Part shown: piece by piece, positions 1-32,659 of the stretch
How the letters are laid out: each line of letters starts with the position of its first letter
Numbering within the stretch: the stretch's first letter is position 1
Virus genome (UHGV): UHGV-0188647
Direction: 5' to 3' (one strand)
Source of the DNA: a virus
Length of the DNA: 32,659 nucleotides
Notes under the pieces: generated by a model
Databases searched by the model: none
Told to the model about the DNA's origin: nothing
Seen by the model: the letters and a program-made list of their open reading frames with translations, nothing else
Program-made: the position numbers and the translations under genes

Positions 1-2107
1 CGCCGTTTCCCCCCCCCCCCGCCCCGGCGCCAGCCAGTCCACCGCGTAGTGCTGCCAGTGGATTCATAAACATCACAGCAACAGCACGTAAACCGGATAA
101 TCCAGACCGCAACAGTGCAACCGGCACACCTACTACAGTTTTCAGGACATTCCCCGTCAGTGATGCCGTGCGGCGCAAAGACGACAACGGCGCAGTAAGT
201 AAACCCGCTGCGTTGCCCGATGAAGCAAGCCCGCGTCGCAGCAGTGCCAGTGGAGCGCCAGCTAACCAGGACAACGCGCTGCTGGTTCGTGTTACTGCTG
301 CCGTAACGGAAGGTAACGTTTTGATACCCAGCACAGAGAATCCCAGACGGATGACTGCCAGCGGCCCCAGCACTGCAGCCAGCGCCACCACTAAGGTGCC
401 GAGGCCTACGGTAACCGCAGCCACAACAGCCGCTACTTTCATCAGTGTGCCTGTCAGTTCCGGGTTAGCTTCCACCCAGCGGCGCAACGCCCCCGTGATG
501 CTTTTCACCGTGTACAGAATATCCATCAGCGGCTGGCGCAGCGTTTCGCCCAGGCTGCTGAAGGTGTTCTGCGCTCCGGTTTTGACCAGTAACCACTGAG
601 CAGAAAGTGAGTCCTTATTGATGTCGGATTCTTTCTGCATGGAGCCGAGCGCATCATTGCCCGCTGTCAGTTTTAACTGACGCTGCAGTTCCGGCAGGTT
701 GTTTGCCAGTTTCGCCGCGTCATCGCCAAACTCTTTACCAAACAACATGGTCATGGCAGACAGACGCTTGTCCTGCGGCAGTGCGTTCACCTTCTCCAGC
801 ACACGCTGGATAGTTCCCATCGCATCCTTCGTCATCTGCTTTTCAATCACTTCAGGATTGAGTTTCAGCAGATTCATCCCTTCAAAGAAACTCTTGCTCT
901 GCATGGTGGCAATGGACAATTCACGCACCATCGCGTTTGCTGCACTGGCTGCAACCTCCGGCGCAGCGCCCAGTGTCAGGAAGGTGGAACCCAGCGCCGC
1001 CGCTTTACGATAATCCAGACGGTCAGCCACACCGCCCAGACGTTGCATCACATCAATGATGTCCGCCCCTTTCGACATGGCGTTATCATCCAGATAGTTC
1101 AGCGCATCGCCGAGCTGTTCAATATTGCGGGTTGGTATTTTGTAGAGCTGGGCGATTTTCCCCAGACTTTCTGACAGTTCATCCGCTGGCAGCTCAAAGG
1201 CTGTTGCCGCCTTTGCTGCCGTACTGGCGAAGGCCAGCAGGTCACGTTTCTGGTCTTCCCAGCTGTCGTCAGGGTTTGCGACGTTCATGCGCGCACCACC
1301 TTCAACCAGTGCAGCGAAGTCCACCGCACCGTTTTCCATCGGCAACTGTTCGCTGGCAGCCTTGATGGCATCCTGCATTTCATAAAAACGTGCAGTGCGG
1401 TTGCCATTATCGTCACGCAGACCATTGACCTGCTTTGCCACACCTTTCATGGCATCTTCCATGCTGGTATAGCTTTTTACTGCCGCCATCACTGGCGCAC
1501 CCATTGCCAGCCCTGCAGCCGTGGTAGTGGCTCCGGCTCCTGCGATGCGATCGCGCACTTCAAGCCGTCTTGAGTATTGTTCTCTGGCAGCGTTCATCCG
1601 TGCCTGTTGTTCACCCAGACGTTTAAGTGCTTTTTGCTGGCCCTCCAGTGCCTGCCTTGTTTCTTCAGCATTTTTCTTAAGTTCTCGCTGGGCACTACTG
1701 AGTTGTCTGGTATCAATCCCTGATTCTTTAAGTGCCTGACGTTGTCTCTGGACCGCCCCCAACAAGCCGTTATAGGTCTGCTGAAGTTCCTGTACTCGTG
1801 TTTTGGCCTGACTGAATAACTTTGCCTGCGCGGCGGTTGGCCTGTTAGTGGCAGCAAATTGTGTGGCGAGTTTTGCCGCCTCTTCGCGGGCTGCGTTCAG
1901 GTTGTTGGCTGTTATGGCTAGTTGCGAGCGCGTCTTGCGAAATTCATCAATTCTGCCAGCCTGCTTATTCAGTTCTTTGAGGCTGTTTCGGGTATTCTGA
2001 ATTGCGCCAGCCAGCTCTTTCGAACTGGCCTGTGCAGCACGGAATGGGCGGGTGAGTTTGTCAACCGCATTAAGAATGACCTGCAGGCGCAGGTTATTAT
2101 CACTCAT
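1..2107 (-). CDS. T: tail tape-measure protein (P2 gpT-like), partial; 3' end lies beyond the window start
   Basis: Hand translation from ATG at 2107-2105 gives MSDNNLRLQVILNAVDKLTRPFRAAQASSKELAG..., a Q/A/R/L-rich coiled-coil-like N-terminus; no in-frame stop appears in the ORF track; follows E/E' as in P2. Confidence 0.8.
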   Translation of the reverse strand, partial: MSDNNLRLQVILNAVDKLTRPFRAAQASSKELAGAIQNTRNSLKELNKQAGRIDEFRKTRSQLAITANNLNAAREEAAKLATQFAATNRPTAAQAKLFSQAKTRVQELQQTYNGLLGAVQRQRQALKESGIDTRQLSSAQRELKKNAEETRQALEGQQKALKRLGEQQARMNAAREQYSRRLEVRDRIAGAGATTTAAGLAMGAPVMAAVKSYTSMEDAMKGVAKQVNGLRDDNGNRTARFYEMQDAIKAASEQLPMENGAVDFAALVEGGARMNVANPDDSWEDQKRDLLAFASTAAKAATAFELPADELSESLGKIAQLYKIPTRNIEQLGDALNYLDDNAMSKGADIIDVMQRLGGVADRLDYRKAAALGSTFLTLGAAPEVAASAANAMVRELSIATMQSKSFFEGMNLLKLNPEVIEKQMTKDAMGTIQRVLEKVNALPQDKRLSAMTMLFGKEFGDDAAKLANNLPELQRQLKLTAGNDALGSMQKESDINKDSLSAQWLLVKTGAQNTFSSLGETLRQPLMDILYTVKSITGALRRWVEANPELTGTLMKVAAVVAAVTVGLGTLVVALAAVLGPLAVIRLGFSVLGIKTLPSVTAAVTRTSSALSWLAGAPLALLRRGLASSGNAAGLLTAPLSSLRRTASLTGNVLKTVVGVPVALLRSGLSGLRAVAVMFMNPLAALRGGLAGAGAGGGGNG

Positions 2108-2536
2108 CGTTGGCCCCGCTTCTCTGAATCGCTTTATACCGCCATTCCAGCACTTCGGTCAGCGGCATAACGTCAGTAACGGATGGCGGCCAGTGAAAGA
2201 TGGTGGCGATATCAGCCACCAGATCGTCAACCGTCAGGCTGTCGGTAAACCGGCAAGTACCGACTTCTTCAACAAAAAAGTGACAACCTCAACCGACATA
2301 GCGGTGAGATCTGCCGGGTCCATCTCTGCAATTTCCTGTGCAGTCAGTGCCGGGCTGGAGATGCGGGGGATCACGGTCATCATCGCGTTCACATCCATAT
2401 CCATAATAGCCTGCAGGCGTGTACCGCGCAGTGCACCGGACTGCGGTTTACGCAGCACAATTTCGGTGATTTCCGTTTTACCGCGCTTGATAGGGGTATC
2501 CAGTTGAATGGTCTTTTCAGTCTGCTTATCGCTCAT
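2100..2536 (-). CDS. E+E' extended chaperone made by -1 programmed frameshift
   Basis: Slippery TTTTTTG on the minus strand at 2273-2279; by hand translation the -1 frame stays open for 57 codons (VEEVGTCRFTDSLTVDDLVADIATIFHWPPS...) to TGA at 2100-2102, overlapping the T start codon. Confidence 0.6.
2234..2536 (-). CDS. E: tail assembly chaperone (P2 gpE-like)
   Basis: 100-aa ORF ending ...VVTFLLKKSVLAGLPTA; contains a TTTTTTG slippery heptamer; sits between the tail tube and tape-measure genes. Confidence 0.85.
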   Translation of the reverse strand: MSDKQTEKTIQLDTPIKRGKTEITEIVLRKPQSGALRGTRLQAIMDMDVNAMMTVIPRISSPALTAQEIAEMDPADLTAMSVEVVTFLLKKSVLAGLPTA

Positions 2537-2590
2537 TTTTCTGTCCTGTAAATTGGGTTCTGGCGCGGAATCCCGCGCCGTTCAGATACA

Positions 2591-3106
2591 TCAGAGGCCG
2601 AGGGCGTTGCGGTGCGCTTCCATCAGGTCCACGCCGTCCACAATTTCCACCATGTTGATAAGGTCCACTTCATAGAGCACCTCACCATTGATAGTCAGCT
2701 TCGCGTAGCTGTTGGTACTGGTCACTTTGGTGGTGTTGCTTTCGCCCGTCTTCCACTCGCCGGAATCCACTTCTTTGTGACGTCCACGCACCACAAGCTC
2801 CACGGCCTGCACTTCCCCGGTATCGTCACGCTGAATAGAGCCGGTAAAGCGCAACTGGATACCATCCACCGTGGCTTTGCCCATCTGCTTAAACAGCAGC
2901 AGTTCAGTACCACCAATGGAAAATTCTGTGTCCAGCGCACTATCATCCAGCCCCAGATCCACATCCACTGCACCCGGCATTCCGCCACCGCGATACTTCT
3001 CATATTTGCGGGTGAATTTCGGCAGCGTCAGCGACTCAACGATCCCCTGCCAGTTGTTCCCGTCGTTAAACAGGTTCAGGTGTTTTAATTTGCGTGGTAA
3101 AGCCAT
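2591..3106 (-). CDS. FII: tail tube protein (P2 gpFII-like)
   Basis: 171-aa ORF directly downstream of the sheath gene; size and position match P2 FII. Confidence 0.85.
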   Translation of the reverse strand: MALPRKLKHLNLFNDGNNWQGIVESLTLPKFTRKYEKYRGGGMPGAVDVDLGLDDSALDTEFSIGGTELLLFKQMGKATVDGIQLRFTGSIQRDDTGEVQAVELVVRGRHKEVDSGEWKTGESNTTKVTSTNSYAKLTINGEVLYEVDLINMVEIVDGVDLMEAHRNALGL

Positions 3107-3115
3107 GTTGTCCCC

Positions 3116-4288
3116 TTACGCGCTGACCTGGCTGGAGAAATTCACCAGGTACTGATCGGTGATGCGCTGACGCAGCATCAGGTTTTCAAGTGGCGGCACT
3201 GGTGTGTAGTCGTAGTCGATGGTGAGTTTTCCAGCTTTCAGAGTGTCTTTGTCGTTCACCGACTCATCCAGCCAGCAATCGCCACCAATGAGATAGCCCT
3301 GACTGATCAGGCTGCGCATTTTGGCGCGGATACCTTCGATAATGTCGCGGGCCAGCGACGGATTCAGCGGTTTGTCGACCGCCCACATTGGCGCTTCTGC
3401 CATCGTGTCCATCAGCACCTGCGCCGTGCGGGTGTAGTTTTCGAAGGCAAAGAGTGGGTCATCACTCAGGCAGCGGGAACCCCAGAAGCGAAAGCCGTCT
3501 TTGCGGATAAGTGTGGTAACATCGTTCTGGTTAAGCAGTCCCGCATCAGTTGCCGGGTCCTGCAGATCCCAGAACACATCAGCAGAAATTCCGGTGACAC
3601 CGTTCACGCCCACGTTGGACAGGCTTTTGTGCCACCCTGTCTGCTCATCAATTTTGGCACGCAGACCAAGCGCACGGGCGGTGGCATATGCCGTTGCGTC
3701 GGCATTCAGCACCGTGTCCCAGCCAGTAAAGTCAGGCCAGATCAGCATCCCTTCACGCTGACTGAAGTTTTCACGGTAAGTGATCGCCTCCTGCACCGTC
3801 TTGCAGCCATACGCTGACAGGTAAGCAAACCCACGCAGGCTTTGCGCCACGCCCAGCAACTCAGTAGCAACGGCTTTATTATCGTGCCCCGGCACGCCGA
3901 GAATGCGCGGTTTAACACCGAGCTGTGACTGGGCAGATAACAGGGCTTTCATACCAGTTTTTTTACCTTCAGCAGTCACTGCGCCGATGATATTGGTCGT
4001 GGTTTCTTCTTCCGTTTCACCCTGCGGCACACGCACAACAACGGTCACGGGTTTTGCCTGGTCAGCGATGGCATCCAGCGAACGGGCCAGCGTACCGGAT
4101 TCACCCGCCTTACCGCTGGCAGTAAGCACATCAGTGATCAGCACGGGTTTATTAAGAGGGAACATTTTTGCATCGGCATCATCGCCCGTGCAGACCATGC
4201 CCACGATGGCGGTGCTCACCGTGGTAATGGATCGAGTGCCTTCGTTGACTTCAACAACGCGCACTCCGTGGTGGTAATCCTGAGCCAT
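3116..4288 (-). CDS. FI: contractile tail sheath protein (P2 gpFI-like)
   Basis: 390-aa ORF, first gene after a TGT-N12-ACA late-promoter dyad; size and order FI-FII-E-T match the P2 tail operon. Confidence 0.9.
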
Positions 4289-4364
4289 AGTGGCGAACCT
4301 CCTGATTGGATTAGGCTTCGCCCTATGTTGAAGTGATTGTGTCTGACAAGCAGCTAAGCGCAGT

Positions 4365-4382
4365 TGTACCGTTATTCACACA
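4365..4382. promoter_or_regulatory. late-promoter activator site (Ogr/B-type TGT-N12-ACA dyad) upstream of FI
   Basis: tgtaccgttattcacaca is a perfect TGT-N12-ACA about 85 bp upstream of the FI start, in the 106-bp G-FI gap. Confidence 0.45.
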
Positions 4383-4394
4383 AAATGACGGTAT

Positions 4395-4808
4395 TTATCT
4401 GCTTGCAGGGAAAACAGGCCAAATAATATCAGGTGCGGTGCTGGTATTTGTTGCCGTCACAGCCTCGATATAATCCAGCACAACGTTAAGTCGGGTAGTT
4501 TCCTCTTGCGTCAGTTTGCGCCCGGCCTGCAGCTTTAACTGAATCACGCTGATATTGGCCATTGCTGCGTCTAACAGCGACTGTTTTTTCTGTTCAGCGT
4601 CAGCTACCAGTTCATCATGAGAACGTTCCTGAGTGGGTGGTGCAGTAAATCCCCCGTCTGAATAAACCCAGCCGATTCCGGGCTGCTCACTGATATCAGA
4701 AATATTAATGAGCTGCTGATTATCCGGCACTGTGAATTCAGCCTCGCCATCCCAGACAATGACATTCACAACCATCCCATTTTCAATAACTGCATATGAC
4801 GTATTCAT
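4395..4808 (-). CDS. G: tail fiber assembly protein (P2 gpG-like)
   Basis: Immediately downstream of H; start chosen at the internal ATG 4808-4806, which overlaps the H stop as TAATG and has a GAGGAG RBS. The ORF track starts it at 4832. Confidence 0.7.
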   Translation of the reverse strand: MNTSYAVIENGMVVNVIVWDGEAEFTVPDNQQLINISDISEQPGIGWVYSDGGFTAPPTQERSHDELVADAEQKKQSLLDAAMANISVIQLKLQAGRKLTQEETTRLNVVLDYIEAVTATNTSTAPDIIWPVFPASR

Positions 4809-6559
4809 TATGCAAACTCCTCGATAATACAAATCCCTGAAGCGCCTTTCCCGCCCGTCATACTGGTTCCGCTATAACCGGCATCGTATGCGCCACCTCC
4901 GCCTGAACCATATGCTTTACCGATAACACCACCGCCAGCGCCTGCACGTCCACCGCCGCCCCAGTGCGATGTTCCGCCTTCACCGCTGACGCTGATATTT
5001 CCGGACTGACCGTCGCCTCCATCTCCACCAGTGATGCGGATATCGCCAGTACTCGGCACACCTCCGTTACCGCCGTTTGTGTTTGTAACACCCGCTTTCC
5101 CGCCACCTTCGCCACCAGGAGCAATTAACGATGCGAATACGCTATTCCCGCCCCTGGTGCCGTTCGTCGCACTAACACCACCGGCCCCACCTGCGCCGAT
5201 AGTGACTGGATAACTATTCTGTGTCGGGGTCATTATTGAAATTATTGTTCCACCGGCCCCACCGCCAGCACCGAAAAACGTTTCATTATTGGATGCAGCC
5301 TTGCAGCCGCCCCCTCCGCCACCGCCGCCCGTTATTGTGACCCTGATCCGTTTTGTTCCTGGCGTCGGGGTGTATGTACCTGATGAGGTGAAAACCCGGG
5401 TATTCAGCCAGCGTCCAACGTATCCACTTGCATCGCTCAGACCAAGATATTGAATAACCGCCTGTGTGCTTGCTTTAGCCAGAATATTCCGTCCAACGTT
5501 AGTCAGGGTTGTCAGGCTGGCTGTATCATTCCCCGTAAAATACGGAAGTTTGTCTGCCGCAGTGGCAAGGCCTGCCAGTGCGGTCAGTGTGGCGTCGGCA
5601 GGTTGTTTTCCATTGGCAAGGTCATATACAGCCTTCACGGCTTTTGGTGTGGCAGCCTGCGTTTCTGACGTGCTGTTAGTGGCGCTGCTGAGTTGCACGG
5701 TGCCTTTTACCGTCAGTGAAGCTGCAGGCACATCCGATATCTGGCTCCACGGGTGCGTGTGACTGACAGGTGCCTTACCTGCTGCAAGGTCATATACAGC
5801 CTTCACTGCCTTTGGAGTGGCAGCCTGCGTTTCTGATGTGCTGTTAGTGGCGCTGCTGAGTTGCACAGTGCCTTTTACCGTCAGCGAGGCTGCAGGTACA
5901 CCTGTTATCTGATTCCACGGGTGTGTGTGACTGGCGGATGCTTTACCTGCTGCAAGATCATATGCAGCCTTCACAGCCTTCGGTGTTGCGGCCAGTATTT
6001 CGGATTCACTGTTGGTCGCACTGCTTAACTGAGTAAAACCTTTTGCAGTCAGCGAGGCGTCCGGGTGACGTCGTGACTGTTCGTGCTCTGATATTTTGTC
6101 ATCCACATACTTGCGGGTTGCCAGCACTACAGCAGGGTCGATTTTCAGGATGATATTGTCCGTACTACTGGTAATCAGCACCATGCGCACGGTCTGGGTA
6201 CGCCCACTGCCTTCAGCCAGTTGCGGCTTATAGCTTTCCGGGCAGTTACCCACGGCAATCAATGCCCCGGACTCATCAAACAAGCCCACTTCACGTATCC
6301 ACCAACCGCCCTCGTTTTCAGGGATCACCTGTTCAGCAATAATCTGGCTGCTGTTCTGCGGGTCGATATAGAGCATATTCAGCGCAGCCCGGCGTTTCTC
6401 ATTTACCAGTGCTGTCTGCTTTGCGCCCGGCGTTGGTAATGTTCCGCCGCCATCGCCGACCGCCATATGGGTAATTTTTAAAGGCACACCGAGCGCGGCG
6501 GCGCTGGCAAGTTTCGCCGCGCCAATATCCGTCAGCAGGGTATAAAATTTTGTGCTCAT
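4808..6559 (-). CDS. H: tail fiber protein (P2 gpH-like) with internal 56-aa tandem repeats and a glycine-rich C-terminal domain
   Basis: 583-aa ORF starting MSTKFYTLLTDIGAAKLA..., a conserved tail-fiber N-terminus; variable C-terminus. Confidence 0.85.
   Translation of the reverse strand: MSTKFYTLLTDIGAAKLASAAALGVPLKITHMAVGDGGGTLPTPGAKQTALVNEKRRAALNMLYIDPQNSSQIIAEQVIPENEGGWWIREVGLFDESGALIAVGNCPESYKPQLAEGSGRTQTVRMVLITSSTDNIILKIDPAVVLATRKYVDDKISEHEQSRRHPDASLTAKGFTQLSSATNSESEILAATPKAVKAAYDLAAGKASASHTHPWNQITGVPAASLTVKGTVQLSSATNSTSETQAATPKAVKAVYDLAAGKAPVSHTHPWSQISDVPAASLTVKGTVQLSSATNSTSETQAATPKAVKAVYDLANGKQPADATLTALAGLATAADKLPYFTGNDTASLTTLTNVGRNILAKASTQAVIQYLGLSDASGYVGRWLNTRVFTSSGTYTPTPGTKRIRVTITGGGGGGGGCKAASNNETFFGAGGGAGGTIISIMTPTQNSYPVTIGAGGAGGVSATNGTRGGNSVFASLIAPGGEGGGKAGVTNTNGGNGGVPSTGDIRITGGDGGDGQSGNISVSGEGGTSHWGGGGRAGAGGGVIGKAYGSGGGGAYDAGYSGTSMTGGKGASGICIIEEFA
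5560..6070. repeat. about three tandem copies of a 168-bp coding repeat inside the tail fiber gene
   Basis: The DNA motif gcaaggtcatatacagccttcac recurs at about 5616, 5784 and 5952; the protein shows repeated SHTHPW..VPAASLTVKGTVQLSSATNSTSETQAATPKAVKAVYDLAAGKA units. Confidence 0.8.
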
Positions 6560-7161
6560 GGATTCACTCTCATTGTGTCAATAACATGGACCGCCCCGCC
6601 TTCATGCGCGGTGCCGCCGGAAATAATTGTTTCGTTGATATACGGATAGATCGTGATTTCTTCGCCAAGATAACTGGCGGCTCCCACCCAATGCGGGCCG
6701 CTGGTCTGCAGATTGATGGACATGCCGATCATGTGACGGCTGCAGGGTTTGGCATCGCTTATCAGTCGCTCAAGTTCCAGATAGGTATCTTCAGTGATGC
6801 CCTGATCCTGCACGCCGATATCCAGGCGAAACGTGCCTGGTGTTTCTCCGGTCTGCCACCACTCAATAATGCGGATCAGGAAGCCGAACGGTTCCACTAC
6901 CCGCCGCACGGCACTGGTGGTTCCTTTATGCTGATGAATATAAAAAGCATCCTTCACCACCTGGCGTTTGACACTTTCCGTCCAGTCCTCGTCCCAGCGA
7001 TCCACAGAGAACGCCCAGGCGAGATAAGGCAGGAAACTGACCGGACAGGTCGTTGGATTCCACAAGTCACGCAGCGGCACCTGCAAATCAGAAATCCCGC
7101 TGCAGGTTTGCGCCAGTCGGCGCTCCAGTGAAGTTGAACCCGGTGGCAGCAGACTATTCAT
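6556..7161 (-). CDS. I: baseplate protein (P2 gpI-like)
   Basis: 201-aa ORF between J and H; start/stop overlaps with neighbours; synteny V-W-J-I-H-G. Confidence 0.8.
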   Translation of the reverse strand: MNSLLPPGSTSLERRLAQTCSGISDLQVPLRDLWNPTTCPVSFLPYLAWAFSVDRWDEDWTESVKRQVVKDAFYIHQHKGTTSAVRRVVEPFGFLIRIIEWWQTGETPGTFRLDIGVQDQGITEDTYLELERLISDAKPCSRHMIGMSINLQTSGPHWVGAASYLGEEITIYPYINETIISGGTAHEGGAVHVIDTMRVNP

Positions 7162-8062
7162 CCGTTCCTCCGTTGGTTACGCTCCACTGCGTACATGATG
7201 CCGCCTGTGTTTTGTTCAGGACCACATCCGCCAGCGGCGAAGCCAGCTCCACACGCTGCACACCCTCAACATGCAGGGCGGCAAAGATGGCGCTACGGCG
7301 AATATCCCGGCCAAGACGCGTCTGACTGGCGATGTACTTCTGCAGACTGGCTTTTGCCGCTGCCATTACCGGCTCTGCTTCCGGTCCCGGATAGAGAAAA
7401 ATGGTGGCTTCCACGCGGTACGGGATGATTTCTGCGCTGCGAACCGTCAGACGGTCAGCCACCGGGCGGACGTTCTCACTGTTCAGGGCGTTCTCCACCA
7501 CATCCAGCAGGTCTTTTTCTGCTGTTCCGTCGCCTTCGCGACTCAGGACAGTCAGCACCACCTCTGCAGGGGCCGGACTGGTTGCACTGGCATCCGCCAC
7601 CCGACCGTCGGCGCTTCGGGCATGAAATTCATAAGCTGCAGTTGGCCCCGCAACTGAAAGCCCCTCAAAGGCTGCAGGCACACGCAGGCGTAACGCTTCA
7701 TCGCTTTCCATCACAGCCGCAACGGGCGGCACAGCGTCATCATCAGCAGGTATCACCGTCAGGCGTTTCACGTTGTAATTGGCGGCGAGCTGGTCCAGAT
7801 CGCCGCCCATCGCATAAGCCACCATCACCGCCTGCGCGGCTTCGTTAATGCGCTGGCGCAGAAGCAGCTCACGATAAGCGTTCTCTTGCAGCAATTTGGT
7901 GACGGGTTCAGATTCCAGTTCCAGCGTGCGGATCACTGCTTCCTGCTCATCTTTCGGATGAAGCGCAACAAATTCGGCCTTGCGTTCGGCAAGCAGCGTC
8001 TCAAAGTCCGGCACATCGACAATCTGCGGCGCAGGCAACTGCGAAAGGTCAATCACTGCCAT
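7154..8062 (-). CDS. J: baseplate assembly protein (P2 gpJ-like)
   Basis: Start placed at the internal Met (MAVIDLSQLPAPQIVDV...); the ORF track extends it to 8101, which overlaps W by 53 nt. Confidence 0.8.
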   Translation of the reverse strand: MAVIDLSQLPAPQIVDVPDFETLLAERKAEFVALHPKDEQEAVIRTLELESEPVTKLLQENAYRELLLRQRINEAAQAVMVAYAMGGDLDQLAANYNVKRLTVIPADDDAVPPVAAVMESDEALRLRVPAAFEGLSVAGPTAAYEFHARSADGRVADASATSPAPAEVVLTVLSREGDGTAEKDLLDVVENALNSENVRPVADRLTVRSAEIIPYRVEATIFLYPGPEAEPVMAAAKASLQKYIASQTRLGRDIRRSAIFAALHVEGVQRVELASPLADVVLNKTQAASCTQWSVTNGGTDE

Positions 8063-8408
8063 TCTCTGCTCCTGTTGATACGGAAAGGGAAACAGGCACA
8101 CCGTTATTACGCCGCCCGGTCAGCTCCACCACCATTGAACCGTCAAAATTGCTGTTAATGGTGATGGAATCCAGCGTCAGCCGTGGCTCCCAGCGACTCA
8201 GCGCCACATACACTGCCGACATGACCTGCAGGCGTAATGCCGGATTTTGTGGCTGGTCTATCAGTGCCGACAGCAGGGAACCATATTCCCGACGGGCAAT
8301 GCGGCTACCCTGCGGCGTCAGCAAAATGTCCCGCACCGACTGGCGCAGATGGTCAATATCAGTAATGGCTTTACCGCTGGTATTGTTCATCCCGCTATAA
8401 AGCGTCAT
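8049..8408 (-). CDS. W: baseplate protein (P2 gpW-like)
   Basis: 119-aa ORF between V and J; size and position match P2 W. Confidence 0.75.
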   Translation of the reverse strand: MTLYSGMNNTSGKAITDIDHLRQSVRDILLTPQGSRIARREYGSLLSALIDQPQNPALRLQVMSAVYVALSRWEPRLTLDSITINSNFDGSMVVELTGRRNNGVPVSLSVSTGAENGSD

Positions 8409-8983
8409 ACCGGGCCTCCGGTTGTGTCGCCGCCTTTCAGGACGCCAGTATGCTGATGTGCATCAACCACAATCCCGTTAGAACTCATCGCTCCGCCGCC
8501 CTGGGTAACGCCACCATTGATCACCACTTCGCTGTTAATGCGCGTGCGGTCAGCCTCCAGTACAAACTCACTGGTTTTCATGGTGATGTTATCAGCGGCC
8601 TCAATGACCATTGATTTGATGCCCCTGACATACCAGCGCCCGGTGGCGGGTTCATATTCAAACCAGCCACCGTCAGGATGTTCTGTCACGCAGGCGTCCG
8701 CCGACGTCGACGGCGGTGCAAACTGATTCGAATAGACAGCGGGCAGCGCAAAGGCTGTTTCCAGATTTCCGCCCAGACTCAGCAGCACCACCTGCTCACC
8801 TTCCGATGGTCGCCACCATGTCCGGGCATTCCCGGCACGCAGTGTCAGCCAGCTGATCCAGTTGGTTTCGAGGTCGCCCGTTTTCACCCGGCAAAGCCAG
8901 TTCTCCCGATCCACTTCGGTGACTATACCTGTGCGGATCAGGTTGGTGATAAGGCGCATGATTTCGGTTAATTGTGCGTTCAT
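8405..8983 (-). CDS. V: baseplate spike/assembly protein (P2 gpV-like)
   Basis: 192-aa ORF, first gene after a TGT-N12-ACA dyad; starts the V-W-J-I-H-G operon. Confidence 0.8.
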   Translation of the reverse strand: MNAQLTEIMRLITNLIRTGIVTEVDRENWLCRVKTGDLETNWISWLTLRAGNARTWWRPSEGEQVVLLSLGGNLETAFALPAVYSNQFAPPSTSADACVTEHPDGGWFEYEPATGRWYVRGIKSMVIEAADNITMKTSEFVLEADRTRINSEVVINGGVTQGGGAMSSNGIVVDAHQHTGVLKGGDTTGGPV

Positions 8984-9029
8984 AGGGAAAGGTTGCCATC
9001 AGGGGAAGAAAGGCGGCAGTGCTGCAACT

Positions 9030-9047
9030 TGTATCAGTGCTGATACA
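9030..9047. promoter_or_regulatory. late-promoter activator site (TGT-N12-ACA dyad) upstream of V
   Basis: tgtatcagtgctgataca is a perfect palindromic TGT-N12-ACA in the gap between the S stop (9052) and the V start (8983). Confidence 0.45.
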
Positions 9048-9051
9048 AAGA

Positions 9052-9498
9052 TCACCCCGCCAGCCATTGCAGAATCATGTCGCGGGTCATTGCCTCAACA
9101 TCATCATTTACACCCAGCAGGCGGCGCTCTGCGTAACGGACTTCCGGTCCTTTGCGACTGACGCGATCACGCAGGCCGTAATGGTGAACACGGGCAATAC
9201 GCTGCACCTTGCCTTCAAACTGTACGCTGGCAGAGTCGGCGCTGGCGGCAGTTTTCAGGTATTTTGTGGTGCGCAGCTTTGCAAACATCTGACGTTTGAT
9301 GCGCCCCTTCTTGCTACGTGCTGTTACCCTGCGCGGTTCATAACTGCTGCCATCTGGATTGCGCTGCATCCTGATATTCTGCTGCTGTGTCCGGCGCAGT
9401 TCCTGCGCCAGCTGGCGCATCATGCGGCTTCTTGCGGCTGGCTCCAGATTCGCCAGCAAGGCACTCAGCCAGTCGTCCACCTTCTGCAGTTCAGCCAC
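9052..9498 (-). CDS. S: tail completion protein (P2 gpS-like)
   Basis: 148-aa basic protein after R; order R-S-V as in P2. Confidence 0.75.
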   Translation of the reverse strand: MAELQKVDDWLSALLANLEPAARSRMMRQLAQELRRTQQQNIRMQRNPDGSSYEPRRVTARSKKGRIKRQMFAKLRTTKYLKTAASADSASVQFEGKVQRIARVHHYGLRDRVSRKGPEVRYAERRLLGVNDDVEAMTRDMILQWLAG

Positions 9499-9943
9499 GT
9501 TTCACCGTCCACATTTCTTCAGGTTCATCGGGTTCTGCTACAGCTTCAACACTCGACACACTGCCGTCAGTACTGACCAGCACACGTTCCGTCAATTGCA
9601 GGTTAAGGCTGATATCACAGACATCGTTGCGCAAAATATCCACCTCAAAGGTGAATAGCTTTTCCCGTAACGCCGGGTTATTGATGGCATCGGGCTGGTT
9701 ATCCCGAAGCCACAGCAAAACCGGGGCCATCAGCAGATTCTGGTCGCCGCTGAAATCCTCTATCACCACGTTCAGGGTATAGCGGTACTCCCATGACATG
9801 GAGCTGGCCCCCGTGGCAACCAGCGAACCGTTATCCACAAACAGATGCAGTTTGTCCGGGTTATTGCGGACATAAGGTACCGCTTTATTGAGGGCGTGGC
9901 GCAGGGATTGTGGTTTGTTCACTGTTTCGCTCCTGACACGCAA
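9491..9943 (-). CDS. R: tail completion protein (P2 gpR-like)
   Basis: 150-aa ORF after the lysis cassette; overlaps S by 8 nt; the exact start is uncertain. Confidence 0.7.
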   Translation of the reverse strand: MRVRSETVNKPQSLRHALNKAVPYVRNNPDKLHLFVDNGSLVATGASSMSWEYRYTLNVVIEDFSGDQNLLMAPVLLWLRDNQPDAINNPALREKLFTFEVDILRNDVCDISLNLQLTERVLVSTDGSVSSVEAVAEPDEPEEMWTVKRG

Positions 9944-10175
9944 TAATCATGTCCACTTTGTCTGCACAGACCGCCCAGGCGACCTCCGTTTCATCCAGCA
10001 ATGCGTTCAGATCACCGTTAGTGCGCGGCGCTGCCTGCTCCAGCCGACACGGCGTCACTCGCGGACAACCACTGACGGTAAGCTGCACCTCCGGTGAGTG
10101 CCGGACGTTCCCGCAGCCGGATAATGTCAGCAGGCAAAGGAGTATCAGCCCAGCGGCGTAAATCCTCGTTCTCAC
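9885..10175 (-). CDS. lysC: o-spanin (Rz1/LysC-like outer-membrane lipoprotein)
   Basis: N-terminus ...LILLCLLTLSGCG has a signal peptide and lipobox; the gene starts out of frame inside lysB and runs into R, the P2 lysC arrangement. Confidence 0.6.
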   Translation of the reverse strand: MRTRIYAAGLILLCLLTLSGCGNVRHSPEVQLTVSGCPRVTPCRLEQAAPRTNGDLNALLDETEVAWAVCADKVDMIIACQERNSEQTTIPAPRPQ

Positions 10176-10446
10176 GTTTCAGTTCCTCCATCCGGCGTTG
10201 TCGTTGTCTCAGCAGTGCGCTGGTCTGTTCTGCTTCGGCGTAGAGCCGCGCCTGCTCCCGGTTGTTGGTTTCAGTCAGAATGGACAGGCTGATAAGCTGG
10301 CTGTTGCTCTTTGCCAGTGCCTGGCTTTTGCTCCGAAGCTCGTCTGCCTGCGTGCTGATGGTCTGGCTGGCATCAGCCAGCCGCCACGTCTGCCAGCCCA
10401 GCGCCGCCAGTAATAACGCCAGCACAACCAGCAGCAACCGGTTCAT
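10018..10446 (-). CDS. lysB: i-spanin (Rz/LysB-like)
   Basis: 142 aa with an N-terminal transmembrane segment (LLLVVLALLLAALGW) and a charged, Q/R/E-rich coiled-coil periplasmic domain. Confidence 0.65.
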   Translation of the reverse strand: MNRLLLVVLALLLAALGWQTWRLADASQTISTQADELRSKSQALAKSNSQLISLSILTETNNREQARLYAEAEQTSALLRQRQRRMEELKRENEDLRRWADTPLPADIIRLRERPALTGGAAYRQWLSASDAVSAGAGSAAH

Positions 10447-10892
10447 GCTGCTACCTGTTGCGCAATCTGATTACGGATCATCCAGAAGGCAATAACGGTC
10501 AGCAGATAAAAGACCAGGGTAATAGCCCACCCCGTCCAGGCGAAACTTACGACAATCAGCAATCGCATCACCCAGCTGATAAATACGTTTTCTTTTCGGG
10601 TAATGGTCTTTAGCAAAGATGCCCTCAACTCCTGCCAGAGCGGGCCGTTCTTAATTGACGCAGCCAGTGCTACCGGAATTACCGCCCATGTCAGCAGACA
10701 GGCTACCCAGACACCGGACGCTGCCAGTACCGGAAAAATCCCCTGCGGATACACCATTGCTGCGATCAACAGCGCCATCCATAACATCAGAAACAGCCCG
10801 CTGATTACTTTCTTTTTCATTTCAGTTTGCTCCCTGTAAGCACCAGGCCATCTCCCGCGCACGGCGGTTATCCAGCCCCTGATTAAAAACAC
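10443..10892 (-). CDS. lysA: lysis-timing membrane protein (LysA-like)
   Basis: Multi-pass hydrophobic protein between the endolysin and spanin genes; the true start may be the internal Met MKKKVISG. Confidence 0.6.
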   Translation of the reverse strand: MFLIRGWITAVRGRWPGAYREQTEMKKKVISGLFLMLWMALLIAAMVYPQGIFPVLAASGVWVACLLTWAVIPVALAASIKNGPLWQELRASLLKTITRKENVFISWVMRLLIVVSFAWTGWAITLVFYLLTVIAFWMIRNQIAQQVAA

Positions 10893-11334
10893 CTTTCACA
10901 TAAACCCAGCGCGGCAACTGTCGGCACGCATCCGCCCAGCGCCGCTGATTGAGTAATTTCACCAGTGTGGAACTGCAGGCATTGCCCGTTCCCACGTTGA
11001 AGGCAAACGACACCGCAGCGTCATACACCTTCTGCGGCGGCTGTTGCTTCACACACCTTTCCAGCGCCCGCTCCACACGCAGCACGTTGGAGATCAGCCC
11101 TTCTGCTGCCTGTCGCTCCGTAATGGTTTTGCCGGGAATGACGCCCGACGTATTACCAATGCCGTCGGTCCAGACACCCGCGCTGCACTGATACGGCTGC
11201 AGACGACAGCCTTCGTAATCAGCAATCAGTTTCAGCCCCTCCACGGAGGTGTGAAGCTGCTGAAAACCCGGCAGCGTGGCAGTAATAGCCAGCACGGCCC
11301 CGACAAGGCAGCGTTTAACGATTGATGGATTCAT
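10822..11334 (-). CDS. K: endolysin (lysozyme, T4-lysozyme/GH24-like) with a possible N-terminal SAR segment
   Basis: Contains EGLKLIADYEGCRLQPYQC...GVWTDGIGNT, which reads as a GH24 E-D-T catalytic region; weakly hydrophobic N-terminus CLVGAVLAITATLPG. Confidence 0.85.
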   Translation of the reverse strand: MNPSIVKRCLVGAVLAITATLPGFQQLHTSVEGLKLIADYEGCRLQPYQCSAGVWTDGIGNTSGVIPGKTITERQAAEGLISNVLRVERALERCVKQQPPQKVYDAAVSFAFNVGTGNACSSTLVKLLNQRRWADACRQLPRWVYVKGVFNQGLDNRRAREMAWCLQGAN

Positions 11335-11530
11335 AGTCCTCCCGCGAGATCTGCCCGTCGCGCAGAAGCTGGTAGGCTTTATGTTTGTAGTACCAGTTGA
11401 TAGCCAGCATCAGCACACCAATCATCAGGCCGCCCAGCGTTGAGGCATCCTTGATGGACAAATCGCCCAGCCAGGCCAGCACGACGGCGATGCAATACGT
11501 GATAAAGGCGCTGATTCGCTCAAGCGTCAT
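11315..11530 (-). CDS. holin (two-TMD class, pinholin-like)
   Basis: 71 aa with two hydrophobic segments and a charged C-terminus; sits directly upstream of the endolysin. Confidence 0.6.
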   Translation of the reverse strand: MTLERISAFITYCIAVVLAWLGDLSIKDASTLGGLMIGVLMLAINWYYKHKAYQLLRDGQISREDYESINR

Positions 11531-11533
11531 AAT

Positions 11534-11737
11534 TCAGTCCCATAGCTGGACGGTCTGCACGGTGGTGGTGGTCGGAATGTCCGGCAGCTCCACCTGCAGC
11601 CCGTGAGGTAAAAAGGGGCCGTATTCGGCAAGCCCCGGATTTGCCTTCAGTACCTGCTCCGTGACACCCTGCGTGCGCCCGTAATGACGCCAGCAAAGCG
11701 CGTCCACCGTGTCATACTGATGCGCACGCACTTTCAT
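11534..11737 (-). CDS. X: tail protein X (P2 gpX-like, LysM-like)
   Basis: 67-aa ORF between L and the holin, the same size and place as P2 X. Confidence 0.7.
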   Translation of the reverse strand: MKVRAHQYDTVDALCWRHYGRTQGVTEQVLKANPGLAEYGPFLPHGLQVELPDIPTTTTVQTVQLWD

Positions 11738-12264
11738 CAGATAAGCTCCACTGTGCAGTGCGGCGCGTCCTGCACCCGGCTGATGGCCCAGCGGGCGTCA
11801 CGCCACAAATCACCGCTGGCTTCCGCCAGTTCCTCGCCCCGCTTCACACCGGACGCCGTGGCGTCATAGTCCTGGTATCGTTCGTTGAGCATGGCGCGTG
11901 CCCAGCAGTAAACCGCGTTGAAATAGTGCTGAATGCGCTCACTTTTGCCGTCCAGCTGTTCCGCCGGAACCTCAGCCAGCGACACATATCCCAGCATCTG
12001 CTGACGTCTGCGAAACTCATACAGCTCTGCGTTGACCTCCGAAATTGCCGACAGGGCAACCTGCTTTAAACGCGGCTGCGTCACCGTGCCGTCAGTGCGC
12101 ATCACGCTGCGAAACTCCGACAGGTCCACATCAGGCCAGAACGGCGTATTTCTGATGATTTCCGCCTGTTCCGGTGCCTGTTCTGGCGCAACAAACTTCA
12201 TGCTGCTTTCTCCTGAAATAGAGGGCGGTGGACGGGATTTTGATGTGGCTATGCCTTTCGCCAC
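11737..12264 (-). CDS. L: head completion/stabilisation protein (P2 gpL-like)
   Basis: ORF after M; an alternative start at 12201 (MKFVAPEQ...) has an AGGAGA RBS. Confidence 0.75.
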   Translation of the reverse strand: MAKGIATSKSRPPPSISGESSMKFVAPEQAPEQAEIIRNTPFWPDVDLSEFRSVMRTDGTVTQPRLKQVALSAISEVNAELYEFRRRQQMLGYVSLAEVPAEQLDGKSERIQHYFNAVYCWARAMLNERYQDYDATASGVKRGEELAEASGDLWRDARWAISRVQDAPHCTVELI

Positions 12265-12296
12265 CCCGTGCCGCCCGTGCGCGGGGGCACGTTCTG

Positions 12297-12947
12297 TCAG
12301 CGGCTGTCATTGCGCAGTCTGCGCTCCAGCTGCTGTTTGTCTTTTTTCACGCCACAGCGGGGATCGAGCTGTAACGCATGGTTGAGATGATTAAGGGCGG
12401 AAGCCGGATTGCTTTCACTCAGGACAGCGCCAATCGCTTTATGCAGACGCGCCCGTGACTGGTCCGGCATATCCAGACCGTCTGTCAGCTCCAGCGTCTG
12501 CAGCAACAGATCGGCATCAAAGCCGGTAGCGGCAAGCATTGCGCTCTGCGCTGCATCTGCCATTTCCTCTGCCAGCACGGTCTGCACGTTGCGGTTACCC
12601 AGAGGCATCACCCAGCCATGACGCAGGGCATGACGCCCGATCTCCAGCGCCCCGGCATAATCTCCGGCATCAATGCGCCACAGCATCACGTACATCAGCA
12701 CGTCATCCTGTTGAGCGCCTCCGGCAGCCAGGACGCCCTCCGCCCAGGCGGCATATTTCGGCAGCAGCTCCACCTTTATTTCCGCTTTTTTCACCGTGGA
12801 CTGAACGCCCTTGAGACGGCGGCGGTCTTCCGACAGCTGCAGCAGCATCAGGTCATAGCCCGACGCGTGGCGAACACTGCCGCCCTCACGGGCGGCCTGT
12901 TCAGCCTGAACGCGCAGGCGATGCTGCCGTGCGGGACTCAGGCTCAT
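12297..12947 (-). CDS. M: terminase small (endonuclease) subunit (P2 gpM-like)
   Basis: 216-aa ORF after the major capsid gene; order O-N-M-L. Confidence 0.8.
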   Translation of the reverse strand: MSLSPARQHRLRVQAEQAAREGGSVRHASGYDLMLLQLSEDRRRLKGVQSTVKKAEIKVELLPKYAAWAEGVLAAGGAQQDDVLMYVMLWRIDAGDYAGALEIGRHALRHGWVMPLGNRNVQTVLAEEMADAAQSAMLAATGFDADLLLQTLELTDGLDMPDQSRARLHKAIGAVLSESNPASALNHLNHALQLDPRCGVKKDKQQLERRLRNDSR

Positions 12948-12950
12948 GGT

Positions 12951-14009
12951 TTACGCTCCGGCTTCTGCTGCGGCGGCGCTGAAATCACCAATCTGGATGT
13001 TTTCCACCAGTGCGGCGCAGCGGTAGTCCTCAACCACATAGGCTTCATTAACGGATTCAAAGTTTTCAATCCGGTCACGTTTCGGGTTGTCGATAACTGA
13101 ACGGCGGCGGGTGTCTTCCTGCCAGTAGATGGACAAGTTATCCAGACGGGTGATCAGCAGTGCATTCGGCGGGAAGAACGGCGCACGCACGGCCTGCAGG
13201 CCACCCATGCGTTTCTGACTGATGATCATATCGGCAGCGAGTTTTTCACTGTTTTCCTGCTCTTTGTTGACCAGTGGGAAATACTTGTCAGACAACAGTT
13301 CACGACCGCAAATCACCACCAGATCGTCATCGTCCTGGTAGACCACGTCGATAAGCTCATTGACGGCATCCATCACCACGGCGTCCAGGTTGGCATATTC
13401 GCCACCTTTACCGACTTTCACCGCGCCCGGTGTGGTTTCACCGCCTGTGGTGGTGCTGCCCATGACGTGATCCGGTGCATCCTCACGGATTTTCTGCAGC
13501 CAGCCTTTGTTCACATCCTGCAGCAGCGGGTTTTCACTACGGTTGGAGGTTTTCGCACGCTTCACGCCGTTAAAGCCGATCATGATGCGGTCCAGTGCCT
13601 GACGTTTCACGATGGCGTCACGGATACGCACCTGGAAATCCTGAAATTTCGCCCACAGGTCCAGCTTCGCGTAGGTCAGCACCGTGTCAAAGTTGGTCTG
13701 CTCGCATTTGTATTCCACATCGACCATCAGCGTCGGATCGACAGGTTCACGCTCTTTCGCGGTGGTATCAGTGGTTCCGGCAATGGTGCTGCCAACACCC
13801 AACCCCAGCAGCTGACCGGACTGCTCAGTCACTGGCGTGACGTTAATCAGCGTCAGGAAAGCGGCGGACTGCTGGATCTGGTCTTCCAGCGTCTGCTGTA
13901 CAGACGGCTCCACGGTGAACTTGCTGGACAGTTCTTCAACTGCCACACCGTTCAGACGCGCCAGCTGCTGCAGGTAAGCGTTAAAAGCAAAGCGGGTATT
14001 CTTCTTCAT
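12951..14009 (-). CDS. N: major capsid protein (P2 gpN-like)
   Basis: 352-aa ORF after the scaffold gene; P2 N is about 357 aa. Confidence 0.9.
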   Translation of the reverse strand: MKKNTRFAFNAYLQQLARLNGVAVEELSSKFTVEPSVQQTLEDQIQQSAAFLTLINVTPVTEQSGQLLGLGVGSTIAGTTDTTAKEREPVDPTLMVDVEYKCEQTNFDTVLTYAKLDLWAKFQDFQVRIRDAIVKRQALDRIMIGFNGVKRAKTSNRSENPLLQDVNKGWLQKIREDAPDHVMGSTTTGGETTPGAVKVGKGGEYANLDAVVMDAVNELIDVVYQDDDDLVVICGRELLSDKYFPLVNKEQENSEKLAADMIISQKRMGGLQAVRAPFFPPNALLITRLDNLSIYWQEDTRRRSVIDNPKRDRIENFESVNEAYVVEDYRCAALVENIQIGDFSAAAAEAGA

Positions 14010-14025
14010 CAGGTTTTGTGCTCCA

Positions 14026-14859
14026 TCAGCAATTGGTCAGAGTGTCAGCGGGGGCGTTACCGCCTGTTGCACGCTGGCGGTAGTCCTGGCGGCTGTCTTC
14101 ATGACTCAGCTTATTCACCAGTTCGTTAAAAGCGGTTTGCTGCTCCTGCAGAGCAGTCTCCAGTTCAGACAGGCGTTCTTCCTGCTCAGACAGGGATTTT
14201 TCGGTGCGTGCGCTCAGGTTCTGCTGCTCAGTGGCGACCAGCTCCACGGCCTTATGCACATCAGAGAACCGGGCATCATCGGACTGCTCTTTTTTGGTGA
14301 ACAGCGCCGTGACACGGGCAAACAGGGACGGTTTGTCATCCTGGATTTCTTCCAGTTCGATCACCGTTTCCTCTGCAGCGGTAAAGAGATTGGCAGGATT
14401 CTGCTTGCGGCTTGCCAGCGGGTTATGGGCTGCACTGGCGCTGAATGTCAGCATTTCCGTACCCAGACTGGCTGGATCATCAGTGGCAGCCAGGCCGACC
14501 AGGTAGGCTTTGCCCGTATCAGCAAACTTCGGGCTGACTTCCATAGAGGTGAATAATTTCTGGCCTTTTTTCACCAGCTCCACCAGGGACTCCGTTGGCT
14601 CAACGTCGGCATACAGCGCCATCTTGCCTGCCAGCGGACCTTCCGTGATTTCTTCAGCAAACAGCGCCGTCACCTTGCCGTAGCGGTTAAAGGTGCTGTC
14701 CGGCAGATAAGACTTGATGTGCTCAAGGTTAATCAGCGCGGTATACACCGCCGGGTTGTAGCTGGCTGCCATCTGTTCCAGCCATTCACGCTGGATTTCG
14801 CGTCCGTCGGTGGTGGCACCTTCCACCCCGATGCGAAAACGCTTTGCTTTCACTGTCAT
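14026..14859 (-). CDS. O: capsid scaffolding protein (P2 gpO-like)
   Basis: 277-aa acidic ORF transcribed divergently from the terminase gene. Confidence 0.85.
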   Translation of the reverse strand: MTVKAKRFRIGVEGATTDGREIQREWLEQMAASYNPAVYTALINLEHIKSYLPDSTFNRYGKVTALFAEEITEGPLAGKMALYADVEPTESLVELVKKGQKLFTSMEVSPKFADTGKAYLVGLAATDDPASLGTEMLTFSASAAHNPLASRKQNPANLFTAAEETVIELEEIQDDKPSLFARVTALFTKKEQSDDARFSDVHKAVELVATEQQNLSARTEKSLSEQEERLSELETALQEQQTAFNELVNKLSHEDSRQDYRQRATGGNAPADTLTNC

Positions 14860-14937
14860 GAGCCGTGCTCCGTTAGAAAAAACTTACTGGAGCCTTATGG
14901 TTGCGGTGATGGGGGCAGTGAAACAATGCGCGGTATT

Positions 14938-14955
14938 TGTACCGACAACCACACA
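14938..14955. promoter_or_regulatory. late-promoter activator site (TGT-N12-ACA) in the divergent O/P region
   Basis: tgtaccgacaaccacaca is a perfect TGT-N12-ACA, nearly identical to the FI site; its spacing suits the leftward O promoter. No second perfect dyad for P was found. Confidence 0.4.
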
Positions 14956-15001
14956 AACCGCAGGCGGGGAAAGCCTTCATTCAAGGCTGTAGGTTTGTGC
15001 C

Positions 15002-16768
15002 ATGAACACCACACTGACACCCGCAGATCTCGATCCCCGTCGGCAGGCCATGCTGCTGTACTTTCAGGGATACCGCGTAGCCCGCATTGCTGAAATGCTG
15101 GGCGAGAAAGTTGCAACCGTTCACAGCTGGAAAAAACGCGACAAGTGGGGTGACTATGGGCCGCTGGATCAGATGCAGCTCACCACCGCCGCACGCTACT
15201 GCCAGCTCATTATGAAGGAGCACAAAGAAGGGAAAGATTTCAAAGAGATTGACCTGCTGGCGCGCCAGTCGGAGCGCCACGCGCGGATCGGCAAGTTTAA
15301 CAATGGCGGCAACGAATCCGACTTAAACCCTAACGTCGCCAACCGCAACAAAGGCCCGCGCCGTCAGCCGGAAAAGAATGTTTTCACCGATGAGCAGATT
15401 GAGAAGCTGGAAGAAATCTTCCATTCCTCCATGTTCAACTACCAGCGCCACTGGTGGGAAGCCGGAAAAACCAACCGCATCCGCAACCTGCTGAAGTCAC
15501 GCCAGATCGGCGCGACCTTTTACTTTGCCCGTGAAGCCCTGATTGACGCTCTGCTTACCGGACGTAACCAGATTTTTCTTTCCGCCAGCAAGGCACAGGC
15601 TCACGTCTTTAAGCAGTACATCATAGACTTCGCCAAAGAAGTCGAGGTGGAGCTGAAAGGCGATCCGATGGTGCTTCCTAACGGAGCCACGCTTTACTTC
15701 CTCGGCACCAATGCCCGCACGGCCCAGAGTTACCACGGCAACCTGTATCTGGATGAATATTTCTGGATACCGAAATTCCAGGAGCTGCGCAAAGTGGCTT
15801 CTGGTATGGCTATTCACAAAAAATGGCGACAAACCTATTTTTCCACGCCATCCAGCCTGACACACAGTGCTTATCCGTTCTGGTCCGGTGCGCTGTTCAA
15901 CCGTGGGCGCAATAAAGCCGATAAGGTGGACATCGACCTGTCCCACAGCAATCTGGCCCCCGGCCTGCTGTGCGCAGACGGGCAATACCGCCAGATAGTC
16001 ACCGTGGAAGATGCAGTGCGCGGCGGATGTAACCTTTTCGACCTCGATCAGTTGCGCATGGAGTACAGCCCGGACGAATACCAGAACCTGCTGATGTGCG
16101 AGTTTGTGGACGATCTCGCGTCCGTGTTCCCGCTCAGCGAGCTGCAGGCGTGCATGGTGGACAGTTGGGAAGTCTGGACCGACTTTCATGCACTGGCCCT
16201 GCGCCCGTTTGGCTGGCGCGAAGTGTGGATCGGTTATGACCCGGCAAAAGGTACGCAAAACGGCGACAGCGCCGGGTGCGTGGTGGTGGCACCGCCAGCC
16301 GTGCCGGGCGGTAAGTTCCGCATTCTTGAGCGTCACCAGTGGCGCGGGATGGACTTCCGCGCCCAGGCTAACGCCATCAAAAAACTGACTGAACAGTACA
16401 ACGTGACATACATCGGTATCGACTCAACCGGCGTCGGTCACGGGGTTTACGAGAACGTGAAAGCGTTTTTTCCTGCCGTCCGGGAGTTTGTCTACAACCC
16501 CAACGTTAAAAACGCCCTGGTACTCAAGGCCTACGACATTATTAGCCACCGCCGCCTGGAGTTTGACGCCGGGCACACCGACATAGCGCAGTCCTTTATG
16601 GCAATCCGTCGCGCCACCACTGCCAGCGGCAACCGCCCGACCTATGAGGCCAGCCGCAGCGAAGAAGCCAGCCACGCCGATCTGGCCTGGGCAACAATGC
16701 ACGCACTGTTTAACGAACCGCTGCAGGGCGAGTCCGCCAATACCAGCAATATTGTGGAGATTTTTTGA
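15002..16768 (+). CDS. P: terminase large (ATPase) subunit (P2 gpP-like)
   Basis: 588-aa ORF (P2 P is about 590 aa), divergent from O, followed by the portal gene with an ATGA overlap. Confidence 0.9.
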   Translation: MNTTLTPADLDPRRQAMLLYFQGYRVARIAEMLGEKVATVHSWKKRDKWGDYGPLDQMQLTTAARYCQLIMKEHKEGKDFKEIDLLARQSERHARIGKFNNGGNESDLNPNVANRNKGPRRQPEKNVFTDEQIEKLEEIFHSSMFNYQRHWWEAGKTNRIRNLLKSRQIGATFYFAREALIDALLTGRNQIFLSASKAQAHVFKQYIIDFAKEVEVELKGDPMVLPNGATLYFLGTNARTAQSYHGNLYLDEYFWIPKFQELRKVASGMAIHKKWRQTYFSTPSSLTHSAYPFWSGALFNRGRNKADKVDIDLSHSNLAPGLLCADGQYRQIVTVEDAVRGGCNLFDLDQLRMEYSPDEYQNLLMCEFVDDLASVFPLSELQACMVDSWEVWTDFHALALRPFGWREVWIGYDPAKGTQNGDSAGCVVVAPPAVPGGKFRILERHQWRGMDFRAQANAIKKLTEQYNVTYIGIDSTGVGHGVYENVKAFFPAVREFVYNPNVKNALVLKAYDIISHRRLEFDAGHTDIAQSFMAIRRATTASGNRPTYEASRSEEASHADLAWATMHALFNEPLQGESANTSNIVEIF

Positions 16769-17793
16769 TGGGAAAGAGTAAGAAAAACCGCGCTGCGGCG
16801 ACGAATCAGCTCAAGCATAAAAGCCAAACTTCAGCCGAAGCATTCAGCTTTGGCGATCCCGTTCCTGTTCTGGACCGCCGTGAACTGCTGGACTATGTGG
16901 AATGCGTACAGATGGACCGCTGGTATGAGCCGCCCGTCAGCTTTGACGGACTGGCACGAACCTTCCGCGCCGCCGTGCATCACAGCTCACCAATTGCGGT
17001 GAAATGCAACATTCTGACCAGTACCTACATCCCTCACCCGCTGCTCAGCCAGCAGGCTTTTTCACGTTTTGTGCAGGACTATCTGGTATTTGGTAACGCC
17101 TACCTGGAGAAACGCACGAACCGCTTCGGTGAAGTTATCGCCCTTGAGCCTGCTCTGGCAAAATACACCCGACGCGGGTTAGACCTGGATACCTACTGGT
17201 TTGTGCAATACGGTATGACAACCCAGCCGTATCAGTTCACGAAAGGCAGCATTTTTCATCTGATGGAACCGGACATCAACCAGGAGATCTACGGCCTGCC
17301 AGGTTATCTTTCTGCCATTCCATCAGCCCTGCTCAACGAGTCCGCCACGCTGTTCCGCCGCAAGTATTACATTAACGGCAGTCATGCAGGCTTCATCATG
17401 TACATGACCGATGCCGCGCAGAACCAGGAGGATGTGAACAACCTCCGCAATGCGATGAAAAGCGCCAAAGGCCCTGGCAACTTCCGCAACCTGTTTATGT
17501 ACTCGCCTAACGGCAAAAAGGACGGGCTTCAGATCATCCCGTTGTCAGAAGTCGCGGCGAAGGATGAGTTTCTGAGTATCAAAAATGTCAGCCGCGATGA
17601 CATGATGGCAGCGCATCGTGTGCCGCCGCAAATGATGGGGATTATGCCGAATAATGTTGGGGGGTTTGGGGATGTGGAGAAGGCAAGCCGTGTGTTTGTT
17701 CGTAACGAACTAATACCATTGCAAAAAAGATTGGATGAGTTAAATAATTGGTTAGACGATAAAATAATAACATTTAACACATACAATTTTTAA
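16765..17793 (+). CDS. Q: portal protein (P2 gpQ-like); last ~25 codons unusually AT-rich
   Basis: 342-aa ORF (P2 Q is about 344 aa) after the terminase gene, oriented toward cos; the C-terminal tail ...LDELNNWLDDKIITFNTYNF is encoded by AT-rich DNA unlike the rest of the gene. Confidence 0.85.
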   Translation: MMGKSKKNRAAATNQLKHKSQTSAEAFSFGDPVPVLDRRELLDYVECVQMDRWYEPPVSFDGLARTFRAAVHHSSPIAVKCNILTSTYIPHPLLSQQAFSRFVQDYLVFGNAYLEKRTNRFGEVIALEPALAKYTRRGLDLDTYWFVQYGMTTQPYQFTKGSIFHLMEPDINQEIYGLPGYLSAIPSALLNESATLFRRKYYINGSHAGFIMYMTDAAQNQEDVNNLRNAMKSAKGPGNFRNLFMYSPNGKKDGLQIIPLSEVAAKDEFLSIKNVSRDDMMAAHRVPPQMMGIMPNNVGGFGDVEKASRVFVRNELIPLQKRLDELNNWLDDKIITFNTYNF

Positions 17794-17798
17794 AGCAA

Positions 17799-17818
17799 GC
17801 CCTCAATCGAGGGCTTTT
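17799..17818. terminator. hairpin terminator between the convergent portal gene and cargo operon
   Basis: gccctc-aatc-gagggc stem-loop followed by tttt on the plus strand; A-rich on the other side. Confidence 0.5.
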
Positions 17819-17823
17819 GAAAA

Positions 17824-18345
17824 TCAGTTAATCAGTTTATTTAATGACTTAGACCACTTCTGTCCCAAATCATCAATATCAAAATCACCATCTCGCTGCT
17901 GCCATTTAAAAACTAAGGCTATAAGTTCACTCTTGAGGATTCTTTTATAATAATCCTTAGATTTTAATTGCTCAAGTATATGTTCACCAACCTCAGCAAG
18001 CTTTCTATGATTTAATTCTGACAGATCTCGATGCAAATGGTTAACTGATTTATACAAAGTATTTCCTTCAGTACGAGAAATATCAATACCTTTATCTTCA
18101 AACCATTGTGAATCAAGCCAAACCAAATCTATCGTAGCTGGCTCTGACATCGTGGTGGCAAGGGCAACAATAATTTTCTCTACCGATTCATCTTGAAAAT
18201 CGATAGAGTCAGAAACCCAAACTGACAAGGTGTTATTAGAGGTCCTTGTGCAACCTGTTATCGCGTCTGCGGATATATTGTCAGGTGCTCTACCTTTATT
18301 ACATTCCCATTTACTATGGGATATTTTACGCAATAAATATGTCAT
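17824..18345 (-). CDS. hypothetical protein, cargo operon gene 3 (173 aa)
   Basis: AT-rich ORF; its ATG overlaps the upstream gene's stop as TAATG (18343-18347); no family recognised; has an R-x6-H pair (RDLSELNH). Confidence 0.6.
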   Translation of the reverse strand: MTYLLRKISHSKWECNKGRAPDNISADAITGCTRTSNNTLSVWVSDSIDFQDESVEKIIVALATTMSEPATIDLVWLDSQWFEDKGIDISRTEGNTLYKSVNHLHRDLSELNHRKLAEVGEHILEQLKSKDYYKRILKSELIALVFKWQQRDGDFDIDDLGQKWSKSLNKLIN

Positions 18346-18992
18346 TATAGACTTCTCAAATATCCTATAACTGCTTCTTTATATTCTTCCACCCAATCAG
18401 CATCAAATTTCCTCATTCTTTCAAGGACTGGAATAAATGATTTTTCCCCCCAAGACTCAACTGCACGGATCGCTGCCTCAAATATAAGTTCATTCTCAAG
18501 AGAACAAACTCCCATAATCATAGCGTCAGCTTTATTACCTAACCATTCATATTCAATAGTCGATGCAAAATTAATGAAGTTCTTTACATGTTGATCATTC
18601 ATTCTGTACAATTGTACCCATGTCCTTTGAAAGGACTCTTGGAATAAATCCTGATTTTTATCATACAAGAACTCCATGTAAATCTGTGTCTTGCTTATCT
18701 CGCCTTCAATGTAATCTTCTGAACATGTTAACTCAATTAGTCTAGAGGTACATTTTGAAACCTGAATTTCAAAGTTCTGCTTAGTTGACGAACCTTGATT
18801 TATTGACTCAGTCTCTAATTGAAAGCCACCATTTGTTTTGCTATGTGACAGCTCATTTCTTTTAATATCAGCGTAAATGATATTGTTACCATCATAATAA
18901 TCAGAAAATGCACCTATTGAACTTACCCCATTTTTAAACTTAGGTAAGCCAAAAGGCTTTTCATCACTTATTATAAAACTATTCTTTACCAT
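18345..18992 (-). CDS. hypothetical protein, cargo operon gene 2 (215 aa)
   Basis: AT-rich ORF 9 bp after gene 1, with an AAGGTGA RBS; no family recognised. Confidence 0.6.
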   Translation of the reverse strand: MVKNSFIISDEKPFGLPKFKNGVSSIGAFSDYYDGNNIIYADIKRNELSHSKTNGGFQLETESINQGSSTKQNFEIQVSKCTSRLIELTCSEDYIEGEISKTQIYMEFLYDKNQDLFQESFQRTWVQLYRMNDQHVKNFINFASTIEYEWLGNKADAMIMGVCSLENELIFEAAIRAVESWGEKSFIPVLERMRKFDADWVEEYKEAVIGYLRSL

Positions 18993-19001
18993 AGCATCAC
19001 C

Positions 19002-19697
19002 TTACAGAGAAGTGTAGCGTTGTAAATTATCAATAGTTTTAAGATTGTCCTGACACAATAACTCTAGCACGCGGATATATTCATCCCAACCAAACCGCAT
19101 ATATCCATTTTGAGGAAGAGTATTAGTATCAGTTTCAAATAATACGCAATCACTTGGCATACCATTATTCAAAAATGGAGCTGAAATTTCAGCGCGTCTA
19201 ATTGTACTAATACTATTAATTTCTTCCTGATACTCTTCAATATTTTTCCTTACAGCTATACGATTGTCCCACTCAAATGGATTAACACCTTTATAGGTAA
19301 ACAAAGCATTGTAAAGCGAAGAGTAAACAGATTCATCCCCTTGATAGATACGTGAATTCAGAACAGCTATCCTATTTCCTTTTTTCATCGGAAATACGTT
19401 TTGTAGTTCCCTAGATATAGATAGAACCATTTCTGAAAACGCTTGAGGTTCCCCCCCCAAACCATTAAAAATGATTCCATGGCTAGGAAACTCGACTCTT
19501 ACTGTTTGATTGGTATCTACCATGATAAGAATTTGCTTTTTCTCACCAGTGATGGCATTAATCTCCTGACCAAAAGTAGGTACAAATCCAAATTTTCCAA
19601 TCTTATCAAGCATAGATCCAATAGTTAGTGTATTTGGAACTATATCATTATTATTTGTGAAAAAATTAATCTGATGCGTCTGTTCAATCAATTTCAT
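19002..19697 (-). CDS. hypothetical protein, cargo operon gene 1 (231 aa)
   Basis: AT-rich ORF with an AAGGAG RBS 5 nt upstream of the ATG; first gene downstream of the cos-like site; no family recognised. Confidence 0.6.
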   Translation of the reverse strand: MKLIEQTHQINFFTNNNDIVPNTLTIGSMLDKIGKFGFVPTFGQEINAITGEKKQILIMVDTNQTVRVEFPSHGIIFNGLGGEPQAFSEMVLSISRELQNVFPMKKGNRIAVLNSRIYQGDESVYSSLYNALFTYKGVNPFEWDNRIAVRKNIEEYQEEINSISTIRRAEISAPFLNNGMPSDCVLFETDTNTLPQNGYMRFGWDEYIRVLELLCQDNLKTIDNLQRYTSL

Positions 19698-19844
19698 AAT
19701 TGCTCCTTGTTCAAAAAAACACCACCGCTCAGTGGTTCCTCTCTGTTAAAATATTCTAGTTCAACTTACTCTCAATATGAATCAAAGCTTAACCCTGGTT
19801 GGTAATTAAGTCACACTTTTCTTCATAGTAAGGGATTTCGCGCG

Positions 19845-19863
19845 CTCGTATCCCCGCCACGCC
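19845..19863 (-). other. cos-like cohesive-end site (186/P2 type)
   Basis: The minus strand reads ggcgtggcggggatacgag, matching 15 of 19 positions of the 186 cohesive end GGCGTGGCGGGGAAAGCAT as I recall it; it lies between the right-end operon terminator and the portal side, in the expected orientation. Confidence 0.4.
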
Positions 19864-19904
19864 TGCCCGCTTTATGTAGTGGTTTTCATGCACCTGCATG
19901 AGCT

Positions 19905-19932
19905 ACGCAAAAGCCCGCCAGTTCTGGCGGGC
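19905..19932 (-). terminator. rho-independent terminator after the SOS-controlled two-gene operon
   Basis: 7-bp GC stem (gcccgcc...ggcgggc) followed by a TTTT tract on the minus strand. Confidence 0.5.
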
Positions 19933-20067
19933 CTTAGCAAAAACGATCCTCAAACGATCATGCGATCTCATGCGGCATAGACATGCACTACAGAGCTAAC
20001 GCCTCGCAAGGGCTCGTTGTTCAACCTTGCTGACGCCAGAAGCAAGTTCAGACGCCAGCAACGTTTC

Positions 20068-20301
20068 TTAATGCAGCCAGCTGTCGTCTTCCCACACCTT
20101 CTGCATAATTTTCATCACTTGTTTTCTTTCTTCGTCCAGTTGCAGTCCGGTTAGTTCCACACCGTTAGAGCTACCTTTGCGAATGCGAATTACCGTTTTG
20201 GGATACAGGGGGCGCAGATTGCGGTAAAGCTCGGATTCAAGGGCGTCCAGGGTAGACTGGCTAATCTTCTGCTCTTTATCGATCATTATTTCAATGCGCA
20301 T
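20068..20301 (-). CDS. DinI-family protein (Tum/DinI-like SOS effector)
   Basis: MRIEIMIDKEQKISQSTLDALESELYRNLRPLYPKTVIRIRKGSSNGVELTGLQLDEERKQVMKIMQKVWEDDSWLH resembles E. coli DinI as I recall it; start taken at the internal ATG 20301 with a GAGGTGA RBS. Confidence 0.7.
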   Translation of the reverse strand: MRIEIMIDKEQKISQSTLDALESELYRNLRPLYPKTVIRIRKGSSNGVELTGLQLDEERKQVMKIMQKVWEDDSWLH

Positions 20302-20311
20302 AAAAGTCACC

Positions 20312-20500
20312 TCAGCTGATGACATCCATTGAGCGGTTGTATTCGTGGGTTCTGATTTTTGCCATGAGTTCATCAGTCAATTCAGAAACCCACTGCAGAG
20401 CCAGCCCCTTCTCTTCATCACTACACTCACTAGCCGCTACAAGCTTAAGAAAAAAATCAATGCGCTGGAGCTTCAAAGACTCCAAAAAATAGTCCTGCAT
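20312..20500 (-). CDS. small hypothetical protein, first gene of the LexA-controlled operon (62 aa)
   Basis: Start taken at ATG 20500-20498, preceded by AGGAGG; the longer ORF-track start (20602) would put the LexA box inside the coding region. Confidence 0.5.
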   Translation of the reverse strand: MQDYFLESLKLQRIDFFLKLVAASECSDEEKGLALQWVSELTDELMAKIRTHEYNRSMDVIS

Positions 20501-20541
20501 CTTTCCTCCTATGACACCACACGCAATACTGTATGTATAAC

Positions 20542-20561
20542 CACTGTTTATATTTACAGTA
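20542..20561 (-). promoter_or_regulatory. LexA (SOS) box
   Basis: cactgtttatatttacagta contains CTGT-N8-ACAG with an AT-rich centre, about 45 bp upstream of the 62-aa gene start. Confidence 0.7.
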
Positions 20562-20653
20562 TATAATAATCTTACTGATGTAAAACGTTTTTTTACATTC
20601 ATCAGCCTGATATGCCTGGTATTATTAAGAGCACGAATTGTTAACCCGCGTAA

Positions 20654-23068
20654 TTAATACAGGTTCCGCCACTGATCATCTTCCTGCAAACGCTGGCTCC
20701 GATAGAAGATACGCAGGCCTGCTCCTGACGGAATACTGCCTCCGCGAAGGAGTAAATCGACCTCTTTCTCGCTGCCATCAAATCCTCTGGACTTCAGCTC
20801 ATACACGAGCTGCAGTCGCTGATGGTCTGTAATTCGCTGTTTGTAGTCTTTACGCCGTTTCGGTTTCACCAGGCATAACCTTGCTGCCAGTTCCCGGCGC
20901 TCTTTTTTGCTCATACTGTGCAGGTAATCGTGCAACTCCTTGTCATCCATGCTGGTAATGTCCGTTCTGGGGTCCCCATCAGCTGATTTATCTTTCTCCT
21001 GTTGGTTCAAATTTTCAGCAAGGGGACAGTTATTGCCACGAGTCCAAGGGGCGCAAGCGCCCTGGTCGGCTGCCGCCTCCTGAACGTCAACGGCCTTACG
21101 AACCATTTTCCACTTCACTGCATGAGTGCAGATCTTGCCCTCTGCAATGGGTGACCAGATGCCATAAATACGAATGCCGTGATCGCCATAGGCGGTCGGC
21201 TCTTCGTTGATTTCATAAGCGGTTCTGATGAGGTGATATTTGCGGGGAACCAGTACGCCGCCCTGCTTCATGATGTAGGTGGCAAAACAACCAGCATCAG
21301 CAGCAGCCAGAATGGCATCAAGACGCGGGTTATCCAGTACCGGCGCACCTGCTTTTTTGTCACCCTGTTGCCTTGCCGCCTGACCAGCCAGCAAGCGAAG
21401 TTCACGGTAAGCCTGACGTCCCGGAATACCAAAGAAGCGGAATTGCTGTACACGATGCAGAGACGCCCAGGCATTAACGTATTCAGCGTTATCACGCAGG
21501 GATTTACCCGTTTCCTTGCTGATCTCGCCAGCCAGACCACGCCCGTCAATGTTCTTACTGATGTATTTCGCGATGTAGCTTGTCGGCGTTCCTTTGCGCG
21601 GGTTTATCAGCTCAGATTTAAAGCGTGGACCAGTGTTATTACCCAGTTCCTCGCGGTCTTCACGGATGGCAAACTTACGCAACAATGCAGTAATGGCGCG
21701 GCGGTCTTTTTTGCGCATGAAACACAACAGGTGCCAGTGAACTGTACCGTCATGATGCGGCTCAGCCACCCGCACGCCATACCAGCGCAACCCGGCTTTG
21801 TGCATCGCCTTACGAAATGCAGCAAACATGCCGACCAGATAATCGCTGCTTTGTCTTACCGTCGCATTTGTCCAGGTTGGGTTTGGTCTGCCGTTATTGA
21901 GCGTGGAATGGAAACGTGACGGACAGGTAATGGTGTAGAAAACGGCGCAGTCACCGCGCATTTCCGCGATAAGCTCCAGACCTTTAACACAGGCCATCAT
22001 CTCATTGCGGCGGTGCGCCGGGTTGCTGCTGCTGGCGTTTACCACGTCTTCCATATCCAGCGTGTCGCCCTCTTCGTTCACCAGTTCATGAGAACGGAAA
22101 AACTCCAGTGACTTGCGGCGCTGCTCACGTTTATGAATCACGGCTTCATAGCTGACATAGGGAGATGCTTTTTTGCTGACCAGGCAGACAGCACGCAACT
22201 GCTCTTCCCGCCATTCGCAACGCATTTTCCATAATTTCCGGTACCACCAGTCGGCACACAACATACGCGCCAGCGAACCCGGAATGAGTTCATAGGGCAC
22301 GGGTTGACGGCGGTTTCTTTTCCGACGGAGTTGCTCAAACGCAGGCGGAATAACATCCAGACGCAGGGTTTCCGCTGCCACCTTTTCCCATGTTTTGCGG
22401 ATTTCTTCTGGCTTAACGTCATCGGTGGCGTACAAATCACCACAAGCGGCATCAAGACACATGCTCATATGCGCAGCGACAAGAGTAGACAGGCGTTTCA
22501 CCTGATCCTGACTCATTTCAGGCAGAATCAGCAGGCCGTCCAGCCCTACATGGCTTGCCATAAAACGAAAAGATGCAGATAGCTGGCTGTCGCGTACATG
22601 CTCCAGTCGCTCCAGACATGGCTTAATCGTCTCACGCAAATAGCGGGAATAAGCCTTTGGCCTGCCCAGGCTGCTGAAGTATTCAATACGTTGCATCAGC
22701 GGCTTGCTGATATGGGAAGGCTGGGCATTGACGTCCGCCAGAATGACCATATCTGGATTAAAACGCTGCTGCTCATGCGCCAGCTTTGCCCGACTAATGA
22801 GCTTATCCTGCTCCATTTCGCGCTGGACAGGATCACGGGATTCATTAAAGAAATAACGCTCCCAGACCTGATCACTCAGTGCCTCGCGGCGCAGGTGTTC
22901 CTGCTCGTTATCGGCAGCGTACAGAGCGATCAGGTTTGAAAGCGCAGAAACCGGCGCAACTTCCGCCGGGTCCAGATAAGGGTTAATGGCCTTTTTCGGG
23001 CTGTTCCATGAGAACGCTGCGGCAGCCTCGTTAAAGCCGCAGCAGTTGTTCATATCGGCATGGCTCAT
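20654..23068 (-). CDS. A: replication initiation endonuclease (P2 gpA-like, rolling-circle initiator)
   Basis: 804-aa ORF with an HxH-type motif (TVHWHLL) and a tyrosine pair motif [10 protein letters not shown] (Y-x-x-K-Y); its position matches P2/186 gene A. Confidence 0.85.
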
Positions 23069-23922
23069 GCACGTACTCCGTACACGGCAGAACTATCCAC
23101 GCCACGCGAATAATCAAATCCCACCCAGCAGCGCGGCCCGGAAACAGCAATGATTTCTGTTGCTGATTTACCCTCGCCAGCTGCCACACCGATGCTGCGT
23201 TTTACCTTGATATAGTGGTGAGTAAAATTGCGATACAGCGAACGGATCAGGGATGTGTCACTGTTAGAAACAATGACCGGATGTCCTTCTGATGACCGAT
23301 GTTCAAGAACGGATGCCAGGTGATACTGGTCATCTTCAGTGAAACCATCAGTGTGATAGCCGGAAAACGTACCGTCATACGGCGGATCGCAATACACCAC
23401 ATCCCCCGCCTTCAACATCGCCAGCGTTTCATCAAAGCTGGCGCAGATAAACGTTGCTCGCTGGGCTTTTTCTGCAAATGCGCGAATTTCTTTTTCAGGG
23501 AAATACGGATTTTTATAATTACCGTAGGGAATGTTGAAATGCCCGCTCTTGTTATAGCGACATAAACCACGGTAACCGTGACGATTGAGATACAGGAAAT
23601 ATACCGCTTTCATGAAATCAGTAATTTCAGTTGAGTAATTAAACTCCTGCCTTATGTTGTAATAAGCCACCTCCCTGTTTGCGATCTCAAATAAAACTCT
23701 GGCGCGAGATATAAACGATTCACAATCAGCAGCAACCTTTTTATAGAGGTTGATTAAATCAGGATTAATATCCGCAACAAGATAGCTGGGGTACTCCGTC
23801 TCCATCATCACTGCACAGGAACCCGCGAAAGGTTCAACCAGTCGCGGGCCAGCAGGAAGATGCTTTTTCAGTTCGGACATAATGGCGGTTTTATTTCCCG
23901 CCCATTTCAGGATGGTGCTCAT
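23065..23922 (-). CDS. dam: DNA adenine methyltransferase (Dam family, N6-adenine)
   Basis: LKWAGNK...FAGSCAV (AdoMet-binding) and a DPPY catalytic motif; start at ATG 23922 with a GGAGGTG RBS; the stop overlaps the A start. Confidence 0.85.
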
Positions 23923-24146
23923 ACAGCACCTCCGTTGTAATGTTTGCCTTTCAGCTCTGCGATTTCCTGACAGGTAATGCAAAGCTGCACACCCGGAATG
24001 GCACGGCGGCGTGCTGGCGGAATTGGCGCTTCACACTCAATGCAAAGCACGCGGGACACGCCCGGCGTTTTGGCACGGGCAGCACGGATATGACGCTGGC
24101 GTTCTTCTTCAACGCGCTGCTGTACGAGATCCATTGCATCAGCCAT
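23919..24146 (-). CDS. TraR/DksA-family C4 zinc-finger protein
   Basis: CIEC-x17-CITC cysteine pattern in a 75-aa basic protein. Confidence 0.6.
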   Translation of the reverse strand: MADAMDLVQQRVEEERQRHIRAARAKTPGVSRVLCIECEAPIPPARRRAIPGVQLCITCQEIAELKGKHYNGGAV

Positions 24147-24385
24147 TAGTGGATCTCCTGCGCTTCGTTCTGGATTGCTTCAGCTGCCACACGCAGCAGT
24201 TCAGCCGCTTCAACGTGGTTTAGCTGGCGGGATGTGATATGGCACGCAAGGCTATCAAGGCGAGCTGCCATTGCTTCAGCTCTTGCCCGACGTTCTTCCA
24301 GACGAGCCTCTGTCAGTAAAATATTAAGTCCTGCGTCATCCGGTCCGGTTTTAGTCGAGAGGGTTTCAATATTACGCATAATCAA
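24146..24385 (-). CDS. hypothetical early-region protein (79 aa)
   Basis: ORF co-directional with and tightly packed in the early operon; no family recognised. Confidence 0.35.
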   Translation of the reverse strand: MIMRNIETLSTKTGPDDAGLNILLTEARLEERRARAEAMAARLDSLACHITSRQLNHVEAAELLRVAAEAIQNEAQEIH

Positions 24386-24446
24386 TTCTCCTGAATTTAG
24401 ATAAAGGAATACCCGGCGGGTTTACGCCATGAATTTCATTAATTGG

Positions 24447-24788
24447 TTAATTCGGCATGGCTAGCCGTCTGGGAAATAAGCTCACCACTGCACGAAGATG
24501 ATTCATTACTTTAATCAACTCCCGCTTTTCGTCAGTGGTCAGCTCATTAATGCTGATGCTATGACGTTCAGCTGGAATTTTTGCTATAAAGAATATAGCA
24601 GCCAGTGCTCGTTTATTTCGTTCATAATTAACATCCCGTGGATCACGTATATCTTTAATAAACCGCTCAAGCTCTGACTCAATATTCAGGCCAAATACTT
24701 TCGCCCTTAATTCCGCAATATGATTAAGTCCATTCAGGCGTTCACCTGGGCTTAATGGAACAGTCGCCGCAGCGCCTTCAATAGCCAT
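24447..24788 (-). CDS. hypothetical early-region protein (113 aa)
   Basis: ORF in the early operon downstream of the cII-like gene; no family recognised. Confidence 0.4.
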   Translation of the reverse strand: MAIEGAAATVPLSPGERLNGLNHIAELRAKVFGLNIESELERFIKDIRDPRDVNYERNKRALAAIFFIAKIPAERHSISINELTTDEKRELIKVMNHLRAVVSLFPRRLAMPN

Positions 24789-24982
24789 TTGTTCCCCCGT
24801 TTTTTCGTTGATAGTTCTGCCAACAATTCATCTTGCGAACGGCACGGATGCCAGCGTTTACCATCCTCACCCATGATCCAGCCGTGACCGTAGTGCATTG
24901 CCGGACTTTGTTTTACCAGCAGCGATGCAAATGATGGTTCTTTCGTCAGCATAAGCACCTCACAGCAAACCGAATGAAGCAC
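24752..24982 (-). CDS. hypothetical small protein (start uncertain)
   Basis: Short ORF overlapping its neighbours; may start at an internal Met. Confidence 0.25.
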   Translation of the reverse strand: MLHSVCCEVLMLTKEPSFASLLVKQSPAMHYGHGWIMGEDGKRWHPCRSQDELLAELSTKKRGNKWLLKALRRLFH

Positions 24983-25469
24983 CGAGGCCAGTTACAGTAT
25001 CAACTGCACTTGCCATCGCAGGATTAACCTGTAAACGGGCCTGCAATGAAACAGCAGCTAACGCCATCAGTCGTGTAACAGAGTTAATGCTGCTGATAGC
25101 ATCACGACGACCTGCACTGGTTTTTACATCGCCAGATACCGCACCTGCAGCAACACGCCCGATCTCTGCGGTTGCACTCATGACGTAATGTGGCAGTTTC
25201 TCTTTTGCCACCTCATTAATCGGTACACATGGCAGGCAGTGAATCTGTGCCAGAAAACCGTCTACCAGCGTTGAATCTTCCGTCAGATCGGTAAGTAGCC
25301 AGATATCTGACGCATTGAGCTGATGCGGTTGATCTGGGTTGAGTTTGTTTCGCAGAGTCTGGACATTCATACCTGCACGTTCTGCCAGCTTCGCCATATT
25401 GTGACGAAGTGCAAAAGCTCTACAGGCTTCATCAAAATGCGGGTGTTTGGAAATCTTATAATCAAACAT
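24960..25469 (-). CDS. cII: CII-like transcriptional regulator (186 CII-like)
   Basis: 169 aa, the size of 186 CII as I recall it; second gene of the lytic operon after the apl-like gene. Confidence 0.6.
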   Translation of the reverse strand: MFDYKISKHPHFDEACRAFALRHNMAKLAERAGMNVQTLRNKLNPDQPHQLNASDIWLLTDLTEDSTLVDGFLAQIHCLPCVPINEVAKEKLPHYVMSATAEIGRVAAGAVSGDVKTSAGRRDAISSINSVTRLMALAAVSLQARLQVNPAMASAVDTVTGLGASFGLL

Positions 25470-25501
25470 GCTACCCCCTTAGAAAGTTCTCATAATTGAA
25501 C

Positions 25502-25744
25502 TTACTTACCAACAATGACGCGGAAGTTGGAATGACCGAGGGATTCACGGACCTGATCGGTTTTGTACATTAAATAACGCAGGCTTACGCGGCCTTTGTT
25601 TTTTTCTTTCTTGACCATGTATTTAGCAAGCTGACCATGGTGAATTTTTTGATACACGGAGCCGCGGGAGATACCTTCCCATTCCGCGAACTCTGCAGGC
25701 GTAGCCATCTCTTTTGGTACACGAATTGAAATATCAGTGCTCAT
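25502..25744 (-). CDS. apl: Apl/Cox-like excisionase and repressor of the lysogenic promoter
   Basis: 80-aa basic protein, first gene transcribed divergently from the repressor gene, in the Apl/Cox position. Confidence 0.55.
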   Translation of the reverse strand: MSTDISIRVPKEMATPAEFAEWEGISRGSVYQKIHHGQLAKYMVKKEKNKGRVSLRYLMYKTDQVRESLGHSNFRVIVGK

Positions 25745-25802
25745 AGTGCAGTATCTCCCGATTAAGGTTTGGTTTACGTCGTTTTATCTCGTTTTACCTG
25801 AT

Positions 25803-25847
25803 TCAATATTTGATACATCGAGATACTACGATCCAATATTTGATACG
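25803..25847. promoter_or_regulatory. switch region with two direct repeats (candidate repressor operators)
   Basis: caatatttgatac occurs twice (25804-25816 and 25834-25846), 30 bp apart, in the 119-bp apl-cI intergenic region. Confidence 0.4.
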
Positions 25848-25863
25848 TCAACAGGATTAAAAA

Positions 25864-26496
25864 ATGATACAGGTAAAGGTTGGAGAGAATACAGGGGGAA
25901 GAGAGGCTATCCATAGACTAATGGCAGCCTATGATTTCAAGTCCAGACAGCAACTTTGCGATCACTTAGGCGCATCAAAAAGCACCATGGCAAACAGATA
26001 CTTAAGAGATAGTTTTCCTGCAGAGTGGGTGATTCAGTGCGCCTTGGAAACAGGAGTTTCTTTACTGTGGCTAACCACCGGACAGGGAGAGCCAGGTCCA
26101 AACATTGAACCTAAAAAAAATATCAATTCCGTGAACTCCAGCAAGGTTGTACCTCTTTCTGAACTAGTATCTCCTGAAATTGACAAGGCGACTCTCAACG
26201 GTGGTTTATTGGTCGATGCTGGAAAAGCAATCATTGATAGCAGCATACTCCCCTCAGACTCAAGCAACCTACTGCTGGTGACTACTTCTGGTGATTCTTA
26301 TTTAATAGATCGCAACCAAACACCACCAGTAAATGGTATGTGGTTAGTCGATATCGACGGGATAAAAAGCATCGTTAAATTGACTCGACTCCCGGGAAAC
26401 AAATTAGTAGTGCATCAGGATGATTCATCGTTTGAGTGCGGTCTGGATGACATTGAGGTAGTAGGCCGCGCACTGAAAATCATTAAGAGCCTTTGA
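25864..26496 (+). CDS. cI: immunity repressor (186 CI-like)
   Basis: 210-aa protein, divergent from the apl-like gene and immediately upstream of int (TGATATG junction). Confidence 0.7.
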   Translation: MIQVKVGENTGGREAIHRLMAAYDFKSRQQLCDHLGASKSTMANRYLRDSFPAEWVIQCALETGVSLLWLTTGQGEPGPNIEPKKNINSVNSSKVVPLSELVSPEIDKATLNGGLLVDAGKAIIDSSILPSDSSNLLLVTTSGDSYLIDRNQTPPVNGMWLVDIDGIKSIVKLTRLPGNKLVVHQDDSSFECGLDDIEVVGRALKIIKSL

Positions 26497-26497
26497 T

Positions 26498-27520
26498 ATG
26501 ACCATCAGAAAACAGCCGAACGGAAAATGGTTGTGTGAGTGCTATCCCAATGGACGCAATGGCAAGCGCGTGCGTAAGCAATTTGCCACGAAAGGCGAAG
26601 CCATTGCGTTTGAAAGCTTCACAATGGAAGAAGTGAATAAAAAACCGTGGTTGGGTGAAAAGGATGATCGGCGACGCCTATCAGAATTAATTGAGCTTTG
26701 GTATTCCCTATATGGTCAAACACTCGCAGACCCCAAGCGCCTCATGGCGAAACTTAGAATTATCTGTAATGGTCTAGGCGATCCCATCGCCTCAGAACTG
26801 ACAGCTGGTGACTTTACAAAATACCGCGAAGCACGGTTAAAAGGTGAAATACGAAATGAAGATGGCACGCTTATGTCGCCCGTTAAGCCCCGCACGGTAA
26901 ACCTTGAACAGCGCAATCTATCATCTGTGTTCGGTACATTAAAAAAACTAGGACACTGGTCAGCACCAAACCCGCTGGCAGGACTTCCGACCTTCAAAAT
27001 TGCCGAAGGTGAGCTGGCTTTTCTTTCCACGGACGAAATCAAGCGCCTGTTGGCGGCATGTGCTGAATCTCAAAGCCCTAGCTTACTAATGATTGCAAAA
27101 ATATGCCTAGCTACTGGCGCACGGTGGAGTGAAGCCGAAAATCTGCAGGGCCATCAAATATCGAAATACCGAATTACTTATACAAAAACAAAAGGCAAGA
27201 AAAACCGTACTGTGCCGATATCTCAGGATCTGTATGATGAACTCCCCAAAAACAGAGGGAAGCTATTCACTCCATGTAGAAAAGCCTTTGAGCGGGCGGT
27301 TAAACGCGCGGGTATTGAGCTGCCAGAAGGCCAATGCACCCATGTACTGCGCCACACATTCGCCAGTCACTTCATGATGAATGGCGGAAACATACTCGTT
27401 TTGAGGGATATTTTAGGGCATTCAGATATTAAGATGACTATGGTTTATGCCCATTTTTCACCAGAGCATCTTGAAGATGCAGTAACTAAAAACCCACTAT
27501 TTAATTTAAATATTATATGA
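26498..27520 (+). CDS. int: tyrosine integrase (P2/186 family)
   Basis: C-terminal catalytic region HVLRHTFASH...LGHSDIKMTMVYAH (R, H-x-x-R and Y signature); 340 aa. Confidence 0.9.
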   Translation: MTIRKQPNGKWLCECYPNGRNGKRVRKQFATKGEAIAFESFTMEEVNKKPWLGEKDDRRRLSELIELWYSLYGQTLADPKRLMAKLRIICNGLGDPIASELTAGDFTKYREARLKGEIRNEDGTLMSPVKPRTVNLEQRNLSSVFGTLKKLGHWSAPNPLAGLPTFKIAEGELAFLSTDEIKRLLAACAESQSPSLLMIAKICLATGARWSEAENLQGHQISKYRITYTKTKGKKNRTVPISQDLYDELPKNRGKLFTPCRKAFERAVKRAGIELPEGQCTHVLRHTFASHFMMNGGNILVLRDILGHSDIKMTMVYAHFSPEHLEDAVTKNPLFNLNII

Positions 27521-28578
27521 ACATTAATACTAGCTTTACTGGAATTATTGTGTATATTTTGGCAATTATTCTTTTTGCGTTTGTATCAATATATAAAAAG
27601 TGGTACATTCTCGATAAAAGAAATTTATTTCAACAGAAATTATTTTGGATTTCAATTGCAGTACCACTGCTGTCATTCATTTATTTTGGAGCATTTGCAT
27701 GGTTTGGTAAAATACCTGTTCTTTCTGCTCACGGATATGCCAGATTCTATGAGATAAGCAAATTCCCATTATTGATACTCGCAAGTTCTGTACCATTAGC
27801 TTCCATAGTAAATAACATTCACAGAACGATACAAACCGAAGCACAAATTAATTCATCTGAAATCAAAAATGCAATCGATAGACATTTTGCTCATGAGAAA
27901 AATTTCGTAGATAAAATTAAAGAAATATCAAGCTTTACGATGCAAAGCTTTGTAGATGACGCATCAAAATATTATAATTACAATGATAGCAACAAAATTA
28001 AAATACTAACAACTCATGAAATTAAAATCTCAAACCCATACTTATTATATTCCAATATATATACAGAATCGTCAATGGATATCACATCCAATTATTCACC
28101 AGACGAGAACTTTAAAAAAAGCATATTGTCAATCCTAGATACCATTAATAATAACTTATCAAAAGATAAGGTTACACCCCATTCAAATGCAGAAGATTAC
28201 CTTACCAGATTAAATACAATTTCATATAACATAGCTAAATTATTAGATACTTTATGCGTAGATTGTATCTCGATAGCCTATATAGAGTTAAAAATCAACG
28301 GCACTAAAATAAGAACGTTCACCCCTACAGAATCAATGTTAGCCGAATCACTTGAGGCTGCATTTTATCTATCTAAAAAGATATTAAAACTAGCTTACGG
28401 ATTTCAGCTTCAAAACTACAGTAATATATATAACTACTTGTACATTGGTGAAATTAAATTTGATACAGAACAATTTTCTAAATTTTTGCAACCATTCTAT
28501 TCTCCTGAATGGTCAGCATACGTAATGGAGAAACCGGTGACAGTTGATGATGGCGGCACTTTGGCGGCAGAGGATTAA
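27517..28578 (+). CDS. hypothetical membrane protein (353 aa), AT-rich moron translationally coupled to int
   Basis: ATGA start/stop overlap with int; 2-3 N-terminal transmembrane helices followed by about 250 aa of soluble N/K/I/Y-rich sequence; no family recognised. Confidence 0.6.
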   Translation: MNINTSFTGIIVYILAIILFAFVSIYKKWYILDKRNLFQQKLFWISIAVPLLSFIYFGAFAWFGKIPVLSAHGYARFYEISKFPLLILASSVPLASIVNNIHRTIQTEAQINSSEIKNAIDRHFAHEKNFVDKIKEISSFTMQSFVDDASKYYNYNDSNKIKILTTHEIKISNPYLLYSNIYTESSMDITSNYSPDENFKKSILSILDTINNNLSKDKVTPHSNAEDYLTRLNTISYNIAKLLDTLCVDCISIAYIELKINGTKIRTFTPTESMLAESLEAAFYLSKKILKLAYGFQLQNYSNIYNYLYIGEIKFDTEQFSKFLQPFYSPEWSAYVMEKPVTVDDGGTLAAED

Positions 28579-28663
28579 AAATAGGTAAAACAAGCAAATA
28601 CACAATAATACTAACACACTAATTTTAAAGATAAATACATGTTTTTATTATAGTAAAAATGGT

Positions 28664-28708
28664 ATGTAGGAATTTCGGACGCGGGTTCAACTCCCGCCAG
28701 CTCCACCA
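28664..28708 (+). other. ssrA: 3'-terminal 45 nt of ssrA (tmRNA), prophage att junction
   Basis: atgtaggaatttcggacgcgggttcaactcccgccagctccacca matches the 3' end of E. coli tmRNA including the CCA, as I recall it; the sequence upstream is AT-rich and unrelated. Confidence 0.75.
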
Positions 28709-28754
28709 AAATTCTCCATCGGTGATTACCAGAGTCATCCGATGAAGTCCTAAG

Positions 28755-28788
28755 AGCCCGCACGGCGCAAGCCCTGCGGGCTTTTTTG
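28755..28788 (+). terminator. rho-independent terminator (native ssrA terminator-like)
   Basis: Long GC hairpin agcccgca...tgcgggct with a GCAA tetraloop, followed by TTTTTT. Confidence 0.55.
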
Positions 28789-28913
28789 TGCCCTCAATTT
28801 GTCCCGCGAAGTCCGAAGAAAACTAATTAAATCCGATCCTTTTAGGCACCTTGTTAGGCACCTCATAAAGCTTTATTGTTTTTTGAGGTGCCTAAAACTA
28901 TGGAAACCCGGCA

Positions 28914-30155
28914 ATGGCAAGACAAACCAAACCTCTATCCGTTAAAGAAATAGAATCAGCCAAACCCAAGGAGGCGGACTACGTTCTCTATGATGGCGAT
29001 GGCCTTGAGCTACTCATTAAATCCAGCGGGAGTAAAATCTGGCAGTTTCGCTACATTCGCCCTGTCACCAAGAAACGAGCAAAGAAGAGCATAGGCTCCT
29101 ACCCGTCAGTTACCCTTGCCGATGCCAGAAACTACCGTGCAGAGTCCCGCTCACTACTGGCTAAACAGATCGATCCGCAGGAACATCAGCAAGAACAATT
29201 GCGCAGTTCGCTGGAAGCCAAAACCAACACTTTCCAACTCGTAGCTGAACGTTGGTGGAATGTGAAGAAAGCCAGTGTGACAGAGGACTATGCGGAAGAT
29301 ATCTGGCGCTCTCTTGAAAGAGACGTCTTTCCTGCGATTGGCGACGTTAGCGTTACAGATATTAAAGCTCATACACTGGTTCAGGCCGTACAACCGGTTC
29401 AGGCCAGAGGAGCACTGGAAACTGTTCGTCGCCTGTGCCAACGTATTAATGAGGTCATGATCTATGCCCAGAACACAGGGCTGATTGATGCTGTTCCCAG
29501 CGTTAATATCGGTAAAGCCTTCGAGAAGCCTCAGAAAAAGAACATGCCCAGCATTCGACCGGATCAGCTACCTCAGTTAATGCAGACGATGCGAACAGCC
29601 AGCATTAGCCTTTCCACACGCTGCCTGTTCATGTGGCAACTTCTTACTATTACCCGCCCTGCCGAAGCGGCTGAAGCTCTCTGGGAAGAGGTAGACATAG
29701 AAGCGCGAGAGTGGAAGATTCCTGCAGCACGCATGAAAATGAACCGCGACCATACTGTTCCATTGTCAGATGAAGCAATTGCGATACTAGAGATGATGAA
29801 GCCGTTAAGTGGAAATCGAGAATTTATCTTTCCCAGCCGCATCAAGCCAAACCAGCCGATGAACAGTCAGACCGTAAACGCATCGCTAAAACGCGCAGGT
29901 TTTGGTGGGGTGCTCGTTTCACACGGCCTGCGATCTATCGCCAGTACAGCCCTTAATGAGCAGGGATTTCCACCTGATGTTATTGAGGCTGCACTTGCTC
30001 ATGTGGATAAGAATGAGGTTCGTCGTGCGTATAACCGTAGTGATTATCTTGAGCAGCGACGGCCTATGATGCAGTGGTGGGCTGATTTTGTGATGGCTGC
30101 AGATCACGGTAGTATGATTGAAGGAGGGATAAAGGCAATGCGGTTAGTTGGATGA
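28914..30155 (+). CDS. P4-type tyrosine integrase (IntA-like) of a second integrated element
   Basis: 413 aa; N-terminus LSVKEIESAKPKEADYVLYDGDGLELLIKSSGSKIWQFRY is the typical P4-integrase arm-binding domain; lies directly downstream of the ssrA 3' end as in ssrA-linked islands. Confidence 0.85.
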   Translation: MARQTKPLSVKEIESAKPKEADYVLYDGDGLELLIKSSGSKIWQFRYIRPVTKKRAKKSIGSYPSVTLADARNYRAESRSLLAKQIDPQEHQQEQLRSSLEAKTNTFQLVAERWWNVKKASVTEDYAEDIWRSLERDVFPAIGDVSVTDIKAHTLVQAVQPVQARGALETVRRLCQRINEVMIYAQNTGLIDAVPSVNIGKAFEKPQKKNMPSIRPDQLPQLMQTMRTASISLSTRCLFMWQLLTITRPAEAAEALWEEVDIEAREWKIPAARMKMNRDHTVPLSDEAIAILEMMKPLSGNREFIFPSRIKPNQPMNSQTVNASLKRAGFGGVLVSHGLRSIASTALNEQGFPPDVIEAALAHVDKNEVRRAYNRSDYLEQRRPMMQWWADFVMAADHGSMIEGGIKAMRLVG

Positions 30156-30235
30156 CATGTCGTAGCTAAAACCCGTTCTGTTTTTGGGTAGATTAACCTG
30201 AAGGTCTGCAATTTTAAATGACGCTGAAAGAAGTT

Positions 30236-30264
30236 AAACCCTGCTCTTAAGCAGGGTTTTTATG
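30236..30264. terminator. bidirectional hairpin between the integrase gene and the convergent large ORF
   Basis: aaaccctgc-tctta-gcagggttt stem-loop followed by ttttat. Confidence 0.45.
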
Positions 30265-30293
30265 ATTTATTCTAATTTTGGTTTTGAATCTTT

Positions 30294-32597
30294 CTATTTT
30301 AAATCAGCCTTTGCGGCTCGAATATCTGCGTTTTTTGCTGAGTATTCCCATTCGTCAGCGATTCTAAATAGCATTGCAGAAGTACGGACGCAGTGGGGCA
30401 TTGAATTTGCCCATTCTCGGTACTGCTCAGCTAATATCCTTTCTTGGTTTCCACCTTCGTAACGCATACGAGCAAATACCCCCCTTTTATTGTACCTACC
30501 AATTTGTATACCTTGCTCTAACTCATCAGAAGATAATATTTCAATGATGTGCCGAATTGCTTCATGTGGCCAGGAATTATCTACTGAGCTATTAGGGGCA
30601 TGTGCCAGAATTTTTCCTATTACATGATCAGTGATTTCTTGGCGATGATGCAATTTTGCTAAATGGCGTACATTCTCACACCAATCTTCAAGTTTATCTT
30701 GATCAATTTCATTGTCTATCTGCCCTGGTAGTATTCGTAATTTTTCAAGTAATCTGTATATAGAAGTAGCTCTTTTAACTTCCAACTCCGATGGTTCTGT
30801 TTGTTCATCTTCGTCACTACGATATACAATACATATTGCTTCTATAAAAACCTCTGGCTTTTTCATCATTAGACGATGCAGGATAAGTGGCTCATCGCTA
30901 TCCGGAAAACAAGGCAAGTAGGTCATTTCTTTAAATGCCAAATCTGTTTCAGAAACATCGTTACGTTGTTTGAGTTCATCAAAAACTTTTTTTACATAGT
31001 ACGATAGCATTGTATCAAATTGGATATCCTGGCTATTTATTTCTTTAACGACTATATCTAGAAGATATAAAAGTGTTGTAGATGGAATCTCAGAAAGGCG
31101 TTGATTTGCTGATATAATAGCAGCAAGACCCCGGCCCCTTTCTATATATTTATCCATAAGAACAAATAAATCCGAAGTTTTACCCATCATTGCAATGGGT
31201 TGTTTTTGCAACCAATATTTTTCGTTGATGTTATCTTCAAACCCTTCAATAATGCTCCATATCTCTTGTGAGTCTCTTAACGATGCTAAGATTTTCCCAG
31301 CCCTATCAGGGGTAATTTTAAACTGTTTAAAATACACTTTTATTTTATTAAGCCATTCAGCACCAAAGCATTCAACACCATATTGCATTAACAACCCACA
31401 AACTTCATCAATATTTTTTTTGTTGTTAATAAGCATTACAAACAAATCATTTAATTTTTCTTCATCCAACGAGAGTGCTGATATATGCCTTGCTGCAATA
31501 AAAACATTATTAACTTGTTGAAAAAGGTCTTTCACCCCAGACAAACCTAAAGTAAAGTATATTTCCCTAAGTTTTTCACTTCGCATTTCTTCGACAGAAG
31601 AAAAAATTCCGCCAGCATTTTCAATTGACTCTTCAATATCAGAATCCCAATCATTGAAAATCCATAAACTGGCTCTAACCATGTCAATTGGTTTATAATT
31701 ATCAAGTATTTTCGCTATTTTTTCCATAGACTCAAATTTAAATGCCCAGTTCGCATCTGAATATTTTTTATGGCGAGAATACTCATGACGCAAAGCCTCC
31801 CATACGATGAACTGATCCTCTTCAGTTTGTTGAGAAAGGCAAAGTTCAAGATGAGAAAGTGTTTCATCTATTGCATTCTCAGGGAATGAGCTTAAATGAG
31901 AGATTAGGATTTCCCATCTTGTTGGGAGTATACCTGCAAGTTTAATTGCTTCTTGGATAATAAAGATTTGCCCCTCCCAAACAACGCCCCACGTTAGTTT
32001 TTCTACATCTTTATCCGACTCTCTGAACTTCATTTTTTGGTTTTGATCAGAGGTATCATGGGAGCGAGGAAGGAGATTTTGTAACAAACTCCACCCAATA
32101 CTAGGAACAATAGTGATAATTTTTTTTATAATTGCATTTCTAACTTTTACTGGTGCCCATGTATTAGGAGACCATGCCAGAAAAATGGTTCTTAAACTAT
32201 TAAGAGGGCGATCTGAGTAAGTTCCTCCGGGATCTATTACAGCGAGTTTTGCAAGACAGATTGCAGCGCGTAATAGATATGTTTGTTCCCAAGCCAAGGC
32301 TTCCAATGCCCATTTTAATCCATGATAATGACTTCGAGGAGTTAACAGCCCTTTATCTTCATTGAATATTGGAGCAATCATTTCCCCATTGCCCTTAAGC
32401 AATTGCTCAAGGGCATCAAGGAAAGGGCCAGGGGCAGCTTCTGCCAGCAGCGGAAGTTGATCTCGCAAACTAACAAATAGTCGATGGTCGTTAGCAAGTC
32501 CCGGAATACTCTGAACTATTTTGTTAACAAAATCTTGGGGTGTCATACCAGTAACCCGGAATTCGGCCTGTTCATGTAATATGATCTTACCCAGCAA
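30294..32597 (-). CDS. large hypothetical protein (767 aa), AT-rich island cargo
   Basis: Long uninterrupted AT-rich ORF convergent with the P4-type integrase; no Walker A or other motif recognised; the start may be the Met at 32597 or the internal Met at residue 17. Confidence 0.6.
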   Translation of the reverse strand: MLGKIILHEQAEFRVTGMTPQDFVNKIVQSIPGLANDHRLFVSLRDQLPLLAEAAPGPFLDALEQLLKGNGEMIAPIFNEDKGLLTPRSHYHGLKWALEALAWEQTYLLRAAICLAKLAVIDPGGTYSDRPLNSLRTIFLAWSPNTWAPVKVRNAIIKKIITIVPSIGWSLLQNLLPRSHDTSDQNQKMKFRESDKDVEKLTWGVVWEGQIFIIQEAIKLAGILPTRWEILISHLSSFPENAIDETLSHLELCLSQQTEEDQFIVWEALRHEYSRHKKYSDANWAFKFESMEKIAKILDNYKPIDMVRASLWIFNDWDSDIEESIENAGGIFSSVEEMRSEKLREIYFTLGLSGVKDLFQQVNNVFIAARHISALSLDEEKLNDLFVMLINNKKNIDEVCGLLMQYGVECFGAEWLNKIKVYFKQFKITPDRAGKILASLRDSQEIWSIIEGFEDNINEKYWLQKQPIAMMGKTSDLFVLMDKYIERGRGLAAIISANQRLSEIPSTTLLYLLDIVVKEINSQDIQFDTMLSYYVKKVFDELKQRNDVSETDLAFKEMTYLPCFPDSDEPLILHRLMMKKPEVFIEAICIVYRSDEDEQTEPSELEVKRATSIYRLLEKLRILPGQIDNEIDQDKLEDWCENVRHLAKLHHRQEITDHVIGKILAHAPNSSVDNSWPHEAIRHIIEILSSDELEQGIQIGRYNKRGVFARMRYEGGNQERILAEQYREWANSMPHCVRTSAMLFRIADEWEYSAKNADIRAAKADLK

Positions 32598-32659
32598 TAG
32601 TGGACACGCGGCTAAGTGAGTAAACTCTCAGTCAGAGGTGACTCACATGACAAAAACAG

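Follow-up and report, generated by a model that had tools for sequence, protein, structure and literature searches.

A probable defence cassette between cos and the portal gene of a Fels-2/186-like prophage, and the portal gene tail that may travel with it

The locus described here raises the question how an AT-rich three-gene operon came to lie between the portal gene and the cos site of a P2-like prophage, and what it might do there. The window, i.e. the whole stretch of 32,659 nucleotides of virus genome UHGV-0188647 that was analysed, is a Fels-2/186-like (Peduoviridae) prophage in the orientation opposite to the P2 map, with the gene order gpA, DinI, cos, cargo, Q, P. From about 17700 to 19830 the GC content falls from ~53% to ~33%, and here the operon (17824-19697, minus strand), given as 2.1 kb with 35% GC, sits between Q and a cos-like motif, convergent with Q. 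Taken together, we consider it likely that it is the cargo of an accessory cassette at the cosL-Q position, which was recombined in with one junction in Q and one at cos, and that this cargo, conserved as a unit, is most likely anti-phage.

The neighbouring core genes are readily recognised. The conserved body of Q (16768..17691, plus strand; Pfam Phage_portal; GC 53%) lies next to the gene for the large terminase subunit, a gpP homologue (15002..16768, plus strand; Pfam Terminase_5, Terminase_6N and Terminase_6C; terminase ATPase subunit in RefSeq). For Q, the ATG at 16768 is the start codon given in RefSeq, and the ORF tool also offers a TTG at 16765. Beyond cos follow a DinI/Tum-like gene (20068..20301 in RefSeq, minus strand; Pfam DinI, E = 1e-22) and the homologue of replication gene A (20654..23068, minus strand; Pfam Phage_GPA, E = 7e-128). 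This A side of cos, where tin and old would be found in P2, is essentially empty, as it holds just the DinI/Tum-like gene and a 62-aa ORF, unlike Fels-2 and 186, which carry an extra orf97-like gene between the DinI/Tum-like gene and cos.

The cargo and the slot it occupies

None of the three cargo proteins matched a Pfam family or a PADLOC model. Gene 1 (19002..19697, minus strand, 231 aa) matches PHROG 19817, and its AF2 model (pLDDT 92) is a two-repeat alpha/beta saddle that resembles TBP and rolling-circle Rep folds only weakly (TM about 0.3). For gene 2 (18345..18992, minus strand, 215 aa), which matches PHROG 21208, just 6 homologue clusters were found, and its position is always filled in homologous cassettes, by proteins of 181-219 aa. 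The candidate effector is the product of gene 3 (17824..18345, minus strand, 173 aa), whose AF2 model (pLDDT 90) repeatedly retrieves toxins of the ADP-ribosyltransferase (ART) fold, namely RES, DarT, Tpt1/KptA, NarE and HopF/AvrPphF, with weak resemblance. Its family has R5, S40 and H104/D106 as invariant residues and comprises at least 1865 clusters at 50% identity, without a Pfam or PADLOC model. Judged by this structural model, a NAD-using, ART-fold-like effector is possible. The operon is preceded by an AT-rich leader and promoter region (19698..19838, minus strand), which is not conserved among relatives and contains promoter-like hexamers at 19781-19748 as well as a hairpin with a T7 run at 19736-19721.

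The three genes are kept together in the same slot of P2-like prophages from Pantoea, Klebsiella and metagenomes, in decayed P2-like prophage remnants of Erwinia, and in non-phage islands on Vibrio and Acinetobacter chromosomes. A transposon or other integrative insertion finds no support, as there are no flanking repeats and no transposase- or recombinase-like match among the three cargo proteins.

What else the slot can hold was followed in 64 loci from related prophages of different species, which were picked by similarity of their portal to that of the window, so that Fels-2-like phages are over-represented. The distance between Q and cos is 609-6150 bp in 54 of them, which carry cargo, and 126-238 bp in the other 10, a spacing like that of P2 and 186. 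Of the 103 cargo ORFs, 93 are oriented convergently to Q. Among the slot ORFs of these relatives, PADLOC recognised AbiL, AriA, Old, PtuA, GajA-like, PD-T4-9 and other families. Fels-2 itself has a 565-aa protein in the slot, the counterpart of which is annotated as AIPR/abortive infection in related phages, 4LV2017 has retron St85, and 813R9 has a Hypoth_Ymh-domain protein.

By analogy with these occupants, the three genes are probably a candidate anti-phage system. They could instead serve lysogenic conversion or addiction in some other way, as a toxin-antitoxin pair or a host-fitness factor would, and the lack of both a PADLOC match and known domains, together with the differences from the validated Rst_3HP system described below, would fit this alternative. 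However, we regard it as rather unlikely, as the slot holds recognised defence families in prophages of other species, the three-gene unit is kept in phage and island contexts alike, and its AT-richness and rarity (4 of 5426 complete E. coli genomes) resemble those of other defence cargo in the hotspot. These are arguments from likeness, and they make the cargo a probable rather than an established defence system.

The two edges of the cassette

On the portal side, the original prediction had drawn attention to AT-rich final codons of Q, and this is confirmed: the last 90 nt have a GC content of 23-26% vs 53% for the remainder of the gene, the AT-rich stretch amounting to the last ~25-33 codons. 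This putatively recombinant 3' tail (17692..17793, plus strand) reads VFVRNELIPLQKRLDELNNWLDDKIITFNTYNF, followed by the stop codon. In 50 related loci, the GC content at third codon positions (GC3) of Q is equal in occupied and empty slots as far as the VFVRNE motif (17692 in the window), and after it amounts to 0.37-0.51 in occupied vs 0.67-0.81 in empty loci. In the 64-locus sample, an AT-rich tail is seen only at occupied slots, with a drop in tail GC of 0.15 vs 0.02 at empty ones (p = 7e-5), and the GC content of the tail rises with that of the cargo (rho = 0.70, p = 5e-9). Compared with homologous cassettes, identity profiles break at about 17725 and about 19825, the DNA identity falling from ~80% to ~60% at the former position. 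Moreover, the tails differ between phages that have otherwise 84-96% identical Q genes and different cargo. The portal protein of the window is 84-94% identical to those of Fels-2, 4LV2017 and 813R9, and these three phages have flanks that are 90-96% identical, yet each has its own cargo and its own AT-rich Q tail. The divergent tails of such close relatives and the break in GC3 at VFVRNE support the prediction that the insertion was recombined in at the portal 3' end, and they suggest a left junction within the 3' end of Q, somewhere in the stretch from about 17692 to about 17725.

Between the Q stop codon, which ends at 17793, and that of cargo gene 3, the spacer is just 30 nt long and consists wholly of a hairpin (extended stem 17786..17824, core stem 17798-17804/17809-17815), whose folding energy is -16.4 kcal/mol for the plus strand (z = -5.2) and -14.0 kcal/mol for the minus strand (z = -3.4). 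Its flanks are A/T-rich, and the U-runs are just 3-4 long (TTTTG, TTGCTTT). A bidirectional terminator shared by Q and the cargo had been proposed at 17799-17818; a strong hairpin is indeed present there, but a consensus terminator scan made no call at 17786-17824, owing to the short T-tracts, and the hairpin is best described as a probable bidirectional terminator common to both transcription units. Of 51 related loci, 48 have a hairpin distinct from this one within 70 nt of the Q stop, at -9 kcal/mol or stronger, so that, as far as sequence can tell, each cassette brings its own hairpin.

On the other side, homology to P2 and 186, whose ends have been mapped, leads us to infer that the cohesive ends of this phage lie at 19845-19863. 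The 19-mer reads GGCGTGGCGGGGATACGAG on the minus strand, the reverse complement of the plus-strand letters CTCGTATCCCCGCCACGCC. It matches 186 and PsP3 in 13 of 19 bases, which are the first 13 and contiguous (GGCGTGGCGGGGAAAGCAT), and P2 in 12 of 19, again with the first 12 contiguous. The same 19 letters make up the cos site with which the record of Salmonella phage SEN8 begins at position 1, a site identified by annotation only and labelled putative, as is that in the Cartapus record. The motif GGCGWGGCGGGGA occurs once in the window vs 0.11 times expected by chance, no second cos-like motif is present in the window, and in 49 related loci from different species the 19-mer is nearly invariant. 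Its position, between the side of the replication genes and the portal and terminase genes, is that of a P2/186-type cos.

The flanks of the 19-mer are strikingly unequal. On the A side, a block with TGCAT/GCATG repeats (19864..19983, minus strand) is conserved over at least 120 nt in the 49 loci, can be aligned to the right ends of P2 and 186 (TGCAT...AAAACC...AAGCGGGC) and is probably the terminase recognition region. Within it, an inverted repeat, a GC hairpin followed by TTTTGC (19907..19938, minus strand), is kept in the 49-locus consensus at the position of terminator t95b of 186 and is probably where the A/DinI operon terminates, immediately ahead of cos. On the Q side, the sole conserved bases are CGCGCG (19839..19844, minus strand), where P2 and 186 have TGCGCGC: conservation amounts to 1.6-2.0 bits at positions +1 to +6, 1.1 at +7 and ~0.1 beyond, i.e. 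it ends 7 nt past the cohesive end and is nil from 8 nt onwards. Such a sharp boundary could also simply mark the limit of functional constraint and not the start of recombination. A conserved core of 55 bp flanking cos is common to P2 and P4 (Ziermann and Calendar, 1990, as cited in PMC5694545), and in the window both the alignable A-side flank and the GCGCGC after the 19-mer are present. From our point of view, the packaging site would comprise three parts, namely the A-side block of at least 120 bp, the 19-nt cohesive end and CGCGCG. As had been predicted, the end of the packaged genome would then fall to the right of the operon, and the operon would be the first DNA after the left end of cos and before the portal gene; both statements are supported by the homology to the mapped P2/186 ends.

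Exchange by recombination and its alternatives

The AT-rich tails that track the cargo and the edge of conservation 7 nt past the cohesive end both point to exchange of the cassette by recombination. The replaceable unit would extend roughly from 17692/17725, at about codon 309-320 of Q, to 19838, and would contain a cos-proximal promoter region of its own, three genes transcribed in the direction leading away from cos, a hairpin terminator of its own in common with Q, and the last ~25-33 codons of Q. Such cassettes would be swapped between P2-like genomes, with one junction in or at the conserved cos block and the other resulting from a homologous crossover within Q. As the tail DNA would be too diverged for crossovers, exchanges would resolve upstream of it and the tail would travel with the cargo, which could explain why it has the base composition of the latter.

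With regard to the junction at cos, a different course can be imagined, namely that it arises by end-initiated or illegitimate recombination at the end cut by terminase and that only the junction on the Q side is homologous. Rousset et al. (2022; PMC9122126) speculate in their discussion about just such an event at the cos end together with a second, homologous one. In line with this idea, variable DNA begins just 7-8 nt from the cut site in the 49 loci, and where cargo flanks cos on either side, the cos block offers an arm of just about 150 bp. However, the identical boundary would be expected if those 7 nt were the last bases that terminase needs, and for RecA-dependent exchange, near-identical arms of about 150 bp suffice. 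As such, we consider an end-initiated origin of this junction possible but clearly less probable than homologous exchange.

One could speculate further that either the portal tail of ~25 residues is functionally coupled to the cargo, or that the terminase cut at cos starts an exchange that is completed in Q, although we would give such a proposal only a slim chance. If the former was true, the tail variant of a cassette could, for example, prevent a conflict between the resident phage and its own defence system, or hide the phage from it; if the latter was true, the packaging machinery would be the engine of defence-gene turnover. Under either reading, the sharp boundary 7 nt from the cut and the second junction inside Q would exemplify how immunity genes are generally reshuffled among P2-like phages.

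A further explanation is that the AT-rich tail is native to the lineage, evolving fast under weak constraint, and that the cargo is joined on only after the Q stop codon. The tail still keeps the protein motif PLQxRxxELNxW...F..Y across the family, so that relaxed constraint and AT-biased drift could contribute to its composition. In addition, tail and cargo are linked across species by a small, though statistically clear, margin (+0.036 identity): at equal identity of the body, tails are 0.62 identical in pairs of loci with homologous cargo vs 0.59 otherwise, a difference reached by 2 of 5000 permutations. Against this explanation stand the unrelated tails between near-identical flanks, each matching the composition of its own cargo, the dependence of tail GC on cargo GC, and the normal-GC tails of P2, 186 and PsP3, which are cargo-free at the slot. 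Furthermore, the Q segment 17200-17830 is matched in 1242 of 5426 complete E. coli genomes, with the sampled alignments ending within the tail, but a full-length match to 17700-19870 is found in only 4 of them, all with this cargo. The outcome named beforehand as refuting the prediction, the same portal C-terminus without the insertion, was not found among the near-identical E. coli matches; tails of ~88-91% identity occur in other genomes. A native tail is very improbable and already largely refuted.

Finally, one might place the functional cos at another position, such as between Q and the operon, or regard the prophage as unpackageable and the 19-mer as a relic, as a RefSeq pseudogene annotated across the 19-mer site might suggest. 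This is scarcely credible in view of the single cos-like motif in the window, the conservation of the 19-mer and its A-side flank of at least 120 bp in 49 species-level loci that can be aligned to the mapped P2/186 ends, a spacer between Q and the operon that is all hairpin, and the long ORFs present for the head, terminase, tail-tube, replication, CI/CII and integrase genes that were checked.

Relation to known hotspots and systems

The hotspot itself is established, and the placement of the cargo is mainly a correct re-discovery. [quoted passage not shown] (2022; PMC9122126), in whose Table S5 WP_032235580 is listed. Strain CV839-06 has the identical locus, and this is the RefSeq accession under which its copy of cargo gene 1 is filed. 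The suggestion that the slot is a different hotspot from that of tin and old did not hold: it lies physically on the opposite side of cos, but the cosL-Q position falls within the gpA-gpQ hotspot, and the lengths of the two sides of cos anticorrelate across loci (rho = -0.61), which indicates that they are not independent. The junctions at base level, i.e. 7 nt past the cohesive end and within the last ~30 codons of Q, were not found stated in the two hotspot papers searched. These exact junctions, with a portal tail and a private terminator travelling along, would offer testable support for a recombinational turnover of cos-adjacent hotspots and precise boundaries for the automatic mining of cargo. 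In addition, conservation as a unit from prophages of Klebsiella, Pantoea and Erwinia to islands of Vibrio and Acinetobacter, together with the large gene 3 family that has no model, makes it reasonable to consider the operon a candidate new defence system.

Among known systems, Rst_3HP, which consists of three hypothetical proteins and protects against P1 (pFR109; Rousset et al., 2022, PMC9122126), resembles the cargo in having three genes without recognisable domains in a P2-like hotspot with the same Fels-2-type cos. Its protein lengths, however, clearly differ from 231, 215 and 173 aa (the third has 227 aa), and in the cloned fragment, cos and then the A-side block precede the genes, pointing to a position on the A side. 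For the sole pair compared, pFR109 protein 3 and cargo gene 1, the similarity was not significant (BLASTP E = 0.012 over 26 residues; hhalign probability 0.4%). Given the result for this one pair and the differences in size and position relative to cos, an identification of the cargo with Rst_3HP was rejected.

The cosL-Q slot shares with the window the extra ORFs between the left cohesive end and the portal gene, as described in PMC5694545, where a hitch-hiking portal tail is not mentioned. The same layout of cos, cargo and portal gene is annotated in SEN8 and Cartapus. Like tin and old of P2, the operon is AT-rich, non-essential cargo next to cos that is transcribed away from it and convergent with the neighbouring core operon, although on the other side of cos. 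Rousset et al. (2022) treat the gpA-gpQ hotspot as one interval, the best-known occupants of which, tin and old, are on the A side, whereas the cargo described here is on the Q side. Otherwise the cassette fits the description of that hotspot in its location between gpA and gpQ next to cos and in a content that varies between phages with near-identical core genes, and other occupants of the slot are known defence systems.

The prophage and its putative cos site

The window contains a P2-family prophage whose map runs in the direction opposite to that of P2. Head and tail genes extend up to ~14.9 kb on the minus strand and are followed by the plus-strand genes for the terminase P (15002-16768) and the portal protein Q (16768-17793), three minus-strand cargo ORFs without known domains (gene 3, 17824-18345; gene 2, 18345-18992; gene 1, 19002-19697), a DinI/Tum-like gene, a 62-aa ORF, the replication gene A (20654-23068, minus strand) and, beyond it, genes for a Dam methylase, CII, a 186-type CI repressor and an integrase. 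Among sequenced phages, those closest to it are Fels-2, RE-2010, Klebsiella phage 4LV2017 and Escherichia phage vB_EcoM-813R9. A 353-aa ORF (27517-28578, plus strand), which overlaps the end of the prophage integrase gene and is without Pfam or PADLOC match, could be cargo at the integrase-att position, a minor P2 hotspot in a 2026 survey. At 28914-32597, a second integrase (Arm-DNA-bind_3, Phage_int_M, Phage_integrase) precedes a 767-aa ORF on the minus strand that matches nothing in Pfam or PADLOC, and this arrangement suggests a further integrated element adjoining the prophage.

It had been predicted that a cos-like 19-mer at 19845-19863 places the end of the packaged genome beyond the three-gene operon. 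The reverse complement of this stretch is GGCGTGGCGGGGATACGAG, and the annotated cohesive ends with which the phage records start are GGCGAGGCGGGGAAAGCAC for P2 and GGCGTGGCGGGGAAAGCAT for 186 and PsP3. The first 13 bases of the 19-mer are common to 186, as is the GCGCGC that follows it, and the flank on the A side of cos, i.e., towards gene A, aligns to the right ends of P2 and 186 including the TGCAT/GCATG repeats and an ...AAAACC...AAGCGGGC segment. The exact 19-mer opens the SEN8 record, where it is labelled "putative cos site", and the SEN8 genome paper gives the identical sequence as cos on the basis of annotation, not end mapping. With these matches to 186 and SEN8 and a single occurrence of the motif in the window (0.11 expected by chance), the cos-like site beyond the operon is real, and homology would place the cohesive ends at 19845-19863.

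Conservation across 49 Fels-2-like loci covers at least 120 nt of the A-side flank, the 19-mer (invariant save for position 13) and the six to seven bases that come next (CGCGCGC). After them it is zero, so that the variable DNA in the window begins at ~19838. In 4LV2017, a strict search for the cos pattern gave no match, yet the cos block was found by BLAST.

Some further features of the A-side flank can be noted. A GC-rich minus-strand hairpin followed by TTTTGC at 19907-19938, between the DinI-like gene and cos, is present in the consensus of the 49 loci; it probably terminates the A/DinI operon, as a counterpart of 186 t95b. A RefSeq (PGAP) pseudogene with an internal stop at 19789-19971, which spans the cos site, is probably spurious. 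At 19864-20067, the window is missing the orf97/STM2726-like gene by which DinI/Tum and cos are separated in 186 and Fels-2 and whose plasmid expression is annotated, for 186 orf97, as blocking 186 infection. The A-side slot of this prophage is essentially empty.

Joint variation of cargo, probable terminator and portal tail

The GC content of the window changes from ~53% to ~33% across roughly 17700-19830, and this region is where related phages differ. While the flanks of Fels-2, 4LV2017 and 813R9 show 90-96% identity, the genes between Q and cos are different in each, namely a 565-aa protein in Fels-2 with a counterpart annotated as AIPR or abortive infection in related phages, a retron St85 reverse transcriptase with its effector in 4LV2017, and a Hypoth_Ymh-domain protein in 813R9. 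In SEN8 and Cartapus, cargo likewise lies between the annotated cos and Q. For a broader comparison, 80 loci encoding portal relatives were taken from a collection with one genome per species, 64 of which have a cos motif downstream of Q. In these 64 loci, which were picked by portal similarity to the window and thus over-represent Fels-2-like phages, the distance from the Q stop codon to cos is either 126-238 bp (10 loci, as in P2 and 186) or 609-6150 bp (54 loci).

The change in composition begins within the portal gene itself. Portal proteins of close relatives are colinear and near-identical through ...VFVRNELIPLQ and divergent thereafter, where a loose motif is kept. The last 90 nt of Q have a GC content of 23-32% in the window, Fels-2, 4LV2017 and 813R9, compared to ~53% upstream, whereas the Q tails of P2, 186 and PsP3, which have no Q-side cargo, are at 51-56%, and phages with an empty slot have a GC-normal tail (…RLQELNDWLGEEVIRFEPYTLGLTEDKRND). 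Across the 64 loci, the drop in tail GC is 0.15 in occupied and 0.02 in empty loci (Mann-Whitney p = 7e-5), and tail and neighbouring cargo are correlated in GC (rho = 0.70, p = 5e-9). At third codon positions, occupied and empty loci have equal GC before the VFVRNE motif (window position 17692) and diverge beyond it. The predicted recombination at the portal 3' end is supported by the divergent AT-rich tails, the split in third-position GC and the similar GC of tail and cargo.

The same boundaries emerge when the window is compared with the versions of its cassette in Pantoea, Erwinia and a metagenome, where DNA identity is ~80-85% in Q, ~60% over roughly 17725-19825 and ~80% from cos onward. 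Of 1035 locus pairs, the 28 with homologous cargo have a tail identity of 0.62 vs. 0.59 in the others, at equal identity of the Q body (0.81); this linkage between tail and cargo is significant, with only 2 of 5000 label permutations as high, but small. In complete E. coli genomes, the Q segment 17200-17830 is matched in 1242 of 5426, with the sampled alignments stopping at window positions 17684-17789. The region 17700-19870 is matched in full by only four E. coli genomes, and the other five matches consist of the last ~40 nt at cos. The same Q C-terminus without an insertion, an outcome that would speak against a recombined portal end, was not found among the near-identical E. coli matches; some further genomes carry tails of ~88-91% identity.

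The hairpin predicted to be shared by Q and the operon is equally real. It fills the entire 30-nt spacer between the convergent stop codons of Q and gene 3 and is stable on both strands when compared to shuffled sequence (-16.4 and -14.0 kcal/mol; z = -5.2 and -3.4), although a scan for consensus terminators did not call it because its T-runs are short. Related loci have their own, differing hairpin right after the Q stop, with -9 kcal/mol or stronger in 48 of 51, so that the probable terminator, too, is part of the cassette. The comparison of relatives that the original prediction had proposed thus shows joint variation of the cargo, the probable terminator and the portal tail against a constant cos and Q body.

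Occupants of the slot and the three cargo genes

Occupied slots hold 103 ORFs with a length of 80 aa or more, of which 93 converge on Q like the cargo genes of the window. A PADLOC scan of the occupied-slot ORFs returned AbiL, AriA (PARIS), Old, PtuA, GajA-like ATPases, PD-T4-9, PD-T7-4 and others, which argues that the slot is a general site for defence genes. Homologues of the Old family, AriA/PARIS, AbiL, PtuA and PD-T4-9 are on the Q side in other species, and since P2 carries its old gene on the A side, both slots take systems of these kinds. One side of cos is not independent of the other, as shown by a negative correlation between the Q-to-cos and cos-to-gpA lengths (rho = -0.61, n = 43); cargo on one side tends to exclude cargo on the other, possibly due to a limit on packaging size.

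By this association, the cargo in the window is a candidate defence system. Scans of the cargo and its surroundings with PADLOC, Pfam, NCBIfam and Rfam gave no informative match, and the PHROG matches of the cargo proteins are all of unknown function. The trio recurs with sizes of 231, 181-219 and 172-180 aa, both in the same slot of P2-like prophages (Pantoea, Klebsiella pneumoniae, a metagenome) and outside phages, on the chromosomes of Vibrio alginolyticus and Acinetobacter baumannii. In two Erwinia billingiae loci, a homologous trio is accompanied by cos, an Ogr/Delta-like gene and an integrase, but the portal is either truncated or missing. These loci resemble P2-like prophages in decay, with the cargo retained. 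A literature search on three RefSeq accessions and two PHROG ids returned no paper, and one of the accessions is present in a supplementary table.

The structure models of gene 1 (pLDDT 92) and gene 3 (pLDDT 90) are confident. The former is a two-repeat alpha/beta saddle weakly matched by TBP and Rep folds (TM about 0.3), and the latter has sub-threshold fold matches among which ADP-ribosyltransferase-fold toxins are recurrent; profile searches of PDB sequences with both alignments found nothing. The gene 3 family has 1865 representatives (clusters at 50% identity, E <= 1e-3), which are stand-alone proteins of ~165-180 aa with invariant R5, K11, W12, D26, S40, W42, H104 and D106 (window numbering). 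No Pfam or PADLOC model covers this family, and a scan of 46 distant relatives against both databases yielded no family either. Gene 3 is a possible effector.

Directly upstream of the ribosome binding site and ATG of gene 1, the minus strand carries a hairpin, ACCACTGAGCGGTGGT, with a T7 run (19721-19736), located downstream of the only promoter-like sites (hexamers at 19781-19748). Although this element looks like a terminator or attenuator, a conserved attenuator in the cargo leader was rejected, as the homologous cassettes of other species lack this hairpin.

Proposed exchange of cassettes and relation to known hotspots

From our point of view, the cassettes are most likely exchanged between P2-like genomes by recombination, with a first event at or within the conserved cos block and a second, homologous crossover in Q. 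Since the tail DNA is too diverged for recombination, crossovers would resolve upstream and the tail would hitch-hike. The cos-side event may be initiated at an end or represent an ordinary crossover in the ~150-bp cos block; the sharp boundary on this side might suggest the former, but it could also just mark the last bases that terminase needs. Transposition or site-specific insertion was rejected, as no flanking direct or inverted repeats are found around the insert, and no recombinase is found within it. The scheme gives a concrete form to a speculation by Rousset et al. (2022; PMC9122126), in which the cos end serves as substrate and a second, homologous event follows.

These authors defined the P2 defence hotspot as the cos-proximal gpA-gpQ interval with tin and old as reference occupants, and the 2026 survey places many P2 defences between gpA and gpQ and finds defence genes almost unlinked to whole core genes. 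Table S5 of Rousset et al. further includes WP_032235580, in a "hypothetical x6 + DinI" arrangement, an accession that RefSeq gives to cargo gene 1 of strain CV839-06, where the locus is identical. The original prediction is therefore partly supported: it is right on the placement of cos and the recombinant portal end, and the Q side is indeed geographically separate from the tin/old position, but a separate hotspot is not novel. A hotspot for foreign genes at the cosL-Q position had already been put forward (Dodd & Egan 1996; Nakayama et al. 1999, as cited in PMC5694545), and the slot falls within the published gpA-gpQ interval. A Q-side junction inside the portal gene and a cos-side junction 7 nt from the cut were both not found in the hotspot papers compared.

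The validated three-gene system Rst_3HP was rejected as the identity of the cargo, as its third protein is not similar to gene 1 and the protein sizes differ. It also seems to be located on the A side of cos, in contrast to the Q-side cargo described here, and the two appear to be different systems. In P2, the old-tin transcript starts ~150 nt from cosR and is directed away from cos. The cargo in the window reads away from cos as well, so that the two slots are mirror images of each other. Overall, the feature is an uncharacterised occupant of a known kind of locus.

Follow-up and report, generated by a model that had tools for sequence, protein, structure and literature searches.

A mobile, AT-rich three-gene cassette in the cos-side defence hotspot of a P2-like prophage as a candidate conflict module

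We analysed a window of 32,659 nt (the whole of the stretch designated UHGV-0188647) in which three minus-strand open reading frames, g1, g2, and g3, lie between the portal gene and cos. The element that hosts this cassette is a P2-like prophage. The features of the locus are as follows.

15002–16768, plus strand: terminase gene
16765–17793, plus strand: portal gene, converging on the cassette
17719–17793, plus strand: 3′ end of the portal gene, AT-rich (GC 0.21), with the left recombination junction inside it
17799–17818, no strand assigned: hairpin GCCCTC-AATC-GAGGGC plus TTTT, where the portal gene and g3 converge
18345–17824, minus strand: g3, 173 aa (WP_000221711)
18992–18345, minus strand: g2, 215 aa (WP_000240425)
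19697–19002, minus strand: g1, 231 aa (RefSeq WP_032235580)
19703–19708, minus strand: AAGGAG ribosome-binding site of g1, 5 nt before its ATG
19721–19736, minus strand: hairpin ACCACTGAGCGGTGGT followed by seven T, in the leader ~12 nt upstream of the g1 ribosome-binding site
19781–19748, minus strand: promoter-like hexamers in the leader, from a sequence scan
19698–19835, minus strand: cassette-specific leader, part of the swapped cargo, with the right junction at ~19836
19846–19863, minus strand: cos core GGCGTGGCGGGGATACGA, the conserved boundary of the cargo on the replication-gene side
20654–23068, minus strand: gpA replication endonuclease gene, beyond cos, with a DinI-like gene

An earlier, sequence-only reading had described a three-gene operon in which 9 bp separate g1 from g2, g2 and g3 overlap in a TAATG stop/start, and g1 has an AAGGAG ribosome-binding site; its coordinates and layout proved exact. 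The AT-richness that it had noticed was likewise confirmed, with a GC content of 0.34–0.37 over 17.6–19.6 kb compared to 0.52–0.60 in the flanking phage genes. RefSeq labels each of the three products a hypothetical protein. All three are real genes, and many genera share them as a block at identities that range from 96% to ~30%. Automated calls on the cassette are often shortened, to 128 aa for g1, 85 aa for g2, and 133–134 aa for g3; the 128-aa g1 call sits on 186 collection blocks, and locus L028 4001–5565 carries one mismatch in 2,201 nt. Pseudogenisation of the commonest E. coli form was considered and rejected, as its DNA is 99.95% identical and its ORFs are intact. Since the DNA is intact, the shortened ORFs are gene-calling artefacts, and such under-calling of AT-rich cargo can distort hotspot catalogues.

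The GC-rich hairpin at 17799–17818 is likely a bidirectional terminator. The leader hairpin with its T-run may be an insulating terminator or an attenuator; a conserved attenuator was rejected, because other copies of the cassette do not conserve it. At the cos end, a RefSeq 'hypothetical protein' pseudogene with an internal stop (19789–19971, minus strand) is annotated across the cos core; this annotation is probably not a gene.

Comparison with related prophages located the ends of the cargo. We ran megablast on 5,426 complete E. coli genomes: ~1,280 records share 65 bp at cos, but the complete cassette is present in only four genomes, all of them livestock isolates (pig ETEC and cattle). 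Across ~1,250 related prophages, similarity stops at ~17684–17789 and restarts at ~19836, with the left junction falling within the last ~5–35 codons of the portal gene. An insertion junction reaching into the portal 3′ end had been suspected from the AT-richness of its final codons, and the composition agrees, with a GC content of 0.21 in the last 75 nt versus ~0.5 upstream. Every examined prophage with portal-side cargo has an AT-rich portal tail of its own (GC 0.23–0.31, versus 0.52 in P2), and the sequences of these last ~25 codons differ among such prophages (including those at loci L004, L009, L015, and L016). The prophage-specific tails suggest that the hotspot swap unit of this lineage includes the C-terminal ~20 residues of the portal protein, which seem to be exchanged along with the cargo.

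Experiments support the gpA–gpQ interval beside cos as a defence hotspot (Rousset et al. 2022, PMC9122126), and 4 of the 21 new systems of Vassallo et al. 2022 mapped to this position. Its cargo is not always defensive: ~25% of P2-like phages carry partition systems there, and ~2% carry cytolethal distending toxin. The cassette lies between gpA and gpQ, beside cos, in an interval that is variable among related prophages, and its cos variant GGCGTGGCGGGGATACGA is identical in the P2-hotspot clone pFR109 of Rousset et al. Whether the Q-to-cos interval is a variable hotspot had been raised beforehand as a check; other prophages indeed carry a TIGR02391 protein or a KAP P-loop NTPase in the same slot, and the ~1,250 prophages that share the flanks lack the cassette. 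These comparisons support the view that the cassette is horizontally acquired cargo in the P2 gpA–gpQ/cos defence hotspot.

A second AT-rich stretch lies elsewhere in the window, between the prophage integrase gene (26751–27767, plus strand) and a disrupted ypjA. It contains a gene that RefSeq annotates as an 'anti-phage dCTP deaminase' (WP_000660070.1; 28147–29880, minus strand). By this annotation, a second cargo site of the element is occupied by a recognised defence gene. The ypjA/ehaD autotransporter gene (30748–32659) is annotated as incomplete, disrupted beside the prophage and the deaminase island, and a separate β-barrel fragment (30276–30602) is annotated next to it.

The proposal that the cassette was undescribed holds in part. 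In Table S5B of Rousset et al. 2022 (PMC9122126) it appears as system #83, at 43 of 18,150 loci, but with no Pfam match, no annotation, and no test. That entry shows two proteins only, one of which is the 133-aa form of g3. The g1 RefSeq protein and its exact sequence are present in the supplementary tables of the same study, and the g1, g2, and g3 sequences were not found in its tables of tested systems. Literature searches by accession number returned no paper, and in a 2026 survey of P2 and P4 elements the new candidates tested came from P4 only. We likewise found no mention in the literature of the wide distribution on plasmids and in chromosomal islets, or of the large g3 superfamily, described below.

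Word-indexed searches recovered 53 clusters of g3, 22 of g1, and 6 of g2. Conservation follows the order g3 > g1 > g2, with g2 the fastest-diverging component. An exhaustive profile search extended the g3 superfamily to at least 1,855 unannotated representatives at 50% identity, 852 of them with E ≤ 1e-10; the best 150 of the 1,855 are mostly 160–200 aa long. The g1-g2-g3 order, with overlapping or tight spacing, recurs in all settings found save Limihaloglobus, in which only a g2–g3 pair was detected. P2-like prophages of Klebsiella pneumoniae (whose g3 variant is indexed in 154 blocks of the collection) and of a metagenomic host carry the block at the same portal–cos slot, and Erwinia carries it within a decayed P2 remnant. 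Phage-free chromosomal copies occur in Acinetobacter baumannii, Microbulbifer, Amphritea, Kushneria, Oceanisphaera, and Thalassomonas, and a Vibrio copy lies on an integrase-bearing island. Even where g3 identity is ~30%, in Pseudoalteromonas and a MAG, hmmsearch confirmed the homology of g1 and g2.

All three genes were also confirmed on three small plasmids. The cassette is the sole cargo of two ColE1-type plasmids, of 4.4 kb (Klebsiella) and 5.0 kb (Enterobacter), and is present on a 7.5-kb MOBQ plasmid of Acinetobacter. All copies are AT-rich relative to their own replicon or host, and g1 was not found in any of 50,697 deposited phage genomes. The cassette is an autonomous, conserved, and horizontally mobile three-gene block.

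The chromosomal copies are flanked mostly by housekeeping genes (recF–gyrB twice), with an occasional RelE, transposase, integrase, or LeoA/LeoBC-like pair, and the defence-island signal outside phages is therefore weak. In Amphritea and Kushneria (L018 and L019), the cassette is directly beside gyrB and a RecF-like gene, a flank that may be a recurrent chromosomal insertion site. In Vibrio alginolyticus (L012 6678–12543), it adjoins an operon of an integrase with 582-aa and 681-aa proteins that have no Pfam match, and two small unknown genes are found there too. The layout of this island resembles that of Gamma-Mobile-Trio (GMT) islands; the GAPS systems of GMT islands were considered as counterparts of the cassette and set aside, since validated GAPS have one or two genes.

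We searched the three proteins against collections of known families. None matched any of the 5,027 models of PADLOC v2.0.0 at E ≤ 1, and PADLOC applied to 82 superfamily members, distant ones included, gave scattered single chance matches only. Pfam and NCBIfam returned nothing near threshold for g1, g2, or g3; individual Pfam scans of family members showed no recurring signal; and family profiles of the three had no match among PDB sequences. The sequence-only reading had recognised no family in any of the proteins, and these searches bear it out. Each protein is a full-length member of a PHROG of unknown function.

The length of g1, 231 aa, is invariant among close relatives. It is predicted to fold into an antiparallel sheet of two lobes with helices, possibly similar to that of guanidino kinases, and a conserved polar cluster comprises R109, E142, W143, N161, R168, D190, N192, T193, and R201. 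The best fold matches of the predicted structure are guanidino kinases, glutamate–cysteine ligase, and class II aaRS cores. Two g1 motifs, FEWDNR and DTNT...R, which we took to be reminiscent of the kinase signatures NEEDHLR and CPTNLGT, were considered as such and dropped: against a verified B. subtilis McsB (its sequence checked against the PDB), hhalign gave a probability of 0.7%, and the register was non-catalytic.

The N-terminal ~70–90 aa of g2 are hypervariable in alignments, and its C-terminal ~130 aa form a conserved domain with the conserved residues G97, E98, K101, E107, E172, A173, E179, and W181. The gene is always directly upstream of g3.

The most conserved component of the cassette is g3, with the core residues R6, W13, D27, S41, W43, H105, and D107. 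Its predicted structure has an N-terminal alpha/beta domain and a helical C-terminal part. The invariant or near-invariant R6, S41, and H105-x-D107 lie on predicted β1, β2, and β5; compared with an R-S-E or H-Y-E catalytic triad, the third position has no Glu. The N-terminal domain shows weak ADP-ribosyltransferase (ART)-like fold matches, among them RES, ParT, MbcT, and DarT; Pfam scans (37 and 82 members) showed no recurrent ART family, and PDB profile searches had no match. An R-x6-H pair in g3 had been pointed out earlier as weakly HEPN-like. This did not survive comparison: among 82 superfamily members, only 35 have Arg at the position of R106, and position 114 varies. Assignment of g3 to HEPN was also rejected on its predicted fold, whose N-terminal half is alpha/beta, whereas HEPN is all-helical.

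The cassette sits in a hotspot, is rare among related prophages, is AT-rich in every host, keeps its three genes strictly coupled, and is the only cargo of some tiny plasmids. This combination suggests that it may be an autonomous conflict module, acting as an abortive-infection or toxin–antitoxin (TA)-like anti-phage system. As a compact, coupled, mobile, and plasmid-borne operon, it is TA-like in its organisation. We infer the defence role from context, rank this reading first, and give it an even chance. Several observations weigh against an anti-phage function: non-phage copies lie mostly among housekeeping genes and not in defence islands, the PADLOC models find no match, the P2 hotspot accepts non-defence cargo, and g1 is absent from the deposited phage genomes.

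A possible mechanism for such a conflict module would begin with expression driven from the cassette's own upstream region. The translationally coupled operon would supply the three proteins in fixed proportion, and they would form an inactive complex. Within this complex, g3 would be the effector, possibly NAD+-dependent, with a weakly ADP-ribosyltransferase-like predicted fold. The g2 protein would be the neutralising and specificity (sensor) subunit, presenting a hypervariable N-terminus on its conserved C-terminal domain. Finally, g1 would bind or process a phosphate-bearing ligand and gate activation, using its rigid guanidino-kinase-like sheet and invariant Arg/Glu/Asp/Asn cluster. These putative roles and chemistries are modelled on the conservation order g3 > g1 > g2 and on the weak fold leads; the g2–g3 pairing, the hypervariable g2 N-terminus, and the Limihaloglobus pair were counted as well. 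The confidently predicted structures and short lists of invariant residues make the hypothesis directly testable by mutagenesis. Retron Eco1 in BL21, an AT-rich cargo at the same hotspot, is silenced by H-NS, and native-promoter assays of the cassette may therefore give false negatives.

Among the alternatives, the one that survives best, though we consider it unlikely, is a tripartite module of the addiction (post-segregational killing) or TA type, which would stabilise its carrier and have no dedicated anti-phage function. Its small, tightly coupled, AT-rich genes, found as sole cargo on tiny ColE1-type plasmids and as solitary islets among housekeeping genes, would suit this role, as would the obligate g2–g3 pair with an antitoxin-like g2 directly upstream. 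The fold families weakly matched by g3 also cover many TA toxins (RES, ParT, MbcT, and DarT). However, in E. coli and Klebsiella the cassette strongly favours the P2 cos hotspot, which fits host-benefit cargo better, and plasmids of the high-copy ColE1 type gain little from stabilisation by killing. Addiction also overlaps with the conflict-module reading, as many TA modules defend against phage too.

An accessory role in metabolism, stress, or signalling, in which for instance a kinase-like enzyme and two partner proteins benefit the host in ways unconnected with phages or addiction, appears improbable. It would account for the best fold matches of g1, which are enzymes, for the enzyme-like invariant polar cluster of this protein, and for the housekeeping neighbours of many copies. 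Sporadic distribution, AT-richness, and carriage in prophage hotspots and on mobilisable plasmids are nonetheless typical of conflict systems, and no transporter, regulator, or pathway gene is consistently near the cassette.

We think it very improbable that the cassette serves counter-defence or competition between elements, aiding the prophage or plasmid against host immunity or rivals. Its presence on prophages and mobilisable plasmids would be in keeping with such a function, and P2-like phages occasionally carry anti-defence genes, but these occur in only 28 of 1,511 P2 elements. The marine chromosomal islets between housekeeping genes offer no obvious use for counter-defence, and none of the 50,697 phage genomes encodes g1.

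Conserved P2-family virion, packaging, or lysogeny functions, for which only the position beside the portal gene and cos speaks and which the sequence-only reading had named as the finding that would count against its proposal, are effectively refuted by the distribution: the cassette is missing from the ~1,250 related E. coli prophages with shared flanks, g1 from all of the deposited phage genomes, and copies lie on plasmids and at phage-free chromosomal sites.

The conflict-module reading can be taken a step further. The cassette may be the founding example of a widespread and hitherto unrecognised immune system of three components, in which a guanidino-kinase-like g1 and a hypervariable adaptor g2 control a new, highly divergent, NAD+-utilising (ART-like) g3, a possibility that we regard as doubtful. 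If functional, the cassette would represent a new widespread immune or TA family spread across prophage hotspots, tiny plasmids, and chromosomes, a family that the current tools PADLOC, Pfam, and NCBIfam miss completely.

We compared the cassette with described systems that share its layout, its location, or its predicted folds. The closest in layout and location is the 'hp + hp + hp' system (pFR109), validated against phage P1 (Rousset et al. 2022, PMC9122126), which likewise consists of three genes lacking predicted domains in the P2 hotspot with the same cos variant. Its proteins, of 333, 359, and 227 aa, are however unrelated to those of the cassette. Identity of the cassette with this system, which we take to be Rst_3HP in DefenseFinder, was rejected, as the best blastp score was 26 bits and family profiles scored about 0 bits against all three proteins.

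PD-T4-9 (Vassallo et al. 2022) is, like the cassette, a three-gene operon carried by E. coli mobile elements; it encodes a toxin of the ART type (exotoxin A-like), a middle protein of unknown nature, and an accessory third protein. The ART-like fold of g3 is a weak lead, and the fold matches listed for g1 are guanidino kinases and include no SecB chaperone. The PADLOC models of PD-T4-9, presumably the system later named CmdTAC, and of DarTG had no match in the cassette proteins.

The minimal ART-fold toxins (DarT, RES-Xre, ParT, and MbcT) and HopF/AvrPphF have no sequence-profile similarity to g3, and the structural comparison of ART-fold toxins with g3 gave a Foldseek TM of 0.38. The cassette also has none of the partners of the DarTG or RES-Xre type (macrodomain or Xre). 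Guanidino kinases, both phosphagen kinases and the McsB protein-arginine kinases, may be similar to g1, at the level of the predicted fold only: neither their signatures (NEEDH[IL]R and CPTN[LV]GT) nor Pfam ATP-gua_Ptrans matched g1, and a tentative alignment with McsB places the invariant residues of g1 off the catalytic Glu and Arg of the kinase.

In P2 itself, the closest counterparts are old and tin, which are, like the cassette, AT-rich accessory genes in a variable cos-side interval and dispensable for phage growth. The sequence-only reading had placed the cassette in the A-to-Q region where P2 carries these genes. That placement stands, but in P2 both genes are found between cos and gpA; the cassette is on the portal side, where it replaces the last ~20 codons of the portal gene; the proteins are also unrelated. 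The type of locus is known and the cassette is catalogued, and as judged by sequence comparison the cassette is unrelated to any described system. If the three-component immune reading is true, its pairing of a guanidino-kinase-like protein and a hypervariable adaptor with a divergent ART-like effector would be a combination present in no described defence system.

Follow-up and report, generated by a model that had tools for sequence, protein, structure and literature searches.

A split tumA-tumB module with a putative LexA box as the probable SOS-induction operon of a P2/186-like prophage

The record of phage 186 annotates the promoter p95 (TTCACA-18-TACTGT), a LexA site whose first bases are the -10 hexamer, a 146-aa tum gene with several internal starts leading to DinI-like truncated products, a partial terminator, and orf97. 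According to the biochemistry of Shearwin (1998), as cited in PMC3121763 and PMC7708051, 186 Tum binds the CI repressor and blocks its operator binding. In Fels-2 and PSP3, tum is split by a stop codon and the antirepressor is the upstream gene (Lemire et al. 2011, PMC3121763); the sources named there for the split, and considered here as that article cites them, are Bunny et al. (2002) and a personal communication of G. E. Christie. The antirepressor activity of PSP3 tumA is reported in the same article as a personal communication and is thus a second-hand citation. The PSP3 record describes tumA as "similar to 5' end 186 tum; UV induction of prophage" and tumB as "similar to dinI and 3' end of 186 tum", and in Fels-2 the gene after a 62-aa ORF is a DinI gene with a note on its similarity to PSP3 TumB. 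[quoted passage not shown] However, the order is reversed with dinI first, and these are lambdoid phages with another repressor family, and the known likeness of their antirepressors to TumA is one of function.

The DuoHS prophage of E. coli HS was investigated in the Phollow study (Nat Microbiol 2025, PMC12055606). When tum (ECHS_RS04495 per the supplement) was deleted in frame, mitomycin C no longer induced lysis or viral foci; the lexA(Ind-) allele G85D likewise abolished both, and the host SOS reporter response was intact in the tum deletion. The split tum module is therefore already known: the two-gene form was described in 2002–2011 for Fels-2 and PSP3, and a near-identical module of an E. 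coli prophage was tested genetically in 2025. The locus reported here adds little to the biology, and its practical value lies in annotation.

We analyzed a stretch of 32.7 kb, referred to as the window, which contains a P2/186-like (Peduoviridae) prophage. Downstream of replication gene A, it carries a 62-aa ORF of the tumA type (ORF1, TumA) and a DinI-family ORF (ORF2, TumB), and the coordinates of these and the surrounding elements are provided in Table 1. Very probably, the module serves a P2-like prophage of the 186/Fels-2 type as its SOS-induction operon, with tum in the split form of tumA plus tumB. Gene A, module and cos all lie on the minus strand, in an order shared with 186, PSP3, Fels-2 and DuoHS. 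An earlier note, made from the letters of the window, had recognized the position and regulation of the 186 tum operon, and the location downstream of gene A, the p95-like promoter, the LexA box over the -10 hexamer and the homologies to both halves of Tum bear this out.

Table 1. Coordinates of the tumA-tumB module and of neighboring elements in the window
Feature	Coordinates	Strand	Basis or remark
Replication gene A, 804 aa	23068-20654	minus	
Spacer from gene A to the 62-aa ORF, 150 bp		minus	carries promoter and LexA box
Whole module, -35 hexamer to end of tumB	20584-20068	minus	
-35 hexamer TTTACA, p95-like promoter	20584-20579	minus	homology to 186 p95 -35 TTCACA
-10 hexamer TACTGT	20561-20556	minus	17-nt spacer from -35; equals first six bases of LexA box
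Putative LexA box TACTGTAAATATAAACAGTG	20561-20542	minus	core CTGT-N8-ACAG 20559-20544
Shine-Dalgarno AGGAGG of tumA	20510-20505	minus	sequence
tumA-type gene (ORF1), 62 aa	20500-20312, stop codon included	minus	ATG at 20500
tumB RBS GAGGTGA, overlapping tumA stop codon	20313-20307	minus	10-nt gap from tumA to tumB ATG
tumB (ORF2), DinI family, 77 aa	20301-20068, stop codon included	minus	Pfam DinI
Long hairpin past ORF2	~20065-20023	minus	RNA fold
Terminator-like GC-rich hairpin, GGCCCGCCA-GAAC-TGGCGGGCC-type stem, then UUUU	~19935-19909	minus	RNA fold
cos cohesive-end sequence GGCGTGGCGGGGATACGAG	19863-19845	minus	match to annotated 186 cos
Three low-GC ORFs beyond cos	17824-19697	minus	
186-type CI immunity repressor	25864-26496	plus	Pfam Phage_CI_repr and Phage_CI_C
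Prophage integrase	26498-27520		window ORF
Second, P4-type integrase	28914-30155		Arm-DNA-bind_3, Phage_int_M, Phage_integrase
767-aa ORF	30294-32597		no family match

The promoter was called by homology to the annotated 186 element and the terminator by RNA folding. The first 13 of the 19 nt of GGCGTGGCGGGGATACGAG are the same as in the annotated 186 cos, and the 240 bp preceding cos are collinear with the 186 right terminus. The terminator expected just before cos corresponds to the GC-rich hairpin with its UUUU tract, which has an 11-pair stem in a region with a folding z-score of -3.2. This hairpin was not among the calls of a consensus terminator scan; it is intrinsic-terminator-like and presumably ends the transcript. 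Past the three ORFs beyond cos, the portal and terminase genes follow on the plus strand. The placement of the module at the "prophage right end" holds for the right end of the virion map, beside cos, but not for an end of the integrated prophage, as judged from the position of int (Table 1) and from the portal and terminase genes lying across cos.

The promoter of the window reads TTTACA-17-TACTGT, with the LexA box overlapping the -10 hexamer, and its -35 hexamer is identical in E. coli HS DuoHS, Fels-2 and phage 500465-1. A consensus promoter scan of the window did not call this p95-like promoter, due to its weak -10 hexamer. A LexA box of the form CTGT-N8-ACAG had been noted at 20544–20559, about 45 bp upstream of a 62-aa ORF with AGGAGG; it is present at exactly these positions, its end lies 43 nt before the ATG, and the AGGAGG is found between the two. 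The match is the only one in the window. However, 0.38 matches are expected by chance and at least one occurred in 27 of 100 shuffles of the window, so the bare pattern is weak evidence when taken alone. The extended site TACTGTAAATATAAACAGTG agrees with the consensus TACTGTATATATATACAGTA at 17 of 20 positions.

To place the locus among its relatives, we used a comparative set of 40 loci from Enterobacterales (Escherichia, Citrobacter, Klebsiella, Enterobacter, Serratia, Pantoea, Erwinia, Tatumella, Izhakiella and others). A LexA-like box, matching at least 7 of 8 core positions and 15–19 of 20 positions overall, was present in all 39 loci with enough upstream sequence, located 38–97 nt before the start codon of the tumA homologue, and the statistical argument for LexA control actually comes from this conservation. 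The motif [A/G]GGAGG occupies the Shine-Dalgarno position in most related loci. The promoter and box of DuoHS are identical to those of the window, and induction of the DuoHS prophage needs cleavable LexA (PMC12055606). Since the bare pattern is common by chance, the case for LexA control rests on this conservation and on the DuoHS and 186 experiments, and LexA is predicted to bind at 20542–20561.

Some variation was observed around the box. The distance from box to start codon is 18 nt in 186 versus 43 nt in the window, and the related loci fall into position classes of about -40, -65 and -95. An extra ATACATACAGTAT element, containing ACAGTA, which resembles a LexA half-site, lies between box and RBS at 20523–20541 (minus strand); it is absent from 186 and PSP3, where the box is 18–20 nt from the start codon.

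ORF1 is 98.4% identical to Fels-2 STM2728 and differs from ECHS_RS04495 of E. coli HS by one amino acid (T50S). A BLASTP comparison of ORF1 with 186 Tum gave zero alignments, and a shallow profile comparison of the ORF1 family (members at least 81% identical) with Tum reached only 63% probability. A second profile, to which divergent representatives of the ORF1 family had been added, was compared with a profile of 186-type Tum N-termini; hhalign then gave a probability of 97% and an E-value of 1.1e-10, aligning columns 4–44 to columns 4–44. The HMM of the ORF1 family also found 186 Tum by hmmsearch with 34 bits at residues 5–43, and the 60-aa "tum protein" of Yersinia phage vB_YenM_06.16-2 is a weak tblastn match to ORF1 and to the N-terminus of 186 Tum. 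On these comparisons ORF1 is homologous to the N-terminus of 186 Tum, the relationship being detectable at the profile level only. The HMM misses PSP3 TumA, so the link to that protein is the PSP3 record's own note. The predicted fold of TumA is a two-helix hairpin (pLDDT 91), and a Foldseek search of the PDB with this model returned only non-specific helical hairpins, the best with an E-value of about 1, and no solved relative.

The annotation of this family is poor. Pfam and NCBIfam have no family for ORF1, its PHROG match (698) is labelled "unknown function", and RefSeq names the proteins "hypothetical protein", while one UniRef or phage record gives "levan regulatory protein". Gene callers often lengthen tumA through the promoter to 87–101 aa, for example from the ATG at 20602.

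The DinI-family ORF reported to follow the 62-aa ORF was confirmed as ORF2, which matches Pfam DinI (PF06183) with an E-value of 6.6e-23 and 81.3 bits (cut-off 24.2) over profile positions 1–63 of 63. Alignment to both proteins named in the earlier note placed the two ORFs: ORF2 aligns with residues 1–77 of E. coli DinI (1GHH; E-value 2.7e-6), end to end and including the region of the acidic C-terminal helix, and with residues 71–145 of 186 Tum (41% identity over 75 aa, E-value 3e-24), and ORF1 fits the Tum N-terminus. ORF2 is 100% identical to ECHS_RS04500 of E. coli HS, and it matches PHROG 189, "RecA filament binding protein DinI", at profile positions 71–148 of 151. In contrast to E. coli DinI, ORF2 is phage-borne, and its score against the NCBIfam DinI equivalog model (42.7 bits against a cut-off of 111 bits) indicates a paralogue and not chromosomal DinI. 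From its family, TumB most likely binds RecA filaments and tunes the SOS response.

The hhalign and hmmsearch results for ORF1 and the 41% identity for ORF2 show that each ORF is the homologue of one half of Tum and that the two lie in the same order as these halves. The N-terminal 45 residues of 186 Tum correspond to TumA and the C-terminal 75 residues to TumB; in 186 both parts are fused via a linker of about 25 aa, whereas they are separate cistrons in the window. The promoter and LexA-box design, the position downstream of gene A and a 186-type CI, the presumed target in the window, are common to both. The next gene of the 186 operon is orf97, whereas the window has no orf97 homologue there; the Fels-2 gene after tumB showed no similarity to orf97 either. 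PSP3 tumA/tumB and Fels-2 STM2728/STM2726.1 resemble the window in having two genes only a short spacer apart, preceded by a LexA box and located downstream of gene A. PSP3 TumB is clearly similar to ORF2, but PSP3 TumA is very divergent in sequence from that of the window, and the PSP3 spacer is only 3 nt.

The closest tested relative is DuoHS, where the module also lies between gene A and cos/portal. Apart from the single TumA substitution and the identical TumB, the -35 and -10 hexamers, the LexA box and the RBS are all identical to those of the window. By contrast, the CI proteins are just 44% identical, and two other hypothetical genes follow tumB in DuoHS, where the window has three low-GC ORFs beyond cos. 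The gene deleted as "tum" in E. coli HS, ECHS_RS04495, is the 62-aa gene and is annotated as "hypothetical protein". Reduced translation of the closely spaced downstream tumB may have contributed to the phenotype. As the DuoHS module is near-identical and tum was deleted there, the deletion experiment proposed in the earlier note has in effect already been done, and the proposal that the module is the SOS-induction trigger gains support from these experiments (PMC12055606).

The repressor of the window is consistent with this function. Its CI is 33% identical to 186 CI over the full length, a 186-type CII (CP76) gene is also present, and Pfam detected no S24 peptidase (autocleavage) domain in CI. 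Repressors of this kind, 186-type and lacking the autocleavage domain, depend on an antirepressor for induction by the SOS response, and by analogy with 186 this CI is the likely target of TumA. In the lysogen, host LexA would occupy the box over the -10 hexamer of the p95-like promoter and keep the operon off. Upon DNA damage, activated RecA would promote self-cleavage of LexA and the promoter would fire. The helical hairpin of TumA would then bind the RecA-uncleavable CI, as 186 Tum does, CI would leave its operators, and the derepressed lytic promoter would lead to prophage induction. TumB, co-transcribed and translationally adjacent, would bind RecA filaments and tune the strength or duration of the SOS response as an accessory and not as the trigger, and transcription would stop at the hairpin just before cos. 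Both the TumA-CI contact and the RecA-modulating role of TumB are presumed for the prophage of the window from these relatives.

The module could instead be an SOS-inducible moron that modulates host RecA and the SOS response for the benefit of the lysogen and has no part in prophage induction. DinI homologues do modulate RecA filaments, and the prophage of the window could be defective; but the near-identity to the functional DuoHS module, the presence of the cognate non-cleavable 186-type CI and the conserved association of the LexA box with tumA in the gene A-cos interval make this reading very unlikely.

The comparison of the window with DuoHS also hints at which part of CI is contacted. 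Between the two CI proteins (DuoHS CI at L008 3701–4270), identity is about 77% within the N-terminal HTH domain but only about 29% across the linker and C-terminal domain, whereas TumA is 98% identical. Tentatively, TumA might recognize the conserved N-terminal DNA-binding domain of 186-type CI rather than the divergent C-terminal oligomerization domain, a possibility to which we give less than even weight. If this were true, a single TumA allele could act in trans and induce several P2-like prophages of differing immunity, with prophage crosstalk similar to that of Gifsy. In that scheme TumB/DinI, which accompanies TumA in only about half of the loci, would tune RecA activity without being indispensable.

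The relative constancy of the two genes was evaluated in the 40 loci. The ORF1 homologue is 62 aa long in nearly all of them. A DinI gene is located downstream in 22 of the 40, three of these matches being partial or disrupted, and no DinI gene was found within 1.5 kb in the other 18. Where present, the DinI gene follows the stop codon of the tumA homologue after a G-rich spacer of 8–13 nt, in relative frames 0, 1 and 2. The phages ESSI-2, ev040 and vB_YenM_06.16-2 have a TumA-type gene and a LexA box but no DinI gene. Furthermore, 86 representatives of the family, drawn from 1.8 billion proteins, are almost all stand-alone proteins of 45–100 aa. According to these results, TumA is the constant element and DinI is optional.

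This distribution bears on a rival idea, in which the inducer proper would be the DinI-like ORF2, and ORF1 would be either a leader peptide or a small unrelated gene. Only ORF2 belongs to a database family, and full-length Tum is labelled a "DinI" protein in PHROG, NCBI and phage records, which would lend the idea some appeal. Nevertheless, the DuoHS deletion that abolished induction hit the 62-aa gene, PSP3 tumA is the gene annotated with UV induction, and about half of the loci, together with the three phages named above, combine a LexA box with a TumA-type gene and lack DinI. [quoted passage not shown] We therefore consider ORF2 an extremely improbable trigger and retain TumA in this role.

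The module consists of two separate small ORFs instead of one Tum of about 146 aa, as stated in the earlier note, which left undecided whether the split is native or a frameshift. The PSP3 tumA/tumB annotation, the Fels-2 pair, the statement of Lemire et al. and the conservation across the 40 loci establish that the two-gene layout is native, and on this comparison it is widespread. The case that would have overturned the reading of two genes is a single 186-like tum (about 146 aa) disrupted near 20301–20312, either through a frameshift mutation or through an error in sequencing, and it was considered in detail. The frame of ORF2 is open for 24 codons before its ATG (a 101-aa ORF, 20068–20373), and with a +1 shift the product would reach about 143 aa, near the size of 186 Tum; however, chance alone would leave 24 codons open in about one case out of three. 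The same stop codon and spacer are kept in E. coli HS, Fels-2, PSP3, Klebsiella phages and the 40 loci of many genera, the spacer occurs in all three relative frames, and even the in-frame cases keep the stop codon. The loci lacking a DinI gene and the stand-alone family representatives point in the same direction. The comparison of the loci, the phages and the 86 representatives leaves no room for a sequencing error, for a frameshift that arose recently or for a conserved recoding signal, and we assign a broken tum hardly any probability. A fused TumA-TumB of 186-like antirepressor size, made by programmed frameshifting or stop-codon readthrough, might be suggested by the 10-nt gene spacing and a small hairpin at the junction, but its chance is just as negligible, given that close relatives have tumB in different relative frames (0, 1, 2) and no conserved slippery motif, that tumB has its own RBS and ATG everywhere, that loci with TumA only are common, and that in 186, according to its annotation, an internal start also yields the DinI part as a separate product.

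The junction hairpin (GTCATC-AGCTGA-GGTGAC followed by TTTTATG, 20323–20306, minus strand) encloses the tumA stop codon and the tumB RBS and might couple translation of tumB to that of tumA. Its sequence is unconserved in more distant loci.

A 901-bp region of the locus was found in 1281 of 5426 complete E. coli genomes, about a quarter, and RefSeq annotates the region as two separate genes. At present, neither Pfam nor NCBIfam offers a model for the SOS trigger itself, the 62-aa TumA, and it is the accessory DinI-like gene that bears a functional-sounding name. A LexA box together with tumA could serve as a simple predictor of SOS-inducible P2-like prophages.

Several neighboring elements were also observed. 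The three consecutive ORFs between cos and portal (231, 215 and 173 aa) have a GC content of 0.32–0.39, compared with 0.45–0.56 in the flanks. They match PHROGs 19817, 21208 and 10743, all of "unknown function", and Pfam, NCBIfam and PADLOC gave nothing for them. The cos-portal position is a variable cargo slot, occupied by a TIR-domain gene in phage 500465-1 and by other hypothetical genes in DuoHS, and the low-GC cassette is a candidate for an uncharacterized defence or moron cassette. Beside the prophage integrase, a 353-aa ORF without a family match overlaps the stop codon of int. The region 27517–32597, which includes this ORF, the P4-type integrase and the 767-aa ORF, looks like a second integrative element abutting the prophage; a tRNA gene search of the window found none.

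Phage 500465-1 (NC_049342.1) shows several single-base indels in tumA and tumB at 3040–3750 compared with the window, DuoHS and Fels-2. These account for its odd gene calls (CDSs of 96 aa and 105 aa) and are probably sequencing errors in NC_049342.1. Gene A of the same phage is interrupted by IS100-like genes.

Follow-up and report, generated by a model that had tools for sequence, protein, structure and literature searches.

Gene content of the int-att interval

The window analyzed here is a stretch of 32,659 nucleotides, corresponding to the virus genome UHGV-0188647. The lysogenic operon and the prophage end that follows it contain the features listed below (coordinates, strand, description).

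25864..26496, plus strand: immunity repressor CI of the 186 type, whose gene opens the lysogenic (leftward) operon (Pfam Phage_CI_repr, 5e-31; Phage_CI_C, 6e-28)
26498..27520, plus strand: tyrosine integrase of P2/186 type, encoded by int (Pfam Int_N, 2e-29; Phage_integrase, 2e-24)
27499..28549, no strand: exchangeable cassette, without DNA similarity to prophages with an empty slot or another cargo (blastn)
27517..28578, plus strand: target ORF, predicted inner-membrane protein of 353 aa, unassigned family, identical to WP_096939969.1; PHROG 17460
27535..27591, plus strand: TM1 (residues 7-25), variable in sequence and missing from the short (235-245 aa) family members
27640..27816, plus strand: conserved two-helix hairpin, i.e., TM2 (residues 42-62), predicted periplasmic loop (63-79) and TM3 (80-100) (hydropathy, AlphaFold helices)
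27814..27900, plus strand: juxtamembrane helix (residues 100-128) with the family signature N-I-H-R-T-I-Q-T ... Q-I ... K-N ... D ... H-x-K
27928..28575, plus strand: C-terminal domain (residues 138-353) of alpha/beta type, acidic and hypervariable, with a predicted cytoplasmic location
28550..28668, no strand: conserved phage flank, probably an attP arm, located directly after int in a prophage with an empty slot and after every other cargo
28669..28708, plus strand: ssrA 3' fragment covering the T-arm and the acceptor end of tmRNA, which is the att core of the prophage junction on the int side (Rfam tmRNA partial match)
28769..28790, plus strand: intrinsic-terminator-like hairpin and T-run, downstream of the ssrA fragment

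The target ORF is a genuine gene and not a chance open frame. At its composition, a stop is expected about every 13 codons and the probability of 353 codons without any stop is about 4e-13; the longest open run reached only 129 codons among 1000 shuffles of the ORF and 56 codons on the opposite strand. Its start codon overlaps the int stop codon in the sequence ATATGAAC (int frame, ATA TGA; ORF frame, ATG AAC), and the 25 nt preceding the ORF show no recognizable Shine-Dalgarno sequence. Some public annotations use an alternative start, the GTG at codon 12, giving a protein of 342 aa. The gene has a G+C content of 0.31 (0.29 in 500-nt windows), the values of int and of the structural genes being 0.45-0.47 and 0.52-0.60, respectively, and its product is rich in isoleucine (11.9%), lysine (7.6%), asparagine (7.1%) and tyrosine (6.8%). 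It ends at 28578, 90 nt before the ssrA-derived att core. The overlap, composition and position agree with the initial annotation, which had described a strongly AT-rich ORF of 353 codons, with an N/K/I/Y-rich soluble domain, that overlaps the int stop by ATGA and fills the gap between int and att.

The ssrA fragment (34 bits, E = 3e-12) occurs as a single copy in the window, in which ARAGORN found no complete tmRNA. The conserved flank that precedes it opens with a pair of TGGCGGCA repeats at 28551-28558 and 28562-28569, spaced 11 bp apart, and contains the last nine codons and the stop of the target ORF.

The sequence identical to the product, WP_096939969.1, is annotated as "hypothetical protein" in Escherichia coli and Shigella sonnei, and 86 contigs of E. 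coli and Shigella are listed with the identical protein. The exact allele was found in no complete genome of E. coli; the best matches cover one third to one half of the gene from its 5' end, at 70-75% DNA identity. Accession searches of the literature with WP_096939969 and WP_051594477 retrieved no paper.

An exchangeable cargo behind a conserved integrase

The window was compared by blastn with related prophages whose slot is empty (L013) or carries GapS1 (L011), an HNH protein (L012) or a 418-aa protein without assigned function (L014). In all cases, similarity stops at 27495-27514 and returns at 28550-28551. This comparison shows that the target ORF is a swappable, promoterless accessory cargo of a 186/P2-like prophage, inserted between the last int codons and the flank of the att core. 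The gene order CI-int-cargo is kept in about 70 related loci. The integrases are alike as far as ...EDAVTKNPL and then diverge, their last 3-9 codons varying with the cargo that follows.

A survey of 80 IMG/VR loci whose integrases are 90-98% identical to that of the window revealed at least nine cargo families besides empty sites: the target family (n = 18), a second family without known function (n = 22), GapS1 (n = 8), empty slots (n = 17) and rarer cargos in the other loci. The same variety is found in E. coli genomes, many of which carry GapS1 at this slot, and the HNH nuclease cargo matches the HNH family of PADLOC. All the alternative cargos have the same orientation as int and start 5-40 nt after it. 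Across related loci, ORFs of the target family are only 29-54% identical while the integrases are 90-96% identical.

The interval between int and att is a minor defence hotspot of P2, the main one being located between gpA and gpQ (PMC13586616; PMC9122126). Like the cargos of these P2-like hotspots (Rousset et al. 2022, PMC9122126; Moura de Sousa and colleagues 2026, PMC13586616), the target ORF lies in an interval of variable content that is framed by conserved core features, is replaced elsewhere by unrelated alternatives and shares its site with defence systems. Unlike them, the target family is absent from the systems detected or tested in the searched texts of PMC9122126 and PMC13586616.

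Probable expression from the lysogenic operon

The comparison of related loci strongly supports co-transcription of the target ORF with cI and int. The variable cassette consists of little besides the ORF and leaves no room for a promoter or a terminator. No promoter-like site was found in the 3' half of int, and the earliest terminator-like site that follows cI-int-ORF on that strand is the hairpin at 28769..28790, none being found before 28769. The first in-frame ATG lies at position -4 relative to the int stop in 29 of 82 related loci and between -38 and +5 in 76 of them. The ATGA overlap proposed in the initial annotation holds for the window, whereas what is kept family-wide is a tight junction, the exact overlap being limited to those 29 loci. 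An int::lacZ fusion placed behind cI is used in phage 186 to report leftward, lysogenic transcription (PMC7708051). The lysogenic cI-int operon would include the target ORF as its third transcribed gene, with translation of the ORF tied to that of int by the 4-nt overlap; a low constitutive level of the protein would therefore be expected in the lysogen.

In an enterobacterium, H-NS could damp a gene with 31% G+C.

Family, distribution and architecture of the protein

With a cut-off of E <= 1e-10, the target family comprises at least 449 clusters (50% identity), mostly from prophages of Enterobacterales. Its sole family match is PHROG 17460 (E = 1.3e-46, residues 11-308 aligned on profile positions 8-306 of 343), which carries no functional annotation. 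No match was found in Pfam or NCBIfam, nor with any defence-protein family of PADLOC-DB v2.0.0 at E <= 1, and a Pfam search of 97 + 10 diverse relatives returned only scattered chance matches below threshold. Likewise, sequence and profile searches of the PDB gave no match, fold searches with two confident AlphaFold models gave no specific PDB match, and Foldseek found no match for the full-length model in BFVD at E <= 0.001. The initial annotation was right to recognize no family, since none of the curated ones matches.

The neighbours of target-family genes are mostly just int and the att site. Members are also found in the main gpA-gpQ hotspot in Providencia, and one prophage carries two divergent paralogues, one per hotspot (hhalign probability 99.2%). 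In Proteus, a member follows the tail-fibre genes of a siphovirus-type prophage and terminates it.

Two or three N-terminal transmembrane helices had been anticipated from the sequence; hydropathy and AlphaFold point to three. Kyte-Doolittle hydrophobic segments at residues 7-25, 42-62 and 80-100 coincide with AlphaFold helices 3-26 and 41-62 and with the start of helix 71-137. In 48 of 53 and in 73 of 97 family members, loop 27-41 contains more lysines and arginines than loop 63-79 does. Together with hydropathy, this positive-inside bias suggests that the N-terminus is outside and the C-terminus inside.

Conservation is very unevenly distributed along the protein. In the hairpin region, P50, W62, G73, F77, P84 and L88 are invariant or nearly so. 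The signature helix is continuous with TM3 in the AlphaFold model (71-137; pLDDT of the block, 79-94), and two of its residues, H102 and Q106, are the same in all of 97 diverse members. Mean pairwise identity reaches 62% in the membrane and juxtamembrane core, which includes the invariant H-R-T-x-Q motif, versus 24% in the C-terminal domain. Judging from these alignments, the invariant polar juxtamembrane residues are constrained much more strongly than a simple membrane anchor would require. Helical periodicity of conservation along the juxtamembrane helix was not significant (p = 0.13-0.2), and a pore-lining, coiled-coil or oligomer-interface stripe on this helix was not retained.

A probable role in protection of the lysogen

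The genomic context of the target ORF fits the class of superinfection-exclusion, abortive-infection or lysogenic-conversion genes. On comparative grounds, we consider that the protein is probably expressed in the lysogen and protects it against other phages (probability of about 0.65). In sister prophages, this int-att slot can hold the gene for GapS1, placed right behind int and oriented likewise. The defence function of GapS1 has been validated by experiment, also at native expression in E. coli (bioRxiv 10.1101/2023.03.28.534373). GapS1 is unrelated to the target protein, being a soluble, predicted PD-(D/E)xK phosphodiesterase of 506 aa. It should be emphasized that hotspots also hold non-defence genes, which counts against a defence function: only 15-32% of the P2 proteins of unknown function gave a machine-learning defence signal (PMC13586616).

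How such protection would operate is a more tentative matter. The protein would reside in the inner membrane with its N-terminus outside, and would consist of a variable TM1, a conserved TM2-loop-TM3 hairpin, the H-R-T-x-Q juxtamembrane helix and a hypervariable acidic domain of about 215 residues placed in the cytoplasm. This fast-evolving domain may recognize a phage protein, and the conserved membrane module may carry the response, most simply a disturbance of the inner membrane that aborts the infection. We lean, with some reserve, towards such a sensor-effector (abortive-infection-like) mechanism over a block of injection. A layout with a sensor and a membrane module is usual for single-protein sensor-effector defences. 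Taken as a whole, a phage-excluding sensor-effector membrane protein expressed from the operon as prophage cargo is the best explanation that we can offer, at somewhat less than even odds.

A loss of membrane integrity on triggering could, by analogy, liken the target protein to membrane-anchored single-protein Abi factors such as PdpSau of Staphylococcus aureus, also prophage-borne and composed of N-terminal transmembrane helices and a soluble domain (PMC10127798), and to the transmembrane effectors of P4 and P2 hotspots, which likewise combine transmembrane helices with a soluble domain (PMC9122126). The target protein differs in that it has no adjacent signalling partner (for example, a cyclase or reverse transcriptase) and no sequence relation to them. 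Among other candidates, SLATT and CBASS-Pycsar-type transmembrane effectors, which are defined by a SLATT or nucleotide-sensor domain beside a signal-producing enzyme, were rejected, as there is no Pfam match and most loci have only int and the att site as neighbours. Abortive-infection nucleases of the HEPN type (AbiV, HepS) were also rejected, the HEPN fold with its conserved Rx4-6H motif not being found in the target protein. A holin, i.e., a small transmembrane protein from a lysis cassette, does not agree with a protein of 353 aa that has a soluble domain of about 215 residues and is encoded at the int-att end of the prophage.

Other possible functions

The first alternative is superinfection exclusion at the inner membrane, in which the hairpin would dock to a conserved inner-membrane component of the host that serves phage DNA entry and the variable cytoplasmic domain would bind tape-measure or ejection proteins on their emergence, so that DNA delivery is blocked harmlessly. 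A probably constitutive product of the lysogenic operon would suit this function, and so would the high conservation of the transmembrane helices and of the predicted periplasmic loop, as expected for contact with a host partner. Two known proteins provide models. SieA of P22 is, like the target protein, prophage-encoded, predicted to have three transmembrane helices in the inner membrane and not dependent on a partner gene (PMC10883804). However, it has about 162 aa and no large cytoplasmic domain, its cytoplasmic motif FxRYPxEAxxFNK (PMC10883804) has no counterpart in the target protein, and hhalign of the family alignment gave a probability of 0.3% with five columns aligned, which led us to reject membership of this family. 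[quoted passage not shown] Like the topology predicted here, it is N-out and C-in with its working domain in the cytoplasm by the membrane, and it is a single protein with a modular diversified region. Membership was again rejected, since neither DUF4041 nor GIY-YIG was detected by Pfam in the ORF or in the 97 + 10 relatives and there was no PADLOC match. Furthermore, the pattern of conservation is reversed: in SNIPE the anchor varies and the nuclease is conserved, whereas here the membrane part is constrained and the cytoplasmic part variable; the acidic character of the latter also argues against DNA binding. Overall, we regard exclusion by this route as unlikely, although it is the strongest of the alternatives.

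A lysogenic conversion unrelated to phages, i.e., a membrane protein that alters envelope physiology, stress tolerance or virulence of the host, is clearly less probable still. An AT-rich moron with lysogen-type expression, present in prophages of Enterobacterales including pathogens, would be compatible with it. However, 97 diverse members show no enzyme or transporter signature and most of the protein is predicted to be cytoplasmic. In addition, the rapid turnover of the C-terminal domain, the two paralogues in one prophage and the presence in both P2 hotspots, shared with validated defences, are typical of genes in an arms race and not of genes for adaptation to the host.

A role in the life cycle of the phage itself (control of integration or excision, timing of lysis, or a membrane-toxin addiction module stabilizing the prophage) is very improbable. 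The physical and translational link of the gene to int speaks for it, as does the fact that membrane proteins can be toxic. However, the gene also occurs at a distance from int, within the gpA-gpQ hotspot, and in a prophage that is not of P2 type. It has no partner (antitoxin) gene and is not part of a lysis cassette. Prophages whose int and att flank are near-identical lack it or carry another gene instead, so that it is dispensable.

Implications for prophage-encoded defence

The function that we prefer, protection of the lysogen against other phages, would add to the defence catalogue a family that is widespread in prophages of Enterobacterales and missed by current detectors. For its membrane module, no structural precedent was found. 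Such genes would shape which therapeutic or temperate phages infect lysogens of E. coli, Shigella and Klebsiella. A more specific proposal can be made, which we regard as doubtful in its full extent: the target ORF would represent a large family of single-protein anti-phage systems, in which the hairpin and the H-R-T-x-Q helix form a new kind of membrane effector or docking module, a swappable cytoplasmic domain sets phage specificity, and coupling to int in the cI-int operon sets the dose in the lysogen.

If protection is confirmed, the int-att interval of 186-like prophages would act as an "expression slot", in which promoterless cargos are automatically expressed with the repressor. This slot could then be used to mine further candidates, such as the 395-418 aa family. 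This family, to which no function is assigned, is the commonest occupant of the slot.

A cargo cassette between the integrase gene and the att junction

The window covers most of a 186/P2-like prophage, with tail and head genes, terminase, portal, replication and early genes, CI and integrase. The features considered here are:

16765-17793, portal gene
20654-23068, replication gene gpA; dam, cII and fil-type early genes come next
25864-26496, CI
26498-27520, integrase (int)
27517-28578, + strand, the ORF under study, 353 aa
28669-28708, 3′ fragment of ssrA, 40 nt (partial Rfam match to tmRNA)
28769-28783, hairpin resembling an intrinsic terminator, 3′ of the ssrA fragment
28914-30155, + strand, second tyrosine integrase of the P4/CP4-57 type (Arm-DNA-bind_3, Phage_int_M and Phage_integrase domains)

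An ARAGORN search detected no complete tmRNA gene in the window. Since the ORF is followed by the ssrA fragment, the hairpin (taken to be the ssrA terminator) and the second integrase, it is the last gene of the prophage, at the int-proximal junction in ssrA. A weak Rfam match to IsrM (28699-28787; 32 bits for a gathering score of 376) extends from the 3′ end of ssrA over the terminator-like region and was treated as noise or common ssrA-flank sequence.

The initial annotation described an AT-rich ORF that overlaps the int stop, fills the space up to att, encodes two or three N-terminal transmembrane (TM) helices and belongs to no recognised family. The feature is real and this reading is correct: the ATG overlaps the int TGA in ATATGAAC (no Shine-Dalgarno sequence being visible upstream), the ORF stop lies 90 nt before the ssrA fragment, G+C content is 0.29-0.31 versus 0.45-0.47 for int and >0.52 for structural genes, hydropathy identified three membrane segments (residues 7-25, 42-62 and 80-100) and PHROG 17460, of unknown function, is the sole curated match. 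Chance does not account for this reading frame: 353 stop-free codons at 31% G+C have a probability of ~4e-13, and the longest open run was 129 codons in shuffled sequence and only 56 on the complementary strand. Its start differs between public records, which give either 353 aa (ATG over the int stop, 27517) or 342 aa (GTG at codon 12, 27550).

DNA comparison with E. coli prophages sharing the CI-int module delimited the cassette. Similarity is lost at ~27498, within the final int codons (the integrases are alike as far as ...EDAVTKNPL and diverge beyond), and regained at 28550. In strain APEC-O117H42, only 28 nt separate the two flanks and the slot (the interval between int and the att junction) is thus empty; in empty-slot prophages, int is directly followed by the same conserved flank. 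Therefore, the ORF is the whole content of the variable segment of the window (~1051 bp). The ORF ends within the conserved flank, which supplies its final nine codons and stop (...GGTLAAED*, 28551-28578); this explains both the G-x-x-LAAE tail common to many homologues and the low model confidence of this tail. We infer that this right flank, which opens with two TGGCGGCA repeats 11 bp apart (28551 onward), is an attP arm; the repeats are probably protein-binding sites of this putative arm.

In complete E. coli genomes, the slot carries GapS1 (506 aa), an HNH endonuclease (331 aa), a 418-aa hypothetical protein or an ORF homologue (54% identity), or is empty. GapS1 is a validated single-protein defence, as was also evident on deletion of the native gene in E. 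coli (bioRxiv 10.1101/2023.03.28.534373). Among P2 defence hotspots, the int-att interval is classed as a minor one (PMC13586616). All cargos are co-oriented with int and start 5-40 nt beyond it.

Slot content in 80 IMG/VR loci, not dereplicated, whose integrase is 90-98% identical to that of the window
Second family (395-418 aa): 22/80
Family of the ORF: 18/80
Empty: 17/80
GapS1: 8/80
Rarer cargos, at least five kinds: rest of the classifiable loci

The second family, the commonest occupant (prophage loci L014, 2627-3883, and L002, 7184-8377, besides the 22 IMG/VR loci among L098-L176), had no match in Pfam and PADLOC searches. In Klebsiella aerogenes, a member of the ORF family is followed in tandem by a 397-aa member of this second family.

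Extent and genomic contexts of the family

A word-indexed search retrieved 81 clusters at 90% identity, all from Enterobacterales, annotated as hypothetical proteins and devoid of Pfam domains, and a family-profile HMM search retrieved 865 representatives at E≤1e-3 (449 at E≤1e-10), mostly of 320-400 aa. Named members come from Klebsiella, Proteus and Providencia; one locus of Pseudomonas chlororaphis adjoins umuDC. A protein identical to that of the ORF (WP_096939969.1) is present in 86 contigs of E. coli and Shigella sonnei. NCBIfam and PADLOC searches of the ORF gave no match, nor did a Pfam search of 107 diverse members.

The order CI-int-ORF was found in ~70 of the loci fetched by the family profile; their integrases are 90-96% identical and their ORFs only 29-54% identical to those of the window. 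Among 82 loci, 29 have the first in-frame ATG at -4 from the int stop, and 76 have it between -38 and +5. In Providencia, the family is located instead in gpA-gpQ, the main P2 hotspot (PMC13586616; cf. PMC9122126). One P2-like prophage of Providencia rettgeri (CP086257.1) carries two divergent paralogues (locus L097, 7001-8182 and 14387-15182), one in this hotspot and one directly after int with a 4-nt overlap; the second was joined to the family by hhalign (probability 99.2%). The same prophage has an additional 254-aa gene between CI and int. In Proteus mirabilis, a family member occupies the end of a siphovirus-type prophage, beyond the tail-fibre genes.

Expression, protein architecture and candidate function

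The 3′ half of int contains no promoter-like site, the first terminator-like site beyond it on the ORF strand is at 28769, and the cassette is too tight for regulatory signals of its own. In 186, whose switch layout has been described (PMC7498355), an int::lacZ fusion downstream of cI reports leftward (pL/pE) transcription (PMC7708051). Therefore, the ORF probably belongs to the lysogenic operon, as third cistron, and its translation is probably tied to that of int. The gene is dispensable and exchangeable, a cassette lacking a promoter that occupies a known cargo hotspot.

Its product is a membrane protein combining a constrained membrane module with a fast-changing soluble domain. The AlphaFold2 model, built with 53 homologues, is confident (pLDDT 84.9) and shows helices 3-26, 41-62 and a long 71-137 (TM3 plus ~40 juxtamembrane residues), with an alpha/beta domain beyond. 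Conservation is sharply two-part: mean pairwise identity is 62% for residues 29-137 versus 24% for the C-domain, and 44% versus 15% in a broader set of 97 members. L37, H102 and Q106 are invariant in all 97, and Q40, F43, P50, W62, G73, F77, P84, L88, R103, T104, Q110, I111, K117, N118, D121, H126, K128 and Y178 are found in at least 90%. TM1 is lacking in the short members (235-245 aa), which reduces the minimal core to the TM2-TM3 hairpin and the juxtamembrane helix. K+R are more numerous in the loop that follows TM1 than in the one that follows TM2 (48/53 and 73/97 members), which suggests an N-out, C-in topology with a cytoplasmic large domain; this criterion is a heuristic rather than a measurement. 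The C-domain is acidic (pI 4.8; family median 5.4) and has no conserved catalytic-looking motif, only P174 being invariant.

The kind is familiar, that of lysogen-expressed prophage hotspot cargo encoding a candidate phage-exclusion membrane protein; we found no description of this family and fold. Membership of the SieA family was rejected by hhalign of the family alignment against P22 SieA, and identity with SNIPE because its domains are absent; the ORF is neither a HEPN nuclease nor a SLATT-type effector and belongs to no PADLOC family. Exclusion of other phages is the role that we propose (probability about 0.65). As to mechanism, we tentatively favour a sensor-effector arrangement, in which the variable cytoplasmic domain would sense and drive the conserved membrane effector, with an outcome resembling abortive infection, because the invariant polar juxtamembrane residues represent far more constraint than an anchor requires. 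P22 SieA (PMC10883804) and SNIPE (PMC13190303) are precedents for the main rival, a direct block of genome entry; it seems less likely here, the anchor of SNIPE being its least conserved part whereas the membrane module is the most constrained part of the ORF family. A pore model is unsupported, as conservation along the juxtamembrane helix has no significant periodicity. The ORF is thus a strong, well-delimited candidate for testing and not a demonstrated new mechanism.

Other candidate cargo in the window

Between the portal gene and gpA, in the main P2 defence hotspot, are three AT-rich, tightly packed ORFs (17824-19697, - strand; 173, 215 and 231 aa; G+C 0.33-0.40). Pfam and PADLOC searches gave no match, and each matches one PHROG of unknown function (10743, 21208 and 19817). 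They are a second candidate cargo or defence cassette of the same prophage.

After the displaced 3′ fragment of ssrA and the hairpin, the second integrase follows directly, indicating two integrative elements in tandem at ssrA. Related loci carry differing islands behind this integrase; among these are a retron Ec48-type RT and its effector, a protein kinase pair together with a PP2C-type phosphatase, and a gene set featuring an LmuB_C domain. In the window, this island contains an AT-rich 767-aa ORF (30294-32597, - strand) that had no match in Pfam, PADLOC and NCBIfam searches and matches PHROG 18693, of unknown function (positions 488-1255 of 1258, E=0). Since the match begins at position 488, this ORF may represent the C-terminal portion of a longer gene, split or truncated, that runs towards the window end.

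Follow-up and report, generated by a model that had tools for sequence, protein, structure and literature searches.

A displaced ssrA fragment between a Fels-2-type prophage and an IntA-type integrase island: tandem elements at the tmRNA gene

Phage integration into the tmRNA gene ssrA, displaced fragments of this gene, and tandem arrays of elements at it have been documented since about 2003, the year in which Williams' 'Traffic at the tmRNA gene' reportedly described such arrays. The tmRNA gene is the most enriched target in the Islander/TIGER work, in which 125 tandem arrays of at least two islands have been catalogued (PMC4383910). Integration into a tRNA or tmRNA gene has a recognizable signature, consisting of a regenerated gene at one end of the element and a displaced 3' fragment at the other; in a tandem array, each element then adds an integrase and a displaced 3' fragment to the regenerated gene (PMC4383910).

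Among the phages with this habit, Fels-2 and SopEPhi of Salmonella (Felsduovirus) integrate into ssrA (PMC3448106), as does the E. coli phage Cartapus (Peduoviridae). A second kind of ssrA element is CP4-57 of E. coli K-12, which carries the integrase IntA and was historically named a P4-like cryptic prophage (Kirby et al. 1994, as cited in PMC10107115). CP4-57 is annotated from 15 nt before the end of ssrA and retains a degenerate distal copy of the ssrA end (ACTCCGCCAGCCCACCA); its IntA-mediated excision damages the acceptor stem of ssrA, inactivates tmRNA, and switches the ribosome-rescue pathway of the cell (PMC10107115). P4-like satellites, in turn, are defined by seven core genes, those for Int, Psu, Delta, Sid, AlpA, Ash/epsilon, and Alpha, and neither the integrase nor AlpA alone is a specific marker of the group (PMC13586616).

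The locus considered here lies within a stretch of 32,659 nt (the whole of the DNA that was analysed, called the window below), whose features are collected in Table 1. Positions 28551-28913 are almost certainly a composite junction, formed by recombination where two elements stand in tandem at the tmRNA gene, and in comparison with the tRNA/tmRNA arrays already catalogued there is nothing different in kind: it is one more instance. The preliminary description had placed an att junction at 28579-28913, the 335-nt gap that separates the stop of the ORF at 27517-28578 from the start of the ORF at 28914-30155. A junction does lie in this gap, but the conserved arm-type repeats that belong to it are found further left, at 28551-28569.

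Table 1. Features of the prophage, the junction, and the island, in the coordinates of the window
Feature	Coordinates	Strand	Basis or remark
P2/186-like (Peduoviridae) prophage	1..28663	.	Cut by the left edge of the window inside the tape-measure gene
Prophage cos-like 19-mer, GGCGTGGCGGGGATACGAG	19845..19863	-	13/19 positions match the P2/P4 cos, GGCGAGGCGGGGAAAGCAC
186-type CI repressor gene	25864..26496	+	Pfam Phage_CI_repr, Phage_CI_C
Fels-2/186-type tyrosine integrase, ssrA-specific	26498..27520	+	Pfam Int_N, Phage_integrase
AT-rich cargo gene, 353 aa, predicted membrane protein	27517..28578	+	Between int and the attP arm; 29% GC
Two direct TGGCGGCA repeats, candidate phage-integrase arm-type sites of the P arm	28551..28569 (28551-58 and 28562-69)	+	Repeat search
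AT-rich spacer of the attP P arm	28570..28663	+	Counterpart in the attP arms of Cartapus, SEN8, and Fels-2 (alignment); no relation to the ssrA body
att core, 47 nt	28664..28710	+	Last 45 nt of ssrA plus AA; displaced tmRNA 3' fragment
Putative target of the island integrase, AACTCCCGCCAGCTCCACCA	28689..28708	+	Inferred from position; matches the P4 core, the last 20 nt of a tRNA gene
Island-supplied ssrA trailer	28711..28787	+	Hairpin 28717-28744; intrinsic terminator 28752-28787
Three TTAGGCACC(T) repeats, candidate arm-type sites of the island integrase	28842..28895 (28842-51 and 28854-63 direct; 28886-95 inverted)	+	Repeat search
IntA-type (P4-subfamily) tyrosine integrase, 413 aa	28914..30155	+	Appears intact
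C-terminal ~60% of a ~1,258-aa protein, function unknown, cut by IS3	30294..32546	-	phrog_18693 positions 488-1255 of 1258
IS3 end at the window edge	32582..32659	+	78 nt, 100% identical to both GE3 IS3 copies, direct and inverted

The centre of the junction is a piece of the tmRNA gene. Alignment with the K-12 sequence bears out the first reading of 28664-28708 (ATGTAGGAATTTCGGACGCGGGTTCAACTCCCGCCAGCTCCACCA) as the 3'-terminal 45 nt of E. coli ssrA, whose CCA is included and ends at 28708. The 45-nt block has one copy in the window where shuffled sequences would contain none, and it is not part of a larger gene: ARAGORN found no complete tmRNA or tRNA gene in the window, an Rfam search of the window gave no tmRNA at the gathering score, and in a permissive Rfam search the tmRNA model aligned only through its 3' tRNA-like part, at 34 bits against a cut-off of 47. 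A promoter-like match directed toward the fragment (28624-28651) does not stand out from chance, with 2 found against 1.5 expected in shuffles.

The preliminary description took these 45 nt to be the att core, and the ssrA part of that assignment is exact; the block held in common with the phage attP, however, is 47 nt long (28664-28710). These 47 nt are identical to the annotated attP core of Fels-2 (33670-33693 joined to 1-23, that is, 24 + 23 nt), alignment gives the same core in the attP of Cartapus and of SEN8, and in phage genomes of the Fels-2 family the 47 nt lie between int and ogr. Both edges of the block are sharply defined, one by a megablast comparison with 5,426 complete E. coli genomes and the other by matches to phage genomes. 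Uninterrupted ssrA-integrase junctions (GE3, O104:H4, and others) match the window at 100% identity from exactly 28664, and phage genome matches stop exactly at 28710. In GE3 the match continues as far as 32659, the last position of the window, over 3,996 nt with zero mismatches, so that 28664-32659 is 100% identical to DNA found directly after an intact ssrA; in many other E. coli genomes as well, the sequence that runs rightward from 28664 directly follows intact ssrA. The composite itself also recurs, since six of the complete E. coli genomes match the window from about 28548 and 32 of the 5,426 cover at least 80% of the 253-nt junction of phage arm, core, and island. The displaced fragment is the attR of the phage and the attL of the island at once. 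Since CP4-57 is annotated as starting 15 nt inside the end of ssrA, the target of an IntA-type integrase would be nested within the 47-nt core of the phage; in P4, whose annotated core is GAGTCCGGCCTTCGGCACCA, the target is likewise the last ~20 nt of a tRNA-like gene.

Left of the core, the preliminary description had reported AT-rich phage-side DNA unrelated to ssrA. This DNA is AT-rich and is not ssrA, but it can be named more specifically as an arm of a phage attP: a P arm with two TGGCGGCA repeats, an AT-rich spacer, and the 47-nt block are conserved with Cartapus, SEN8, and Fels-2. The repeats, which overlap the 3' end of the ORF at 27517-28578, are kept in Cartapus, SEN8, Fels-2, and JL05, where two further copies are present on the P' arm. 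TGGCGGCA is the reverse complement of tgccGCCActt, the published 186-type arm-site consensus of P2-like phages (PMC3448106), and by analogy the repeats in the window would be bound by the phage integrase.

The integrase gene upstream of this arm is an orthologue of those of the ssrA phages. Its product shares 96.7% identity with the RE2010 and Cartapus enzymes and 92.3% with Fels-2 Int, and it contains an N-terminal W-x-x-E-x-Y pattern as well as the catalytic HxxR and Y residues. In comparison with Fels-2, SopEPhi, and Cartapus as a group, the window has the same 47-nt core, an integrase of 92-97% identity, the same TGGCGGCA repeats in the P arm, and the same order of cI, int, and att; the arrangement in which ogr and D lie beside the regenerated ssrA and int lies beside the displaced fragment (PMC3448106) would likewise be shared. 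The window differs from Fels-2 and SEN8 in what stands between int, which ends 1.1 kb before the core, and the arm sites. A 1,062-nt cargo gene, the only gene in this interval, is absent in Fels-2 and SEN8, which have none there, while in Cartapus and JL05 other genes occupy the position. The last ~30 nt of the cargo gene run into the arm-type sites. The protein of 353 aa has no match in Pfam, PADLOC, or NCBIfam; it matches phrog_17460 (PHROGs), a family of unknown function, and has 81 homologues, all of them hypothetical proteins and every species-named one from Enterobacterales. An AlphaFold model of it is confident (pLDDT 82.6), and a Foldseek search of the PDB with this model gave no match with E<=0.001.

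The remainder of the prophage is of a different and more widespread type. Its genes encode tail, baseplate, lysis, capsid, terminase, and portal proteins, GpA for replication, Dam, CII, Fil, Apl, CI, and Int; this content is supported by the gene and Pfam tables of two 100%-identical loci (L016 and L017) and by the annotation of JL05. The P2/186-like gene set is present, with the GpQ-L operon, GpA, the CI/Apl/CII switch, and a cos-like site. The last of these was located by a blastn-short search of the window with the P4/P2 cos junction, for which the P2 cosL annotation was consulted; a pattern search of the window for the P2/P4 cos with up to 3 mismatches gave no match. P2-like prophages in 710 E. 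coli genomes align to 87-91% of positions 1-24000, with 95-97% identity. Such structural genes also occur with other integration modules, as in a prophage at ybjL, and an exact-protein look-up showed that the tube protein is common to P2-like prophages at other sites, ybjL among them; the same look-up with the tail-fibre ORF found no record. The prophage therefore combines a Fels-2-type integration module with structural genes of the common E. coli P2-like type, and in the latter respect it differs from the Fels-2 group.

The left end of the prophage lies outside the window, and the architecture of attL is known from one relative, the complete genome of JL05. There the left end reads smpB, intact ssrA, the P' arm, a small reverse-transcriptase cargo, ogr, D, U, and the tape measure; the right end reads cI, int, cargo, the 47-nt fragment, the same IntA-type island integrase, and the island. 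The attL and attR repeats of JL05 are the identical 47 nt. In the phage attP, the P' arm and ogr come after the core (TAAATCAAGGGGTTACG…), and this arm carries its own intrinsic terminator (AAGGGGTTACGTGAAAGCGTAGCCCCTTTTTCTT) and then two more TGGCGGCA repeats. At the far end of the prophage in the window, intact ssrA and then a P' arm containing …CCACCAAATAAATCAAGGGGTTACG… would be expected beyond ogr; in the reversed sense of the window's + strand, this P' arm would read GTGGCGGCAAAATGGCG … AAGGGGCTACGCTTTCACGTAACCCCTTGATTTATTTGG and would adjoin an intact 363-nt ssrA and smpB. The Fels-2 attP core, the integrase, and both ends of JL05 together support the earlier proposal that the prophage integrated into the 3' end of ssrA and displaced the fragment.

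The proposal that a second ssrA-targeting element stands in tandem with the prophage has held as well, since an island with an IntA-type integrase follows the fragment. The boundary of this island explains a feature that had been described as an ssrA-terminator-like hairpin. A hairpin with a T-run does lie at 28752-28787; the trailer as a whole has a fold z of -4.3, and the terminator was found by terminator scan, by folding, and as an inverted repeat. However, each type of island examined (that of the window, that of L013, and the satellite of L014, GCA_958315865.1) has its own trailer hairpin directly after CCAAA, with a similar terminator, and genomes free of an island continue after CCAAA with …CCACCAATCATGATTGG, the sequence that K-12 has on the right of CP4-57. 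Because the sequence after CCAAA is element-specific, the 'ssrA terminator' at 28752-28787 is island DNA, which each island type brings with it. In K-12 CP4-57, the trailer and terminator after ssrA are identical to those of the window for ~105 nt.

Downstream of the trailer, the TTAGGCACC(T) repeats lie just upstream of the start codon of the island integrase, which itself is 206 nt after the CCA. Their layout has the geometry of the annotated arm repeats of the P4 attP, where arm repeats flank the int start codon, and the same arrangement of two direct repeats plus one inverted repeat precedes the int start codon in K-12 CP4-57. The motif, in contrast, varies with the integrase: it is TTAGGCACC here, TAGGCCCA in K-12, GGTATACG in L014, and GGGACCC in L013. 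This is the pattern that would be expected of arm-type sites that co-evolve with their integrase, and the layout shared with P4 suggests that the TTAGGCACC repeats are bound by the island integrase. The enzyme itself was correctly recognized as a P4-type integrase from the start. It has the P4-subfamily domains Arm-DNA-bind_3, Phage_int_M, and Phage_integrase (Pfam), matches NCBIfam PRK09692 with 931 bits (cut-off 434), and is an orthologue of the IntA of K-12 CP4-57, to which it is equal in length and 85% identical over 413 aa; the columns of the catalytic R, K, HxxR, H, and Y residues are invariant in an alignment.

The window covers the first 3.9 kb of the island, and the cargo of this part is an IS3-disrupted gene for a ~1,258-aa protein, whereas K-12 CP4-57 has yfjH and alpA. 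The product of 30294-32546 is annotated in GE3 as a 750-aa hypothetical protein, and in that genome the missing N-terminal part (phrog_18693 positions 65-489) lies beyond the IS3. Over 17517-32659 the window is matched at 100% identity by a metagenomic contig (L017). In GE3, JL05, and L017, the island ends in IS3 copies adjoining a truncated ypjA, and no distal ssrA-like repeat or ancestral flank of the island was found in these three; this distal end, deleted in the relatives of the window island, is retained in K-12. Given the lack of a distal repeat or ancestral flank in relatives, together with the IS3 damage, the island is a remnant that has decayed and is probably immobile. A further difference from K-12 is that the island of the window adjoins the displaced fragment and not the functional ssrA.

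Taken together, these comparisons strongly support the following course of events. The ssrA gene would already have held an older element at its last ~20 nt, namely an island with an IntA integrase of the CP4-57/P4 subfamily; within 28711-28895, the TTAGGCACC arm repeats as well as the trailer hairpin with its terminator belong to that island. A Fels-2-type P2/186-like temperate phage would then have entered by recombination between its attP and the ssrA 3' end. In this attP, a 47-nt copy of the gene's 3' end stands between the P arm, which has the TGGCGGCA arm sites, and the P' arm, which has a terminator of its own. By this recombination, the full ssrA would have been rebuilt at the far (ogr/D/tail) end of the prophage, outside the window, where it would end in phage-supplied sequence and use a phage-supplied terminator, and the last 45 nt of the original ssrA would have been pushed ~35 kb downstream to 28664-28708, beside the int end of the phage. 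We infer that the island came first and the phage second. The displaced fragment contains both cores, so that it might in principle have served either element as a secondary attB. The same phage (99.5-100% identity, with an identical cargo protein) is found at ssrA in at least 4 different downstream contexts: in some genomes no island follows it, and in others it is followed by one of two other island types, by a true P4-like satellite, or by the island of the window. The presence of a near-identical phage in differing contexts, and of an IS-ridden island that is found phage-free at 100% identity, points to recent independent lysogenisations by an active phage atop older, variable islands, and the phage may well still be mobile.

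Besides this stacking of two elements at one gene, other accounts of the junction were weighed. It is unlikely, although less so than the accounts that follow, that insertion of the prophage rewired the ribosome-rescue switch known from CP4-57. Since the left att of the island is a dead ssrA fragment, the phage would then insulate the functional ssrA from excision of the island; alternatively, phage and island would leave as a single unit when IntA acts on the intact ssrA copy. Relatives, however, apparently no longer have the distal att site, which would render such recombination by IntA moot. In a weaker variant of the same idea, the island would be the relic of an ssrA-targeting P4-like satellite that was once serviced by this phage family.

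The preliminary description went further and found it suggestive that a P2-like helper phage should adjoin a P4-family element. That the two form a functional helper-satellite pair, in which a P4-like satellite depends on the adjoining P2-like prophage and is mobilised by it, is very improbable. The island does have an integrase of the P4 subfamily, with the same domain set and architecture as that of P4 and P4-like satellites and with a P4-like layout of arm repeats, and its K-12 counterpart has been called P4-like (Kirby et al. 1994, cited in PMC10107115); yet the integrase is only 34% identical to P4 Int, and an integrase or AlpA by itself is unspecific for satellites (PMC13586616). In tblastn searches with all P4 proteins, Int was the sole match in the window, and the whole GE3 island added only a homologue of AlpA/Vis (Pfam 2.8e-21 for AlpA). 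Neither in the window, with its 3.9 kb of the island, nor in the whole GE3 island was there a tblastn match at E<=1e-3 to alpha, epsilon/ash, sid, delta, or psu, and no Psu, Ogr_Delta, Phage_ASH, or primase Pfam domain was found in the ORFs of the GE3 island. The same domains are listed for the satellite of L014, which served as a positive control. Likewise, searches allowing up to 3 mismatches found neither the P2/P4 cos nor the cos variant of the prophage in GE3 or in the part of the window that belongs to the island. In addition, the gene beside the island int is broken by IS3, and the island is without a distal repeat and ancestral flank in the related genomes examined. On its gene content, membership of the island in the P4-like satellites is rejected, a class assignment made with only 3.9 kb of the island in the window.

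In the L014 genome the same phage, at 99.8% identity, is followed directly by a genuine P4-like satellite at ssrA, which contains int, HamAB, delta, psu, sid, alpA, ash, and alpha, and whose integrase is 58% identical to that of the window island; no cos was found within the 10 kb of this satellite that are available, a stretch that is uninformative on this point. Hence ssrA-targeting P4-like satellites do come to lie beside this phage, and the idea of a helper and its satellite, which does not apply to the island of the window, is a reasonable one in general. The simplest reason for such adjacency is that both integrases target the same gene, which accounts for a shared location rather than demonstrating dependence.

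Two technical readings have hardly any probability left. A chimeric contig, joining the phage end to ssrA-downstream DNA through the 47-nt repeat, might be suspected because the junction crosses a repeat present at least twice in the genome and because the window is bounded, in the manner of many draft contigs, by a conserved phage gene on one side and an IS3 copy on the other, but 47 nt is far below sequencing read length, 32 complete E. coli genomes cover the junction to the extent given above, and misassembly is excluded by the identical junction in independent assemblies (GCA_005396305.1, GCA_958315865.1, and JGI 3300029032) and by the junction with a close phage relative in the complete genome of JL05. 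Equally, the 47-nt block might be the attP of a free or episomal phage with the downstream genes as its cargo, given its presence between int and ogr in phage genomes of the Fels-2 family, but a free phage genome is excluded because the core here leads, through ATTCTCCATCGG…, not into a P' arm or ogr but into chromosomal island DNA, 4 kb of which is 100% identical to the chromosome beside intact ssrA in phage-free E. coli.

The composite junction of prophage and island is therefore an ordinary, already-known arrangement and not a phage-satellite partnership, since the attP of Fels-2 and SopEPhi, the IntA module of CP4-57, P4-style repeats, and arrays at the tmRNA gene have all been described before. 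Its value for annotation is that it gives the exact right boundary of the prophage, at 28710, together with the left boundary of the island, and that it identifies the integration module of the phage as Fels-2-type despite structural genes of the E. coli P2-like kind. It also shows that what appears to be the ssrA terminator is mobile-element DNA, and indicates that in this lysogen the tmRNA would be terminated by phage sequence. The locus thereby adds to the known cases in which mobile elements have stacked up at the tmRNA gene.

The structural and replication modules of the prophage (window positions 1-24000) are 95-97% identical to those of P2-like prophages at other sites (loci L018-L028 from other genomes), such as the one adjoining ybjL in strain N61. 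Because these modules are common to prophages inserted elsewhere, the comparison argues that the ssrA-specific cI-int-att module is a swapped cassette, an instance of mosaicism.

Features of the prophage, the island and their relatives
Feature	Location	Strand	Position
Cargo gene, 353 aa, 29% GC	window 27517-28578	+	between phage int and attP arm sites
Three AT-rich genes (173, 215, 231 aa; 35% GC)	window 17824-19697	-	portal gene to cos
Reverse-transcriptase-domain gene, JL05 relative of the prophage	L003 16671-17586		attL side
P4-like satellite	L014 11377-21062 (GCA_958315865.1)		after prophage, at ssrA fragment
IS3-split gene adjoining island integrase	window 30294-32659; L006 2068-6895		

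The gene that overlaps the int stop codon by 4 nt, and whose other flank is formed by the attP arm sites, encodes a 353-aa protein for which the prediction (AF2, pLDDT 82.6) gives roughly three transmembrane helices at the N-terminus and a helical/beta cytosolic domain. This protein has no matches in Pfam, PADLOC or NCBIfam, and a PDB search for a fold match came up empty; all 81 of its homologues are annotated as hypothetical, and those with a species name all belong to the Enterobacterales. The content of the int-att slot differs among phages of this family. Cartapus carries a gene for a RES-domain protein there and the relative in E. coli JL05 a gene for a 408-aa protein, whereas in Fels-2 and SEN8 the slot lacks any cargo gene. 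A minor int-att hotspot has been reported (PMC13586616), and the 353-aa gene within it is a candidate for an anti-phage or exclusion function. In JL05 a gene with a reverse-transcriptase domain lies between ogr and the regenerated ssrA; it marks a second cargo slot, beside the other att arm, and possibly represents retron-type defence.

The classical P2 GpA-GpQ defence hotspot is occupied by the three AT-rich genes, which match only function-unknown families in PHROGs and nothing in PADLOC, Pfam or NCBIfam. At this position two otherwise near-identical phages (L012 and L015) have instead a SEFIR/TIR-domain gene. The three genes may constitute an uncharacterised defence system.

On the island side, the gene next to the integrase retains the coding sequence for ~750 aa at the C-terminus of a protein of ~1,258 aa, from the function-unknown family phrog_18693. 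The gene is split by an IS3 insertion, in whose terminus the window ends; in strain GE3 the N-terminal 432 aa are located across the IS3. The ssrA 3' end and island terminator (28699-28787) give a weak partial match (32 bits; cut-off 376) to IsrM, an sRNA of a Salmonella island (Rfam). The trailer and terminator of the second island type at ssrA (L013) are nearly identical to the 3' end of the IsrM consensus, which suggests that IsrM originated from an ssrA-island junction.

In GCA_958315865.1, a prophage 99.8% identical to that of the window is followed by the ssrA fragment and then by a complete-looking P4-like satellite, whose int-psu hotspot holds a Hachiman (HamAB) system. The locus is a natural tandem of a helper-type phage and a satellite at ssrA.

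What the first reader, a model, noticed from the sequence alone, without database searches (positions are those of the whole stretch)
30294..32597. Large unknown AT-rich ORF as first cargo gene of the neighbouring P4-integrase island
A 767-aa ORF sits convergent to and just downstream of a P4-type integrase at the ssrA site. It is AT-rich, and I see no Walker A or recognisable catalytic motif. Genes next to P4-type integrases at tRNA/tmRNA sites are a known location for defence and other accessory cargo, and a single very large protein there is a plausible single-gene defence or effector candidate. The window ends 62 bp upstream of its start, so any operon partners are not visible.
Basis: partly seen in the sequence, partly recalled or inferred. 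Interest (0 to 1): 0.6.

Follow-up and report, generated by a model that had tools for sequence, protein, structure and literature searches.

The report
IS3-truncated remnant of Avs8-like gene
The "767-aa gene" is only the back 61% of a 1,248-aa gene that an IS3 insertion sequence cut in two; the intact gene, found in other E. coli, is an unstudied distant relative of the phage-sensing immune nuclease Avs8, so this copy is a dead remnant.

Summary
The ORF at 30294-32597(-) exists, is AT-rich, lacks a Walker A motif and lies convergent to a P4-type integrase. It is not a complete gene. Its TTG start and first five codons lie inside the left inverted repeat of an IS3 element (window 32582-32659). 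Removing the IS3 copies in silico from an identical locus (strain GE3) restores one 1,248-aa ORF. That ORF matches, at 100% identity in one piece, intact genes in E. coli O104:H4 and others (WP_000871158.1).

The parent family has about 4,900 clusters at 50% identity, nearly all members about 1,250 aa and all unannotated. Models predict an N-terminal PD-(D/E)xK nuclease, a STAND/AAA+-like domain whose P-loop is replaced in 72 of 72 members, and a C-terminal HEAT-like solenoid. Only the solenoid survives in the window. Profile comparison shows collinear remote homology to Avs8A/PD-lambda-4A (95.6% probability), a capsid-sensing nuclease. Avs8A lies head-to-head with the intact gene in the enterobacterial island.

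The parent gene is most likely a single-gene anti-phage sensor-nuclease; this is inferred, not shown. The window copy lacks the effector half and is most likely inactive.

The parts
28664..28708 (+). Last 45 nt of ssrA (tmRNA nt 319-363). This is the att core repeat marking the left border of the P4-integrase island. No complete tmRNA is in the window.
   Evidence: blastn of GE3 ssrA against the window: 45/45 identical. ARAGORN and Rfam find no tmRNA.
28914..30155 (+). P4-type tyrosine integrase, 413 aa.
   Evidence: Pfam Arm-DNA-bind_3 (4e-21), Phage_int_M (4e-24), Phage_integrase (8e-36). Annotated as integrase WP_000113815.1 in identical loci.
30236..30259 (.). 10-bp-stem hairpin between the convergent integrase gene and the remnant. 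It looks like a bidirectional terminator.
   Evidence: Consensus scan, found on both strands. Function was not tested.
30294..32581 (-). Native 3' remnant (nt 1460-3747 of 3747; residues 487-1248 plus the stop codon) of the 1,248-aa Avs8-like gene. It encodes only the HEAT-like alpha-solenoid (sensor) part.
   Evidence: In-silico IS3 excision. 100% single-piece match to intact alleles. PHROG phrog_18693 aligns ORF residues 5-767 to profile positions 488-1255 of 1258. AlphaFold model pLDDT 90.2, all-alpha. Only generic HEAT-repeat structural matches.
32582..32659 (+). Left end of IS3: the IRL and the start of orfA. The window ends inside the element. It supplies the spurious TTG start and codons 1-5 of the listed ORF (32582-32597).
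   Evidence: The IRL sequence is located at 32582. The stretch is 100% identical to the 1,258-bp IS3 of GE3, which has a 3-bp ATA target duplication. RefSeq annotation is 'IS3-like element IS3 family transposase'.

Best explanation
The window holds the IS3-truncated 3' remnant of a 1,248-aa gene.

Shown: IS3 inserted at codon 487. The surviving piece encodes only the C-terminal alpha-solenoid. Intact alleles exist in other E. coli.

Inferred, architecture: the intact protein is a distant paralogue of the antiviral STAND protein Avs8A (PD-lambda-4A) that lacks a P-loop. It has three parts:
- residues about 1-165: a PD-(D/E)xK nuclease
- residues about 190-450: a STAND/AAA+-like NOD with winged helix, with 'AADSPDEV' in place of the Walker A motif
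- residues about 480-1248: a HEAT-like solenoid

Inferred, mechanism by analogy with Avs8A and Avs4: the solenoid binds a phage protein, binding releases autoinhibition and drives oligomerisation without nucleotide, and the assembled nuclease domains degrade DNA, giving abortive infection.

The window copy lacks the nuclease and NOD halves. It has no evident promoter or ribosome-binding site. It is therefore most likely a non-functional pseudogene remnant.
For: Truncation:
- The IS3 IRL starts at 32582 and overlaps the ORF start.
- In strain GE3, which is 100% identical to window 28664-32659, two 1,258-bp IS3 copies, each with its own 3-bp target duplication, split the gene. Removing them gives one 1,248-aa ORF.
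- That reconstruction matches natural intact genes at 100% identity in a single BLAST piece, for example O104:H4 2011C-3493, WP_000871158.1.
- More than 350 homologues are nearly all 1,244-1,260 aa. 4,914 representatives match at E<=1e-3.
- The PHROG alignment of the ORF starts at profile position 488.

Architecture:
- N-terminal model has pLDDT 90.5 and pTM 0.82.
- Foldseek top hits are SAMD9, a STAND-TPR protein, Avs4 and Avs5.
- D54 and E74 are invariant; K84, D88 and R92 are at least 97% conserved. Position 76 is K in 3 of 72 members.
- No Walker A at the P-loop position in 72 of 72 members.

Homology to Avs8A:
- hhalign of the family against Avs8A gives 95.6% probability, E 1.3e-8, over 697 collinear columns. 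D54, E74 and G76 are in register with Avs8A's D, Q and K of its D...QxK motif.

Context:
- The gene stands alone with no recurrent neighbour.
- It lies next to integrases, type I, IIG and IV restriction systems, Septu, TA systems and Avs8A/B.
- Avs8A is shown experimentally to bind HK97-fold capsid protein and degrade dsDNA (bioRxiv 10.1101/2025.07.02.662641). One Avs8 homologue that naturally lacks nucleotide-binding residues is reported (PMC13581612).
Against: - No member of this family has been tested. Defence is inferred from architecture, remote homology and neighbourhood only.
- The canonical catalytic Lys of (D/E)xK is Gly in 63 of 72 members, so nuclease activity depends on a presumed relocated Lys (K84).
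- The PADLOC PD-Lambda-4_A model does not hit the protein, and the hhalign match stops at about residue 808.
- Some immediate neighbours are housekeeping genes such as gyrB, cstA and thiG.
- IS3 is reported to provide outward transcription (my recollection, not checked here), so expression of the fragment cannot be excluded.
- What lies beyond the window end in this strain is unknown.
Confidence: 0.75

Rival explanations
1. The ORF is a complete, functional 750-767-aa stand-alone cargo protein of the island.
For: The frame is open to a stop codon with no internal frameshift. RefSeq annotates a 750-aa 'hypothetical protein' at this position in identical loci.
Against: - The start codon lies in the IS3 inverted repeat.
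- All homologues are about 1,250 aa and align to the ORF only from position about 487.
- Intact 3,747-bp alleles exist at 100% identity.
- There is no promoter-like signal above chance and no Shine-Dalgarno sequence at either candidate start.
Confidence: 0.03
2. The truncated solenoid is expressed from IS3-derived outward transcription. It then acts on its own, for example as a decoy that sequesters the phage ligand, or as a modulator of the neighbouring Avs8A.
For: - The fragment is kept free of further mutations and is 100% identical among many strains.
- The fragment-only state is common: 14 of 60 sampled carriers.
- Sensor domains are reused without a STAND module in other systems, such as the Avs7 sensor in Dsr1 (PMC13581612).
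Against: - The identity among strains is equally explained by recent clonal spread.
- No start signals are present.
- In the fragment-only strain inspected (JL05), the Avs8A/B region is also deleted. That fits decay of the island rather than neofunctionalisation.
Confidence: 0.05
3. The parent family is not an immune protein. It serves the mobile element itself (addiction, exclusion or regulation), or it is a DNA-binding regulator.
For: - Some database records call it 'addiction module' or 'XRE family / helix-turn-helix transcriptional regulator'.
- Some members carry N-terminal HTH extensions.
- It is frequently adjacent to integrases and occurs on 24 plasmids.
Against: - The HTH is present only in a minority of members.
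- The core architecture and the remote homology are to Avs8A, a demonstrated antiviral nuclease.
- About 10% of immediate neighbours are known or candidate defence genes.
Confidence: 0.15

Closest known systems
Avs8A / PD-lambda-4A (antiviral STAND; ECOR07 WP_000963924.1)
   Same: - Similar size: 1,283 aa against 1,248 aa.
- Collinear domain order: PD-(D/E)xK/Mrr-type nuclease, then NOD, then helical sensor.
- hhalign gives 95.6% probability over about 700 columns, with the catalytic D and (E/Q) in register.
- It is encoded head-to-head with the intact gene in the same enterobacterial ssrA island, and next to a family member in Rhizobium lentis.
   Different: - There is no HMM-level similarity; the PADLOC model is silent.
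- The Walker A motif GLSGVGKT is replaced by AADSPDEV in all 72 members examined.
- QxK becomes ExG, with a conserved Lys eight residues later.
- The last roughly 440 residues of the sensor do not align.
- There is no Avs8B-like partner.
- No experimental data exist for this family.
Avs4 (EcAvs4, PDB 8dgf)
   Different: Avs4 has an active P-loop and binds ATP. There is no detectable sequence similarity. The global TM-score is low (0.15).
KpAvs8 (PMC13581612)
   Same: [quoted passage not shown] This is the same peculiarity as the family studied here.
   Different: I could not obtain its sequence or accession. Whether it belongs to this family is unresolved.
IS3-interrupted pseudogenes in E. coli genomic islands
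   Same: A 1,258-bp IS3 with a 3-bp target duplication splits an AT-rich island gene. Varied decay states occur among strains.
   Different: Nothing unusual. This is the ordinary part of the finding.

Membership tests
IS3-disrupted gene (pseudogene remnant) | The ORF boundary coincides with an IS3 terminal inverted repeat. | tested here: met
   The IRL starts at 32582, and ORF codons 1-5 lie inside it.
IS3-disrupted gene (pseudogene remnant) | Precise excision of the IS and one target duplication restores a longer ORF that exists intact elsewhere. | tested here: met
   Done on the identical GE3 locus: a 1,248-aa ORF results. It is 100% identical in one piece to intact alleles. The window itself ends inside the IS, so the far junction in this strain was not seen.
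Antiviral STAND (Avs) proteins | N-terminal effector domain (here a PD-(D/E)xK nuclease). | tested here: met
Antiviral STAND (Avs) proteins | [quoted passage not shown] | tested here: not met
   The fold is present (hits to Avs4, CED-4, Apaf-1, RFC and ORC). Walker A is absent at the P-loop position in 72 of 72 members. The domain is absent from the window fragment.
Antiviral STAND (Avs) proteins | C-terminal TPR/HEAT-like helical sensor. | tested here: met
   The window ORF models as an all-alpha solenoid with pLDDT 90 and HEAT-repeat matches.
Antiviral STAND (Avs) proteins | Phage-protein-triggered oligomerisation and anti-phage protection. | not testable with these tools
   This needs phage challenge and biochemistry.
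Avs8 / PD-lambda-4 | Match to the family HMM (PADLOC PD-Lambda-4_A). | tested here: not met
   No PADLOC hit for the fragment or for the full-length protein. True Avs8A scores E=0.
Avs8 / PD-lambda-4 | Detectable homology to Avs8A. | tested here: met
   Profile-profile comparison gives 95.6% probability, E 1.3e-8, 697 columns, collinear. With a single Avs8A sequence as template it gave only 11%.
Avs8 / PD-lambda-4 | Two-gene operon with Avs8B. | tested here: not met
   There is no conserved downstream partner in 65 loci.
P4-type integrase island at ssrA | P4-type integrase adjacent to the 3' end of ssrA. | tested here: met
   Integrase domains. A 45-nt ssrA 3' repeat lies 205 bp upstream. In GE3 and O104:H4 the full ssrA abuts the same integrase.

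The most novel reading that the evidence does not exclude
The parent family has about 4,900 clusters at 50% identity across Proteobacteria, Acidobacteria and Cyanobacteria. It may be a large, overlooked clade of Avs-type immune sensor-nucleases that lost nucleotide binding altogether and are activated without NTP. In Enterobacterales and Rhizobium it may also work as a head-to-head pair with its P-loop-bearing paralogue Avs8A, like paired sensor/helper NLRs in plants. The window copy would then be one of many independently inactivated alleles: about 73% of sampled E. coli carriers are damaged. That would hint at a fitness cost (autoimmunity).
Probability: 0.2. Interest if true: 0.6.

Novelty: new variant of a known kind. 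Interest (0 to 1): 0.3.

Why it matters
For this window the result is a correction. The candidate 'large single-gene defence protein' is a broken gene lacking its predicted catalytic half, so it should not be cloned or scored as a 767-aa protein.

The useful by-product is the parent gene. It is intact in E. coli O104:H4 and ECOR07-type islands and sits directly beside the characterised Avs8A/B. It belongs to a very large, wholly unannotated family with Avs-like architecture and a uniformly degenerate P-loop. If it defends against phage, it would test directly whether STAND-type immune receptors can assemble and fire without nucleotide. It would also add a common family that defence-annotation tools (PADLOC v2) currently miss.

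Tried and rejected
- tmRNA or tRNA at the site: none found by ARAGORN or Rfam. Only a 45-nt ssrA remnant is present.
- Pfam, NCBIfam and PADLOC on the fragment and on the reconstructed full-length protein gave nothing; one Oxidored_nitro match at E 0.27 was dismissed. A PDB sequence search with the family profile gave nothing.
- Foldseek of the fragment model gave only generic HEAT-repeat proteins with TM below 0.36, which is not informative for function.
- I could not identify the window's own strain to see past the window end. The prophage cargo region is absent from all 5,426 complete E. coli genomes.
I used the window ORF and the 893-aa contig-truncated homologue P0178 instead.
- Obligate partnership with Avs8A is rejected as a general rule. 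Avs8A is adjacent only in the enterobacterial island (2 of 77 species loci) and in Rhizobium lentis.
- A conserved operon partner is rejected. The most frequent Pfam family among 123 immediate neighbours is the integrase, at 6.
- The gene is not phage-borne: 0 of 50,697 phage records match, although a PHROG exists for it.
- Promoter scan: no signal above the shuffled expectation.
- Literature: no paper mentions WP_000871158. The KpAvs8 sequence is not retrievable from the held supplements.

Full report
**Observation**

The ORF listing gives a 767-codon ORF at 30294..32597 on the minus strand with a TTG start. GC is 0.35-0.39 over the ORF, against 0.50-0.60 for most of the window. Upstream and convergent lies a 413-aa integrase (28914-30155, +) with Arm-DNA-bind_3, Phage_int_M and Phage_integrase domains, which is P4-type. 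A 10-bp-stem hairpin at 30236-30259 separates the two genes. The ORF has no Pfam, PADLOC or NCBIfam match.

Two points do not hold:
- There is no tmRNA gene in the window (ARAGORN and Rfam). Only the last 45 nt of ssrA are present, at 28664-28708, as an att repeat. Everything to the left is a P2/186-like prophage: terminase, portal, gpA, CI and integrase. The prophage sits between the true ssrA, which is outside the window, and this island.
- The 78 bases at the window's right end (32582-32659) are the left end of IS3. The sequence TGATCTTACCCAGCAATAGTGGACAC... runs on to the orfA start ATGACAAAAACAG. The ORF's TTG and its first five codons (MLGKI) are read from the reverse complement of the IS3 inverted repeat.

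**The ORF is a fragment**

Window 28664-32659 is 100% identical over 3,996 nt to E. coli GE3. In GE3 the locus continues as follows:
- IS3 copy 1: 1,258 bp, target duplication ATA
- a 432-codon ORF
- IS3 copy 2: 1,258 bp, inverted, target duplication CAT
- a 77-codon ORF

Deleting both IS3 copies and one copy of each duplication in silico yields one continuous 1,248-aa ORF. That reconstruction matches naturally intact 3,747-bp genes at 100% identity in a single BLAST piece. Examples are O104:H4 strains 2011C-3493 and C227-11, EC11 and M11, where it is annotated 'hypothetical protein' WP_000871158.1.

The window retains nt 1460-3747, which is residues 487-1248. Two independent lines agree:
- PHROG phrog_18693 aligns ORF residues 5-767 to profile positions 488-1255 of 1258.
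- More than 350 homologues from two searches are almost all 1,244-1,260 aa and align to the ORF only with their C-terminal 61%.

Some part of the gene is present in 204 of 5,426 complete E. coli genomes. In an evenly spaced sample of 60 of those records:
- 16 are intact
- 14 hold only nt 1459-3747 as BLAST reports it, which is the window-type remnant; JL05 is a strain of this type, and there the rest of the island is deleted
- the remaining 30 carry one to three IS copies or other truncations

The window's own strain is not in the collection. Whether the 5' segments survive beyond the window is therefore unknown.

**What the parent gene is**

No curated family matches the full-length protein: Pfam, NCBIfam, PADLOC and PDB by sequence are all silent. 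The family is nevertheless large. An exhaustive phmmer search found 4,914 representatives (50%-identity clusters) at E<=1e-3 and 2,303 at E<=1e-30. They come from beta-, gamma-, alpha- and deltaproteobacteria, Acidobacteria and Cyanobium.

AlphaFold models built with a 72-sequence alignment are confident:
- Window ORF: pLDDT 90.2, entirely alpha-helical. Only generic HEAT-repeat matches appear (SF3B1, karyopherins, CAND1), with TM below 0.36.
- N-terminal 893 aa of homologue P0178: pLDDT 90.5, pTM 0.82.

The N-terminal model shows four regions:
1. Residues 1-165 form an alpha-alpha-beta-beta-beta-alpha-beta-alpha-beta unit.
2. Residues about 190-300 form a beta-alpha-beta NTPase-like core.
3. 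Winged-helix-like elements follow.
4. The solenoid follows.

Conservation fits this reading. D54 (start of beta-2) and E74 (beta-3) are invariant in 72 of 72 members. K84, D88 and R92 on the following helix are at least 97% conserved. Position 76, where the canonical Lys of ExK would sit, is Gly in 63 members and Lys in 3. At the P-loop position every member has a variant of AADSPDEVxAF, and none has GxxxxGK[ST] there.

**Relation to Avs8**

In the intact O104:H4 island the divergent neighbours of the gene are PD-Lambda-4_A and PD-Lambda-4_B (PADLOC E=0 and 2e-164). They are WP_000963924.1 and WP_000443183.1, the very proteins characterised as ECOR07 Avs8A and Avs8B. According to bioRxiv 10.1101/2025.07.02.662641, Avs8A has an Mrr-type nuclease and a P-loop NTPase, is activated by HK97-fold major capsid proteins, degrades dsDNA, and loses defence when nuclease residues are mutated.

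A profile-profile comparison of my 72-member family alignment with three Avs8A sequences (E. coli, Intestinirhabdus, Rhizobium) gives 95.6% probability, E 1.3e-8, over 697 collinear columns (family 27-808, Avs8A 17-819). In this alignment D54 pairs with the D of GGID, E74 with the Q of QxK and G76 with the K of QxK. The Avs8A Walker A motif GLSGVGKT falls where the family has its degenerate loop. With a single Avs8A sequence as template the probability was only 11%, and the PADLOC Avs8A model does not detect the family.

I therefore call the family a distant, P-loop-less paralogue of Avs8A and not a member of Avs8. [quoted passage not shown] I could not retrieve its sequence, so whether it belongs to this family is open.

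**Genomic context**

The gene stands alone. Among 123 immediate neighbours in 65 species-level loci no family recurs: Phage_integrase is the most frequent at 6, and roughly 12 neighbours hit known or candidate defence models.

Loci inspected individually show the following:
- P4-type or other integrases: L004, L007, L011, L013
- type I restriction-modification: L006
- a type IV restriction enzyme: L009
- type IIG restriction-modification with an HKD-Snf2 helicase: L014
- Septu PtuA/B: L015
- TA modules: L008, L012
- an Avs8A homologue immediately downstream in Rhizobium lentis: L012

Avs8A adjacency recurs in the enterobacterial island: E. coli, Shigella and Intestinirhabdus directly, and K. 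aerogenes and Pantoea by adjacent locus tags or a shared contig. It is absent from the other 75 species loci, so it is not obligatory.

Other observations on distribution and architecture:
- No phage genome carries the gene. Twenty-four plasmids carry distant homologues.
- One member, P0191, has a different N-terminal 287 residues with a canonical D...ED...QVK motif joined to the same solenoid.
- Other members add an N-terminal HTH.

This is effector/adaptor modularity of the kind typical of immune sensors.

**Mechanism**

Shown: IS3 truncation, the domain content of the surviving fragment, the existence and size of the parent family, its predicted fold, the degenerate P-loop, and remote homology and adjacency to Avs8A.

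Inferred: the intact protein is a single-polypeptide anti-phage sensor-nuclease. The solenoid recognises a phage protein. Recognition relieves autoinhibition and causes nucleotide-independent oligomerisation through the NOD-like module. The juxtaposed PD-(D/E)xK domains then cut DNA, giving abortive infection. I put about 0.6 on this for the parent gene and about 0.97 on the remnant status of the window copy.

The window copy lacks residues 1-486, which hold the nuclease and the NOD. It has no Shine-Dalgarno sequence at either candidate start and no promoter-like site above the shuffled expectation. It is most likely inert. A sensor-only role, as a decoy or modulator, cannot be excluded but has no support.

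**Verdict**

The parent family is a new variant of a known kind: an Avs/STAND-type nuclease sensor without a P-loop. It deserves a test using an intact allele from another strain. The window's copy itself is ordinary IS-mediated decay.

Noticed in passing
window 17824-19697 (-): Three tightly packed AT-rich ORFs (173, 215 and 231 aa; GC about 0.34-0.38) lie between the portal gene (16765-17793) and the gpA replication gene (20654-23068) of the P2-like prophage. This is the position of the known P2 defence hotspot. They have no Pfam or PADLOC hit and match only unknown-function PHROGs (phrog_10743, 21208, 19817). They are a better untested defence-cargo candidate than the finding itself.
   Followed up: partly
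window 27517-28578 (+): A 353-aa ORF at 29% GC overlaps the stop codon of the P2-type integrase and ends just before the 45-nt ssrA repeat. Its N-terminus is hydrophobic and may be membrane-spanning. It has no Pfam or PADLOC hit and matches phrog_17460 (unknown function). No complete E. coli genome in the collection carries this cargo.
   Followed up: partly
window 1-28708: The ssrA site is occupied in tandem. A P2/186-like prophage (terminase 15002-16768, portal, gpA, CI 25864-26496, integrase 26498-27520) is inserted between the real ssrA, which is off-window, and the P4-integrase island. The 45-nt ssrA 3' end is repeated at 28664-28708.
   Followed up: yes
L002 6890-15747 (E. coli O104:H4 2011C-3493) and L012 9001-16904 (Rhizobium lentis): The experimentally characterised Avs8A/Avs8B pair lies head-to-head (467-bp spacer) with the intact 1,248-aa P-loop-less paralogue in the enterobacterial ssrA island. 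In Rhizobium lentis an Avs8A homologue (30% identity) lies 303 bp downstream of a family member (33% identity). This may be a paired arrangement, or it may only be defence-island co-location.
   Followed up: partly
L001 18919-22703 (E. coli GE3): Two IS3 copies in opposite orientation are inserted in the same gene, 1,269 bp apart, each with its own 3-bp target duplication. Only 16 of 60 sampled E. coli carriers keep the gene intact, so inactivation of this gene is recurrent.
   Followed up: partly
P0191 (1,177 aa), P0194, P0201, P0310, P0316: Family members have swapped or extended N-termini. P0191 replaces the first ~360 family positions (it aligns to the family only from its residue 288, family residue 357) with a different ~287-residue module bearing a canonical D...ED...QVK nuclease motif. 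Others carry 80-115-aa N-terminal HTH (HTH_17 or XRE-like) extensions. This explains database names such as 'helix-turn-helix transcriptional regulator'.
   Followed up: partly
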